Shown here: positions 1-64,000 of the stretch, piece by piece
How the letters are laid out: every line of letters starts with the position of its first letter
How positions within the stretch are numbered: the stretch's first letter is position 1
Assembly: GCA_963770895.1 (NCBI GenBank)
Contig: CAVYRF010000002.1
Span: forward strand, 372,354-436,353
Direction of reading: 5' to 3'
Length of the DNA stretch: 64,000 bases
DNA from: an uncultured Acidobacteriota bacterium
GTDB lineage: Bacteria; Acidobacteriota; Thermoanaerobaculia; Multivoradales; UBA5704
The notes under the pieces: generated by a model
Databases searched by the model: none
Told to the model about the DNA's origin: nothing
Seen by the model: the letters and a program-made list of their open reading frames with translations, nothing else
Translations under genes and position numbers: made by a program

Positions 1-806
1 AAGCCCAGGAAGGGGAAGCTGGGGTCGGGGACCGGGTAGATCAGGCCGCGGACGCGGCTGCGGGCGGCGGGGTCCAGGTCCCAATACTCGCCGCGGAAGG
101 GGACGATGCGGGTATCTGGCCGGTGGCCGCAGAGGCGGGCGACGCGGTCGGCTTGCAGGCCGGCGCAGTTGATCAGCAGCGCGCAGCTCAGGGGGCCGCG
201 GCGGGTGTCCAGGCGCAGGCCGCCGGGGCGGCTGGGGTCGGGGCGCGCGGCGAGCAGGCGGGCGCCGGTCACAACGTGGCTGCCGGCGGCGGCGATGCGC
301 CGGGCATAGGCGTTGGCGACGGCGGGATAGTCGACGATGCCGGTTTCGGGGACCCACAGGGCGGCCAGGCCGGCGGCCTGGGGCTCGAAGTTGTGGATGT
401 CCGCGGCGTCCAGCAGCTGCAGGCCGGCCAGGCCGTTGTCGCGGCCGCGGCGCTCCAGGGCGGCCAGCGCCGGCAGCTCTTCGGGTGTGACCGCCACCAC
501 CAGCTTGCCGCAGCGCTCGTGCGCGACGCCCTCTTCGGCGCAGAAGCGGTACAGGGCTTCGCGGCCGGCGACGCACAGGGACGCCTTGAGCGAGCCAGGC
601 TTGTAGTACAGCCCCGAATGGATGACACCGCTGTTGCGGCCGCTCTGGTGGGCGGCCAGGCGGTCTTCGGCCTCCAGCACGGTGACCCGCAGGTCGCCGC
701 GCGCGGCTAGCGCCATGGCGGTGGCCAAGCCGACCAGGCCGCCGCCCACGACGGCGACGTCGCAAGCGGCCGGCAGTTCCGATGACCGGTTGGCCGGGCC
801 GCTCAC
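1..806 (-). CDS. FAD-dependent oxidoreductase, L-2-hydroxyglutarate oxidase (LhgO/YgaF)-like. The 3' end lies beyond the window start. The 5' start is uncertain (GTG ~806 or ATG 716).
   Basis: The minus-strand frame reads ...ELPAACDVAVVGGGLVGLATAMALAARGDLRVTVLEAEDRLAAHQSGRNSGVIHSGLYYKPGSLKA... . It contains a Rossmann GxGxxG motif and an LhgO-like SGRNSGVIH block. The overlapping plus-strand ORFs (123..710, 337..606) are A/G-rich antisense artefacts. Confidence 0.5.
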   Translation of the reverse strand, partial: MSGPANRSSELPAACDVAVVGGGLVGLATAMALAARGDLRVTVLEAEDRLAAHQSGRNSGVIHSGLYYKPGSLKASLCVAGREALYRFCAEEGVAHERCGKLVVAVTPEELPALAALERRGRDNGLAGLQLLDAADIHNFEPQAAGLAALWVPETGIVDYPAVANAYARRIAAAGSHVVTGARLLAARPDPSRPGGLRLDTRRGPLSCALLINCAGLQADRVARLCGHRPDTRIVPFRGEYWDLDPAARSRVRGLIYPVPDPSFPFLG

Positions 807-858
807 CGGCACGCAACCGCTCCCGGCGCGCCGGCCAGGGAGGGGCGGCTGGCCGGGG

Positions 859-1581
859 TCAGGGCTGGAGCCTTTCGATCGTCCATTCTTCACCACCGGC
901 GCCACCATCGCCACCATCACCGCCAGCGCTGCTAGCGCTGCCGTCGCCGCCGGCGGCGGCTTCGCCGCGAGGGCCGGCGTCGCGGCGGCGGTAGACCAGG
1001 CGGTCGTGGAGGCGATTGCGGCGGCCCTGCCAGAATTCCACCCGGATGGGGCGAAGGCGGTAGCCGCCCCAGAAGTCGGGCGCCGGGATGTCGCCGCCGG
1101 CGAAGCGCTGGGCGGCGGCGGCGTAGGCGTGCTCCAGGTCGGCGCGGCCGGCGACCGGTTGGCTCTGGCGCGAGGCCCAGGCGCCGAGCCGCGAGGCGGC
1201 GGGGCGGGTGGCGAAGTAGGCGGCGGTTTCGGCGCGGCTGGTCTGCTCGACCTGGCCTTCGATGCGCACTTGGCGGTCGAGCGCCGGCCAGTGGAAGGCC
1301 AGCGCCGCGTGGGGATTGGCGGCCAGGTCGCGCGCCTTGCGGCTGCCGTAGTTGGTGAAGAAGACAAATCCGCGCTGGTCGTATCCCTTGAGCAGAACGG
1401 TGCGGGCGGAGGGCCGCCCCTGGGGATCGACGGTGGCGAGCGTCATCGCCGTGGGGTCCAGCACGTCGGCGGCAAGGGCCTGCTCCATCCAGGCGCGGAA
1501 CTGCGCGACCGGCTCGGGCGCCAGGTCGCGCTCGTCCAGGCCGCCCAGGGTGTAGTCGCGGCGCAGGTCGGAGACGTCCAT
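859..1581 (-). CDS. pdxH: pyridoxamine 5'-phosphate oxidase (PdxH), 240 aa, with an internal G/D/S-rich insertion
   Basis: MDVSDLRRDYT...FVFFTNYGSRKARDL...LAFHWPALDRQVRIEG...IEFWQGRRNRLHDRL...EEWTIERLQP matches conserved PNPOx blocks. ATG is at 1581-1579. The tracker ORF 859..2013 extends upstream with no support. Confidence 0.85.
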   Translation of the reverse strand: MDVSDLRRDYTLGGLDERDLAPEPVAQFRAWMEQALAADVLDPTAMTLATVDPQGRPSARTVLLKGYDQRGFVFFTNYGSRKARDLAANPHAALAFHWPALDRQVRIEGQVEQTSRAETAAYFATRPAASRLGAWASRQSQPVAGRADLEHAYAAAAQRFAGGDIPAPDFWGGYRLRPIRVEFWQGRRNRLHDRLVYRRRDAGPRGEAAAGGDGSASSAGGDGGDGGAGGEEWTIERLQP

Positions 1582-1622
1582 AAGCGGGGGGTGCGGGGCG
1601 GGGGCGCCGGGCGGGTTGGGGT

Positions 1623-2333
1623 TTATTGTCCGCTCTTCTGCTTCTGGTAGGTGCCGACCAGCTGGGCGCGGGCGACGACGTGGCCCTGGATGGCCTGCTC
1701 CAGGTGCTTCTTGTCGGGGGTGCCGAGGTCGGGGAGCGGGGTGTCCAGGGCGTACAGCTTGAAGAAGTAGCGGTGGCGGCCGACCGGCGGGCAGGGCGCG
1801 CCGTAGCCGGTGCGGCCCCAATCGTTGTTGCCCTGGCGCGTGCCGGCGAGCAGCGCTGCCGCCGCCACCCCTTCGGTCAGGCCGCGGGCGGTGGACGGCA
1901 GGTCGTACAGCACCCAATGCACCCAGGTGGTCTTGGGTGCCTGCGGATCGGGGGCGTCGGGATCGTCGACGATCAGGACCAGGCTGCGGGCGTTGCCCGG
2001 CACCCCGCTCCACGCCAGGGGCGGCGAGACTTCCGCGCTACCTCCCGCCACCTCGCAGCTGTAGCGGGCCGGGATCTCACCCTGGTTGGCGAACGCGGTC
2101 GAGGTCAGGATGAGAGGCACGGGGGCGCCTGGCGGTGCGGCAGCGCCGGCGGCTCCTGGCGGCGCGGCGGCACTGGCGGCGCCGGCGGAGATCGCCGCCG
2201 GCGCCAGGGCAAAGGCCAGGGCCAGGGCCAGGCGCAGGGCCGCCGGCACGATCCGGGCGCGGGCCGCAATGGCCACGATGGGCACGATGGGCGCGATGGG
2301 CGCGATCGGGGTCTGTCGAGTGTGGGTTCGCAC
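1623..2333 (-). CDS. YbhB/YbcL (PEBP, Raf-kinase-inhibitor-like) family protein with an N-terminal signal peptide. The start is uncertain (GTG ~2333 or ATG 2423).
   Basis: GEIPARYSCEVAGGSAEVSPPLAWSGVPGNARSLVLIVDDPDAPDP...WVHWVLYDLP...YGAPCPPVGRHRYFFKLYALD is the bacterial PEBP signature. A hydrophobic ALRLALALAFALAPAAISAGAASA segment lies upstream. Confidence 0.7.
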   Translation of the reverse strand: MRTHTRQTPIAPIAPIVPIVAIAARARIVPAALRLALALAFALAPAAISAGAASAAAPPGAAGAAAPPGAPVPLILTSTAFANQGEIPARYSCEVAGGSAEVSPPLAWSGVPGNARSLVLIVDDPDAPDPQAPKTTWVHWVLYDLPSTARGLTEGVAAAALLAGTRQGNNDWGRTGYGAPCPPVGRHRYFFKLYALDTPLPDLGTPDKKHLEQAIQGHVVARAQLVGTYQKQKSGQ

Positions 2334-2538
2334 GGGCCGATTGTATGCCGAAGTGACGGCCAGACAGGACGGCCGGGGGACCGGCGCGCGGCCGTGGTTC
2401 GTCCACGGCGCTACTTCTGACATCTCCCGAAGGGATTTGATAACGCGGCCGGGACAGCACTCCGCAACCGGTGATCGAATCACGTCCAAATAGCTGTAGC
2501 AAAGCGATTTGCAGGATTGATCAGATTTCTCGCGCAAC

Positions 2539-2567
2539 TTGACTTACGCCTCTTTAACGCCTTACAT
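2539..2567 (+). promoter_or_regulatory. candidate sigma70-like promoter for imuA: TTGACT-N17-TTACAT, with ATG only ~8 nt downstream (possibly leaderless)
   Basis: A lower-GC intergenic stretch at 2420..2575 contains TTGACT at 2539-2544 and TTACAT at 2562-2567. No LexA box could be identified by eye. Confidence 0.25.
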
Positions 2568-2574
2568 TCAGGCC

Positions 2575-3756
2575 ATGCCGAGCGCCTCCCAAGCCCTTGA
2601 ACGCGTGCGCGACGCCCTGGCGCGATCGTCCGCGCCGCTGCCCGCGCACGCGCCGCTGATCGCCCAGCTGCGCAGCGCCCGCGACTTCGGCCGGACGGCC
2701 GTTGAAGCGGCGGCCGAGGCGCCGGCCCCGCTTGCCACCACCGTCGCCGCCGTGGACGATCTACTGGCCGGCGGCCTGCCGCGCGGCCAGCTGGTCGAGC
2801 TGATCGGCGGGCGCTCCAGCGGCCGCTTCTCGACCGTCCTGGCCGCCCTGGCCGCCGCCACCGCGGCGGGCGAAGCGGCGGCGCTGGTCGATCTCGGCGA
2901 CGGGCTCGACCCGCAGGCCGCCATCACCCTGGGGGTGGACCTGCCGCGGCTCCTCTGGCTGCGCCCCTCCACCCTCAAGCAGGCCCTGGCCTGCGCCGAA
3001 ATCCTCATCGGCGGCGGCTTCTCCCTGGTGGCCCTCGAGCTCGGCCCTCCCCCGGTGCCCGGCGGCCGGGGGCTGGAGGCCGCCTGGCTGCGCCTGGCCC
3101 GCGCCGCCCAGGCCCACCACACCGCCCTGCTCATCGCCAGCCCCTACCGCGTCAGCGGCACCGCCGCCGCCGCCGTCCTGCAGGCTACCCGCTCCCGCGT
3201 CCTGTGGCACGGCCTCGCTCCTTGCCACCACACCCTTGCCGCGGAAACGGGTGCGCCGGCGGCAGGGATGCAATGGACGCCCCGGGACCAGGCAGCGGAC
3301 CGGGCCGCATCTCCCCTGCTTTCGGGACTGGCAGCCGCCGTGACGCTCGAAAAGCGCCGCAACCAGGCGCCCTCCACCGCCCAAACCGCCAGCCCCCTGA
3401 CGCTGTGGCTGCCCGAAGCCGCCGCCCTGCTCGATCCCCTGCCCTCGCACCGGCGCGCGGCACCGCCGGCAAGCGCCAGAGCGGCGATCGGCAAAGCCGC
3501 CAGACCCGCCGGGGTGGTCGCCGCCATGTCACCTTCGCCGGCGGGGCCGGCATCCCTGCCGGAGGAGGTGGCGGCGACACCGCCGATGCCGCTCCTGTCG
3601 CCGGCCGCGACGCGGTATCGGCGGCGGACGTCCGACCGGGTGTCGCCGCGCGCGGCGCTCGCCCAGCCGCCCGCGGCCCCGGCGGCGGCGGCCGGCGGCG
3701 ACCTTCCGGCGCCCCGCGCCGTCGCCTCGGGGTACCGGCGTGCTCGCCGGGGTTGA
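2575..3756 (+). CDS. imuA: ImuA-like protein of the imuA-imuB mutagenesis cassette (RecA/SulA fold), with a long Pro/Ala-rich C-terminal extension
   Basis: DDLLAGGLPRGQLVELIGGRSSGRFSTVLAALAAATAAGEAAALVDLGDGLDPQAAITLGVDLPRLLWLRP...LACAEILIGGGFSLVALEL. It sits immediately upstream of an ImuB-like gene, with ATG at 2575 (the tracker start is TTG 2539). About 150 residues of low-complexity tail follow. Confidence 0.6.
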   Translation: MPSASQALERVRDALARSSAPLPAHAPLIAQLRSARDFGRTAVEAAAEAPAPLATTVAAVDDLLAGGLPRGQLVELIGGRSSGRFSTVLAALAAATAAGEAAALVDLGDGLDPQAAITLGVDLPRLLWLRPSTLKQALACAEILIGGGFSLVALELGPPPVPGGRGLEAAWLRLARAAQAHHTALLIASPYRVSGTAAAAVLQATRSRVLWHGLAPCHHTLAAETGAPAAGMQWTPRDQAADRAASPLLSGLAAAVTLEKRRNQAPSTAQTASPLTLWLPEAAALLDPLPSHRRAAPPASARAAIGKAARPAGVVAAMSPSPAGPASLPEEVAATPPMPLLSPAATRYRRRTSDRVSPRAALAQPPAAPAAAAGGDLPAPRAVASGYRRARRG

Positions 3757-5566
3757 GGTTGAGGGTCGCGTCGTGGTTGCCTCCCGGCTTGCCTGCGTCG
3801 TCGTCTCGCTCTTCCCGCTGGCGGCCCGTCTGCGCAGCGAACCCGAGCTGACGCGGGAGGCGCTGGTCATCGTCGAAGGCAACGGCGGCGGCGCCGGCGT
3901 GGTCGCCGCTTCCCGTTTGGCGCGCCGCGCCGGCGTGCGGCCCGGCCTCAGCCTGACCCAGGCGCGGGCGCTCATCCCCAAGCTGGTGGCGCGGCCGCGC
4001 GACGTGGAATGCGAGCGCGCGGCCCAGGAAGCTCTGCTGGAAGCCGCCGACCGCTTCTCGCCGCGCGTCGAGGATGCCGGCGGCGGCATCGCCTACCTCG
4101 ACATCGACGGCATCGACCGCCGCTTCCGCCGCACCATCGCCGCCGCGTTGACCGCGTCCGCCGCGTCGACCGCGTCGGCGGCGCCGGCGGCGGCCGCCGA
4201 GCTGGAGCTGGGGCGCGCGCTGCTCGCCGCCACGGCGGCGGCAAGCCTGCCGGCCAAGGCCGGGATCGCCTCCAGCAAGCTGGCCGCCATGGTGGCCGCC
4301 GGCCTGGCGGACTCTCCCGGCATCGTCGCGGCGGGCCAGGAGGCGGCTTTTCTGGCGCCGCTGCCGCTCGATTGCCTGCTGCCCAGCCTGGAGCTGGTCC
4401 CCCTGCGCGGGTCCGCCGCCACCGGCCCCGAGGCCCCCGGCGGCGCCGGCATCCTGCAGATCGCGGCGACCCTGGAGCGCTGGGGGATTCGCACCATCGG
4501 CGATTTTGCCGGCCTGCCCGCGGCGCGCGTGAGCAGTCGCCTGGGGAGCCTCGGCCGTGCGCTGCATGCCACGGCCCGCGGCATCGATTCCCGTCCCCTG
4601 GTGCCCCGCCAGCCGCCGCCCGCCTTTCATGAAGGCATGGACCTGGAATGGCCGCTGGTGACGCTGGAGCCCTTTCTGTTCGTCGGCCGGCCGGCGCTCG
4701 AGCGGCTGTGCGGGCGCCTGGAGGGGCACGGACTCGCCTGTTCGCGGCTGGAGCTGGCGCTGCGCCTGGACCCGGAAGGGCACCAGCTGCGCACCATCGA
4801 CCTGCCCGCCCCGACCCGCGACGTCAAGACGCTCCTGACGCTGCTCCGCCTGGAGCTGGAAGCGCATCCGCCGGGGGCCCCGGTGGCCGGCTTCACCCTC
4901 GCCGCCCGCCCGGACCGCCCCCGCGAGGCCCAGCTGTCCCTGTACGGCCCGGCGGCGCTCTCACCGGACAAGCTGGCCGCCACCCTGGCGCGGCTGTTCG
5001 CCCTGTTGGGGCCGGACCGCATCGGCTCGCCGCGGCCGGTCGCGGGGCACCGCCCCGAGCGGCTGGCGCTGGTCGCCTACGCTCCCCCGCCGCCGCCCGA
5101 GGTGCGGCGCGACCCCAGGCGCACCACCGGCCGCGGCCTGCTGTCGATCCGGGTGGTGCGGCCGGCGCTCGCCATCGAAGTGATCGTGGAGGAGCCGCAG
5201 CAGCTCGGGGCGCCCGCACCCCAGCCGGCGCGACAACCCCAGCCGCTGCCGGCGGACGCGGCCGTGCCCGCACCCGAAGACGCGGCGGCGCCCGCGCCCG
5301 CGGCCGCGGACATGGGCACCGGCGAGCCCTGCATGCTGCCGCCCGTCGAGATCCTGCCCGTGGTCAGCGAGGACACCGCGGGGCGGCCGCGGATTGCCGG
5401 ACGGGTGAAGGTGGCCGCCGGCCCCTGGGGGCTGGAAGACGAATGGTGGACTCCCAACCCGACAGGCCGCGACTATTGGGACGTCGAGCTGGCCACAGGC
5501 GGCCTGTATCGCATCTTCCGCGACCGGGCCTCCAGCTGCTGGTACGCCGACGGGATCTACGACTGA
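3740..5566 (+). CDS. imuB: ImuB-like Y-family DNA-polymerase paralog (UmuC-fold, non-catalytic)
   Basis: The N-terminus LACVVVSLFPLAARLRSEPELTREALVIVEGNGGGAGVVAASRLARRAGVRPGLSLTQARALIPKLVARPRDVECERAAQEALLEAADRFSPRVEDAGGGIAYLDIDG is typical of ImuB. The gene overlaps the imuA 3' end. Confidence 0.7.
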   Translation: MLAGVEVEGRVVVASRLACVVVSLFPLAARLRSEPELTREALVIVEGNGGGAGVVAASRLARRAGVRPGLSLTQARALIPKLVARPRDVECERAAQEALLEAADRFSPRVEDAGGGIAYLDIDGIDRRFRRTIAAALTASAASTASAAPAAAAELELGRALLAATAAASLPAKAGIASSKLAAMVAAGLADSPGIVAAGQEAAFLAPLPLDCLLPSLELVPLRGSAATGPEAPGGAGILQIAATLERWGIRTIGDFAGLPAARVSSRLGSLGRALHATARGIDSRPLVPRQPPPAFHEGMDLEWPLVTLEPFLFVGRPALERLCGRLEGHGLACSRLELALRLDPEGHQLRTIDLPAPTRDVKTLLTLLRLELEAHPPGAPVAGFTLAARPDRPREAQLSLYGPAALSPDKLAATLARLFALLGPDRIGSPRPVAGHRPERLALVAYAPPPPPEVRRDPRRTTGRGLLSIRVVRPALAIEVIVEEPQQLGAPAPQPARQPQPLPADAAVPAPEDAAAPAPAAADMGTGEPCMLPPVEILPVVSEDTAGRPRIAGRVKVAAGPWGLEDEWWTPNPTGRDYWDVELATGGLYRIFRDRASSCWYADGIYD

Positions 5567-5595
5567 CAGGACTGGGCTGGACTGGAAACCGGGGG

Positions 5596-5651
5596 AAAAA
5601 CAAAACCGGCGGGCGCCGGCCTCAACTGCGAGAGAGGCCGGCGCCCGCCGA
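5596..5651 (-). terminator. rho-independent terminator-like hairpin between convergent imuB (+) and the secreted paralog (-). It may act bidirectionally.
   Basis: A perfect 15-16 bp inverted repeat CCGGCGGGCGCCGGCC (5606-5621) and GGCCGGCGCCCGCCG (5636-5650) encloses a 14-nt loop. It is preceded on the plus strand by GGGGGAAAAACAAAA, which reads as a U-run after the stem on the minus-strand transcript. Confidence 0.5.
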
Positions 5652-5674
5652 AGGGCTTACGGAGGGCTACGTGC

Positions 5675-6967
5675 TTACGGCACGAAGTGGTTGGCGGCGC
5701 AAGCGCTGTCAAGCCGGATCGCGTCGATACCGACCGCGTACTGGCCGTTCTGCGACAACGTTGCAACCACCCACGCCTGCGCCGCGGCCGGGTCGACCGG
5801 CGGCAAACCAGGCGCCGCGACCGGCTCGGTCACGTTCAGGTCGAGGTACAACCAACCGAACGAGAACGGCACCGCCAGGTTCGGACCACCGACAACCGTC
5901 CGCTGCGTTTCCGCCGGGAACGGCGACTGCGTCGTGGTGGGCGGCGGCGGCGAGATCGGGATCGTGGTCGGCGTGACCGGGTGCTCCTGCTCGTCGAAGA
6001 TCACCAGGCCTTCTTCAGCCAACGGATACCAGATCGGAGTGACCCCCGGGTTGACCGGGCAGGTGAACGCGCCCTGGGCAACCTTCGAGTCGCGCCACAC
6101 CAGCAGCGAGGTGCCACCGTTGAAGCCGCCACCGTTGAGGAAACGGGTGGCAAACGTGGTGGCCAACGGCTCACGGTTATCGACCGCGGTGAAGGCGTCG
6201 TACCGGCCGTAGAACGTGTACCGACCCGAGGTCGAGGTCGCCGGGTTGGTGGCATCCGCTTCGATGTGCACCAGGTCGCCGCCCTCGGCAAAGTTCTCGG
6301 TCGAGTTGACGATGAACCAGTCGCCCCACAGCACGTTCTGGTTGGTCACGTCGCCCGTGCCGCCGGCAGCGAAGTAGCCGGTGTCGCCGGGGAACCGCAG
6401 GGTGCAGTTGTTGACCGTGTCCATCGTGATGTAGCCACGGGCGATGTTGTCACCCAGCGCCTGGGCGGAGCAGTTGCCGCCCAGAATCGCCGACGGCAGA
6501 CCGGTCAGCGACTCCTGAAGGTGGGTGGTGTAGGCCGCCGGCAGCTGGGGCGGAGGCAGTACGTTGGTGCAGCTGGCGAAGTTGATGTCCTGCGAGAAGC
6601 TGCCCTTCGGGCTGATGGTGTCGTCCGGATCCTGCCCCGCCGAGGCGGTCTGCGGCAGGTTGCCGTTGATGATGATGTCGCGCAGGTTGACCGACTGAAC
6701 GTCATAGCCGGTCAGATAGATGTTGAAGTCGAGGACGGGCACCGACAGGTCGGTCCAGATGACGGCGTGGACCAATACCGCGGTCGCCGACGCGTTGTTC
6801 ACCGAGAACAACGTGGTCAACCCGTTCGGGTTGTTCAAATCCACCTCGAAGTAGGGCAGCAGCAGCGTCGCCGCCGGCACCGCATCGATGGTGCAGATCA
6901 CCGCCGACATTGGTGCGGCAAGAGCCAACGCTCCTACCAACGCTAGACACAAGACCACGCGACTCAT
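5675..6967 (-). CDS. secreted protein of unknown family (430 aa, signal peptide, 6 Cys); paralog 1
   Basis: MSRVVLCLALVGALALAAPMSAVICTIDAVPAATLLLPYFEVDL... . A strong RBS AAGGAGG lies 6 nt upstream of ATG 6967. The protein is ~80 % identical to the downstream paralog. Confidence 0.8.
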   Translation of the reverse strand: MSRVVLCLALVGALALAAPMSAVICTIDAVPAATLLLPYFEVDLNNPNGLTTLFSVNNASATAVLVHAVIWTDLSVPVLDFNIYLTGYDVQSVNLRDIIINGNLPQTASAGQDPDDTISPKGSFSQDINFASCTNVLPPPQLPAAYTTHLQESLTGLPSAILGGNCSAQALGDNIARGYITMDTVNNCTLRFPGDTGYFAAGGTGDVTNQNVLWGDWFIVNSTENFAEGGDLVHIEADATNPATSTSGRYTFYGRYDAFTAVDNREPLATTFATRFLNGGGFNGGTSLLVWRDSKVAQGAFTCPVNPGVTPIWYPLAEEGLVIFDEQEHPVTPTTIPISPPPPTTTQSPFPAETQRTVVGGPNLAVPFSFGWLYLDLNVTEPVAAPGLPPVDPAAAQAWVVATLSQNGQYAVGIDAIRLDSACAANHFVP

Positions 6968-7308
6968 CTAGAACCTCCTTTTTTTTTCGACCAAAAGTGG
7001 TCAGCGTCGGGGTGACGCAATCTCCTCTTCCGGTACCGGCGGCGACCATCCTGGTGGCCGCCAGCAGCCGGAGACATTCCTAGACGCCAATTGCCGGAGG
7101 CGCCGATCGCGAAGCGACCGCCGACCAGACCGGCAACAGGTGCGACTTGACCAGGGTCCGCCCTCGGACCCAAACCGCTGGTGGTACTAGACTTACGGCA
7201 ATCAGACGAATAGCGCCGGTACTATATAACTGACGCTCCGCTAATGCAAGCCCGCGCCGGCGCAAGCCGCCCGCCAGGTCCCCCCGGCGGCGGCTGCGGT
7301 GCCGGAGC

Positions 7309-8631
7309 TCAGAAGATGGCAGAACCAGGCACGGCATGATTGGCGGCACAGGCGCTGTCCAGGCGGATGGCTTCGATGCCGACGGCAAACCGGCCGCTGG
7401 TCTCGAAGAAGCCGGTCACGAAAGCCTGGGCGGCGGCAGGGTCGACCGGCGGATTGTTACCGGCGGCGGCGACCGTGGTGTTGAGGTCGAGATATAACCA
7501 ACCGAAGGCGAACGGCACGGGAAATGGTCCGGTGCCTCCGACCAGCGTGCGCTGCGCTTCCGCCGGGAAGGGGACGATGCTCTCGGTCGGCGGCTGCGGC
7601 GAAATCGGCAGCGTGGTAATCACCGCCGGATGCTCCTGCTCGTCGAAGATCACGATGCCTTCCTGTCCGAGCGGATACCAGGCCGGCCGCACGCCCAAGG
7701 TCGCCGGGCAGGTGAAGGCGCCCTGCGCCACCTTGGAATCGCGCCACACCGCGAGCGTCGAGCCGCCGGTGAAGGCGCCGCCGTTGAAGAAGCGGATGGC
7801 GAAGTTGGTCGCCAGCGGTTCGCGGTTGTCCACCGCGGTCCAGGCGTCGTAGCGGCCATAGAAGGTGTAGCGGCCGGCCGTCGACGTGGCGGGATTGGTG
7901 GCGTCGGCTTCGATATGGACCAGCGTGCCCGATTCGGCGGCAATCGACTTGTCCCGCACCCAGTCGCCCCAGAGGACGTTCTGGTTGGTGGCGTCGCCGG
8001 TGCCCCCGGCCGCGAAGTAGCCCACGTCGCCGGGGAAGCGCAGGGTGCAGTTGCTGACCGTGTCGACCGTGACGTAGCCGCGGGCGATGTTGTCGCCCAG
8101 CGCCTGGCCGGCGCAGTTGCCGCCCAGGATCGCCGAAGGCTGGCCGGTCAGCGACGCCTGCAGGTGGGTAATGTAGGTCGCCGGCAGCTGTGGCGGCGGC
8201 AGGACGCCGGTGCAGCTGGCGAAGTTGATGTCCTGCGAGAAGCTCCCCTTGGGGCTGATGGTGTCGGTCGGGTCCTGCCCCGCCGAGGCGGTCTGCGGCA
8301 GGTTGCCGTACACGATGATGTCGCGCAGGTTGATCGTCTGCACGTCGTAGCCGGTGAGGTAGACGTTGAAGTCGAGCACCGGCACCGACAGATCCGACCA
8401 GATGACGACATGCGTCAACACCGCCGTCGCCGACGCGTTGTTGATCGAAAACAGCGTCTGCGTGCCGCTGGGGTTTTGCAGGTCCACTTCAAAGTACGGC
8501 AGCAGCAGCGTCGCCGCCGGCACCGCGTCGATGGTGCAGATGATGGCGCCCGCAGGCGCCGGGGCCACCACCAGCAGGCCCGCGACGGTCAGCAGGCCCG
8601 CCACGGCGAACCAGCACCTTCCCGTCTCCAT
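7309..8631 (-). CDS. secreted protein of unknown family (440 aa, signal peptide); paralog 2
   Basis: METGRCWFAVAGLLTVAGLLVVAPAPAGAIICTIDAVPAATLLLPYFEVDLQNPSG... is colinear with paralog 1 through to ...IRLDSACAANH. The tracker ORF 7309..9564 extends 5' into a different-frame overlap with the ADH gene. The start is trimmed to ATG 8631. Confidence 0.75.
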   Translation of the reverse strand: METGRCWFAVAGLLTVAGLLVVAPAPAGAIICTIDAVPAATLLLPYFEVDLQNPSGTQTLFSINNASATAVLTHVVIWSDLSVPVLDFNVYLTGYDVQTINLRDIIVYGNLPQTASAGQDPTDTISPKGSFSQDINFASCTGVLPPPQLPATYITHLQASLTGQPSAILGGNCAGQALGDNIARGYVTVDTVSNCTLRFPGDVGYFAAGGTGDATNQNVLWGDWVRDKSIAAESGTLVHIEADATNPATSTAGRYTFYGRYDAWTAVDNREPLATNFAIRFFNGGAFTGGSTLAVWRDSKVAQGAFTCPATLGVRPAWYPLGQEGIVIFDEQEHPAVITTLPISPQPPTESIVPFPAEAQRTLVGGTGPFPVPFAFGWLYLDLNTTVAAAGNNPPVDPAAAQAFVTGFFETSGRFAVGIEAIRLDSACAANHAVPGSAIF

Positions 8632-8774
8632 CCTCAAGTCCTCCAAACCCCGCTCGATCGACGCAGCGCTCCTGGCGGGGTGAACGCACCAGAAATGACG
8701 ACAACACCGTGAGTATATGCCGGGCTCGCCCCGGCTGTCACGCGCCGGGGCGGCCACGGCGGAGGCCGTCGCCC

Positions 8775-9797
8775 TCAATGGCCGGTTGTAAGGACCACCC
8801 GGAACCGCGCCTTGCCGCTCATCATGCGCTCGTAGGCCTCGGGCGCGCGCTCCAGGGGGAAGGTCTCGATCATGGCCCGCACCCCGGTCAGGACGCTGAA
8901 CGCCAGCGTGTCCTGCGAATCGATCGACGTGCCGGAGGGCCAGCCCTGGACCGACCGCCGGCCGCCGATGAGCAGCAGCGCGGGCACCGCCAGCGGTTCC
9001 ATGGCGGCGCCCAGGACGATCAGCTTGCCATCGATGCCCAGGCCGCCGAGCGCCGCGGTCATCGCGTCGCCGTTGGTCACGGTCGCCAGGATGACCTTGG
9101 CGCCGCCCAGGCGGGTCAGCTCGGCGGCGACGTCCGTGGCCTGGCTGTCGATGTAGTGGGCGGCGCCGAGCTGCCTGGCCAGGGCCTCCTTGTCCGCCCC
9201 GCGCGCCACGGCGACGGTGCGCAGGCCCGACCTGGCGGCGAACTGGATGCCCAGGTGCCCCAGGCCGCCCACACCGAGCACGGCGACCAGATCGCCCGGT
9301 CGCGCGCCGCTGTGGCGCAAGGCGTTGAACATCGTGATCCCGGCACACATGAGCGGCCCGGCGTCGGCGGCGGACAGGTCGTCCGGGACCAGCGCCAGGG
9401 CGCCGGCGGGAGCGATCATGTAGTCGGCGTAGCCGCCGTCGTAGGTGATCCCCGGAATCTGCGGCGCCACCCGGCAGGTGACGAAGTCGCCGCGGCGGCA
9501 CGAGTCGCAGTGGCCGCAGTGGCCGCCATGCCAGCCCACGCCGACCCGCTGGCCGGGGTCCCAACCGACGACGCCCGCGCCCACCTCGTCGACGATCCCG
9601 GCCACTTCGTGACCCGGCACGCGCGGGTAGGCGATGCCCGGCCAGTGGCCCTCCTTGGTCAGCGAATCGCTATGGCAGATGCCGCAGGCCTGTACCTTGA
9701 TCCGCACGGTGCCGGCGCCCGGCCGCGGGATCTCCCGCTCGACAAGCTGCAGCGGTCCGCCCGCCTGGGGAACTTCAACGACGCGCATCGTGGTCAT
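8775..9797 (-). CDS. zinc-dependent alcohol dehydrogenase (MDR superfamily)
   Basis: GICHSD...GHEVAGIVDEVG...GHCGHCDSCRRGDFVTC (catalytic and structural Zn ligands) and the NAD-binding motif VLGVGGLGHLGIQFA. Confidence 0.85.
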   Translation of the reverse strand: MTTMRVVEVPQAGGPLQLVEREIPRPGAGTVRIKVQACGICHSDSLTKEGHWPGIAYPRVPGHEVAGIVDEVGAGVVGWDPGQRVGVGWHGGHCGHCDSCRRGDFVTCRVAPQIPGITYDGGYADYMIAPAGALALVPDDLSAADAGPLMCAGITMFNALRHSGARPGDLVAVLGVGGLGHLGIQFAARSGLRTVAVARGADKEALARQLGAAHYIDSQATDVAAELTRLGGAKVILATVTNGDAMTAALGGLGIDGKLIVLGAAMEPLAVPALLLIGGRRSVQGWPSGTSIDSQDTLAFSVLTGVRAMIETFPLERAPEAYERMMSGKARFRVVLTTGH

Positions 9798-9816
9798 GGC
9801 ATCTCCTCTCTCGGGT

Positions 9817-11625
9817 CTATTTGCGGCGGTTGGCGGCCAGGGTGCGCTTGCGCAGGCGCACCGCCTCGGGGGTCACCTCGACCAGCTCGTCCTCGCGGAT
9901 GAACTCCAGCGCCTGCTCGAGGTTCATCAGCCGCGGCGGGATCAGGCGGATCATGTCGTCGGAGCCCGAGGCGCGCATGTTGGAGAGCTTCTTTTCCTTG
10001 GTGACGTTGACGTCCAGGTCGTTGCCGCGGGCGTGCTCGCCGATCACCATGCCCTCGTACACCTCGTCGCCCGGCGACAGGAAGAGCACGCCGCGCGGCT
10101 GCAGGTTCTCGATCGAATAGGCGGTGGCGCGCCCCTGGCGGTCGGCGACCAGGGCGCCGGTGGCGCGATGCTCGATGTCGCCCTGCCACGGCTCCCAGCC
10201 GTCGAACAGGTGGTTCATGATGCCGGTGCCGCGAGTTTCGGTCAGGAACTCGGCGCGGAAACCGATCAGGCCGCGGGACGGGACGCGAAACTCGATGCGC
10301 ACGCGGCCCGATCCGTGATTGCTCATCTTCATCATGCGGCCGCGGCGAGCGCCCATCTTCTGCGTCACCACGCCGATGAACTCTTCGGGACAATCGATCA
10401 CCAGCATCTCCATCGGCTCGTGCAGGCGCCCGTCCACCGTGCGGGTGATCGCCTGCGGCTTGCCGACCGACAGCTCGAAACCTTCCCGCCGCATCATTTC
10501 GATCAGGATCGCCAGCTGCAGCTCGCCGCGCCCCGAGACGCGGAAGGCGTCCGCCGTCTCGGTCATGTCGACGCGGATCGAAACGTTGATCAGGCGCTCG
10601 CGCTCCAGCCGTTCCTTCAGTTTGCGCGAGGTGACGTGCTTGCCCTCGCGGCCCGAAAACGGCGAGTCGTTGATCGACAGCACCATGGTGATGGTCGGCT
10701 CGTCCACCTGGATCGGCGGCAGCGGCCGGGGATTGTCGCGCTCCGACAGGGTTTCGCCGATCTCCATCTCCTCCAGGCCCGCCACCGCCACGATGTCGCC
10801 GGGACCGGCCTCGCTCACTTCGACGCGGCGCAGGCCGTCGTAGCCGTACAGCACGCTCACCTTGGCCGGCGCCGCCTGACCGTCGAGCCGGCAGAGCGCA
10901 ATCTCCTGCGCCTTGCGCAGGCGGCCGTTGAAAATGCGGCCGATGGCCAGCCGCCCCACGTAGTCGTCGTAGTCGAGGGTCGTCACCAGCATCTGCAGCG
11001 GCATGGCGGGATCGTAGGACGGCGCCGGCACCGTGCGCAGGATCTCTTCGAACAGCGGCGCCAGCGTTTCGTCCTCGCCCTGCGGCGTACGCCGGCAGGT
11101 GCCGGCGCGGGCGTTGCAATACAGCACGGGGAAATCGAGCTGCTCCTCGCCGGCTTCCAGGTCGATGAACAGATCGAAGACCTCGTTGAGCACCTCGGCG
11201 GGACGGGCGTCGGAGCGGTCGATCTTGTTGATCACGACGATCGGCGGCAGGTGCGCTTCGAGCGCCTTCTTGAGGACGAAGCGGGTCTGCGGCAGCGGCC
11301 CTTCCGACGCGTCCACCAGCAGCAGGACGCCATCCACCATCTTGAGCGTGCGCTCCACCTCGCCGCCGAAATCGGCGTGGCCCGGCGTGTCGACGATGTT
11401 GATGCGGGTGCCGTGATAGAGGATGGCGGTGTTCTTCGCCATGATCGTGATGCCCTTTTCGCGCTCCAGATCGATCGAATCCATCACCCGCTCCGCCACC
11501 GTCTGGTGCTCGCGGAAAATGCCGCTCTGCCACAACATGGCGTCCACCAAGGTGGTCTTTCCGTGATCGACGTGGGCGATGATCGCCAGGTTGCGTACGT
11601 CGTCGCGTCTCTCGATCCTCTGCAT
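9817..11625 (-). CDS. typA: translational GTPase TypA/BipA
   Basis: [20 protein letters not shown] (G1), [14 protein letters not shown] (G3), NKIDR (G4). The 602-aa length fits the BipA domain layout. Confidence 0.9.
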
Positions 11626-11739
11626 CAGGGCATGACCTCGTCAGGCATATGAATGGGTGCGTGCGGACCGGCGGGAAACCGTGCGGCCCCAGGGGGACGG
11701 GGAGGATACCACAGGGGCTGGTGGCGATAGGATCGCCGG

Positions 11740-13254
11740 ATGCGTGGCGCCGCCGCCTTCCTGCTCCTTCTTGCCCTGGCCGGCAGCGGGCCGGCGCCCG
11801 CGGCGCCACCGGCATCCCCGGCGGCGCCCGCGCCTGCCGCCGGTGCGGCACCCGCCGGGCCGGCGCCGCCGCAGGCCGGCGACGAACCGCTGGTGCGCGG
11901 GCAGCTGATCCAGACGGTGCACGCCGCCGGTCAGCCCGGCGAAACCTACGCGCTGTACCTGCCGGCCGCCTACAGCGCCGACCGGGCCTGGCCGATCGTC
12001 TACCTGCTCGACCCGCGCGGGCGGGGCGACCGCGCGGCGCGGCTGTTCCAGGCCGGCGCCGAGCGCTTCGGCTACTGCCTGGCCAGCTCCTACAACTCGC
12101 TGAGCGACGGGCCGCTGGCGCCGACCGTCGCGGCGATGCAGGCGATGTGGAACGACACCCACCGGCGCCTGCGCCTGGACGACCGCCGCCTCTACGCCGC
12201 CGGGTTTTCCGGCACCGTCCGCGCCGCGGTCCTGCTCGGGCTGCGCGCGCCGGGCACCTTCGCGGCCATCATCGGCGCCGCCGCCGGCTGGCCCGAAGGG
12301 CAGCCGCCGACGCGGGACACGGCGCTGCCGTTTTTCGGCACCGTCGGCAATCACGACTTCAACTACGACGAGATGATGCTGCTGGAGGAGCGCCTGGACG
12401 CGCTCGGCTCGCCGCACCACTTCGAGGTCTTCGACGGCACCCATCAATGGATGCCGGCCGAGCTGGCGACCGCCGCCCTGGCCTGGGTGACGCTCGGCGC
12501 CCTGCGCGCCGGCAGCCACCCCGCCGACCCGGCGCTGGTCGCCGCGCTGTTCGCGCCGCGCCTGGCCGCGGCGCGCGCCCTTGACGGCGGGCACCTCGAC
12601 CAGGCGGCACGCGCCTGGCGCCAGCTGGCGGACGACTTTCAGGGTCTGCTCCCCGCCGCCGACATGGACCCGGTGGCGCACCGCGCCGCCGAGCTGGCGG
12701 CGATGCCCGCCGTCGTCGCCGCGGCCAGGCGGCGCGCCGAACGCGTGCGCGGCGAGCAGCTCGCCACCGCGGCGGCGCTCCATACCCTGGCGGCGGCCCT
12801 GGACGACGCGCCCAGCGAGGCGACGTCGCTGCCGCGCCTGCTCGCCGATCTGCACCTGGGCGAGCTGCAGGCGCGGGCTCGCTCGAAGACCGATCCCGAC
12901 GACAGCCTGGCGGCGCAGCGGCAGCTCAACTCCCTGCTGGTGCAGACGTCGTTCTACCTGCCGCGCCAATATGCCGCGCACCAGCAGGACGACCGCGCCC
13001 TGCTGGCGCTCGCGGTCGCCGCCGAGATCGACCCGCACGACGCCGACACCTGGTACCAGAGCGCGGCAGCCAACGCCCGCCTGGGGCGCCGCCGCCAGGC
13101 GCTCAAGATGCTGGAGCGGGCGGCGGACGCCGGCTTCGGCGACGCCGACCGGCTGGCCAACGACGCCGACTTTGCACCGCTGCGGGGCGATGCCGACTTT
13201 GCGCGCCAGCTGGCCCGCGTGCGCGCGGCGGCGGCGGCGCACGGCCCCGCCTGA
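11740..13254 (+). CDS. secreted esterase / alpha-beta hydrolase (PHB-depolymerase-type esterase family) with a C-terminal helical TPR-like region
   Basis: A signal peptide MRGAAAFLLLLALAGSG is followed by YALYLPAAYSADRAWPIVYLLDPRGRG...RRLYAAGFSGTV (nucleophile elbow GFSG). The C-terminal half is Ala/Leu-rich and helical. Confidence 0.55.
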   Translation: MRGAAAFLLLLALAGSGPAPAAPPASPAAPAPAAGAAPAGPAPPQAGDEPLVRGQLIQTVHAAGQPGETYALYLPAAYSADRAWPIVYLLDPRGRGDRAARLFQAGAERFGYCLASSYNSLSDGPLAPTVAAMQAMWNDTHRRLRLDDRRLYAAGFSGTVRAAVLLGLRAPGTFAAIIGAAAGWPEGQPPTRDTALPFFGTVGNHDFNYDEMMLLEERLDALGSPHHFEVFDGTHQWMPAELATAALAWVTLGALRAGSHPADPALVAALFAPRLAAARALDGGHLDQAARAWRQLADDFQGLLPAADMDPVAHRAAELAAMPAVVAAARRRAERVRGEQLATAAALHTLAAALDDAPSEATSLPRLLADLHLGELQARARSKTDPDDSLAAQRQLNSLLVQTSFYLPRQYAAHQQDDRALLALAVAAEIDPHDADTWYQSAAANARLGRRRQALKMLERAADAGFGDADRLANDADFAPLRGDADFARQLARVRAAAAAHGPA

Positions 13255-13356
13255 GAGTCCTCTGGTCGTCCGCGCGCCTGGCGCGGCTCGCGGTCCGGCC
13301 GCGGGGCCGCGGAGCCGCGCATGGATCTTGCTTCCAGCGGGAGGGCTCGTTCGCCC

Positions 13357-14844
13357 ATGACAACGCGAAACATCATCTGCTGCCTGCTCCTGTGCGCCGC
13401 CGCCGGCCTGGCGACGGCGCCTGCCCAGGCCGAGGAAACCCTGTCCTACGGCCGTTTTGGCGTGGTGACCCTGTACCACGACACACCCCACCCGCGGCAC
13501 GTGGTGCTGTTCTTTTCCGGCGACGGCGGCTGGAACCTGGGCGTGGTCGATATGGCACGTACCCTGGCGAAAATGGACGCCCTGGTCGTCGGCATCAACC
13601 TGCCGCGCTACCTGAAGGCCTTCGACGCGGCGGGCGGCAGCTGCTCCTACCCCGCCAGCGACGTCGAGCTGCTCAGCAAGTACGTCCAGAAAAAGCTCGG
13701 CTTCCCCACCTATACCCCGCCGGTCCTGGTCGGCTACTCGTCGGGCGCCACCCTGGTCTACGCCCTGCTGGTGGAGGCGCCGCCCAACACCTTCGCGGGC
13801 GCGATCAGCATGGGCTTCTGCCCCGACCTGCCGCTCAAGAAGCCGATGTGCGCCGGCCACGGCCTCACCTGGGGCCCCGGCCCCAAGGGCAAGGGCGTCA
13901 GCTTCAAGCCCACCGCCACCCTGGAGCAGCCGTGGATCGCCTTCCAGGGGACGATCGACCAGGTCTGCTCGCCCCAGGACGTCGCGGCCTACGTGCGCCA
14001 GGTGAAAAACGGCGAAGCGGTGATGCTGCCCAAGGTCGGCCACGGCTTTTCGGTGACCGCCAACTGGGAGCCGCAGTTCAAGGCGGCGTTCCTCAAGCTG
14101 ACGGCGGCCGCTGCCACCCCGGCTGCGCCGCCCCCACCACCGGCCGCACCGGCGGCACCTCCCGCGGCCGCCGCGGGCGCCAGGCCGGGCCTGCCCGCGG
14201 CCGCGCCGCCGCCGGTGGGCGACCTGCCGCTGATCGAGATGCCCGCCAAGACGCCGGCCGGCAACATGCTGGCGATCATCGTCTCGGGTGACGGCGGCTG
14301 GGCCGGCATCGACCGCGAAGTGGGCACCGACCTGAGCGCCAAGGGCATACCGGTCGTGGGCCTCAACTCGCTGCAGTATTTCTGGAGCGCCAAAAACCCC
14401 GACGTCGCCGCCGCCGACCTGCAGCGCATCGCGCGCCACTACCTGGCGGTATGGGGCCGCGAGCAGCTGCTGCTGGTCGGCTACTCGCTCGGCGCCGACG
14501 TGCTGCCCTTCATGGTGGACCGGCTGCCGGCAGACCTGCAGAACCGCATCCGCCTGATCGCGCTGCTCGGGCCGAGCCTGCGCACCAGCTTCGAGTTCCA
14601 CGTCGGCGACTGGCTGGGCGCCGGCGACGGCGGCGACCTGCCGGTGCTGCCCGAAGTCGGCAAGCTGCGCGGCCGGCCGCTGCTCTGCCTCTACGGCCAG
14701 GACGAAACCGACAGCCTGTGCACCCGCATCGGCGCCCTGGGCAAGGCCGTCGCCTTCCAGGGCTCCCATCACTTCAACGGCGCCTATTCGTCGCTGGCCG
14801 AGCGCATCCTGCACGAAGCGCAAACCGCGGGCGGCGCCAAATGA
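13357..14844 (+). CDS. AcvB/VirJ family protein (N-terminal hydrolase-like domain plus C-terminal VirJ domain), with a signal peptide
   Basis: MTTRNIICCLLLCAAAGLATAPAQA is the signal peptide. It is followed by VVLFFSGDGGW..., then IIVSGDGGWAGIDREVG...VGYSLGADVLPF...GSHHF, the VirJ/AcvB signature. Confidence 0.7.
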   Translation: MTTRNIICCLLLCAAAGLATAPAQAEETLSYGRFGVVTLYHDTPHPRHVVLFFSGDGGWNLGVVDMARTLAKMDALVVGINLPRYLKAFDAAGGSCSYPASDVELLSKYVQKKLGFPTYTPPVLVGYSSGATLVYALLVEAPPNTFAGAISMGFCPDLPLKKPMCAGHGLTWGPGPKGKGVSFKPTATLEQPWIAFQGTIDQVCSPQDVAAYVRQVKNGEAVMLPKVGHGFSVTANWEPQFKAAFLKLTAAAATPAAPPPPPAAPAAPPAAAAGARPGLPAAAPPPVGDLPLIEMPAKTPAGNMLAIIVSGDGGWAGIDREVGTDLSAKGIPVVGLNSLQYFWSAKNPDVAAADLQRIARHYLAVWGREQLLLVGYSLGADVLPFMVDRLPADLQNRIRLIALLGPSLRTSFEFHVGDWLGAGDGGDLPVLPEVGKLRGRPLLCLYGQDETDSLCTRIGALGKAVAFQGSHHFNGAYSSLAERILHEAQTAGGAK

Positions 14845-14855
14845 GGAGGACCAGG

Positions 14856-17800
14856 ATGGGGTCGACCCGACGGAGCTTCGGCGGCACCTTCACCGCGGCG
14901 CTCGTGGCGAGCGCGGCGCTGGCAGCGGTTGCGGCGGGAGTAGCCGGCGCGGCGACTCCGGGGACGCCGGCGGCCCCGGCGGTGGCGGCAGCCCCGACGC
15001 CCAAGGCGGCGCACGCCGCGCCGGCCCCGCCGCCCGCCGCGGCCGTCGAGCATCAGACCTACGGCCGCTTCGGCCAGGTTTCGATCTACCGCCACGGCAG
15101 CCAGCCGGCAGGCATCGTGGTGCTGGTGTCGGACGACGAAGGCTGGGACGGCCGCGCCGACGAGATGGCGCGCGACCTCGAATCGGTCAACACCCTGGTC
15201 ATCGGCCTCGACCTGCCCTACTACGAGCGCCGCTCCGAACGCCTCACCCAGGACTGCTCCTACCCCGCCGGCGACTTCGAGATGCTGTCGAAGCTGGTGC
15301 AAAAGAAGCTCGACCTGCCGACCTATACGCCCCCCATCGTCGCCGGCATCGGCAGCGGCGCCACCCTCGCCTATGGCGCCCTGGCCCAGGCGCCCAGCGG
15401 CACCTTCGCCGGCGCCATCAGCCTGGGCTTCTGCCCGCGGCTCGAAGAGGCGCACCCGCTCTGCACCGGCCGCGGCCTGGTCAGCAAGGCCCTGCCGGGA
15501 GGCGAATCCTTCCGCCTCGAACCGATCGCCAGCGTCGATCAGCCCTGGCTGCTGGTGCCGCCCCTGCCGGCGCCAGGCGAAACCGCGCAATGCGGCGACC
15601 CCACCACTCCCGAAGCCTTCGCCGCCAAGGTGAAGGGCGCCGTGGTGATCGCGCCGCCCAAGAAGAACGGCAAGAAGGAAGCGGCGGCCGACCTGCGCGC
15701 CGGCTCGGGCCTCAAGCAGGCCTTCCTGCGGGCGGTGAACACCACCGACCTGTCGGTCCCGCCGGCGACGCCGGTGCGCCGGAAGGTGGCCGACCTCCCC
15801 ATCCTGGAGCTGCCGGTGCCGGGCACCACCGGCGACACCCTGGCGGTCGTCGTCTCGGGCGACGGCGGCTGGACGGGGCTCGATCGCGACGTCGCCAGCG
15901 AGCTCGCCACCCAGGGGTTTCCGGTCGTCGGCATCAACTCGCTGCAGTACTTCTGGACGCCGCGCACCCCCGAAAGCGCCGCCGCCGACCTGGCCCGCAT
16001 CCTGCGCGCCTACATGCCGGCCTGGAACCGCAAGGACTTCATGCTGGTCGGCTACTCGCTGGGCGCCGAAGTCCTGCCCTTCATGGCCGCGCGGCTGCCC
16101 GCCGACCTGCAATCCAAGCTCAAGCTGGTGGCGATGATCGGCCCCACCCGCACCACCAGCTTCAAGTTCGAGCTCAGCGAATGGCTGGGCCATGGCGGCG
16201 GCGAAAATCGCCCCGTCCTGCCGGAAGTCATCAAGCTCAAAGGCAAGGCCGCGGTCGCCTGCATCTTCGGCGCCTCCGAGAAGGCCACCAGCCTCTGCCC
16301 CATCCTCGGCAACGCCGGCACGCCCATCGCCCTCAAGGGCGCCCACTACCTGGGCAACAACCCGCAGGCGGTCACCTACCAGATCGTGCACGCCATGCCT
16401 GCCGCCGCGCCGCCACCCCCGCCGCCGGCCAAGCCCGACGAAGGCACGACCAAAAAGCCCCAGCACCCGGCCGCGCCGCCGCCGGGAAGCGCGCCGGCGC
16501 CGGCCACCGGCAACGGCTCAGGCTCGGGTTCAGGCTCGGGCTCGCAAGCTCCGACGGTGACCATCGGGAGCGCGCCGGCGAACCGCATCGCCCTGCTGGC
16601 CGGCTTCGGCGCCGGGTTGGGCGCCGGTTTCGCCAGCCCCGGCCCCGCCCCCGGCGGCAAGGCCGTGCCGGCGGCGGCGCCATCGCCCGGCCCCGCCCCG
16701 GGTGGCGCCGAGGAGACCACGCAATACGGCCGCTTCGGCACCCTCCACCTGGTGCGCCAGCACCCGCACCCCGGCCAGGTCGTGCTGCTCTTCTCCGGCG
16801 AGCAGGGCTGGGACGCCACCGCCGCGGCCATGGCGCAGGGCTTTGCGGCGCGCGACTTCCTGGCCGTGGGCATCGACACCGCCCACTACCTGGGAAAGGT
16901 CGCGGCGCAGCACGACAGCTGCGCCTACACCGCGGGCAGCCTGGAAAACCTCAGCAAGGTGGTGCAGAAGCGGCTCGCCTTCCCGCGCTACGTCCATCCC
17001 GTCGTGGCCGGCTTCGGCGGCGGCGCCGCGCTCGCCTACGGCGCGCTCGCCCAGGCGCCGCCCAATACCTTCCAGGGCGGCATCGGCCTGGATTTCTGCC
17101 CCCTGCTGCCGGCCGGGCAGACCCTCTGTCCAGGCCACGGCCTGGCCGAGCGCAAGACGGCCAAGGGGGCGTTCGAACTGCTCCCCGGAAAGGGCCTGTT
17201 GCAGCCATGGATCGCCCTGCAGCCGGCGGCCACCAATCCGTCCTGCCCCGCCGCCACCGGCACCGCCATCGCGGCGCTGGCCACCGCGGCGCCCGGAGGC
17301 GCGGCGCTCACCCTGGCCGCGGCGGACCGCACCCTCAGCCAGCCGGCGCAGTGGCTAGGCGACCTGCGCCAGGCGATCGACCGCCTGCTGACGCGCGCCG
17401 CCCTGCCCACCGCCACCGCCGGCGTGCACGAGGTCGCAGGCTCGCCCGCTCTCCCCGACCTGCCGGTCATCGAGATGACCGGCGACACCGCCGCCGGCAA
17501 GGGTGCCGATCCCGCCGGCGCAGGCAGCGGCAACGCAACGGGCGGCGGCGCAAGCGGCGGCGGCGCGTCCGCCAAGCCGCTGGTCGTGGTGCTCTCCGGC
17601 GACGGCGGCTGGACCGGCGTCGATCGCGAAGTCGGCAAGATCCTGGCAGGCCGCGACGGCATGCCCGTCGTCGGCCTCGATTCGCTCAGCTACTTCTGGA
17701 ACGGCCGCACCCCCGCCGCCGCGGCGGCGGACCTGGCGCGCGTCCTGCGCCACTACCTGGCGGCCTGGAAGCGCGACCAGGTGGTGCTCGTCGGCTACTC

Positions 17801-18164
17801 GCTGGGCGCCGACGTGCTCCCCTTCCTGACCAGCCGCCTGCCCGCCGACCTGCTCGCCAAGGTGCGCCTGGTCGCCCTGCTGGGTCCCAGCCACACCACG
17901 CCCTTTGACATCCGGGTCAAGGACGACAAAGCCACCGAGCTGCCCGTCCTGCCCGAGATCGCCAAGCTGAGCGGCCGGCCCCTGCTCTGCCTGGGCGGCG
18001 AAGGCGAAGCCGACAGCCTCTGCCCAGAAATCGCCCAGCGCGGCCTGGGCCAGGCCGTCGAGCTGCGCGGCTCGCACGCCTTCGACGGCGACTACGCCAC
18101 CCTCGCCTCCCACATCGCCCGCGCCGTCCACGCCCCACCCCACGCCGGCCGCACCGGGGCCTGA
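14856..18164 (+). CDS. fused double AcvB/VirJ protein of 1102 aa (two complete N-domain plus VirJ-domain units in tandem)
   Basis: An RBS GAGGAGG lies 6 nt before ATG 14856. The motif pair (V/L)(V/L)SDDEGW or FSGEQGW, then VVSGDGGWTG...VGYSLGA(E/D)VLPF...G(A/S)H(Y/A), occurs twice. The units are separated by P/A/G-rich linkers (GSGSGSGS). Confidence 0.7.
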   Translation: MGSTRRSFGGTFTAALVASAALAAVAAGVAGAATPGTPAAPAVAAAPTPKAAHAAPAPPPAAAVEHQTYGRFGQVSIYRHGSQPAGIVVLVSDDEGWDGRADEMARDLESVNTLVIGLDLPYYERRSERLTQDCSYPAGDFEMLSKLVQKKLDLPTYTPPIVAGIGSGATLAYGALAQAPSGTFAGAISLGFCPRLEEAHPLCTGRGLVSKALPGGESFRLEPIASVDQPWLLVPPLPAPGETAQCGDPTTPEAFAAKVKGAVVIAPPKKNGKKEAAADLRAGSGLKQAFLRAVNTTDLSVPPATPVRRKVADLPILELPVPGTTGDTLAVVVSGDGGWTGLDRDVASELATQGFPVVGINSLQYFWTPRTPESAAADLARILRAYMPAWNRKDFMLVGYSLGAEVLPFMAARLPADLQSKLKLVAMIGPTRTTSFKFELSEWLGHGGGENRPVLPEVIKLKGKAAVACIFGASEKATSLCPILGNAGTPIALKGAHYLGNNPQAVTYQIVHAMPAAAPPPPPPAKPDEGTTKKPQHPAAPPPGSAPAPATGNGSGSGSGSGSQAPTVTIGSAPANRIALLAGFGAGLGAGFASPGPAPGGKAVPAAAPSPGPAPGGAEETTQYGRFGTLHLVRQHPHPGQVVLLFSGEQGWDATAAAMAQGFAARDFLAVGIDTAHYLGKVAAQHDSCAYTAGSLENLSKVVQKRLAFPRYVHPVVAGFGGGAALAYGALAQAPPNTFQGGIGLDFCPLLPAGQTLCPGHGLAERKTAKGAFELLPGKGLLQPWIALQPAATNPSCPAATGTAIAALATAAPGGAALTLAAADRTLSQPAQWLGDLRQAIDRLLTRAALPTATAGVHEVAGSPALPDLPVIEMTGDTAAGKGADPAGAGSGNATGGGASGGGASAKPLVVVLSGDGGWTGVDREVGKILAGRDGMPVVGLDSLSYFWNGRTPAAAAADLARVLRHYLAAWKRDQVVLVGYSLGADVLPFLTSRLPADLLAKVRLVALLGPSHTTPFDIRVKDDKATELPVLPEIAKLSGRPLLCLGGEGEADSLCPEIAQRGLGQAVELRGSHAFDGDYATLASHIARAVHAPPHAGRTGA

Positions 18165-18168
18165 CGGC

Positions 18169-19092
18169 ATGGCGGGCAGCCGCCGCACCCTGCTCGCCCT
18201 GCACGGGCTCTTCTACGCGGTCTTCGTGCCGCGGGCACTCCTGCGGTGGGGCCCGCCCCTCTGGCGGGCAGCCACCGGAGACCGGCCCGCCGCGGGGGTC
18301 GCTGGCCAAGGCAGCGCCCTGCCGCAGAGCAGCGCGTCGACGCCGGGCGCCCTCACCTCGACCGCAGCGAGGCCCGGCGCCGGTGCCGCCGCCGCCGGAG
18401 ACGCCAGCTCCCAAGCCGCCCATTGGGTGCCACTCGCCCTGCACGGCGTGGCGATGGGGCTGCTCTACCTGAGCATCCTCCGCGCTCGCGGGCCACAGCC
18501 GGAGCGCCGCCGCAACCCATCGCCAGCAGCGGGATCGGCTGCCAGGGAAGGGGAGCGGAAGGGCACGGCCGACCGCGAGCAGTCAGCGCTCAGCCAGGGA
18601 GCGAGTGGAAGCGGCAGGGGCCACGCCGCCATTCACCAAACCGCAGACAGCGGCCACCGGGACGCAGAGTGGCGGGCGGCAAGCGCCTGGCGCCTGAGCG
18701 CAGTGCGCAGGGAAGAACACGGCGAGCGCCTGGTCATTTTGCGCCAGGCCGCAGGCAGCGCAACCGTCCTGGCGAGCGCAGGCCTGGCGGCATGGACGCT
18801 GGCGGTGTTTCGCTCCTGGCGGCTGCTGCCGCGGATCGAAGACCAGCACGAACTGTGCACCGCCGGCCCGTTCCGCTGGGTGCGCCATCCGATCTACCTG
18901 GCCATGGACCTGCTTGCGGCCGGCACCTGGCTGTGGCTGCCCACCGCGCCAGTGGCGGCCTCGGCGGTGCTGGTGGCAGTGGCCGGCGATGTGCGAGGCC
19001 GCGGCGAAGAACGGCAGCTGGCCGCCGCCTTCGGGAGCGCTTACGATCGCTACCGGCGGCGCGTGCGGCGCTTCGTGCCTGGTCTGTATTGA
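18169..19092 (+). CDS. isoprenylcysteine carboxyl methyltransferase / phospholipid methyltransferase (ICMT/PEMT) family membrane protein
   Basis: C-terminal HELCTAGPFRWVRHPIYLAMDLL...EERQLAAAFGSAYDRYRRRVRRFVP matches the ICMT/PEMT motif block. The start overlaps the stop of the VirJ gene. Confidence 0.6.
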   Translation: MAGSRRTLLALHGLFYAVFVPRALLRWGPPLWRAATGDRPAAGVAGQGSALPQSSASTPGALTSTAARPGAGAAAAGDASSQAAHWVPLALHGVAMGLLYLSILRARGPQPERRRNPSPAAGSAAREGERKGTADREQSALSQGASGSGRGHAAIHQTADSGHRDAEWRAASAWRLSAVRREEHGERLVILRQAAGSATVLASAGLAAWTLAVFRSWRLLPRIEDQHELCTAGPFRWVRHPIYLAMDLLAAGTWLWLPTAPVAASAVLVAVAGDVRGRGEERQLAAAFGSAYDRYRRRVRRFVPGLY

Positions 19093-19126
19093 CGGCAGGA
19101 CGCCTACCGCCCAAGCCGCAACCAGC

Positions 19127-29583: not shown

Positions 29584-29589
29584 GGCGCT

Positions 29590-30621
29590 CTACTTCCAGA
29601 GGAACGAAGGATAACCGTCGAGGTCGCCGCGCAATGTTCGCGCGAGGAGAGCGGCTTGCAGGTGCGGCAGCAGGCCGAGAGTCGTCTTTTCCCCCAGGAA
29701 GGGATGCACGATCTCTTCGTTCTTTCGCTTCTGATATGCCACGAGAACGGCCTTGCGGGTGTCGCTGTCCATGGCGACCCCTCCCGATTCTCCCTGGCGG
29801 AAGCCGGCGGGACGGACCTGGTTGAGATTGACCAGCGATAGTGCCAGACGGTCCGCCAGATAGGCGCGCATCTCTTCCATGAGATCGAGCGCAAGGCCTG
29901 GCCGGCCCGGCCTGTCGCGATGGAGAAACCCGACAGCAGGATCGAGCCCAACGGCTTCGAGCGCGGCCGTGAAGTCGTGCCGCAGCAGTGTGTAGATGAA
30001 CGAGAGAAGAGCGTTCATGTTATCGAGAGGAGGTCGCCGGCTCCGGTCGTGGAGAAAGAACGAGTCCTTCTGCTGGACCAAGAGAACGTCGAAGGCCTCG
30101 AAATAGGCGCGAGCCGCACTTCCCTCAAGACCACGCAGACCGTCTACCGTCAGGTCGGGCGTGAGAGATCGCAGGTGCTGAGCCAGCCTGCTTGCGGCGC
30201 TCCGCAGAGCGTCAGCACCTGGATGCTCCGGCCGGTCGCGGAGAGCTCGCAGGAGAACGGTGCGGCTGTTGGCTAGCTTTGCAGCAAGGATGGCGCGGAC
30301 GATGGCAGCGGAGCCTACCGGATCGTCGGCGCGGCGATACTGTTCGCGCCGCAGCAGCACGTTACCGGACACGGGACCCTGGAGACGAGCGAGGAATCTG
30401 CCGCTCTCGGTGAGGAACGAGACGGTGACGCCGCGCTCACCGCAGAGCCCAAGAAGATATGGACTGAAACCGATCTGCCCGAAGCAGACGATGCCGCCCA
30501 GAGTGTGGATCGGCACCCGCATGCGAGTCTCCTGGTCGACCCGCACCGCGACCGCCTCGCCGTCCTTCGCCAGGTAAGCCCCGGCCGTGGTCACAAAGAG
30601 TGTGTTCTGATGTCTCCTCAC
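29590..30621 (-). CDS. cas1: CRISPR-associated integrase Cas1 (type I-C), GTG start at 30621
   Basis: VRRHQNTLFVTTAGAYLAKDGEAVAVRVDQ...GNVLLRREQY... . The GTG start overlaps the cas4 stop in a GTGA. The tracker ORF 29590..30750 extends 5' into cas4. Confidence 0.85.
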   Translation of the reverse strand: MRRHQNTLFVTTAGAYLAKDGEAVAVRVDQETRMRVPIHTLGGIVCFGQIGFSPYLLGLCGERGVTVSFLTESGRFLARLQGPVSGNVLLRREQYRRADDPVGSAAIVRAILAAKLANSRTVLLRALRDRPEHPGADALRSAASRLAQHLRSLTPDLTVDGLRGLEGSAARAYFEAFDVLLVQQKDSFFLHDRSRRPPLDNMNALLSFIYTLLRHDFTAALEAVGLDPAVGFLHRDRPGRPGLALDLMEEMRAYLADRLALSLVNLNQVRPAGFRQGESGGVAMDSDTRKAVLVAYQKRKNEEIVHPFLGEKTTLGLLPHLQAALLARTLRGDLDGYPSFLWK

Positions 30622-31328
30622 GGAGCGACTCCTTCGTCTTGCCCCTCTGGAGATGCCGCGATCTGCCGGAGGAAGCGTGCGAGGTAGCGCTGGGCGGAGC
30701 TGGCCGGTGCCCCCGGAAGGCAGACGTCGAGCAACGAACAGCGATCGCACTTCGGCTCGCGGACAGGCATGGGAGTGATACCGCGCCCTACAAGCTCGTG
30801 AAAACGTGCCGCCGCGGCTTCGGTGAGCTGGCGAAGACCGTGGTCGAAGAGCACGTCCATTCGTCGGCGCGGCTGACCGTAGAACAGGGCGCCCGCTGGA
30901 ACCTCAATCGCCAGCATCTCCTCCAAACAGATTCCTTGGGCGCAGAGCTGAACCTCGTCGGCTCGGTGGGACTTGGGTCGGCCGCGCTTGTACTCGATCG
31001 GGAATGGTCGCCAGAGTCCCTGCAGACCGGGGAGCGGGGCCGCGGCTTGGACTCCCCCTTCGCCGGGACCGAACCGCCGCAGTTCCACCACGTCGGCCTT
31101 GCCCGAAAGCCCGAGACGCGCGCTGCGGAGAGGGAGGCTGCGAACGACCCGGAGATCGCCACGGGACTCGTCCGCTCCCCGGTCCGCGCGCTCGTGGAGG
31201 TGCGTTCCTTCCACCGTCAGGGCGTTGTCCACCCAAATCTGTTCGAGGTGGATCAGGGCAGCCTGCCGCTCGCAGAAGAGCAGGTGCTGCAGGCCGGAGA
31301 GCGGGAGCAAATCGTCTTCGGTGAACAC
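30618..31328 (-). CDS. cas4: Cas4 (RecB-like nuclease with a C-terminal Fe-S Cys cluster)
   Basis: LSGLQHLLFCERQAALIHLEQ carries the N-terminal Cys. The C-terminal ...CDRCSLLDVC has three Cys. The gene sits between cas7 and cas1. Confidence 0.85.
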   Translation of the reverse strand: MFTEDDLLPLSGLQHLLFCERQAALIHLEQIWVDNALTVEGTHLHERADRGADESRGDLRVVRSLPLRSARLGLSGKADVVELRRFGPGEGGVQAAAPLPGLQGLWRPFPIEYKRGRPKSHRADEVQLCAQGICLEEMLAIEVPAGALFYGQPRRRMDVLFDHGLRQLTEAAAARFHELVGRGITPMPVREPKCDRCSLLDVCLPGAPASSAQRYLARFLRQIAASPEGQDEGVAP

Positions 31329-31332
31329 GTGC

Positions 31333-32283
31333 TTACCGCAACTCGAGCAGTGTCACTCCCACCGGCACACGGTCGCGATGGATGGTCACCGCGTAGTCGG
31401 CAAATGCGCGGGGCGCTTCGATTTCGGGCTTTTTCTTTACCTCAACGAGCTCGAACAGCTCGTGAGCCGGAGCGCAGCCAAGCATGGCCTGCCGGCGCCG
31501 CTGCGCAGTATCGGTGTCCGTGCCGTCGTGGCGGAAGACGACGAGCGGCCGGTGAACGCTCATCAGCCCCTTGCTCGCCGAGCGGTCGTGCTCATACATG
31601 TTGAGCAGGGCCTCCCAAAGCAGGGCTAGGTCGGCGTCGGAGAACCCGGTTTCCTGGGCCAGGTGCGCGCTGATGAAGCCGCGGCCCACGAACAGGCCGT
31701 AGGGGATGAGTGCCTTGCGGCCCATCGTGCGGAGCTTGTCCTCGGGCTGCTCGGCCTCCCAGCGGGCGATGTCCGCCGAAGAGCTCGCGCCCTTGACGTT
31801 CTCGGCCACCGCCATGCGAGTGATCGAAAGGTCCAGCGGCAGGACCGGGTCCACCGAACGGGCAAAGGGGATCTGCACCGGTCCGCGCACCTGGCCGGCG
31901 TTGGCGCCGGTGCTCATCACCGCGCCGAAAGCTCGCACGTCGAAAAAGTTCTGGCACATCCAATGCTTCGCCGCATCGACCCTGGCCTTGGAGGAGCCCT
32001 TCTTGTCCGCGGCGAGACCGCCTGTTTCCTCGTGAGCGCGGGCGATCGGGCGGTTGAGGTTCGTCGCGTGTTCGATGAAGATGGCATCGGGCATCTGATT
32101 TCCCCGCGCGATCTGCACATAGTTACGGATGCGACGCTTGATCGCCACGTCGGACACCAGGCCGATCATCGTCTCCGGGTCGAGACGCGGGGCGTTGCCG
32201 GCGTCGGGATCGCCGTTGGGGTTACCGTTGACGCAGTCGAAAAGAAAGAGGAATTCGTAGCGATTTGCGATCGGCTCAGACAT
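31333..32283 (-). CDS. cas7: Cas7 (Csd2), type I-C
   Basis: [45 protein letters not shown] is the Csd2 signature. Confidence 0.9.
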
Positions 32284-34045
32284 GCTCGGTCTCCTGGGAA
32301 TTGGCGTCCGGGGTCTCGTCGGCAGGCGCGGCCGCGGCCTTGGGATGCGAACGGTCGGCGGCGATCTGCTGGTAGTAGCCGAGCGCGAAGACGGTCTGCC
32401 GCTCCAGGCTCAGTGTCGTCGGGATTGCCTGCTCGATGCGTCCGAAGGTGTCGGCGATCCGCCCCTCGTGCCAGCGGGCAAGGCCGCGTTCGAGCTTGTC
32501 GAGGTGAAACTGAGAGGTACGCACGAGCTTCCCGAGAACCAGCGCCGGCGTGGTGCTCGCCGCGGCGTAGTAGCGCTGGACAACTCCGGCTCCGACGTCC
32601 CCCAGGGCGCGGTATTGCAGCGTGGCAAGCATCGCGATCAGCCGCCCGCAGTGATAGGCGGGATCGGGATGGTCCTCATTGAGATAGGGTTTCATCGCGG
32701 GATCTCCTTCGCGGATGAGGAAGGCCTTGAGCAGGCCTACACGGGCATGGTTGAGCGGTTGATCGGTGACGATGTCGATCTTGAGCCGCGACAGAGTCCG
32801 GGCCATAGCCTGCCGCGGAATGCGATCCTGCCGCACGGCGACGTGCCACATCGTGGCCTGGAGCGACGGCGGGAGGTCGTCCAGATCTCGCACCAGGGCG
32901 CCGAGCACAGCGAGGAGCCTTGGCGGTGGGGCCAGGCCATTTCCGTCGCGCCGGGAGATAGAAAGGTCCGAGAACCAGTGATCAATGCTGCGCACCAGTT
33001 CCTCGAACTGCCCTTCGATCCAATCGCGCACCATCACCCGCCCGGAGGCACCGGACAGGGTCAGAATGAAGTAGCGGTTGTCGAGGAGGTCAGGACGCGC
33101 GCCGCTTTGCAGAGCCCTCAACAGCTCCCGAGCCCGCTGCTGCGCGCCGGCCTCAACCGTGCCAGCATCGTCGAGGAATGCCAGCGGATCCTCTTCGCGG
33201 GGCACGCGGTTCTTGAACCAGTGCACAACCTTGATGCCCACAAGGCGCTGGCTCTCTTCTTTGAGCAGGTAGTTGAGCGACGCCCGGTACTCGGCGGCGA
33301 CCTCCTCGGAAACCGGCGCGTTGGCGGCCTGCGAGAGCCCGTAGGAGCAGAAGGACTCCTGCTTGAAGGCGGCGACGACGTCACCCATGGCTAGGCCACC
33401 GACGTCCGCGAGGCCGGCGATCTTCGGGTGGGTGGGCGCGGGCTTTACGAGGTCGCCACTGGCCAGGCAGCGGACCAGTTCAGCGGCGTCTCCCTCGCCG
33501 GCCTTACGGGGCGGCGCCAGGCTGCGGCGGAACCGGCGCCACCAGTCGTGCCAAACCGTCGAATCGACGAGGTACGGCGGCGAAGCGCCCAGGACGGAGA
33601 ACGTCACCTTGTCGGTCGGCTTGGCCTTGCGTGCCTCAAGCTGGGAGCGGATCTCCGATAGAACGCCTGCGTCCTCAAGAGTCTCCGCGATGCTGGCGAG
33701 GACGGGAAGGGTCTTTGCCGCCTGCCGCAGAAGGTCGGTGAAGTAGGCGTGTTTGGCGAGGAGCTTGGCATCCGGCTCGCCGTCCGTGAGAAGAGTGACG
33801 ACGTCGGCGGAGTCAGAGAGGAAGTGACGGCAGCCCGGCCCGCCGCGCTTGATCTCCGGCTGGGAAAGCTCCGGACACTTGCGGAAGGTGACTCCCGGAC
33901 TCTTCGGGTCCTGGGCGAGAGGGAGAACTTGAAGGAACCGGCCTTCCTGGCTGCACACCAGGCCCCAGCGGATCACCTTGGGGGCGAACCCTGGCTCGGT
34001 CACCAGGTCGTGGCTGCGGGCGTAGCTCACCAGTGCCCCGAGCAT
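32276..34045 (-). CDS. cas8c: Cas8c (Csd1), type I-C large subunit, ~589 aa
   Basis: [30 protein letters not shown] is a Cas8c-type N-terminus. ATG 34045-34043 overlaps the cas5 stop in TGATG. The tracker ORF is 5'-extended to 34303. Confidence 0.8.
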
Positions 34046-34770
34046 CAGACGCTCTCCCCCATTTTCAGCACGTCCGGACTGCCGTAGTCGGGCACCTGGA
34101 CCACTCCGCCGCGAAGCTTCGCCAGGAACAGGCTCACTGCGGGAGCGTCGTGCGCCGTGCCCGGGCGGGATAGATCGAAGACGTCGTACAGCATCAATCC
34201 CAGGTCCTCGTCCATGACGATCGGACGCGCTGTGTCCCCGGCCTCCACAAGCCTGAAGAAGGCCGGCATCTCGCGACAGCCGAAGTACGGCTGAAAGAAG
34301 CACTTCCCCTTCTCCGCCCGGCGGCGGAACTGCGCCTCGAGGGCGGTCTGGCGGCCCTCATGACCGGGCCAGGCAAGGATGTCCGCCTGCAAGCGGTAGC
34401 GCACGTCACGCAGCGCCATCGTCTGCCGCTGGGTGCGCCCCTTCTCATCGGTACCGAGCAGATCCCGGTCGCCGTCCGCCCACAGCGGCTCTGGCTTCCG
34501 CTTGCCGTCTATCCAATCAAGGACGGCGTTGACATTGACCTTGTCCTTCACCTCATTGCGCCGCAGGGCGATGTAGGCCGGAACGGCGAGCACCTCGATC
34601 ACCCGCACTGCCCAACGGAATTCCGCCGGCTTGGCGTAGATGGCGTCGAAGATCCCCCGCGCGGCTGAAGGGGTGATTACAGGATAACTGAAACGCTCCA
34701 CCTTCAGCTCCGGACGACTGAAGCACGCGAACTCACCCCAGACCTCGAGCATCTGTCGAGTCGGCGGCAT
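34045..34770 (-). CDS. cas5: Cas5d (type I-C pre-crRNA endoribonuclease)
   Basis: EVWGEFACFSRPELKVERFSYPVITPSAARGIFDAIYAKPAEFRW is the Cas5d signature. Confidence 0.9.
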   Translation of the reverse strand: MPPTRQMLEVWGEFACFSRPELKVERFSYPVITPSAARGIFDAIYAKPAEFRWAVRVIEVLAVPAYIALRRNEVKDKVNVNAVLDWIDGKRKPEPLWADGDRDLLGTDEKGRTQRQTMALRDVRYRLQADILAWPGHEGRQTALEAQFRRRAEKGKCFFQPYFGCREMPAFFRLVEAGDTARPIVMDEDLGLMLYDVFDLSRPGTAHDAPAVSLFLAKLRGGVVQVPDYGSPDVLKMGESV

Positions 34771-34867
34771 GACGGCCTCCTTTCGCTGGCTACCTCGCTA
34801 CTAAATACCAACGCGACGAAAATGTTAACGGGGGCGCACGCGTCAGCTGCGGCCCGTGGCCGTGGTC

Positions 34868-37159
34868 CTACGCGATCCAGGCGGATTCGCTGGGGCCGGT
34901 CAGCCCGGCCAGCTGCGGATCGTAGAGATCCTCGCCGAGCAACACGAACCAATCCTTGGACTCCTCGCCCTTCTGGCCGGTGGGCGCCGGCCACAGAAAG
35001 TTGCGGAACGGGTCGCCTTCCTTCGGCCGGTAGACGTTCACGGTGTGCGGACGGGCGCGGCGGACCCACCGGGAGGTCAGCTTACCGGCCGCTTTCAGCT
35101 CGTCGACTAGTTCATGGAAACGATCAGGCGCGAAAGGGACAAGAACGTTGATCGCGTCCTGGTCGATCAGGCGGTAGAGAGTGGCGGTCTGCGCGAAGTC
35201 CCAGCGATCGATCGCGCTACCGAGTTCCTTCGCCTTCCCCTGGTCCCCGGCGGTGAGGCCGGTCTGGTCGTAGAGCGTGGAGTAGTAGAGATCGAAAAGC
35301 TCGCACGACTGGAGGTCCATCCCACCTGAACCGCGCGCACGGAGGAGCAGGCGGGTGATGTCGGCGGCCTGCTGGTAACCGCCCGGCGGATACCGCTCGT
35401 CCTCCGGCAGGAAGACCCGGACGGTCCCGAGCCCCGGGAGCAGGCCGTTGCGGTTGCAGCGCCCGGCGGCCTGCGCAATGGCGTCGAGCGGCCCGAGGGC
35501 GCGGAAGACAACAGGGAAGTCAATATCCACGCCGGCTTCCACGCACTGTGTCGAAATCAGCAGGCAGGGCAGCTTCTGATCCAAACGCTGCCGGACATTG
35601 GCGAGGATCCTCTGCCGGTGCGCCGGACAGAGGTTTGTCGACAGGTGGTAGAGGGCGGGGACCCGCCACGCAAGAAGGAGCGACGCCAGCTGCAGAGCGT
35701 GGCGCTTGAGGTTGACGATGCACAGTGCGGTGCCGGCGTCGGCGAGCTGCGCCGCAAGCGATTCCCACGAGGACGGAGCGTCCGTGTCCCATTGCACGGC
35801 GACGCGGCGCGCCCGCTCGAAAAGATCGAGTGAGCTGGGTACGATCTCGCGCGGCGCCCAGCCGGTGGTGGCGAGCTTCTTCACTCGCGAGTCCAGGCGG
35901 GCGAATGCCGGTTGCGTGGCGGTGGCGAAAACGACCGACGAGCCGTAGCGCGCCGCGAGACGCGACAGGGTCGCCAGGGTCGGAACGGCCAGCTGCGGCG
36001 GCAGCGTCTGCACCTCGTCGAGCAGGATCACGCTGCCGGCCAGGCGATGGAGCTTGCGGCAGGCCGAAGGACGGTTCGCGAAGAGCGACTCCAGAAGCTG
36101 CACGCTGGTGGTGACGACAAGGGGTGCATCCCAGTTCTCCACCAGCCGCCGCCCCGTCTGCTCGGCCGCACTTTGGCCATCCTCGTCCGGGCCGCTATTT
36201 GTGCCGCGGGTGCCCGCCAGGCTGTGATGCTCGAGAACGTAGGACTCCCCGAGGCGAGCGGCAAACAGGCCTCGATAGATCTGTACCGTCTGCTCGATGA
36301 TGCTCAGGAAAGGGACGGCCACCACGATCCGGCGAAGGCCATTGGCCAGAGCATGGTGGAGGGCGAAGGCCAGCATCGCCAGCGTCTTGCCCGCGCCCGT
36401 GGGCGCCGACAGAGTGAAGAGGCCTGTTCCTGATCTTCCGGCACCGCGGCAGGCCTCAAGAAGGTCCGCCCGCAGCCTCGCCACCTCAGCCGCGGACCGG
36501 TTCTCGGCCGCCAGTCGCGTCACCGCCGCGTCGAAGAGTGCCAGCGCCTCGGCAGGTCGTAGCTCCGGGCCAGGCAAGCGATGGATCTTTCGTCCCTCAA
36601 CCTGGCGCTGGAAGTGCGCCTCGGTCTCCAGGAAATCGGCATCCACCAGCGCCGAGAAAAGCATCCGGACATCAAGCATCGAGCCCGCCCTGGGATGGCT
36701 GCACTCGAACAGCGACCCCGCCAGCTGCGGCAGGCCCAGGCCGTCATCGCCGAGCCGGCGTAGCAGCAGGGAGACGTCGGTCTCGGTGACCCGGAGTCCC
36801 GCAGGCAAATGCGCCGCGAAGCGCTGAAAATCTCGCATCCCGCGCAGCGCTTCGTAACTCTGCAGCCCAATGTGATGGCCCTGAACTGCGAAGGCGGCGG
36901 CAATACCGTGCACCTGGGCGTGGCCAAGAGCCGCCCGTGCTCCTGCCGACCAATGGTCAAGACCGCGCTCGAGGCCGCCCAGCCGCCGGGTGAAAAGCTC
37001 GCTGTACTTCCCAAGATCGTGCAGCAAGCCGGCAAGCCGCGCCTCATCGGCGGCGCCAAACCGGGCAGCAATCCCCGCGGCCGTCTCAGCAACGTCCTGG
37101 AGATGGTCCCGCAGCGGCTCCCAATTTTCGCGCTCTGGCGCGGAGTGCGCGTAGTACAT
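34868..37159 (-). CDS. cas3: Cas3 (HD nuclease plus SF2 helicase)
   Basis: The N-terminal HD motif is MYYAHS...LRDHLQDVAETAA...LHDLGKYS. The C-terminal part has helicase blocks (LSAPTGAGKT, DEVQ). The gene is 763 aa. Confidence 0.9.
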   Translation of the reverse strand: MYYAHSAPERENWEPLRDHLQDVAETAAGIAARFGAADEARLAGLLHDLGKYSELFTRRLGGLERGLDHWSAGARAALGHAQVHGIAAAFAVQGHHIGLQSYEALRGMRDFQRFAAHLPAGLRVTETDVSLLLRRLGDDGLGLPQLAGSLFECSHPRAGSMLDVRMLFSALVDADFLETEAHFQRQVEGRKIHRLPGPELRPAEALALFDAAVTRLAAENRSAAEVARLRADLLEACRGAGRSGTGLFTLSAPTGAGKTLAMLAFALHHALANGLRRIVVAVPFLSIIEQTVQIYRGLFAARLGESYVLEHHSLAGTRGTNSGPDEDGQSAAEQTGRRLVENWDAPLVVTTSVQLLESLFANRPSACRKLHRLAGSVILLDEVQTLPPQLAVPTLATLSRLAARYGSSVVFATATQPAFARLDSRVKKLATTGWAPREIVPSSLDLFERARRVAVQWDTDAPSSWESLAAQLADAGTALCIVNLKRHALQLASLLLAWRVPALYHLSTNLCPAHRQRILANVRQRLDQKLPCLLISTQCVEAGVDIDFPVVFRALGPLDAIAQAAGRCNRNGLLPGLGTVRVFLPEDERYPPGGYQQAADITRLLLRARGSGGMDLQSCELFDLYYSTLYDQTGLTAGDQGKAKELGSAIDRWDFAQTATLYRLIDQDAINVLVPFAPDRFHELVDELKAAGKLTSRWVRRARPHTVNVYRPKEGDPFRNFLWPAPTGQKGEESKDWFVLLGEDLYDPQLAGLTGPSESAWIA

Positions 37160-37380
37160 GGAGCTTCATTATCTCATCACCATCTGCCGGCGCCACTGGC
37201 GACAGCTCGCGCCCAAGGCCTGCAAAGCGGTCCCCCGCCAGTCCGGCAACGCCTGGCCTGAGGCTGCCCGCCTCGCCTCTCGTCCGCCTCCCTTCATCTT
37301 GCGGATTGGCCGCCCCTAAGGCCGGGACACTCCGTCTCAACGCTGGCGCCATCGCCGCCACCATCGAGCGCCATAGCATT

Positions 37381-43210
<5,830 letters not shown>

Positions 43211-43420
43211 TGCGGCTCCCGAAGTATCTGATCCTTATGGGGTAGAAGTCCAGACTCCGCGAACCTGACAGCCAGCGCCCCGAATCGGCTGACCTATGCC
43301 AGCCAAGGACGCACAAAGCCTTGCGAGCTAGTACTTTATGGGCTCCGCGAAGCTCTGCTGGGAGGAGTTGATAGCTGGCGGTTCGCGGCCGCCAATTGTC
43401 GTGAGGCGATTCGCGGACCA
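43211..43420 (-). promoter_or_regulatory. CRISPR leader of array 2 (homologous to the leader of array 1)
   Basis: TGCGGCTCCCGAAGTATCTGATCCTTA...GGCTCCGCGAAGCTCTGCTGGGAGGAGTTG aligns with 29100..29290 (TGCGGCTCCTGAAGTATCTGATTCTTA...GGCTCCGCGAACCTCTGCTGGAGGGAGTTG). Confidence 0.65.
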
Positions 43421-43600
43421 TCGCGCCTCGACGTAGAAGGCGAAACCTGGCCTCGATCTTGGCAGATTCCTTCCGGGCTCGGGCGGCGATCGCGCCGGGG
43501 CCCGGCCACGCTGAATGGCGCTAGACCAGTGCCCAACCGTTTTATTAGCTTTGCCCGGCCCCCCGGGGGCGGAGCTGCACCGCCAACGCCGTGTTTTCAG

Positions 43601-46528
43601 TTAGTCGTCCAGGTCGTCGGGCAGTACTTCGGAAACCGCGGGCGGCGCCGCACTTGCGCCGGCGCTCTGCACCCGCTGGCGGCGCTCGACCGGCGGCCAG
43701 AGCGGTGAGGGCGGAAAGCCCGGACCGACGCCGGCCGGCGCCGCGTCGCCGGCGCTGGCGGGCGTCGATTTGCCCGAACCAGTGCCGGCGGGTGCCGTTG
43801 GCGACACGTCCACTATGTCCGCCGCCGGAACAGCCGCCGCCTGAACACCCGCCGCCTCCTGCCCGGCGGCCTGCTGCCTGGCCGCCTGTTGCCCGAAGCT
43901 GACCACGCGGTCCCACACCGCTCCCAGGTCGTCGCCAAAGATCACCAGGAGGTCGCCGGCGGCGGCGGCCTGTAATGCTTTTTCGACCGCCTCCTTCTCG
44001 CGATAAACGTCCGGGGCGATGTGGTCGGCGGGGAAGCCGGCGGCGATCAGGCCGCTGCGGAGCAGCTCGCCGACCTCGCCGGGGCGGCGGCCGCGCAGGT
44101 GGTCGTCTTCGCGCAGCAGGATCAGGTCGAAGGCGGGGGCGGCGGCGGCGGCCAGCTGGGCGATGTCTTCGTCGCGGCGGTCGCCGGGGGCGGCGATGAC
44201 GCCGATGCGCTGGCCGTGGACGGTGAGGCTGCGGATCATGCGCGCCATGGCGGCCATGCCGTGGGCGTTGTGGGCGTAGTCGAGCAGGACGCGGAAGGGG
44301 AGCTCGTGGTAGAAGTTGAGGCGGCCGGGGGTTTGGAAGAAGTCCGCGGTGAAGGTGCGCAGGCCCTGGCGGATGTTTTCGACGTCGATGCCCAGGCCGT
44401 GGGCGATGGCGGCGGCGAACATGGCGTTCTGCACGTTGTGCAGGGCCAGGCCTTCCACGGTCGCGGGGATCTGTCGCGCCAGCAGCAGCGGCACCTGCTC
44501 GCCGTGCTGATAGAGCACCAGCATGCGGCCCGACAGGCCCTGCACCAGCGATACCGCGGCGCCGCGGTCGTTGCGGACGTGCGAGGCGACGCGCTCGTTG
44601 AGCGGGTCCATGGTGACGTAGATGGGCTTGGCCGGGCTGTGGCTTGCCATGCGCACGACGCGGGGGTCGTCGGCGTTGAGCACGCAATAGTCGCGCGCCA
44701 CTTCCACGATGACCTGCTTGACGCGGGCGAGGTCGTCCAGGTTTTCGATGCCGCCCAGGCCCAGGTGATCGGAGGCGACGTTGAGCACCGCGCCGACGCC
44801 GCATTTGCGCCAGCCGAGGCCGGAGCGGACGATACCGCCGCGGGCGGTTTCGAGCACGGCCGCGTCGACGGTCGGATCGCGCAGGACCAGGTGACTGGCC
44901 CACGGCCCGGTCATGTCGCCTTTCACGGTCAGGACGCCATCGATGTAAACGCCGTCGCTGGTCGCCATGCCCACGGTGTGGCCGGACAGCTTGAGGATGT
45001 GGCCGACCATGCGGGTGGTGGTGGTCTTGCCGTTGGTGCCGGTGATGGCGGCGATCGGGATGCGGTAGGGAGTGCCGTGCGGAAAGAGCATGTCCAGCAC
45101 CGGTCCCGCGACGTCGCGCGGGGTGCCCTCGGTGGGCGCCGTGTGCATGCGGAAGCCCGGCGCCGCGTTGACTTCGACGACCGCGCCGCCGACCTCTTTA
45201 TGGCTGCGCGAAATGTCGGGCGAGATGAAATCGACGCCGCCCACGTCCAGGCCGATGGCGCGCACGCCGCGCTCCGCCATGATGCGGTTGTCGTAATGGA
45301 TCACGTCGGTCTTGTCGATCGAGGTGCCGCCGGTGCTCAGGTTGCCGGTCGAGCGCAGATAGAACAGCTGGCCCGCGGGCAGCACCGATTCGGGATCCAG
45401 GCCGGCCTCCTTGCACAAGCGCAGCGCCTGCTCGTCCAGCTCCAGGCGGGTCAGCACCTTTTCATGGCCGACGCCGCGCCGCGGGTCCTGGTTGACCAGC
45501 TCGACCAGCTGGGCGATCGTGTGCCGGCCGTCGCCGACGACGTGGCCGGGCACGCGCTGGGCGACCGCCACCAGCTTGCCGTTTACAATCAGGATGCGGT
45601 AGTCGTTGCCCTGTTGAAAGGTTTCGACGATCACCGTCGACGAATAGTATTCAGCTTCGGCGAACGCCGTCCGCACCTGGTCGGCGGTGGTCAGACCGAT
45701 GGCGACGCCCTTGCCGTGATTGCCGTCCAGCGGCTTGATCACCACCGGGTAGCCCAGGCCCTCGGCCTCTTCCACCGCTTCTTCGGCGTCGTAGACCCGC
45801 ACCTGGCGCGGCACCGGCAGGCCGAGATCGGCCAAAATCTGATTGGTCAGGCGCTTGTCAGAAGCGATTTCCACCGCGGTGTGGCGGGTTTCGCTGGTGA
45901 TCGTCGCCTGGATGCGGCGCTGGAACTTGCCGTGTCCCAGCTGCACCAGCGACCGATCGTTCAAACGAATCCAGGGGATGTCGCGGTCGTCGGCGGCGCG
46001 CACCAGCGCCCCGGTCGAGGGGCCGAAGGCACGCCGCTGCGCCAGGCGCACCAGCGATTCGCACTCGGCGCGAAAATCGAACGGCGACGAGTCGTGGTCC
46101 GCCCGCTCGACGGGCAGCAGGTGGCGGAGGACTGCCAGCGCCAGCTCGCCCGCGGCGCGGCCCACCGCCTCTTCGGCGTAGCTGTACACCACGTGGTACT
46201 GCCCGGTCGGCAGCCCCTCGCTCCGCGTCTTGCCGTAGCTGACCGGCGTGCCGGCAAGACATTGCAGCTCGATCGCCACGTGCTCCAGCACGTGGCCCAG
46301 CCAGGTGCCCTCTTCTTCGCGCAGCCGCCGCACGAAGCCGCCGGGCTCGCCGTACGAGCAGCCGTGCTCCTCAAGGCTCGGGATGAGCGCCAGCAGGCGT
46401 TCGTTGAAGCCGGGGAGCTTCATCGTCGGATACGCCTCCAGCTCCCCCAGGTCGACGCGCAACCGGATCACCGGCGCCAGGGCGTACAGGTTCGGCCCGC
46501 GATAGACCCTGGATTCCAGGATTTTCAT
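43601..46528 (-). CDS. cphA: cyanophycin synthetase CphA (N domain, ATP-grasp G domain, Mur-ligase M domain), with a ~90-aa low-complexity C-terminal tail
   Basis: The N-terminus is MKILESRVYRGPNLYALAPVI. ATP-grasp blocks are present. The M domain carries AITGTNGKTTTTRM. The gene is 975 aa. Confidence 0.85.
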   Translation of the reverse strand: MKILESRVYRGPNLYALAPVIRLRVDLGELEAYPTMKLPGFNERLLALIPSLEEHGCSYGEPGGFVRRLREEEGTWLGHVLEHVAIELQCLAGTPVSYGKTRSEGLPTGQYHVVYSYAEEAVGRAAGELALAVLRHLLPVERADHDSSPFDFRAECESLVRLAQRRAFGPSTGALVRAADDRDIPWIRLNDRSLVQLGHGKFQRRIQATITSETRHTAVEIASDKRLTNQILADLGLPVPRQVRVYDAEEAVEEAEGLGYPVVIKPLDGNHGKGVAIGLTTADQVRTAFAEAEYYSSTVIVETFQQGNDYRILIVNGKLVAVAQRVPGHVVGDGRHTIAQLVELVNQDPRRGVGHEKVLTRLELDEQALRLCKEAGLDPESVLPAGQLFYLRSTGNLSTGGTSIDKTDVIHYDNRIMAERGVRAIGLDVGGVDFISPDISRSHKEVGGAVVEVNAAPGFRMHTAPTEGTPRDVAGPVLDMLFPHGTPYRIPIAAITGTNGKTTTTRMVGHILKLSGHTVGMATSDGVYIDGVLTVKGDMTGPWASHLVLRDPTVDAAVLETARGGIVRSGLGWRKCGVGAVLNVASDHLGLGGIENLDDLARVKQVIVEVARDYCVLNADDPRVVRMASHSPAKPIYVTMDPLNERVASHVRNDRGAAVSLVQGLSGRMLVLYQHGEQVPLLLARQIPATVEGLALHNVQNAMFAAAIAHGLGIDVENIRQGLRTFTADFFQTPGRLNFYHELPFRVLLDYAHNAHGMAAMARMIRSLTVHGQRIGVIAAPGDRRDEDIAQLAAAAAPAFDLILLREDDHLRGRRPGEVGELLRSGLIAAGFPADHIAPDVYREKEAVEKALQAAAAGDLLVIFGDDLGAVWDRVVSFGQQAARQQAAGQEAAGVQAAAVPAADIVDVSPTAPAGTGSGKSTPASAGDAAPAGVGPGFPPSPLWPPVERRQRVQSAGASAAPPAVSEVLPDDLDD

Positions 46529-47565
46529 CGTCCGTTCATCTCCTCGGCCGTCGCGTCGTCCTCACCTTCGCCTTCACGTTCGCCGCCCTCGCCGCTCTCG
46601 CCGCCGTCACCGCGTTCGCCGCCACCCCCGCCGGCCCCGCCCCCGGCACCGCCGACCCCACCGGCACCGGCACCGGCCACACCACCGATCGCCGACCCGC
46701 TGGCCAGCCCTGCCGCCGGCGCGCTGCCGGGCAGCACGACCGGCGGATGCCCGGTGCGCTCCGCGAGGTCGTAGCTGCACCCGGCGGTCAGCACGTCGAG
46801 CTTGACACCGAGCATCGCCAGCGGCCGCCCGCGGCTGACCGCGTAGCTGTCCGTGTAGCGCATGCCGCGCGCGTCGACCACCGTCACCGCCCCCACCCCC
46901 AGCACCTGCAGCACGCCCGAGCCGTCGAGCACCGCGGCGGTGTCTTCGTCGACGCCGACGCCCAGCAGCCCAGGATGGTAGGACAGCGCGGTCAGCAGCC
47001 GGCCGAGCCGGTCGCGCCGCCGGAAGTGCTGATCGATGACCAGCTCGGGAGCCAGCCCCAGGCCCGGCGCCAGGTGCACCAGGCGGCGGCGCGGCGTGGC
47101 GCCGCTGTCGCCGATGGCGATCATGTGCTGCGACAGGTAGGCGGCGCCGGCGCTGGTGCCGGCCACCACCATCCCGGCGGCATGGCGGGCGCGGATCGTC
47201 GCCTCGACCGGCGTGCCGCCCAAGGCAGACGACAGCCGCAACTGGCTGCCGCCGGTGATGAACAGCCCGGTCGCGTACTCCAGCAGCTCGACCGCCACGT
47301 CGCCCGCGCCCAGCGCCTCCTCGCGCGTCGAGATGTGCAGCACCTCGACGCTGTCGGCGTTCAGGCCATAGAAGAGGTCGGTGTAGCGCTCGCCCGTCGT
47401 CTGCACTTCGGAGGCGGTGGCGAGCACCACCACCGAGGCGTCCGCCCCGCCCGCCGCCTGCAGGAAATAGCGCAGGATGGTACGCTCGCGCACCTTGTCC
47501 TCGGCGCCACCGATCGCGATCAGAGTCCCCGCCTTCGCCGGGGCCTGCGCCGCCAGGTTGTCCAT
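46525..47565 (-). CDS. cphB: cyanophycinase CphB (peptidase S51), with a Gly/Glu-rich C-terminal tail
   Basis: LIAIGGAEDK...VVAGTSAGAAYLS carries the Ser nucleophile. The gene overlaps cphA in ATGA. The tracker ORF 46525..47934 is 5'-extended, and ATG 47565 is chosen. Confidence 0.8.
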   Translation of the reverse strand: MDNLAAQAPAKAGTLIAIGGAEDKVRERTILRYFLQAAGGADASVVVLATASEVQTTGERYTDLFYGLNADSVEVLHISTREEALGAGDVAVELLEYATGLFITGGSQLRLSSALGGTPVEATIRARHAAGMVVAGTSAGAAYLSQHMIAIGDSGATPRRRLVHLAPGLGLAPELVIDQHFRRRDRLGRLLTALSYHPGLLGVGVDEDTAAVLDGSGVLQVLGVGAVTVVDARGMRYTDSYAVSRGRPLAMLGVKLDVLTAGCSYDLAERTGHPPVVLPGSAPAAGLASGSAIGGVAGAGAGGVGGAGGGAGGGGGERGDGGESGEGGEREGEGEDDATAEEMNGR

Positions 47566-47728
47566 GGTGGATGTCCCGCCTAGTCTTCGACCTGGCGCCC
47601 TTGCGGGTCCGGCTGCGCAGTCCCTTTCGCCCACCGTCCGTCCGTGCCGTTTGCCATGAGCGCGGATGCTAGCACGCGGGCGACGCCGGTCCGGCCTGCG
47701 GCCGGCCAAGCCCAAGGAGGCTGACCGC

Positions 47729-49531
47729 ATGCTGCTCGCGGACTCTCGGCGTCTCACCGGCCGCAACCTCCTGCTGCGCGAGCCGGGAGCGGTCATCGAA
47801 GTCGTGGCGGAGCCCGCCGAAGCCCACGCCCTGGCGGCGGCAACGGCGGAGTGGCAGCGGCAGGCACGCCGCATGCTGGACGCGGTGGGCTGGCGCGGCC
47901 AGCAGATCCACGTGCGCCCGTTCCGCGGTGGCATCAGCCTGGCGCTGAGCGCGCCGATCGACGCCCTCTACACCGCGACCGAGCTCAACGAATGGGCCTG
48001 GGAGGCCGCCGTCCTCGCCACCGGCGGCGCCGCCGCCGCAACCGCCGCGGCGCACGGCGCGGCCCCTGACGCGCGCGGAGCCGGCCCCACCAGCGCCGCC
48101 GTGGCGTCGGATCGCGCCGCCTTCGCCGCCGCCGCCGACCGGCTGCGCGCCGCCATCGCCCGCGAAAGCGACCCGGCGCTGCTCGACCTGCGCGACGCCG
48201 CGGCGCGCCACGGCGTCGCGTTCCTGGCCGACGACGACCGCGCCACCGTCGGCCTGGGCGCCGGCTCGCGCACCTGGCCGCGCGACCAGCTGCCGCCGCC
48301 GGCCGCCGTCGAGTGGCGGGCGGTGCACGACATCCCGGTGGCCCTGGTCACCGGCACCAACGGCAAGACCACCACCACGCGCGCCACCGCCGCCATCCTG
48401 GCCGCGGCCGGCCACCGCGTCGGCGTCACCTCCACCGACGGGATCGCGGTCGGCGGCGACACCCTGGACGTCGGCGACTACTCCGGCCCCGGCGGCGCCC
48501 GCACCCTGCTGCGCGACACCCGCGTCCAAGCCGCGGTCCTGGAAACCGCGCGCGGCGGCCTGCTGCGCCGCGGCCTGGCCCTCGAGCGCGCCACCGCCGC
48601 CGCGGTCACCAACATCGCCGACGACCACCTGGGCGCCTACGGCATCGACGACCTGGCCGGCCTGGCAGAGGCCAAGCTCCTGGTCACCCAGGCCGTGGTC
48701 CCGGACGGCCGGGCGGTGCTCAACGCCGACGACCCCGAGCTGGCCGCGCGCGGCAGCCAGGGCCCGGCACCGGTCACCTGGTTCAGCCTCGACCCTCACC
48801 GCGCCGCGCAACGCGACCTCGCCGCGCACCGCGCCGCGGGCGGCGACGCGGTGTTCCTGGAAGGCGGCCAGCTCCTCCTGGCCCGCGGCGGCCAGCCCCC
48901 GCAGCTGGTGGCGCCGGCAACCGCCGTGCCCATCGCCTTCGGCGGCGCGGCGCGCCACAACGTCGCCAACGCCCTGGCCGCGATCGGCCTCGCCGCCGCC
49001 ATGGGCGCCCCCATCGCCGCCATGGCCCAAGGCCTGGCCTCCCTGCGCGGCGACGACGACACCGGCGGCGGCAATCCGGGACGCGGCCATCTGATCGAGA
49101 TCGACGGCTTTCACGCCCTCCTCGACTACGCCCACAACCCGCACGGCCTGGCCGCCCTGGTCGACTTTGCCGCCACCATCCCCGCCACCCGCCGCCTCAT
49201 CATCCTCGGTCAGGCCGGCGACCGCGACGACGAATCCCTCCGCCGCCTGGCCCAGACCGCCTGGACTCTGCACCCCGACCACGTCATCATCAAAGAGCTG
49301 ACCGCCATGCTCCGCGGCCGCCTTCCCGGCGAGGTTCCCGCCCTCCTCGAAACCGAGCTGCTGCGCCTGGGCGCCCGCCGCGAAACCCTCACCCACGCCG
49401 CCAACGAAGTCGAAGCCGTCCGCCAAGCCCTGGCCTGGGCCCGCCCCGGCGACCTCCTGCTCCTCCTCATCCACAAGCAGCGCGATGAAGCCCTCGCCAT
49501 CCTCAACGACCGCCGCCGCGGCTGGGCGTAG
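47729..49531 (+). CDS. CphA-like protein with an N domain and a Mur-ligase (M) domain but no ATP-grasp domain
   Basis: MLLADSRRLTGRNLLLREPGAVIEV and ...DRLRAAIARESDPALLDLRDAAARHGVAFLADDDRATV parallel the CphA N domain. The sequence then runs directly into VALVTGTNGKTTTTRATAA, ...DDHLGAYGIDDLAGLAEAK... and LLDYAHNPHG of the M domain. An RBS AAGGAGG lies 8 nt upstream. Confidence 0.65.
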   Translation: MLLADSRRLTGRNLLLREPGAVIEVVAEPAEAHALAAATAEWQRQARRMLDAVGWRGQQIHVRPFRGGISLALSAPIDALYTATELNEWAWEAAVLATGGAAAATAAAHGAAPDARGAGPTSAAVASDRAAFAAAADRLRAAIARESDPALLDLRDAAARHGVAFLADDDRATVGLGAGSRTWPRDQLPPPAAVEWRAVHDIPVALVTGTNGKTTTTRATAAILAAAGHRVGVTSTDGIAVGGDTLDVGDYSGPGGARTLLRDTRVQAAVLETARGGLLRRGLALERATAAAVTNIADDHLGAYGIDDLAGLAEAKLLVTQAVVPDGRAVLNADDPELAARGSQGPAPVTWFSLDPHRAAQRDLAAHRAAGGDAVFLEGGQLLLARGGQPPQLVAPATAVPIAFGGAARHNVANALAAIGLAAAMGAPIAAMAQGLASLRGDDDTGGGNPGRGHLIEIDGFHALLDYAHNPHGLAALVDFAATIPATRRLIILGQAGDRDDESLRRLAQTAWTLHPDHVIIKELTAMLRGRLPGEVPALLETELLRLGARRETLTHAANEVEAVRQALAWARPGDLLLLLIHKQRDEALAILNDRRRGWA

Positions 49532-49819
49532 GAATCCCGCCGGCCGCTCGCGCCTACGTCTCAGGACGTTGCCCCATCTCCGGCGCGGAGTGCATCCGCG
49601 CTTGGCTCCACTCCCCAACGCCAGCGCGAATCGGCGACGATTGCACACGCTGATTCGTACATCAGGCAAGAAACATCGTAGAATCGCGGATACCCGCGGC
49701 ACCTATCTGCGCTTTCGGGGGAAGGCAATGCCGGAAGTCACTTCTGGTCGGCCGAATTCCAGGCGCTTCCTGCTGCAGGTGGCGCGATTCAACTCGGCAA
49801 AAAGGAGTTGGCTGAAACC

Positions 49820-50620
49820 ATGAGACAAAGCGCTGTCGTCCTCATCACCGGCCTCTATCTCGTCGGCGCCGGCTCGGCTCGCCTCGGCGCCGCCGATCCT
49901 GGAATCACCAGCGCAAGCAAGGACGCCATCCTCAAGACCCTGGCGGCGGATCCGGACGTGGTATGGATCGACGCCGCGAAGACACAGCCGATGTTCATTC
50001 CTGAGCGTCTGCTCAACACCACGGTGCCATTGGATCAGTTGCCCATTGGGTCCTCAGAGTTGCGAGACATCCACGTCATGCTCAATCCTCCGGCAAAAGC
50101 CGGCGGCTCCGGCGCTCCGATCTGCCGCTGGATGTCAATGCTGGGAATCGGCCCTCTCAAGTACAGCGATACCCTCTCGATCGACGGCCACTTCGAAAAG
50201 AATGGCTTGCAGGTGATTGGCCGGGTGACGAATGTTGAAACCGGCTTGTTCTTCTGGCCGCAGAACGTCGCCTCGATGGTGCAAGTACAGGTCGAGGAGG
50301 TGGTGCGCGACGATTGGAAGCTCGCGCAAACTAGAACTGAGATGCGCTTTTACATTCTTGGCGGCTCGCTGAACATCGATGGATCGGTGATGTGCACCAG
50401 GAGCGCAGATCCGCCCTTCCATGCTATAGTGGGGCAGCGCCTATATATCTTTGGGTTACCTTTTCCGTCAGACCCCCGCCTGATCGACGGAGCCGTCCCT
50501 TTCGTTGTGTCAGGCGATCAGTTGCTTGATGTCGGCTACGACCAGGTACCCGCATTCAAGCCAATCACCCTGGAAGAAGCGCGGCAGCGCGCCCACAAGG
50601 CGGCTGCCAATGTTCACTAG
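49820..50620 (+). CDS. secreted hypothetical protein (~266 aa) in a lower-GC stretch
   Basis: An RBS AAGGAG lies upstream of ATG 49820. The signal-like N-terminus is MRQSAVVLITGLYLVGAGSARLGAA. No recognisable motif is present. Confidence 0.5.
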   Translation: MRQSAVVLITGLYLVGAGSARLGAADPGITSASKDAILKTLAADPDVVWIDAAKTQPMFIPERLLNTTVPLDQLPIGSSELRDIHVMLNPPAKAGGSGAPICRWMSMLGIGPLKYSDTLSIDGHFEKNGLQVIGRVTNVETGLFFWPQNVASMVQVQVEEVVRDDWKLAQTRTEMRFYILGGSLNIDGSVMCTRSADPPFHAIVGQRLYIFGLPFPSDPRLIDGAVPFVVSGDQLLDVGYDQVPAFKPITLEEARQRAHKAAANVH

Positions 50621-52892
50621 GAGGCTCCTTTCGCTAGCGGCCCTGTGGGTGTTTGCAGGTACACCCGCAGTTGGACAGACCTGCTCCGCTGGTCGAAATC
50701 CGGACACAGAATTCCCCTTCTTCGGCAATACGGACCCCAATCTCGGACTGCCGACGTCTAGCGTTACGATCTTTCCAAATGCTGCGGCAGCGTCGAGCTC
50801 TGCCCTCCAGAGCACGACGACCAGCGCCGCTGCGGCCTGGAACCAGAGCTGCCCCCAGTCTTCCTATCCAAATATCCCTGCGTTCAACACCAATTGGGGA
50901 GCTCAGGCTCCGCCTTCTTCGTTCGCCGCGAGCCACAACGACCTTGAAATCGACTACCTTTCGACCACGCCGGCGGCTGCCAATGCGAACGGCACGTACA
51001 CGACGGCGCTGTGGACGGGGGGCGGCTCGTCAAGCACCACTACGCCTTCAGTGATTCAGGTTTACGGTCTATGCCCACCAAAGTTGAGCATCCCGGGCCT
51101 GTGCACCAACGGCGGCCCCATCTCCTGGACCGGCCCCACCGCACTTGCCGTCCTTGAGCACGAGATCGGCCACGCGTTGGGGCTCGACCACGACCGGACG
51201 ACCGACGGGTCGGGCAACACCTGCCCGACCAACGGCGTGATGGAGTCGTCACCCAGCGCCGGCGCCCTGATCCTGGCCTCGTACTGCATGCTGGCGAACC
51301 GCGAGAACAACGACAAGGATGTGTGCAACGACCGCAAGCCGACCTCCAACCAGACGAACCCGTGCGAGAGCGATCCACCGCCGAGCAGCCAAGGAGGCGG
51401 GCCGGGCAACCTGGGCCTGGGCTCGAACAAGGACTGGTGCGTCGCCTACGCCTGGGACTGCACCATGAATTCGAGCCCGGATTGGACGCAGACCTGCGCC
51501 TACTACTGCACCACCACGACCGACTCCACCGGCGAGATCATCTCGTCCGGATGCACCTGGAACTGCGACAGTGATGAGGAAGAAGAGGCGAATACCGATC
51601 TGGCGGGGCCCACGCTTTCGGTCACCTCGCCCTCGTCCGACCAGACCGTCTCGGGCATCATCAACCTGACCGGTTGGGCCATGCAGTATTTCGCTCCCGC
51701 GACGATCACCCTGGGCGTGGACGGCAACCAGGTGAGCATCGGCAACCTGGTGCGCGGGCTCCCCTCACCCGCGGCGTGCACGGCGCCGGCCGGCGTGGAA
51801 CACTACCTTTGCAACACGAACAGCGGTTTCACCGGTACCTTCGATACCCGCACGCTGAGCAACGGCAGCCACACCCTGGACGTGCTGGCGGGCACGTCGA
51901 TCGGCTGGTCCACCAGCATGGAGATCTCGCTGGTAACCGCCAACACCTGCTTCGACATGGTACCGCCGACGATTTCCTTATCGGCGCCGGCGGCGGGAGC
52001 GAGCGTCACCGGAACAGTATCGGTCACCGCGGCGGCGGCGGACAACGTGGCGGTGGGACAGGTGGCGTTCTACGTCGACGGCCAGATCGCCAAGGTGGTG
52101 ACGGCCGCACCGTGGGTGTGGTCCTGGGATACCAGCGCGTATTCGCCGGGCACTCACATCCTGTATGCGGTGGCGACGGACACCTGCAACAACTCGACCG
52201 GCGCCAGGACGGTGGCAGTGAACGTGGTGCCGACGATCCGCATGTACGTCGATCAGCCCACTTCCGGTTCGACGGTGACGGGCAACGCAGTCTACATGTT
52301 GGGTTGGGCGACGGATACCGCCGGCATCGCGTCGATCACCTTCACCGTGGACGGCATGGGCAGCCTGCCTGTCACCACTCCCTACACCTATGGCCTGAAC
52401 CGCCCGGACGTCTGCGCCGCCTATCCGGGCAACCCTGCCTGTCCGTACGTCGGCTGGGGCGTCGTCTTCGACTCGACACAGATGGCCAACGGCGCCCACA
52501 CCCTCCGGGCCACCGCCACCGACCATGACGGGCAGACGATCACCTTTACCCTTCCCATCGTGGTCTCGAACGCAATGCCGCCGGTGGTATCGATGGTGTG
52601 GATGGCGCCGGCGGCCGCTGCCGGCTTCGGTCCGGCCGGCAGCCTGGTTGTCGCCGGCGACGCTTCGGGAGCGCCCGCGGGCACCGGCGTCCAAGTCTAC
52701 TGGCGGGATGTCACCGCGGGCGGCCCCTGGACGCTGCTCAGCTACACGGCGCCAGTTACCAACGGCTCGTGGGCCAATTCGATCGCCAACGCCAACGACT
52801 CGCACGAGTACGCGGCCTACGCAACCTACGGCGGCAGCACCTCCTCCACCTGCACCTATCCGGGATCCAACGCCACGTTCTGGTGCCCCTAG
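50610..52892 (+). CDS. secreted zinc metalloprotease (metzincin, HEIGHALGLDHD) followed by repeated Ig-like/BIG domains
   Basis: The signal peptide is MFTRRLLSLAALWVFAGTPAVGQ. The zinc-binding motif is LEHEIGHALGLDHD. Blocks VTGTVSVTAAAADNVAVGQVAFYVDGQ / TVTGNAVYMLGWATDTAGIASITFTVDG repeat through the C-terminal half, which is Thr/Ser/Cys-rich. Confidence 0.65.
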   Translation: MFTRRLLSLAALWVFAGTPAVGQTCSAGRNPDTEFPFFGNTDPNLGLPTSSVTIFPNAAAASSSALQSTTTSAAAAWNQSCPQSSYPNIPAFNTNWGAQAPPSSFAASHNDLEIDYLSTTPAAANANGTYTTALWTGGGSSSTTTPSVIQVYGLCPPKLSIPGLCTNGGPISWTGPTALAVLEHEIGHALGLDHDRTTDGSGNTCPTNGVMESSPSAGALILASYCMLANRENNDKDVCNDRKPTSNQTNPCESDPPPSSQGGGPGNLGLGSNKDWCVAYAWDCTMNSSPDWTQTCAYYCTTTTDSTGEIISSGCTWNCDSDEEEEANTDLAGPTLSVTSPSSDQTVSGIINLTGWAMQYFAPATITLGVDGNQVSIGNLVRGLPSPAACTAPAGVEHYLCNTNSGFTGTFDTRTLSNGSHTLDVLAGTSIGWSTSMEISLVTANTCFDMVPPTISLSAPAAGASVTGTVSVTAAAADNVAVGQVAFYVDGQIAKVVTAAPWVWSWDTSAYSPGTHILYAVATDTCNNSTGARTVAVNVVPTIRMYVDQPTSGSTVTGNAVYMLGWATDTAGIASITFTVDGMGSLPVTTPYTYGLNRPDVCAAYPGNPACPYVGWGVVFDSTQMANGAHTLRATATDHDGQTITFTLPIVVSNAMPPVVSMVWMAPAAAAGFGPAGSLVVAGDASGAPAGTGVQVYWRDVTAGGPWTLLSYTAPVTNGSWANSIANANDSHEYAAYATYGGSTSSTCTYPGSNATFWCP

Positions 52893-52917
52893 ACAGACTA
52901 GATATCCCCGGTCCCCC

Positions 52918-55449
52918 ATGGGAGAATCCCCGGCTCGGCCGGGGTTCTCCCGGCAACGGGAGCCCGCCTTGCCGGGTTGGAAGCTCATCCTGTACTGCCT
53001 GACGGCGCTCGGTTGCATGCAGAGCGCCGTTTGGCTGTTGGCGAGGGGGCTCCGCCTCAGGCTGGAGCGGCGCGCCGTGCTGCTCGGTCTGGCGCTGCCG
53101 CTGGCGATGCTGGCACCGTGGCTTCCCGGCGGCGAAGTCCTGGCGCCGACCGGCGTGCTCGACGGCGCCCTGCCGGGATTGCAGGCCGACGCCGCGCATC
53201 GCACCCACCTGGTGCTGAGCGACGCGATCCTGCAATTCGTGCCGTGGGAGCTCGAAGTTCGCCGCGCCTTCGGCAGCTTTCGCCTGCCGCTCTGGTCCGA
53301 CCGCCTCGACGGCGGCAGCTCGCCGTGGCTCAATCCGCAGGCCGCGGTGCTCTCGCCGATCGCGCTGCTGGCGCGGCCGGCGCCGATCGCCGGCTTCTTC
53401 CTCATCTGCCTGGCGCTCAAGATCCTTCTCAGCTGCGAGGGGACGTGGCTCCTGGCGCGGCGCCTGGGCAGGACGCGTTGGGCGAGCCTCCTGGCGGCGG
53501 CCAGCTTCGCCTTGGGCGGCGGGGTGATGTCCTGGGCGCTCTTCCCGCACAGCGCAACCGTGGCCTGGGTGCCCTGGCTCGCACTGGCGGCCATCGCTCT
53601 CACCCGCCACCCGTCGCGGCGCTCGATTGCCACCGGCGGCCTCATCGTGGCGGCGCTGCTGCTCTCCGGCCATCCCGAGACGGCGGCCGCGGGCGGCCTC
53701 TTCGCCGCGGTATGCGGCGTGGGGTTGCGGCGGCGCCGAACCGGTTGGACACGCAGCCTGTCCGCCGCCTCCGCCGCCGCGCTCCTCGGCCTGGGATTGG
53801 CGGCACCCCAAATCGTGCCCTTCGTCGAGGCACTGGCGGATTCGCAGCGGGCGCGCGACATGGCGGGAGCGCTCATACCGCCGCACGGCTTCCACCTGCT
53901 GCAACCCGCGAGCTGGTTCCTGCACGCGTGGTTTCCCTACTTGCGCGCGCCGATCAATCCACGCGCCTTTGGCCTGCCTTACGACGAGGCAACTTTTCGC
54001 GGGCCGCTCAACTGGGTGGATTCGTCGAGCGGCTACACCGGCCTGGTCGCCTTCGCCGGCGCCGCGGTCGCCCTGCTGGCGATTCGCGACCGCCGGGTGC
54101 GCCCGTTCCTCGGCTTCGCCGCGGTGGCGCTCCTCCTCACGGCGGGTTTTCTGCCGCTGGCGCACCTCCTCTTCCGCATCCCGCTCCTGCGCATCCCGGC
54201 CTGGTCACGGCTGGTGCCGGTGACCTGCCTCGCCCTCTCGGTCGCCGGCGCCTTCGGCTGCGATCTGCTGCTGCGCCCCGGCCGGCGCCGCCTGGGCGTG
54301 GCGCTGGCGCTTGGCGCCGCCGCCGCAATCAGCTTGAGCGCCGGCCCCGTGCCGCAGGTGTTCCTGCTTTGGGGCCTGGTGGCAGCGAGCGCGGCCATCG
54401 CCGCCAGCGCCAGCGCCGAAGCTCTCACCGCCAGCCCCAGCGCCAAAGCCGCCCTCGGACGCGCCGGCCGCGGCGGTGGCAGCCTGACCAATGCCACCGC
54501 GCGGCGGCGCTGGGGGGCGCTGCTCCTGCTGGCCGCGGTGGGGCTGGACCTGGTTCCCTGGTCCCGGCGTCTGTTGCCGCGCGGACAGCCGGACCTTTTC
54601 TTTCCGCCGAACCTGCTGACCGCGCGGCTGCAGCACCTTGCGCCGGCTGCAACGTGGCGCACCGTGGGCGCGGATCTCCTGGTCTATCCATCGCTCCTGC
54701 CGGCCTACGGACTCGCCGACATACGGCCCAACAACGTCATGGCGCCGGCGCCGCAGCTGCGCGTGCTCGCCGCCGCTTTCGGCTTCGACCCGACCGCGAC
54801 CAACTATTACGCGGCGTTCCCCCGTTTCGACCATCCCCTGCTGTCTTTCCTCAACGTGCGGTGCGTCGTGACCCGGCAGCAGCCGCAGGACCCGCGCGCC
54901 GCCCGCCTGGTGACGATTCCCGCGCCGAGGCTGCGGCCGTTCACGCTCCTGCTCAATCCGCGCGCGCTGCCGCGGTGGTTCCTGCCCACGGACGTGGACC
55001 TGGTCGAGCCCGCGGCCCTCGACGCCTGGATTGCCCGCATGTCGGATCCCGCCCGCGTCGCGGTGTTCCCGGCGGAGGCCCGCGGGCTACGCCTGGCGCC
55101 GCGCACCGGACCGCCAGCAGCGGCCCGGTTGCTTCGCTGCGGCTCGGGCCATCTGGAGCTCGAGGTGCCGGGCCAGGGCGAGCGCCTGCTGGCCACGTCG
55201 CTGCCGCTGCCGGCAGGGTGGTCCGCCACGGCGACCGACGGCCGGCGGTTGCGGCCGCTCACCATCGACGGCGCATTTCTCGGCATCGTCGTCCCCGCCG
55301 GCAGCTCGCGCCTCACCCTCGACTTTGCGCCGCCCGGTTTTGGCGTGGGACTCGCCGGATTTGCCGCCGCCGTGGCCGCGCTCCTGGCCATGGCCGCCGC
55401 GCCACGACCTCACCTTGACGCGCCGCGCCCTCTTACAGTGGATACCTGA
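52918..55449 (+). CDS. YfhO-like polytopic membrane protein (glycosyltransferase-C-like family)
   Basis: The protein has more than 12 hydrophobic segments and a large C-terminal soluble domain. It is ~840 aa. The start is ATG 52918 (alternatively TTG ~52969). Confidence 0.45.
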   Translation: MGESPARPGFSRQREPALPGWKLILYCLTALGCMQSAVWLLARGLRLRLERRAVLLGLALPLAMLAPWLPGGEVLAPTGVLDGALPGLQADAAHRTHLVLSDAILQFVPWELEVRRAFGSFRLPLWSDRLDGGSSPWLNPQAAVLSPIALLARPAPIAGFFLICLALKILLSCEGTWLLARRLGRTRWASLLAAASFALGGGVMSWALFPHSATVAWVPWLALAAIALTRHPSRRSIATGGLIVAALLLSGHPETAAAGGLFAAVCGVGLRRRRTGWTRSLSAASAAALLGLGLAAPQIVPFVEALADSQRARDMAGALIPPHGFHLLQPASWFLHAWFPYLRAPINPRAFGLPYDEATFRGPLNWVDSSSGYTGLVAFAGAAVALLAIRDRRVRPFLGFAAVALLLTAGFLPLAHLLFRIPLLRIPAWSRLVPVTCLALSVAGAFGCDLLLRPGRRRLGVALALGAAAAISLSAGPVPQVFLLWGLVAASAAIAASASAEALTASPSAKAALGRAGRGGGSLTNATARRRWGALLLLAAVGLDLVPWSRRLLPRGQPDLFFPPNLLTARLQHLAPAATWRTVGADLLVYPSLLPAYGLADIRPNNVMAPAPQLRVLAAAFGFDPTATNYYAAFPRFDHPLLSFLNVRCVVTRQQPQDPRAARLVTIPAPRLRPFTLLLNPRALPRWFLPTDVDLVEPAALDAWIARMSDPARVAVFPAEARGLRLAPRTGPPAAARLLRCGSGHLELEVPGQGERLLATSLPLPAGWSATATDGRRLRPLTIDGAFLGIVVPAGSSRLTLDFAPPGFGVGLAGFAAAVAALLAMAAAPRPHLDAPRPLTVDT

Positions 55450-64000: not shown

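Follow-up and report, generated by a model that had tools for sequence, protein, structure and literature searches.

In terms of predicted fold, the closest described system is the ASRT/TM1070 group (ASRAH; DUF1362/PF07100; PDB entries 1nc7 and 2ii7), whose domain comprises about 115 residues (PMC2739507). In the ASRT-like family, a conserved Asn closes strand 2, a conserved Trp opens strand 1, and a SHEshChhN signature is found; other ASRAH families substitute these ligand residues (PMC2739507), and it is itself a prediction that ASRAH domains bind sugars. A second point of reference is provided by receptor-binding phage tail fibres such as T5 pb1, which carry Peptidase_S74/PF13884, a trimerising intramolecular chaperone (PMC4690869). 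In tail fibres and tailspikes (T5 pb1, endosialidases), a trimeric glycan-binding or glycan-cleaving tip precedes the chaperone, and some homologues of the family described here likewise show the order of family domain followed by PF13884. The two proteins analyzed in this work, pA and pB, differ from the tail fibres and tailspikes in that they lack the chaperone domain, possess signal peptides, and are encoded in chromosomal, syntenic, non-prophage contexts. Compared with carbohydrate-binding modules and the lectin heads of adhesins, their domain is far larger and belongs to no recognised Pfam carbohydrate-binding-module family.

The following features were located in the window, a stretch of 64,000 nt:

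5675..6967, minus strand: pA, a family member of 430 residues, from the open reading frame and its translation
7309..8631, minus strand: pB, its paralogue of 440 residues, starting at an ATG within a longer frame that runs from stop to stop
6902..6967, minus strand: pA signal peptide, residues 1-22, MSRVVLCLALVGALALAAPMSA followed by VIC, the putative cleavage site placed by the A-x-A rule and not by a predictor
8545..8631, minus strand: pB signal peptide, residues 1-29, METGRCWFAVAGLLTVAGLLVVAPAPAGA followed by IIC, with a putative cleavage site
6974..6978, minus strand: pA ribosome-binding site GGAGG within AAAAAAGGAGG, 6 nt upstream of the ATG, read from the sequence
5601..5624, minus strand: terminator-like hairpin and T-run downstream of pA, a pattern match from a consensus scan, mostly within the conversion tract
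6968..7308, minus strand: spacer between pB and pA, 341 nt, with no family or chaperone-domain remnant (tblastn with chaperone-domain C-termini) and no Rfam match
8712..8741, minus strand: weak candidate for a sigma-70-like promoter upstream of pB (GTGACA, 18-nt spacer, TATACT)
5609..6899, minus strand: recombination tract (gene conversion) that spans the coding region of the pA mature domain and continues about 65 nt beyond the pA stop codon, delimited by blastn and a 60-nt identity profile
9817..11625, minus strand: BipA/TypA GTPase (Pfam), a synteny anchor and not a functional part
3740..5566, plus strand: ImuB-like Y-family polymerase (Pfam), the opposite synteny anchor, likewise not a functional part
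2539-3756: ImuA, adjoining the ImuB-like gene

An earlier note on this DNA had described an adjacent minus-strand pair of about 80% identity encoding 430 and 440 residues, and both reading frames were recovered, with 78% identity over 414 residues (BLASTP). The motifs quoted there are also present: the block ICTIDAVPAATLLLPYFEVDL occurs in pA and pB without any change, both share IRLDSACAANH near the C-terminus, and PGSAIF is extra at the end of pB. Mature pA (about 43.2 kDa, pI 4.1) contains two Lys and six Cys residues, and mature pB (about 43.2 kDa, pI 4.4) also contains six Cys residues.

The N-termini of both proteins show a positively charged n-region, a hydrophobic core, and A-x-A followed by (V/I)-I-C, and a hydrophobic N-terminus corresponding to the h-region of a signal peptide was found in 84 of the 85 family genes examined. 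These features bear out the signal peptides and the secretion proposed earlier, and pA and pB are predicted to be secreted, extracytoplasmic proteins, probably residing in the periplasm, at the surface, or in the medium. A lipoprotein reading of the Cys following the signal peptide was rejected, as no L-[AS]-[GAS]-C lipobox is present and position -1 is taken by a bulky residue, the Cys following A-V-I or A-I-I. This Cys is missing in about half of the diverse homologues and goes together with C423; the joint loss therefore indicates a disulfide partner and not a lipidation site. Among 60-64 homologues, the Cys residues covary in presence and absence in a manner that supports the pairs C25-C423, C166-C303, and C133-C188, in agreement with the three disulfides suspected from the six Cys residues. 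The mature domain would thus contain three disulfides, and the predicted C25-C423 pair would join its N- and C-termini.

Soil harbors Thermoanaerobaculia and related Acidobacteriota in abundance; hardly any of them have been cultured, and little is known of their cell-surface biology. pA and pB truly belong to a very large family without a name, whose members are secreted, disulfide-bonded proteins of soil Acidobacteria; clustering at 90% identity yields more than 7,000 groups, and clustering at 50% about 1,900. The family is found mostly in Thermoanaerobaculia, with several copies per genome, and extends to other Acidobacteriota and some Myxococcota/Deltaproteobacteria. That the family had not been recognised in the earlier note is in line with the database searches: pA and pB had no match in Pfam or NCBIfam (up to E<=10), PHROGs, or PADLOC; single-sequence and 64-sequence profile searches against PDB sequences gave only spurious WW-domain matches (E>0.3); and nothing was found in the literature on the family motif or on Thermoanaerobaculia proteomics. 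Sequence identity reaches 65-80% across many species, and E41, D89, R177, D183, Y198, N211, Y253, D263, R265, E266, W291, R292, D325, and E328 are invariant or near-invariant. NxS/T sequons are conserved, and the loops are rich in Thr and Pro.

The domain was also observed in other architectures. It is found terminally in giant proteins containing PKD, Big_5, Big_9, cadherin-like, Calx-beta, DUF11, or CARDB repeats, as dyads of two family domains (about 765-880 residues), and, in some homologues, fused directly to Peptidase_S74/PF13884, which occupies residues ~436-500 in homologues P0025, P0043, and P0055. In some close homologues with 73-78% identity to pA, PF13884 and a coiled coil come right after the domain, beginning at a ...PGE-x-x-S-S-R-R-F-K motif, and the PGSAIF tail of pB matches the conserved P-G linker that leads to the tail-fibre-type intramolecular chaperone in these longer homologues. 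The chaperone domain was not detected in pA or pB with Pfam, and the loss of such a domain 3' of pB was ruled out, as no remnant was found downstream of it by tblastn. An internal duplication of the domain was not detected either (hhalign probability below 2% between N-terminal and C-terminal halves), and the genomic contexts of two-domain relatives in other phyla have no common theme. A viral or prophage origin was rejected: no viral relatives were found in IMG/VR (2.9 million viral contigs), INPHARED (50,697 phage genomes), or PHROGs, the flanking genes are BipA, ADH, and ImuAB, and signal peptides are present.

The AlphaFold2 model of pA (pLDDT 84.3, pTM 0.87) contained an eight-stranded β-sandwich that could be superposed on TM1070/ASRT, and the core is modeled as a TM1070/ASRT-like (ASRAH) β-sandwich with large family-specific elaborations. 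A Foldseek search against the PDB gave nothing at E<=0.001, and the alignments with arrestin, rhamnosidase, and XepA had TM values below 0.2. At the sequence level, PF07100 did not match at E<=10, and the 64-sequence PDB profile search missed both 1nc7 and 2ii7. With about 400 residues, the domain is much larger than ASRT/TM1070; it apparently carries an insertion of ~80-100 residues within the sandwich, and its C-terminal part of ~200 residues has no known match. The family differs further in its three predicted disulfides, in its taxonomic range (mainly Thermoanaerobaculia and other Acidobacteriota), and in the ligand residues, since strand 1 (ATLLLPYFEVD) contains no Trp and the SHEshChhN His/Cys signature is missing, a comparison made without a residue-level structural alignment. 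As ~300 of the ~400 residues are structurally unmatched, the ASRAH-like core of the model may be a scaffold only.

When the relationship between the two genes was examined, a dS of 0.70 was obtained. The closest relatives of pA elsewhere share 98%, 96%, and 92% identity with it, and those of pB share 96.6% (P0274), 88% (P0078), and 82%, P0274 and P0078 being pB orthologues. pA and pB are old paralogues, each with its own orthologues; a recent tandem duplication, as suggested in the earlier note, does not agree with this dS or with each copy being closer to genes in other genomes. The diversifying function suggested with it did not hold either. The dN/dS between the paralogues, a check proposed at the time, was 0.26, and no 60-codon window exceeded 0.38; over 42 independent close family pairs, pN/pS was 0.34, and no 15-codon window exceeded 0.61. 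Selection on the family is purifying throughout.

The main dynamic is instead the opposite of diversification, namely the homogenisation of mature domains between dispersed paralogues of a genome. Along the tract at 5609..6899, nucleotide identity to the family gene that a related strain carries in a distant Wzm/Wzt cluster is 95.4%, and it drops to background on either side. Residues 22-430 of pA are 97.8% identical to P0273 of the same genome, and the mature domain is 98% identical to the Wzm/Wzt-cluster copy there. The signal peptide of pA is unrelated to that of P0273/P0272 and belongs to a local type, with similar N-termini in L001, the same BipA-ImuB locus of another genome. pA is a mosaic in which the mature region and terminator share about 95-98% identity with the distant Wzm/Wzt-cluster copy and the signal peptide is local, a clean case of non-allelic gene conversion that homogenised the mature domain and spared the signal peptide. 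Mature domains with 95-100% identity within a genome, accompanied by divergent signal peptides, were observed in four genomes, and this homogenisation fits copies that are obliged to recognise the same genome-specific partner.

Family genes lie in two conserved contexts. Synteny on the BipA side was found in 27 loci, an ImuB homologue adjoins a family gene in 22, and in a related strain the order BipA-ADH-pB-pA is retained, with 97% identity at the nucleotide level. Tandem homologues, which the earlier note had proposed to look for in related genomes, are common (two to four copies in 35 of the 79 loci), and a polytopic membrane protein is encoded within one array of family genes. In the second context, about 23 of the 79 loci, a single family copy is flanked by the genes for an FG-GAP protein and a ~1,600-residue PKD protein, and this trio is enclosed by Wzm (ABC-2 permease) on one side and Wzt (ABC ATPase, Wzt_C) on the other, beside GT2 glycosyltransferases; P0272 is located in this setting. 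Since the pA/pB locus itself is flanked by unrelated housekeeping genes, its link to Wzm/Wzt is indirect, via a paralogue.

We tentatively favor, with somewhat less than even confidence, the reading that pA and pB are secreted or surface modules that would bind glycans in a lectin-like, non-catalytic manner; among the roles listed in the earlier note (adhesion, toxin, or enzyme), adhesion or binding fits best. Both proteins would be exported by Sec via a type I signal peptide and, once outside the cytoplasm, would each form a domain of ~43 kDa that is compact, acidic, and β-rich and contains three disulfides, one of which ties the termini together. This domain would dock on a cell-surface or matrix polysaccharide, the likeliest ligand being the Wzm/Wzt-exported polymer, whose cluster houses one orthologue in most genomes. 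Avidity could arise where the domain is present in multiple copies, doubled in internal dyads, mounted on long Ig-like stalks, or, in some homologues, trimerised via the tail-fibre-type chaperone. An extracellular enzyme with a new catalytic fold, for instance one that depolymerises or modifies the Wzm/Wzt polymer or environmental glycans, is a rather doubtful alternative, which we retain as a rival. The unusually strong conservation, which leaves acidic, basic, and aromatic residues unchanged or almost so at many positions, suits an enzyme equally well, as does the link to the glycan cluster; in addition, the 400-residue domain exceeds typical lectin modules in size, and chaperone fusions of the endosialidase type are also known in tailspike depolymerases. 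No sequence or fold match to glycoside hydrolases, polysaccharide lyases, or recognised carbohydrate-binding modules was obtained.

S-layer genes adjoin wzm/wzt glycan clusters in some Firmicutes, and pA and pB could be structural surface subunits, either a self-assembling, S-layer-like coat or a surface glycoprotein glycosylated or anchored by the neighboring glycan pathway. The acidic, Lys-poor mature protein, the strong Shine-Dalgarno sequence of pA, the conserved NxS/T sequons and Thr/Pro-rich loops, the polytopic membrane protein in one array, the trimerising chaperone fusions, and the several copies per genome, homogenised in their mature parts as expected of co-assembling subunits, are consistent with such a role. 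We consider it decidedly improbable: rapid divergence is usual among S-layer proteins, in contrast to the high conservation of this family; Pfam detected neither SLH nor any other known anchoring domain in pA or pB; and the domain also occurs as a single module within giant multidomain proteins. A secreted toxin, bacteriocin, or other antagonistic effector diversifying under conflict would match the secreted, multi-copy, tandemly arrayed genes and the tail-fibre-like C-terminal domains of some homologues. This last role found no support and is very improbable: selection is purifying and leaves no hot-spot of variation, the copies are homogenised and not diversified, no small immunity-like gene is conserved next to them (the flanks are syntenic housekeeping genes), and no PADLOC, PHROG, or phage relative was found.

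In a bolder and unlikely reading, the ~400-residue domain would represent a new extracytoplasmic fold class on an ASRAH-like core and would define an unrecognised surface system of the Thermoanaerobaculia. It could act with the FG-GAP and giant PKD proteins as partner (anchor, lectin, or processing enzyme) of the Wzm/Wzt-exported polymer, gene conversion keeping the copies identical to match the glycan of their own genome. With thousands of highly conserved members, no name in curated libraries, no solved relative, and a tie to a polysaccharide-export cluster, the family is one in which the assignment of a ligand or an activity would provide an annotation for thousands of 'hypothetical proteins' and could reveal how the envelope or matrix is built or decorated.

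Regarding the nucleotide sequence around the pair, no structured RNA was matched by Rfam anywhere in the window, and the sigma-70-like consensus scan gave one site versus 0.4 expected. The G+C content of pA and pB is 0.65, compared to 0.74 in the flanks. Horizontal transfer as the source of this dip was ruled out by a GC3 of 0.88-0.90, similar to that of the neighbors; the lower G+C content is instead due to amino-acid composition, which shapes codon position 2.

The two adjacent family genes of the window, pA and pB, were delimited as follows:

5675-6967, minus strand: pA, 430 aa
7309-8631, minus strand: pB, 440 aa, with its start at an ATG inside a longer stop-to-stop frame

The two proteins were 78% identical over 414 aligned residues, carried the block ICTIDAVPAATLLLPYFEVDL in exactly the same form, and shared the sequence IRLDSACAANH, after which pB has the extra end PGSAIF. 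Both N-termini showed a typical Sec signal (charged n-region, hydrophobic core, and A-x-A) followed by (V/I)-I-C. A strong GGAGG is located 6 nt 5' of the pA ATG, and a terminator-like hairpin lies 3' of the gene. Reading frames, identity, shared motifs, and signals thus confirmed the earlier note's description of a minus-strand pair of roughly 80% identical secreted Cys proteins, the second with a PGSAIF tail. The mature proteins are acidic (~43 kDa, pI 4.1-4.4) and poor in lysine (2-3 residues). N-x-S/T sequons at pA residues 58, 187, and 378 (NAS, NCT, and NVT/NTT), with equivalents in pB, were conserved in close homologues; these sequons and the scarcity of lysines may serve the structure, or may point to glycosylation or resistance to proteases.

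Searches of Pfam and NCBIfam at E ≤ 10, and of PHROGs, PADLOC, and PDB sequences, gave no match to either protein, which bore out the assignment to an unknown family, and a 64-sequence family profile found no solved relative in the PDB. The family is enormous. Among 8,000 candidates scored, more than 5,600 clusters at 90% identity passed the thresholds with a single query and more than 7,300 with the profile, and an exhaustive search gave 1,899 clusters at 50% identity (E ≤ 0.001). Members named in their sources were called 'hypothetical protein' or took their names from fused domains. A one-genome-per-species scan returned at least 578 matches, the best 80 of which all came from Thermoanaerobaculia/Acidobacteriota metagenome-assembled genomes, mostly from soil and usually with several loci each. 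Two-domain versions were found in assemblies labelled Deltaproteobacteria/Myxococcota, and one single-domain version in Holophagales. The source genome (5.83-Mb contig) held at least four copies: pA, pB, P0004 (83% identical to pA), and P0273.

A first AF2 model, built from 38 close homologues, was mediocre, with a pLDDT of 65; a second, using 60 sequences including distant two-domain proteins, reached a pLDDT of 84.3 and a pTM of 0.87 and was almost all β. In this model the core has the fold of the ASRAH superfamily (TM1070/ASRT-like β-sandwiches) defined by De Souza, Iyer, and Aravind, who predicted that a cleft along strand 2 binds sugars or small molecules and noted dyads or tetrads among the secreted versions (PMC2739507). 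The second predicted strand (TTLFSVNNA) closes with a conserved Asn that may correspond to the one in ASRAH proteins. The family has neither a Trp in strand 1 nor the His/Cys residues of the ligand site, and no sequence-level similarity to ASRAH was found. About 300 residues of the domain had no known structural counterpart, and no internal repeat was detectable within it. None of the curated resources searched describes the family, and its only link to solved structures is a fold-level resemblance of the core. We regard it as a secreted β-sandwich and putative glycan-binding module.

Across diverse homologues, C25 and C423 were both present in 29-30 sequences and both absent in 27-29, with exceptions in 1 of 64 and 2 of 60 sequences, the latter two being gapped at C423. 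C166 and C303 were also lost together, so that C133 and C188 remain as the third pair. This covariation supports three probable disulfides per mature protein, one of them clamping both termini, in agreement with the earlier proposal for the six cysteines. Lipidation of C25 was disfavoured by its joint presence or absence with C423, and the preceding residues (A-V-I or A-I-I) do not fit a lipobox. A hydrophobic signal region was present in 84 of 85 family genes.

Genomic surroundings were surveyed at 79 loci, with genes called by our own GC3-based caller. In context A, to which the window belongs, BipA is followed by, often, an OmpW-like barrel, one to four tandem family genes, and, encoded on the other strand, ImuB and ImuA; homologs in related genomes thus do occur in tandem. 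Within these arrays identities ranged from 67% to 96%, a sign that copies are still being gained, lost, and converted. Features associated with this context were:

window 2539-5566: ImuA-like (RecA fold) and ImuB-like (IMS) mutagenesis pair
window 13321-18164, beyond BipA: two consecutive VirJ-domain α/β-hydrolase genes (507 aa and ~1,107 aa)
L001 6563-8053: polytopic membrane protein, 496 aa, inserted inside a four-copy family array

In over 20 further genomes, family arrays are flanked by the same ImuB/ImuA pair; directly downstream of the window's pair there is no DnaE2 gene, and family genes are found there instead. The small OmpW-like outer-membrane β-barrel (Pfam OMP_b-brl/OmpW, ~185 aa) adjoined a family gene in all 19 loci where it occurred (L034 9257-9805 and 18 others), directly upstream of the array and in the same orientation; the window has a zinc alcohol dehydrogenase in its place. 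In L001, a locus of another genome, a VirJ protein lies on the same side. The 496-aa protein of this locus had no Pfam or NCBIfam match, and its N-terminal ...WSYDEYYHLG... loop may be similar to those of GT-C glycosyltransferases.

Context B comprised about 23 of the 79 loci (examples: L024 7030-21223 and L082 6542-21162), with the following genes:

gene 1: Wzm-type ABC-2 permease
gene 2: FG-GAP repeat protein
gene 3: family gene, one copy
gene 4: PKD-repeat protein, ~1,600 aa
gene 5: arylsulfotransferase-like protein, sometimes present
gene 6: Wzt-type ABC ATPase with Wzt_C domain
gene 7: radical-SAM/SPASM protein
gene 8: GT2 glycosyltransferases

The best NCBIfam similarities were to teichoic-acid, galactan, and capsule exporters, all under the curated cut-offs. 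Context B is a surface-polysaccharide cluster of the ABC-transporter-dependent type, and three secreted proteins are encoded within it. It is unusual for genes of secreted proteins to separate the permease and the ATPase of a glycan exporter.

pA links the two contexts indirectly, through a paralogue. P0273, located elsewhere in the source genome, was 97.8% identical to pA over residues 22-430, with an unrelated signal peptide (MKKTALSLALMGLLALGGQAVA). Its orthologue in a related strain, P0272 (99% identical), is located in context B and delimited a single stretch of high similarity:

5609-6899, minus strand: conversion tract of pA, 95.4% DNA identity to the context-B gene

The tract spans the mature-domain codons and ~65 nt past the stop, including the terminator hairpin, whereas identity fell to background level in the signal-peptide codons and both flanks. 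The pA signal peptide resembles those of BipA-ImuB-locus copies in L001. These limits and the local-type signal peptide show that pA is a recombinant with a local 5' end and an imported mature domain; the event is older than the split of the source and related strains. Dispersed copies in three other genomes showed the same pattern, with mature domains 95-100% identical and first 40 residues only 68-78% identical.

The duplication had been thought recent and diversifying, and neither part was supported. Comparison of pA with pB (Nei-Gojobori) gave dS 0.70, dN 0.185, and dN/dS 0.26, all 60-codon windows being at or below 0.38. Each copy was closer to genes of other assemblies (96.6%, 88%, and 82% identity for pB; 98%, 96%, and 92% for pA) than to its neighbour; together with the dS value, this shows that the duplication is not recent. 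The related strain (JGI metagenome) has the same BipA-ADH-pB-pA order, with 97.1% nucleotide identity over 5.9 kb. Family-wide pN/pS was 0.34 (42 close, phylogenetically disjoint pairs drawn from 105 full-length genes), and the highest 15-codon windows were a Pro/Thr-rich loop (0.61) and the signal peptide (0.60). At this resolution, nothing points to diversifying selection. Within 5675-8631, dS was 0.28 in codons ~91-210 vs ~1 elsewhere (~1.0-1.6 in the C-terminal half); this segment could be an older conversion tract or may reflect codon-level constraint.

The family module (~395 aa, bounded by the conserved N-terminal strand and the last Cys) occurs alone, as F-F dyads, in Peptidase_S74 fusions, and at the N- or C-terminal end of giant proteins with PKD, Big_5, Big_9, cadherin-like, Calx-beta, DUF11, CARDB, P-domain, plastocyanin-like, or Exo_endo_phos partners. 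Close homologues, 73-78% identical to pA, are directly fused to Peptidase_S74/PF13884 plus a coiled coil. PF13884 is the self-cleaving chaperone by which tail fibres and tailspikes trimerise (PMC4690869, PMC3742443). The P-G opening the PGSAIF tail of pB corresponds to the start of the linker into this chaperone in the long homologues; no chaperone remnant was found downstream of pB, and no viral relatives of the family in IMG/VR or INPHARED. At L005 8131-11680, two chaperone-fused genes (581 and 582 aa, 94% identical) lie in tandem, which shows that such duplication also affects the tail-fibre-like long form.

Taken together, these observations point to a disulfide-stabilised, extracytoplasmic module with a role at the cell surface or in the matrix and a connection to a surface polysaccharide. 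For its role we tentatively favour non-catalytic glycan binding, on several grounds: the core is ASRAH-like, the module is carried on adhesin-like stalks and in dyads, some homologues have trimerisation fusions of the tail-fibre type, and the paralogue from which pA received its mature domain lies in a Wzm/Wzt context. A further ground is the homogenisation of mature domains within genomes, which would be expected if every copy must fit one genome-specific partner. The very strong conservation, with many invariant charged and aromatic residues, would also suit an enzyme of new fold, the main rival, which we regard as rather unlikely. A structural coat or glycoprotein subunit seems less probable still, and the toxin role offered in the earlier note is disfavoured as highly improbable; the remaining probability falls to something else. 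Family size, conservation, restriction to poorly known soil Acidobacteriota, and the link to a conserved envelope-glycan cluster make the module a good target for structural and functional work.

Elsewhere in the window, a type I-C CRISPR-Cas locus with two large arrays (27006-43300) accounts for the lower-G+C stretch, with a cyanophycin synthetase and a Mur-ligase-like gene near each other beyond it:

27006 to ~29100: CRISPR array 1, at least 32 repeats of GTTTCAATCCACGCCCCCGCGCAGGGGGCGAC
29590-30750, minus strand: Cas1
31333-32283, minus strand: Cas7
32276-34303, minus strand: Csd1/Cas8c
34868-37159, minus strand: Cas3
37483 to ~43300: CRISPR array 2, ~86 repeats of GTTTCAATCCACGCCCCCGTGCGGGGGGCGAC, degenerate at the 37.5-kb end
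43601-46528, minus strand: cyanophycin synthetase
47666-49531, plus strand: Mur-ligase-like protein

Follow-up and report, generated by a model that had tools for sequence, protein, structure and literature searches.

Gene content and boundaries of the locus

We identified a four-gene AcvB/VirJ locus in a 64,000-nucleotide stretch of DNA (the window) from a soil acidobacterium of the class Thermoanaerobaculia. Positions 11740-19092 hold four open reading frames, all on the forward strand and separated by gaps of 66, 11, and 4 nt (in that order): a secreted esterase-TPR protein (11740-13254, 504 aa); a single AcvB/VirJ-type protein with a VirJ match (unit A; 13321-14844, 507 aa); an AcvB double-unit fusion gene (units B and C; 14856-18164, 1102 aa); and an integral-membrane SAM methyltransferase of the ICMT/PEMT family (18169-19092, 307 aa, with five predicted TM helices). 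The 504-, 1102-, and 307-aa products are also present, identical, as called proteins in public data; for unit A, the start in the public gene call is probably 13357, for a product of 495 aa.

The locus is bounded upstream by the typA/bipA GTPase gene (9817-11625, reverse strand, in divergent orientation; identified from its ORF translation), which is syntenic and 81-92% identical in related loci, and the module keeps its place next to typA in Thermoanaerobaculia MAGs. Its downstream edge is marked by a conserved, convergent gene for a stand-alone AsnC/Lrp ligand-binding (RAM) domain protein (19127-19477, reverse strand, 116 aa; Pfam AsnC_trans_reg, 2.5e-15), syntenic at 76-90% identity in the related loci L001, L003, L004, L006, L010, L012, L013, L016-L020, and L022-L025. 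Beyond it lies a gene for an M20 family metallopeptidase/deacylase (19599-20927, forward strand, 442 aa; Pfam Peptidase_M20, 2.6e-19), a conserved neighbor by synteny in related loci; a functional tie between this gene and the AcvB locus is unproven. The four genes probably form one operon, which is restricted to a single Thermoanaerobaculia clade.

All four genes are under purifying selection, with dN/dS values of 0.16-0.37 across the locus genes in comparison with a sister strain that has the same split gene layout (0.16 for unit A, 0.22 for the esterase-TPR gene, and 0.37 for the methyltransferase gene). It is very improbable that the fusion, or the separation of the methyltransferase from it, results from a mis-assembly or frameshift, or that the duplicates are decaying pseudogenes. 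A related nanopore contig (L004) does have broken gene calls over the 5′ half of the double gene, but the same domain order recurs in 32 independent double proteins from many samples, the sister strain also has separate 1098-aa and 311-aa genes, and the open frames of all four genes are intact according to the ORF calls; the shared domain order, the sister-strain layout, and the dN/dS values effectively refute an artefact.

Three paralogous two-domain AcvB units, two of them fused

The Pfam VirJ profile (PF06057) matches the 507-aa protein with E=2.8e-68 and the 1102-aa protein with E=3.5e-113, the latter in two strong stretches, and unit A matches AcvB (PDB 9XHM) over both domains with E=1.3e-59. 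The preliminary description had proposed three AcvB/VirJ units, two of them fused as a 1102-aa protein with GSGSGS and Pro-rich linkers, and these searches and the sequence agree with it on both points. Units A, B, and C are three paralogous two-domain AcvB proteins, with B and C fused. Unit B (14856-16415) begins with a signal/anchor segment and is followed by a low-complexity linker (16416-16706, aa 521-617) and unit C (16707-18164), all on the forward strand; the linker contains a Pro-rich stretch (PPPPPP), GSGSGSGSGS, and an Ala/Gly-rich stretch, and differs in length among orthologues. The three repeats counted previously are real, but the make-up of each had been missed: every unit consists of two alpha/beta-hydrolase domains, as in AcvB, so the locus encodes six such domains, four of which carry Ser and His. 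The threefold motif noted earlier is present as SGDGGW / GYSLGA / G[SA]Hxx, with nucleophiles Ser389 in the single protein and Ser401 and Ser982 in the double protein. The three units appear to be exported, as their hydrophobic N-termini (judged by eye and by hydropathy) and the invariant Cys pairs in every domain indicate.

The six domains (all on the forward strand) differ in what they retain. The N-domain of unit A (nt 13429-14115) contains SGDGGW, GYSSGA (Ser140), DQVC (Asp213), and VGHGF (His241), a full Asp/Ser/Asp/His set at sites that are degenerate in AcvB, and these motifs are conserved in 118 of 120 homologues; in an AF2 model of unit A (pLDDT 84.4), this domain matches D1 of Brucella VirJ (PDB 9RC4) with a Foldseek TM score of 0.80 on the target. 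The C-domain of unit A (nt 14212-14841) has Ser389, His483, and a Trp-Leu loop. The N-domains of unit B (nt 15042-15755; GIGSG, no His) and unit C (nt 16707-17435; GFGGG) are degenerate, and their C-domains are catalytic: that of unit B (nt 15783-16415) contains Ser401 in GYSLGAE and His497 in GAHYL and keeps the Trp-Leu loop, and that of unit C (nt 17520-18161) contains Ser982 in GYSLGAD and His1074 in GSHAF.

In an alignment of 73 C-domains (positions in AcvB numbering), Asp271, Ser336, Asp/Glu340, and His433 are present in every sequence. Each unit has an intact Ser/His center, as the comparison of the three copies proposed earlier confirms, together with the two acidic ligands (Asp271 and Asp/Glu340) of the alpha-amino group in aminoacyl esters. 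The Lys-specific residue Asp370 is absent from all three: units A and B have Ser at this position, and unit C has Pro. Specificity does not depend on position 370 alone; the study that describes the roles of AcvB residues (PMC13197417) reports Ser or Thr there in PA0919 and PP_1201, two Ala-PG hydrolase homologues. The membrane loop (Trp378-Leu379) is kept in A and in this clade's B and is deleted in 34 of 34 unit-C sequences; this loss, like the intact N-domain of unit A, had escaped the preliminary description.

The active-site signature is conserved within each paralogue and differs between them, with fixed changes at the substrate-contact positions 340, 368, 370, 413, and 434, plus the membrane loop. 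The suggestion of an altered substrate range made earlier fits such changes, conserved among orthologues and specific to each paralogue, with the substrate itself inferred. It seems quite improbable that the three units carry out the same reaction as a single AcvB, their expansion serving dosage or differential regulation only. The catalytic core is common to all units, and Agrobacterium likewise retains two Lys-PG hydrolases, AcvB and VirJ (PMC13135905); against redundancy stand these paralogue-specific changes, the identity of 39-44% among paralogues versus 60-76% among the orthologues of each, and the fusion of B and C in a fixed order in 32 of 32 double proteins (the N- and C-domains of unit B are orthologous in all 32).

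Partner genes, distribution, and the absence of mprF

In the esterase-TPR protein, a signal-like N-terminal segment precedes a region like that of alpha/beta-hydrolases (around aa 130-190, with the nucleophile elbow GFSGT), and a TPR end domain lies at the C-terminus (aa 438-489; NCBIfam TPR_END_plus, 8.3e-12). It resembles a PHB-depolymerase-family esterase (PDB 8daj, E=1.4e-5) and, weakly, the NCBIfam PHA-depolymerase profile (20 bits against a cutoff of 150), and a Pfam search of the protein gave no match; the earlier call of an esterase is a weak one. Orthologues that are 45-58% identical lie directly 5′ of unit A in L006, L007, L010, L015, L018, L020, and L022-L025. Judging from the synteny of related loci, the esterase-TPR gene and unit A are an older conserved pair, into which units B-C and the methyltransferase were inserted later.

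This arrangement is rare, uncharacterised, and restricted to a single clade. Double units occur in 2 of the best 150 family cluster representatives and in about 10 of 185,579 species genomes, in line with the earlier remark that the multiplication and fusion are unusual; within its own clade, however, the fusion is common (more than 30 protein clusters), and so is not unique to this genome. We found no paper that combines “VirJ” with “isoprenylcysteine carboxyl methyltransferase”, which accords with the double protein being uncharacterised. The statement that AcvB is usually encoded once and beside mprF holds in other phyla, where mprF adjoins 45 of about 70 single-copy AcvB loci, as does the statement that the window lacks mprF: tblastn with an MprF query gave nothing better than E=1 in the window (the same query picks up MprF in other phyla at 25-48% identity), and Pfam detected none in the window's large ORFs. 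Likewise, no mprF is found within 10 kb in any of 16 double-unit loci. In the sister genome L021, also a Thermoanaerobaculia MAG, a unit-A-type gene (61% identical) is followed directly by a full MprF, and the partners in other AcvB-family fusions (P0037, P0101, and P0170) are MprF parts.

These observations bear on the idea that the targets of the units are different envelope esters, such as O-acyl or aminoacyl groups of cell-wall or outer-membrane polymers, or that the units are mainly periplasmic secretion scaffolds, as proposed for Brucella VirJ, which we consider unlikely. In its favor, the N-domains of B and C are degenerate in the manner of the inactive D1 of Brucella VirJ, the membrane-insertion loop is gone from unit C, a PHB-depolymerase-like esterase with a TPR domain for protein interaction is the conserved partner, and the linkage to mprF is missing. 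However, the catalytic and alpha-amino-binding residues are under purifying selection in all three C-domains, which disfavors a pure scaffold since a scaffold would need neither; type IV secretion genes are absent from the window and from related loci; and the fusion partners in the wider family are the MprF parts mentioned above.

The 307-aa protein scores just above the Pfam gathering scores for both PEMT (29.9 bits) and ICMT (29.3 bits), a near-tie that leaves O- and N-methylation inseparable by family profile. Its family profile matches the Methanosarcina acetivorans ICMT (Ma-ICMT; PDB 4A2N) over the full length with E=9.4e-25, a Foldseek search with its AF2 model recovers 4A2N with a core rmsd of 2.2 Å, and the core (nt 18724-19089) contains RHPIY ... 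EER ... FG..Y..Y with conserved SAM-binding motifs; these results uphold its description as an ICMT/PEMT-like membrane methyltransferase. The TM scan gave five helices in an N-out topology, compatible with a periplasmic domain ahead of it, and the window copy is lengthened by two low-complexity loop insertions. That it flanks the cluster is correct but understated: a full-length ICMT-family protein with five TM helices lies directly downstream of unit C or is fused to it; in 14 of 31 relatives it forms the C-terminal end of the double protein, and in others it is a separate adjoining gene. The methyltransferase is nevertheless accessory, since it is absent from the orthologous loci L003 and L005 and close relatives also occur alone in unrelated contexts; its role may be unrelated to catalysis.

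The fusion, which implies that the double protein and the methyltransferase act in one pathway, would also suit a methyl-ester cycle. In it, the ICMT-type enzyme would methylate a carboxyl group of a lipid or lipopeptide in the membrane, on the cytoplasmic side, to write a methyl ester that the fused or adjacent AcvB-type esterases would erase in the periplasm after a flip; unit C (lacking the membrane loop) would be the best candidate eraser, and the cycle would have no relation to MprF chemistry. ICMT-family enzymes characteristically make carboxyl methyl esters, AcvB cleaves lysine ethyl ester, which is a simple alkyl ester (PMC13197417), and mprF is not nearby. Such a cycle is improbable all the same: the family profile is blind to the type of methylation, retention of Asp271 and Asp/Glu340 speaks for substrates with a free alpha-amino group beside the scissile ester, a feature that typical ICMT substrates lack, writer and eraser would sit on opposite membrane faces, and some orthologous loci have no ICMT.

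Proposed function and comparison with known systems

The best reading, which we hold tentatively and at a little short of an even chance, is a specialised array of aminoacyl-lipid esterases that arose by tandem duplication of an AcvB-type gene, with a methyltransferase acting on the same lipid pool. The ancestor would have encoded an AcvB-type aminoacyl-phosphatidylglycerol hydrolase. The units would work at the periplasmic face of the inner membrane, where they would cleave alpha-aminoacyl esters carried by lipid head groups. With the ligand of the Lys epsilon-amine, Asp370, replaced, the probable substrates are not Lys-PG but aminoacyl-PG species of the small or neutral (Ala-PG) type, or related aminoacyl lipids. 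Substrate range may be divided among the paralogues, and unit A probably has two active centers. The substrates would be made by a putative MprF-type synthase, a hypothetical source of aminoacyl-PG in this organism, whose gene would lie elsewhere in the genome. Unit C may rely on its neighbors, unit B and the ICMT protein or domain, to stay at the membrane, much as LpiA anchors AcvB in Agrobacterium (PMC13197417), a replacement of loop by tether that is only correlative, since the unit-C loop deletion also occurs without ICMT. The methyltransferase, with a cytoplasmic SAM site, would act on that lipid pool or on a product derived from it. In this locus, AcvB/VirJ, a known esterase of lipid head groups in the periplasm, has been expanded to three diverged copies and coupled to a membrane methyltransferase.

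The closest known system is AcvB of Agrobacterium tumefaciens, a Lys-PG hydrolase (PDB 9XHM/9XHN) encoded in an lpiA-acvB operon. Like AcvB, the units are exported two-domain alpha/beta-hydrolases whose C-domains carry SGDGGW (Asp271), GYSxGA(D) (Ser336, Asp340), and GxHxF (His433); units A and B share its Trp-Leu loop, and B and C its N-domain degeneracy (GIGKG in AcvB). The locus differs from AcvB as follows: three units stand in place of one, with B and C fused; residue 370 is Ser (A and B) or Pro (C) rather than Asp, and unit C has lost the loop; the N-domain of unit A has Asp/Ser/Asp/His; and the membrane partner, in the operon or the fusion, is an ICMT-type methyltransferase in place of an adjacent lpiA/mprF. 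Pseudomonas aeruginosa PA0919 and P. putida PP_1201 (as described in PMC13197417) have Ser or Thr at position 370 and retain Asp271 and Asp340, a pattern that units A and B share; unlike these units, the Pseudomonas genes are single-copy and adjoin the Ala-PG synthase. The N-domain of unit A shares the fold of Brucella abortus VirJ D1 (PDB 9RC4) but keeps the triad residues, which the N-domains of B and C lack as D1 does, and the type IV secretion context is missing. As in the MprF-AcvB fusions (P0037, P0101, and P0170), an AcvB-type hydrolase is covalently joined to an integral-membrane lipid-modifying enzyme; there, the aminoacyl-PG synthase or flippase is N-terminal to one AcvB unit, whereas here an ICMT-family enzyme is C-terminal to two. 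Finally, the methyltransferase shares five TM helices and the RHPxY and EE...FG..Y SAM-binding core with Ma-ICMT (4A2N) and the Ste14 family, but scores 48 against the NCBIfam isoprenylcysteine methyltransferase equivalog cutoff of 160, has two long low-complexity loop insertions in the window copy, and is linked or fused to periplasmic esterases.

Gene content of the cluster

We found four plus-strand genes between 11740 and 19092, with products of 504, 507, 1102, and 307 aa and gaps of 66, 11, and 4 nt: a gene for a putative secreted esterase-TPR protein (est-TPR; 11740-13254), a single AcvB/VirJ gene (unit A; 13321-14844), a fusion gene whose halves are two further AcvB/VirJ units (B and C; 14856-18164), and a gene for a membrane methyltransferase (ICMT; 18169-19092). 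The 504-, 1102-, and 307-aa products exactly match called genes of a 5.83-Mb public contig. The region has a GC content of about 73%, and a promoter and terminator scan of it gave nothing usable. The cluster is bordered upstream by the divergent typA (9817-11625), and downstream by a gene on the minus strand for a stand-alone ligand domain of AsnC type (19127-19477) and then by one for an M20 peptidase (19599-20927). Farther upstream (1623-5566) there are a PEBP-family gene and a pair of imuA-like (RecA fragment) and imuB-like (IMS) genes; the pair is also found in synteny at L003, L005, and L010, three of the related loci.

The preliminary description assigned the units to the AcvB/VirJ family, and Pfam VirJ (PF06057; gathering score 22 bits) indeed matches both proteins, the 507-aa protein with E=2.8e-68 and the 1102-aa protein with E=3.5e-113, in two stretches. 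Its claim of three repeats of a motif triplet also held (SGDGGW, GYSLGA, and GxHxx are each found three times), and the Pro-rich and GSGSGS stretches that it had described as joining the fused units are there, as PPPPPP and GSGSGSGSGS. While these observations were confirmed, the interpretation attached to them, an expanded or altered substrate range towards aminoacyl-lipids or other envelope esters, is supported in part only. A phmmer comparison of the 507-aa protein to Agrobacterium tumefaciens AcvB (9xhm_A) aligned both domains (E=1.3e-59). AcvB is exported, and of its two alpha/beta-hydrolase domains the N-terminal one is inactive and the C-terminal one catalytic (PMC13197417). This pair of N- and C-domains is present three times (units A, B, and C); therefore, the locus encodes six alpha/beta-hydrolase-like domains. 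The AF2 model of unit A (pLDDT 84.4) shows two alpha/beta domains, of which the N-terminal one resembles domain D1 of Brucella VirJ (9RC4; TM 0.80 on the target) in a fold library older than 9XHM. Putative signs of export, judged by eye and from hydropathy, are hydrophobic N-terminal segments with charged n-regions; in addition, the homologous protein P0030 has an LSAC lipobox, and invariant Cys pairs are found in every domain. A Tat signal, suspected from “TRRSF” in the window protein, was dropped, since the motif is not conserved among orthologues.

The first gene of the cluster had been labeled an esterase, and this is the weakest call of the locus. A GFSGT elbow and a short resemblance to the PHB-depolymerase family speak for it: the protein matches 8daj with E=1.4e-5 in two short stretches only, AAGFSGT included, and an NCBIfam PHB-depolymerase-type profile weakly (20 bits against a cutoff of 150). 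Against it, there is no Pfam match at E<=0.01. The C-terminus of the protein carries a TPR end domain.

The window holds other features beyond this neighborhood. A type I-C CRISPR-Cas locus (24885-43200) lies between two very large arrays, one from 24885 with about 64 repeats (32-nt repeat GTTTCAATCCACGCCCCCGCGCAGGGGGCGAC) and one from 37483 with about 86 repeats of a slightly different sequence, and includes cas1 (29590-30750), Csd1/cas8c (32276-34303), and cas3 (34868-37159), all on the minus strand; many mechanical “ORFs” within the array stretches are array read-through. At 43601-49531, the genes for a cyanophycin synthetase (43601-46528) and an S51 cyanophycinase-like peptidase (46525-47967), both on the minus strand, are grouped with a Mur-ligase-like gene on the plus strand (47660-49531), and an ORF of 1623 aa (58844-63715) encodes an M1 peptidase domain together with membrane domains of ABC-2 type.

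A conserved array restricted to one clade

The locus is an array of three AcvB-type esterases that have diverged from one another; it is conserved, under selection, and specific to one clade, and an ICMT-family methyltransferase is physically linked to it. A word-indexed search identified 31 other double proteins, i.e., two AcvB units in one polypeptide (955-1386 aa), each named Thermoanaerobaculia bacterium in its source; the domain order NB-CB-NC-CC is orthologous in all 31, and they share 50-76% identity with the window protein, whereas the units of the window are mutually only 39-44% identical. Two proteins of 681-684 aa (P0033 and P0034) that appeared to join a single unit to ICMT were rejected as a separate architecture, because the upstream half is present at locus L004 and is frameshift-broken in a nanopore contig.

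At 16 loci the genes follow the order typA (minus strand), est-TPR, A, B-C, ICMT, asnC-like (minus strand), and M20, with est-TPR and ICMT as optional members. In related genomes (L010 and L022-L025) the order is simpler, with typA, est-TPR, A, asnC-like, and M20 alone; therefore, the older core consists of est-TPR and unit A, to which B-C and ICMT were added by insertion. A neighbor-joining tree of the C-domains, calculated without support values, places the A, B, and C units of the expanded genomes together, within the single-unit proteins of Thermoanaerobaculia. At the orthologous locus L005, the double gene is followed by a fourth, separate AcvB-like unit (12865-14373 of that locus), which has a degenerate N-domain and an altered membrane loop.

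We compared the cluster to that of a sister strain with the same split layout, and obtained dN/dS values of 0.22 for est-TPR, 0.16 for A, 0.18 for B-C, and 0.37 for ICMT, the highest in the operon. Broken or misassembled genes would make the array an artefact, which is a less likely reading: values of 0.16-0.37 rule out pseudogenes or a frameshift artefact.

Double proteins are rare. A full HMMER scan of 1.84 billion cluster representatives gave 2716 family clusters, with two doubles among the best 150, in a ranking where any single should score below a double. Among 185,579 species-representative genomes, doubles were found in nine Thermoanaerobaculia/Acidobacteriota MAGs and at one further locus (L070, 9799-12897), where an unrelated uncultured bacterium encodes a 1032-aa double AcvB protein. 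The latter arose independently: the closest relative of each half is the other half. The same MAG also carries a canonical MprF-AcvB pair (L082).

Active sites and the membrane loop

AcvB and 73 C-domains were aligned, and we compared the positions to which the structure paper gives a role (numbering of AcvB, PDB 9XHM). The catalytic Ser336 and His433 are kept in the C-domains of A, B, and C and in all 73 aligned orthologous domains, and Asp271, which binds the alpha-amino group, is likewise kept in the three units and invariant across the alignment; Asp340, a second alpha-amino contact in AcvB, is retained by A and C and replaced by Glu in B. Units serving only as a scaffold are a less likely reading of domains that keep their catalytic residues. 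The same holds for redundancy of the three units, which are alike in these residues; at positions 368, 413, and 434 each paralogue is fixed for a residue of its own.

The position that contacts the epsilon-amine of lysine in AcvB (Asp370) is Ser in A and B and Pro in C, and these residues are conserved across the orthologues of each unit. Asp370 marks the Lys-PG-specific subgroup (AcvB, Agrobacterium VirJ, and AtvA) and is absent from units A, B, and C; Ala-PG hydrolase homologues have Ser or Thr at this position (PMC13197417). The units would act at the periplasmic face, cleaving esters between lipid head groups and alpha-aminoacyl residues, probably without specificity for Lys, and the substrate range may be split among the paralogues.

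The membrane-association loop (Trp378-Leu379) is kept in units A and B. In unit C it is deleted in 34 out of 34 sequences, leaving a gap of four residues with polar flanks, and in unit B of a distant clade of doubles (P0029-P0032) it is replaced by Met-Arg or Met-Gln.

The N-domain of unit A (13429-14115) keeps SGDGGW, GYSSGA, DQVC, and VGHGF, i.e., the full Asp/Ser/Asp/His set, and in the AF2 model these motif residues lie just after strands, where the triad of a hydrolase is canonically placed. Unit A probably has two active centres. The full set is found in 118 of the 120 Thermoanaerobaculia unit-A-type homologues, so that this lineage offers AcvB homologues with a catalytically complete N-domain, and in 47 of 145 family representatives (about one third of those sampled family-wide, P0079-P0346). 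The AcvB N-domain is regarded as an inactive remnant in the literature, where its role is an acknowledged open question (PMC13135905).

The methyltransferase, MprF, and possible lipid chemistry

The 307-aa protein exceeds the Pfam gathering scores of both PEMT (29.9, cutoff 25) and ICMT (29.3, cutoff 24), and a profile built from 34 homologues aligns with the whole of 4A2N, the structure of a prokaryotic ICMT (E=9.4e-25); Foldseek fits the core of the AF2 model to this structure with an rmsd of 2.2 Å over 114 columns, and the motifs of the C-terminal SAM-binding core (RHPxY, and EE...FG..Y) are invariant or nearly so. It scored 48.2 bits against the NCBIfam equivalog for protein-S-isoprenylcysteine O-methyltransferase (NF040696, cutoff 160) and 21 against MddA (methanethiol methyltransferase, cutoff 270), far under both cutoffs, so only superfamily membership is supported. 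Hydropathy indicates five hydrophobic helices, which would put the N-terminus outside if the SAM site faces the cytoplasm. The protein shares two long loop insertions of low-complexity or charged sequence (about aa 30-85 and 105-185) with a 93%-identical relative; most homologues (190-220 aa) are without them.

Of the 31 other double proteins, 14 carry ICMT as a fused domain at their extreme C-terminus; at L006, L007, and L092 ICMT is a separate adjacent gene, and it is absent at the orthologous loci L003 and L005. This linkage is one ground for the main rival explanation, a cycle in which a methyl ester is written and erased with participation of the methyltransferase; the loci that keep the double gene and lack ICMT have to be set beside it. 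OlsG, an ornithine-lipid N-methyltransferase with an alpha/beta-hydrolase neighbor, was weighed as a precedent, and we claim no membership for the window protein.

Hydrolysis of aminoacyl esters, the reading we prefer, bears on the connection to MprF. The absence of mprF noted earlier for the window was corroborated: an MprF query and Pfam profiles found none there, and the query found none in the 16 double-unit loci. Of about 70 single-AcvB loci of other phyla, the same query showed 45 to have the synthase as an immediate neighbor. In the Thermoanaerobaculia MAG L021, a full MprF comes immediately after a gene of unit-A type (61% identical), and the other fusions of the AcvB family are to parts of MprF; this gene pair and these fusions link both the family and the lineage to aminoacyl-PG chemistry. 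Separately, L025 has a 192-aa ORF (15246-15824) about 2 kb downstream of its locus of typA, est-TPR, A, asnC, and M20; of the MprF synthase domain, this ORF matches the C-terminal half alone (LPG_synthase_C, 3e-19), and it might be either a fragment or a synthase domain that stands alone and has a frameshift.

Most notable are the fusion to a methyltransferase, unit C with its missing loop, and unit A with its intact N-domain. The fusion hints at lipid chemistry so far undescribed in Thermoanaerobaculia. As a long shot, coupling of AcvB-type hydrolases to ICMT, covalent or operonic, might represent an undescribed cycle of lipid head-group modification in Acidobacteriota that needs no adjacent MprF, acting on methylated aminoacyl lipids or on a carboxyl-methyl ester written inside the cell and erased outside, with the two active centres of unit A revealing the former job of the “elusive” AcvB N-domain. 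If the units merely share Ala-PG or Lys-PG turnover, the array is an ordinary lineage-specific expansion of a gene family.

Aminoacylated phospholipids govern the charge of the membrane and how well a cell tolerates acid and resists cationic peptides, and their only known erasers are, to our knowledge, AcvB-type hydrolases, of which we know of studies only on single-unit, MprF-linked enzymes from Proteobacteria. Soil Thermoanaerobaculia are abundant and uncultured, and their natural paralogues, which differ in pocket residues and carry or lack the membrane loop, are useful for mapping specificity. In comparison with the Agrobacterium enzyme, the N-domains of B (GIGSG) and C (GFGGG) are as degenerate as that of AcvB (GIGKG), and membrane proximity of unit C may be supplied by its neighbors, much as LpiA anchors AcvB (PMC13197417).

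Follow-up and report, generated by a model that had tools for sequence, protein, structure and literature searches.

The locus described here raises the question of what a shortened relative of cyanophycin synthetase might do next to a complete copy of that enzyme. Cyanophycin biosynthesis is presently described with two enzymes, CphA1 and CphA2. In an uncultured Acidobacteriota bacterium, the stretch of DNA analysed (64,000 nucleotides of contig CAVYRF010000002.1, referred to as the window) carries a gene, termed here NM (the "N+M" protein), that extends over 47729..49531 of the forward strand, stop codon included, and encodes 600 amino acids. The gene is defined by its open reading frame, by the amino termini of its homologs and by a ribosome-binding site. 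All homologs open with M-x-L-L-D-S-R-R-L-T-G, which backs the start at 47729, and a Shine-Dalgarno-like AAGGAGG, read directly from the sequence, is found 8 bases before the ATG (47714..47720, forward strand).

On the opposite strand, and transcribed away from NM, are two genes of cyanophycin metabolism. The nearer one, cphB (46525..47565, reverse strand), encodes a cyanophycinase of 346 amino acids that is recognized by TIGR02069 (262.7 bits, cut-off 126.6) and Pfam Peptidase_S51 and has a Gly/Ala/Glu-rich C-terminal tail. The other, cphA1 (43601..46528, reverse strand), encodes a full-length cyanophycin synthetase of 975 amino acids with N, G and M domains and an HVLEH motif. It scores 1121 bits with TIGR02068 (cut-off 850) and matches PF18921, ATP-grasp models, Mur_ligase_M and Mur_ligase_C in Pfam; its start and the cphB stop share 4 bp. 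A spacer of 163 bp (47566..47728) separates the cphB and NM starts, and the divergent arrangement first read from the sequence is confirmed. No sigma-70-type consensus promoter was detected in this spacer, and a consensus scan of 47400-49900 for promoters and terminators gave no match.

Downstream of NM in the window are genes for a secreted Big_7/metalloprotease-like protein and a YfhO-like protein, which are unrelated and whose adjacency to NM is not conserved. At two related loci (L001 and L003) methyltransferase genes follow NM; these also do not represent a conserved neighbour.

Domain content of the NM protein

The carboxyl-terminal two thirds of the protein resemble the M domain of CphA1. 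The M core (amino acids 200-442; 48326..49054, forward strand) displays a P-loop, Mg ligands, a DH motif and adenine-binding asparagines. The M lid (amino acids 448-600; 49070..49528, forward strand) contains PGR (R452), DYAHNP (H469), GDR (497-499) and K-E-L-x-x-M-L-R-G-R (522-531), the last of which is specific to the NM family by motif comparison. Pfam detects Mur_ligase_M at 207-422 (84.5 bits, gathering score 24) and Mur_ligase_C at 451-579 (52.8 bits, gathering score 28.4), and both are matched in 29 of 29 family members. The cyanophycin synthetase model TIGR02068 is matched only over its positions 477-852, with 347.6 bits, which is below the cut-off of 850. With BLASTP, NM 200-580 aligns with residues 488-864 of the adjacent CphA1 at 38% identity (E 8e-51), and the best sequence matches in the PDB are CphA1 structures (2.5e-61). 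NM and CphA1 (e.g. PDB 7LG5, 7WAC; TIGR02068) share a homologous M core and lid at 38-40% identity and all catalytic motifs. The sequence-only reading, which had assigned a CphA-type M domain with a P-loop, was correct on this point.

The P-loop GTNGKTT (amino acids 209-215; 48353..48373, forward strand) and the catalytic Asp-His pair D299 H300 (48623..48628, forward strand) are invariant among NM homologs. Conserved residues in the M core are K213, T214, T234/T236, E272, D299, H300, K316, N411 and N414. Conservation is family-wide for K213/T214 of the P-loop, the Mg ligands T234/T236 and E272, the D299/H300 pair, R452/H469 of the lid and the adenine-contacting N211. Residue roles are those described for the CphA1 M domain (PMC9427784; PMC9262961). 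The counterpart of the NM P-loop is 495-501 in TeCphA1 (PMC9427784), and that of D299/H300 is D585/H586 in SuCphA1, mutation of which inactivates the M domain (PMC9262961). As judged from sequence, NM has a complete CphA1-type Mur-ligase M domain with ATP, Mg and catalytic motifs intact, and it is apparently an active ligase.

In Mur ligases such as MurE (e.g. PDB 1E8C) the central and C-terminal domains fold as in NM, the P-loop, Mg ligands and Asp-His motif are likewise shared, and an ATP-dependent acyl-phosphate mechanism is probably common to both. NM differs in that it does not have the Mur-type N-terminal UDP-binding domain, and its genetic context is that of cyanophycin, not cell-wall synthesis. 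Its scores are below the cut-offs for MurE (TIGR01085, 97 vs 257), for MurF, MurC and MurD (TIGR01143, 66 vs 289; TIGR01082, 47 vs 335; TIGR01087, 50 vs 212) and for FolC, MurT and PgsB/CapB (TIGR01499, 42 vs 163; NF045635, 20 vs 800; TIGR04012, 16 vs 223). The sequence-only reading had set an unrelated ligase of the MurE/FolC type against its own interpretation. An E value of 1.4e-103 with the CphA model, as against 1e-27 to 1e-29 with MurE models, and the linkage to cphA1 and cphB described below speak against such a ligase.

Three segments precede the M core. A reduced CphA-like N module (amino acids 1-97; 47729..48019, forward strand) has the order strand-strand-helix-strand-strand-helix and no HxxEH. 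It is followed by an Ala/Gly-rich linker (amino acids 98-121; 48020..48091, forward strand) that is predicted to be disordered (pLDDT 47-65) and differs in length among homologs. The third segment (amino acids 122-199; 48092..48325, forward strand), with two helices and three short strands, represents what is left of the beginning of the CphA1 G core. It was recognized with hhalign, which aligns NM 127-180 with CphA1 147-201, a weak match (P = 5.6e-4 and 1.2e-3, probability 19-30%), and it displays the conserved motif NPALLALRDAA..GV.FL.DD...VGLG.GS. In TeCphA1 the G core starts at residue 162 (PMC9427784).

The first ~60 residues of the G core are thus present in NM as in CphA1, and the earlier statement that the G domain is lacking holds for the ATP-grasp catalytic part but not for the domain as a whole. 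In the hhalign comparison, about 19 residues of NM span what takes about 286 residues in CphA1, so that ~267 residues are missing, close to the ~260 first estimated. ATP-grasp Pfam models have no match in any of 29 family members. As the ATP-grasp catalytic part is absent, elongation of the backbone by NM would be impossible. CphA2 (PDB 7TA5), in which the G domain is active and the M domain truncated and inactive (PMC10273328), shows the opposite simplification. NM keeps a complete M core and lid and loses the catalytic part of G, as had been proposed.

For the N module, homology to the CphA N domain has weak support in sequence. It comprises ~97 amino acids, as opposed to ~160 in CphA1, and PF18921, the Pfam model of the CphA N domain, has no match in 29 NM members even at E <= 10. 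The Cx19HxxEH endo-cyanophycinase site, which 83% of CphA1 proteins carry, is found in none of 73 NM proteins but in 61 of 61 partner CphA1 proteins. On the other side is the predicted structure. An AF2 model of NM (pLDDT 91.5, pTM 0.91) has as its top Foldseek matches the CphA1 structures 7lgj, 7wae and 7lg5 (E ~3e-35, 909-917 alignment columns). The query-normalised TM score of 0.75-0.79 is higher than a match confined to the M domain could reach (0.67); the N part is therefore predicted to pack on the M core as in CphA1, with a strand-helix module in the same relative position. Of the earlier claim of similarity to the CphA N domain, the aligned stretch was recovered exactly by hhalign and the predicted fold agrees with it, but neither the PF18921 signature nor the peptidase site is there. 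The structure prediction and a short N-terminal motif hint that the first ~97 residues may be related to the CphA N domain. The combined data support an architecture of an N-like module and a complete CphA-type M domain from which the ATP-grasp core is absent.

The NM family and its linkage to cyanophycin genes

A survey of N+M-only homologs, suggested with the first description, yields 806 clusters at 50% identity, and the family occurs in at least 478 species genomes. Hosts are found in Acidobacteriota, Gemmatimonadota, Rhodothermales, Planctomycetota, Myxococcota and other groups, and this distribution differs from that of CphA2, which is described as cyanobacterial. No cultured host was present among the 80 loci listed, all of which are from MAGs, or among the named entries of 240 protein matches. 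A literature search found no paper describing a CphA relative with an M-type active site alone.

NM proteins have a uniform length of 553-645 amino acids. Identity between M domains is 54% within the family and 36% with partner CphA1 proteins, and in a neighbour-joining tree NM and CphA1 fall into cleanly split groups, NM forming a separate clade. NM/CphA1 pairs from the same locus are no closer than pairs across loci. In addition, 45 positions in the N-terminal part are at least 90% conserved across phyla. By these comparisons the family is old and under selection. The name "CphA paralog" given at first is appropriate in that NM is CphA-type, but the protein is not specific to the window and belongs to an old, widespread family.

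Linkage was assessed at informative loci, defined as related loci flanked on each side by 4 kb or more (n = 45). A full cphA1 is found within 10 kb of NM at 39 of these and cphB at 41. Among the loci as a whole, a few (L009, L028 and L058) show no cphA1 within 10 kb. Where the genes are co-directional (~40 loci, informative or not), the NM start mostly follows the cphA1 stop at a distance of -1 to 71 bp. NM and cphA1 are neighbours and in many cases belong to one operon, a frequent order being iadA-cphB-cphA1-NM, and iadA is upstream in 22 loci. The linkage with cphA1 and cphB recurs across several phyla. By adjacency conserved in unrelated lineages, NM counts as a member of the cyanophycin gene cluster in the sense of a functional association. 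A large family that spans many phyla, NM is part of the cyanophycin operon in many uncultured soil and sediment bacteria.

Possible functions of NM

The reading we favour, with a chance put slightly above even and in line with the side-chain-only ligase first suggested, is that NM represents a free-standing, catalytically competent arginine-adding half of cyanophycin synthetase that works with CphA1 and CphB. By analogy it would most likely act in trans within cyanophycin metabolism, as an ATP-dependent side-chain ligase, where it may serve repair, priming or altered decoration. The substrate, product and physiological role of such a ligase we infer as follows. The Mur-ligase core would bind ATP and Mg, as it does in the M domain of CphA1. 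A cyanophycin chain or short primer would occupy the groove that the reduced N module forms with the M core, and the free beta-carboxylate of the aspartate at its C-terminal end would be phosphorylated. The M lid would offer an amino acid, and attack of its amine on the acyl-phosphate would result in an isopeptide bond. NM would in this way act in trans on chains made by CphA1. If NM is active, the two half-reactions of cyanophycin synthesis are divided between different proteins, which bears on the priming, finishing and chemical variation of chains, and the enzyme could serve biotechnology as a stand-alone tool to decorate poly-aspartate or cyanophycin.

By the same analogy, arginine or lysine is the most likely amino acid to be added. 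Where CphA1 has an acidic E-D-D stretch ahead of R-G-R, NM has E-L/M-x-x with one additional residue. We take this to be the position of the DNPR substrate (amino-acid-binding) motif of E. coli MurE, and the family-specific change here makes an assignment of arginine or lysine to NM tentative. The replacement argues for a different incoming substrate or a different binding mode. A further candidate for a specificity switch, E692 to G405, was dropped, as the alignment shows that cyanobacterial SuCphA1 has Gly-Gly there too.

Redundancy poses a difficulty for an arginine-adding NM. The partner CphA1 has its own intact M domain, and a second arginine-adding activity therefore looks superfluous. 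It is conceivable, and is offered tentatively, that NM constitutes a third functional class ("CphA3") that does what CphA1 does poorly, either a de novo start with beta-Asp-Arg or a short primer, or the addition of a non-arginine side chain.

As separate proposals the two are weaker. That NM attaches a non-arginine group (e.g. lysine, ornithine, citrulline, glutamate or an amine) to some aspartates, with the effect that polymer solubility or degradability is tuned or chain ends are capped, is rather unlikely. It fits the class-specific loss of E-D-D and the 13 fixed switches that separate NM from partner CphA1 M domains, and non-redundancy would account for the presence of NM beside a complete CphA1 in many phyla. 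However, E523 and R-G-R are kept, and the remaining active-site motifs match those of CphA1. Were such a side chain added, soil and sediment bacteria would store a chemically different cyanophycin-like polymer.

CphA1 itself makes first primers only very slowly. A role of NM as a de novo primer or dipeptide synthetase, whose products are elongated by CphA1 and multiplied by the peptidase of the CphA1 N domain, would answer how synthesis begins in polymer-free cells. M-type chemistry, an operon shared with cphA1 and changed residues near the substrate motif that could suit a small acceptor are consistent with this role. Nevertheless we regard it as unlikely, since the primer-generating C...HxxEH site is intact in every partner CphA1 analysed and help with priming is less obviously needed, and since the retained N module, with its predicted CphA1-like placement, points to a polymer, and not a free amino acid, as what is bound.

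Very improbable is a non-catalytic NM that serves as a scaffold, regulator or granule protein by binding to CphA1 or cyanophycin. The parts of CphA1 that correspond to the G-core remnant and N module do take part in contacts between domains and between subunits (PMC9427784), but all ATP-binding and catalytic residues are invariant or nearly so across phyla, which is unexpected for a purely structural protein. Least probable of all is an unrelated Mur-type ligase (of peptidoglycan, folate or poly-gamma-glutamate synthesis, or MurT-like) that happens to be beside cphBA, or a decaying cphA1 fragment: public entries do name family members "Mur ligase family protein" or "UDP-N-acetylmuramyl tripeptide synthase", but the MurE, MurF, FolC, MurT and PgsB scores are all far under their cut-offs, in several phyla NM is linked to cphA1 and cphB, and strong conservation and uniform length argue against decay.

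The labels "cyanophycin synthetase" and "MurE-like" that public annotation gives to NM genes mislead metabolic reconstruction from MAGs. A second apparent "N+M" protein, found at L003, is positive for PF18921; it represents a cphA1 with an internal deletion in the G domain and a truncated C-terminus, and lies outside the NM family.

The NM gene and its surroundings

The gene for the 600-aa N+M protein (NM) is found at window positions 47729-49531 of the plus strand. The window displays long open reading frames on both strands because it is G + C-rich (0.62-0.75); protein-like sequence from 47666-49531 occurs in the plus-strand reading only. The ATG at 47729 is the true start: it gives a 600-aa product and follows an AAGGAGG at 47714-47720. 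All NM homologs have the equivalent N-terminus, M-x-L-L-D-S-R-R-L-T-G, in agreement with this start.

A 163 bp spacer separates NM from two minus-strand genes, cphB (cyanophycinase; 46525-47565; TIGR02069, 262.7 bits) and cphA1 (43601-46528). The latter encodes a full 975-aa cyanophycin synthetase (TIGR02068, 1121 bits) that matches PF18921, the ATP-grasp models, Mur_ligase_M and Mur_ligase_C. The cphA1 start and the cphB stop overlap by 4 bp. No further cyanophycin genes were detected within the window, and the gene downstream of NM, which starts ∼290 bp on, encodes an unrelated secreted protein.

Both neighbours carry low-complexity C-terminal tails past the conserved domains: ∼70 aa, Gly/Ala/Glu-rich, in CphB (46525-46740, minus strand) and ∼110 aa, Ala/Pro/Gly/Gln-rich, in CphA1 (43601-43930, minus strand). 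The G + C content drops from ∼0.74 to ∼0.65 over ∼24 kb (∼22000-46000) and climbs again at cphA1/cphB/NM, so that the right edge of this compositional island lies near the cyanophycin genes. Elsewhere on the minus strand, a 449-aa open reading frame (55433-56782) carries a SEC-C motif at its N-terminus and an Xre/MbcA/ParS antitoxin-type domain at its C-terminus; it adjoins one with a YbjQ domain (56790-57761).

Domain organization of NM

Two cyanophycin synthetases have been described: CphA1, with N, G (ATP-grasp) and M (Mur-ligase) domains and three active sites, and CphA2, whose N and G domains are accompanied by a truncated, inactive M domain (PMC9262961; PMC9427784; PMC10273328). The sequence-only reading had taken NM for a CphA paralog with an N and an M domain but no ATP-grasp domain, the opposite truncation to CphA2. 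This holds: the M domain is complete, with Mur_ligase_M at 207-422 and Mur_ligase_C at 451-579 (Pfam), and ∼267 CphA1 residues are gone. These comprise the ATP-binding and lid parts of the ATP-grasp domain, but a remnant of the start of the G-domain core is kept (aa 122-199), such that the G domain is not wholly lacking. NM thus differs from CphA1, being below the CphA1 model score cut-off and devoid of both the G domain and the N-domain peptidase site, and it does not classify as CphA2. The only class in which it falls is the Mur-ligase superfamily, with a CphA-type M domain. A search of full-text literature that mostly leaves out subscription papers turned up no account of an M-only CphA relative, and an earlier mention elsewhere is possible.

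Residues 200-600 are, by sequence comparison, a complete CphA-type M domain. TIGR02068, the cyanophycin synthetase model of NCBIfam, matches NM with E 1.4e-103, at model positions 477-852 only. An unrelated MurE/FolC-type ligase is very unlikely, as MurE models reach ∼1e-29 at best and all Mur, FolC, MurT and PgsB family models score far under their cut-offs. NM 200-580 is 38% identical to residues 488-864 of the neighbouring CphA1 (BLASTP), and the closest solved structures by sequence are CphA1 (2.5e-61).

In CphA1, residues for ATP/Mg binding or M activity include P-loop Lys499 and Thr500, Thr522, Glu558, Asn497 and residue 692, between which the adenine lies, and lid residues Arg731 and His748; mutation of the Asp585/His586 pair renders the M domain inactive (PMC9427784; PMC9262961). 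The NM counterparts (K213/T214, T234/T236, E272, N211, H410, R452, H469 and D299/H300) show little or no variation in alignments of 29, 113 and 11 NM proteins drawn from several phyla. A joint alignment of NM proteins with 60 partner CphA1 (those encoded at the same loci) has 57 positions conserved identically in both groups. The M domain therefore looks catalytically competent.

Sequence evidence relating the first 200 residues to the CphA N domain is weak. BLASTP found nothing with this segment, and PF18921, the Pfam CphA N domain, matched 0/29 NM members even at E ≤ 10. Profile-profile comparison recovered the stretch aligned in the sequence-only reading, NM 127-180 with CphA1 147-201 (P = 5.6e-4), and broader profiles gave a colinear alignment of NM 1-187 with CphA1 1-208 (P = 1.2e-3). 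Per-column confidence is highest in the first hairpin, M-x-L-L-D-S-R-R-L-T-G-P-N-L vs M-K-I-L-E-x-x-V-Y-x-G-P-N-L in CphA1.

The full-length AlphaFold model is of high confidence (pLDDT 91.5, pTM 0.91) and has CphA1 chains as its best Foldseek PDB matches (E ∼3e-35, 909-917 columns, query-normalised TM 0.75-0.79). The M domain accounts for just 0.67 of the query; in the predicted structure, the N part must therefore superpose as well and occupy the same place against the M core as in CphA1. The remaining matches all extend over only ∼80 residues with a generic strand-helix fold; among them are RNA polymerase alpha and inactive M16 peptidase domains, which the CphA papers also give as N-domain relatives. 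Structure prediction thus supports the claim that an N domain is retained, in reduced form. Residues 1-97 form a strand-strand-helix-strand-strand-helix module with one helix fewer than CphA1, followed by a variable, disordered Ala/Gly linker (aa 98-121). The Cx19HxxEH endo-cyanophycinase site is found in 61/61 partner CphA1 N domains and in 0/73 NM members.

The NM family and its genomic linkage

NM is a family member and not a local accident. A first homolog search yielded >100 proteins of 545-640 aa with 55-94% identity. A profile built on the N-terminal 205 residues was compared with 1.84 billion cluster representatives and matched 806 proteins at E ≤ 1e-3, of which 576 reached E ≤ 1e-10. 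The best 150 matches are all ≤ 645 aa (full-length ones, 553-645 aa), and therefore the NM-type N module is restricted to the NM architecture among the matches listed. With each GTDB species represented by a single genome, at least 478 stretches encode a relative, in hosts such as Thermoanaerobaculia and other Acidobacteriota, Holophagales, Gemmatimonadota, Rhodothermales, Planctomycetota, Acidimicrobiia, Woeseiaceae and other Gammaproteobacteria, Kofleriaceae, Brocadiaceae and Glassbacteria; 80/80 listed loci are from MAGs. Source names are only 'Mur ligase (family protein)', 'cyanophycin synthetase' or 'UDP-N-acetylmuramyl tripeptide synthase'.

M-domain identity averages 54% between NM proteins vs 36% between NM and partner CphA1. 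The two groups separate without mixing in a neighbour-joining tree, and an NM protein is no closer to the CphA1 of its own locus than to those of other loci, so that the split must be old. The M-domain comparison gave no sign of recent gene conversion.

Linkage was surveyed by tblastn in 81 non-redundant related loci, with the window CphA1 domains, CphB and NM as queries. Where at least 4 kb is present on each side, a full cphA1 lies within 10 kb of NM in 39 of 45 loci and cphB in 41 of 45. Three layouts recur. The co-directional order cphB, cphA1, NM is typical outside Thermoanaerobaculia, mostly with -1 to 71 bp from cphA1 stop to NM start. In the convergent layout, NM faces cphA1 and cphB with gaps of -4 to a few hundred bp. 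The third, divergent layout is that of the window, and in some loci cphB-cphA1 copies flank NM on both sides.

Clustering of all locus open reading frames revealed one further conserved neighbour, a 390-aa isoaspartyl dipeptidase (TIGR01975, 385.6 bits vs a cut-off of 331) encoded directly upstream of cphB in 22 loci, such as L060 (3758-4927, plus strand). Therefore, iadA-cphB-cphA1-NM is a unit in many lineages, among them Gemmatimonadota, Rhodothermales and Planctomycetota. The window has no iadA. Cyanophycin gene clusters have been surveyed bioinformatically, with cphA1, cphB/E/I, iadA and iaaA covered (PMC10206079).

In three different MAGs, a cphA1 derivative occupies the usual site of the convergent full-length cphA1 (minus strand; L003 10317-12029, on a contig shared with L065; L015 ∼12817-14559; L049 ∼11759-13528). 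It has a PF18921-recognised N domain, only the last ∼80 G-domain residues and an M core that stops before the lid; its M domain is 63-79% identical to that of the window CphA1, and the L003 copy, which reads through, has 570 aa. Probably this is not an assembly error but a paralog that has decayed or been repurposed. On a related Thermoanaerobaculia contig (L001), a DarT-Macro (DarTG-like) gene pair (12653-14367, plus strand) follows the NM homolog at a distance of ∼3 kb and is unrelated to NM.

Proposed function

With the N module and M core kept in the same predicted arrangement, the ATP site and lid intact and the backbone-extending domain gone, the simplest reading is that NM would act in trans as an ATP-dependent ligase and form an isopeptide bond on the beta-carboxylate of the Asp that ends a cyanophycin chain or primer. 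A side-chain ligase function together with CphA can reasonably be inferred, and the conserved operon context strengthens the case. Possibly NM finishes or rescues chains whose terminal Asp was still undecorated on release; it might also make the first primers or add a different amino acid.

The motif preceding the invariant R-G-R is [R/K]-E-D-[D/E/H]-x-x in CphA1 and K-E-[L/M]-x-x-[M/Y/H]-[L/R], one residue longer, in NM. By comparison with E. coli MurE, this stretch may correspond to the DNPR motif, which in MurE binds the incoming amino acid. The changed motif hints that substrate recognition may be altered in NM relative to CphA1.
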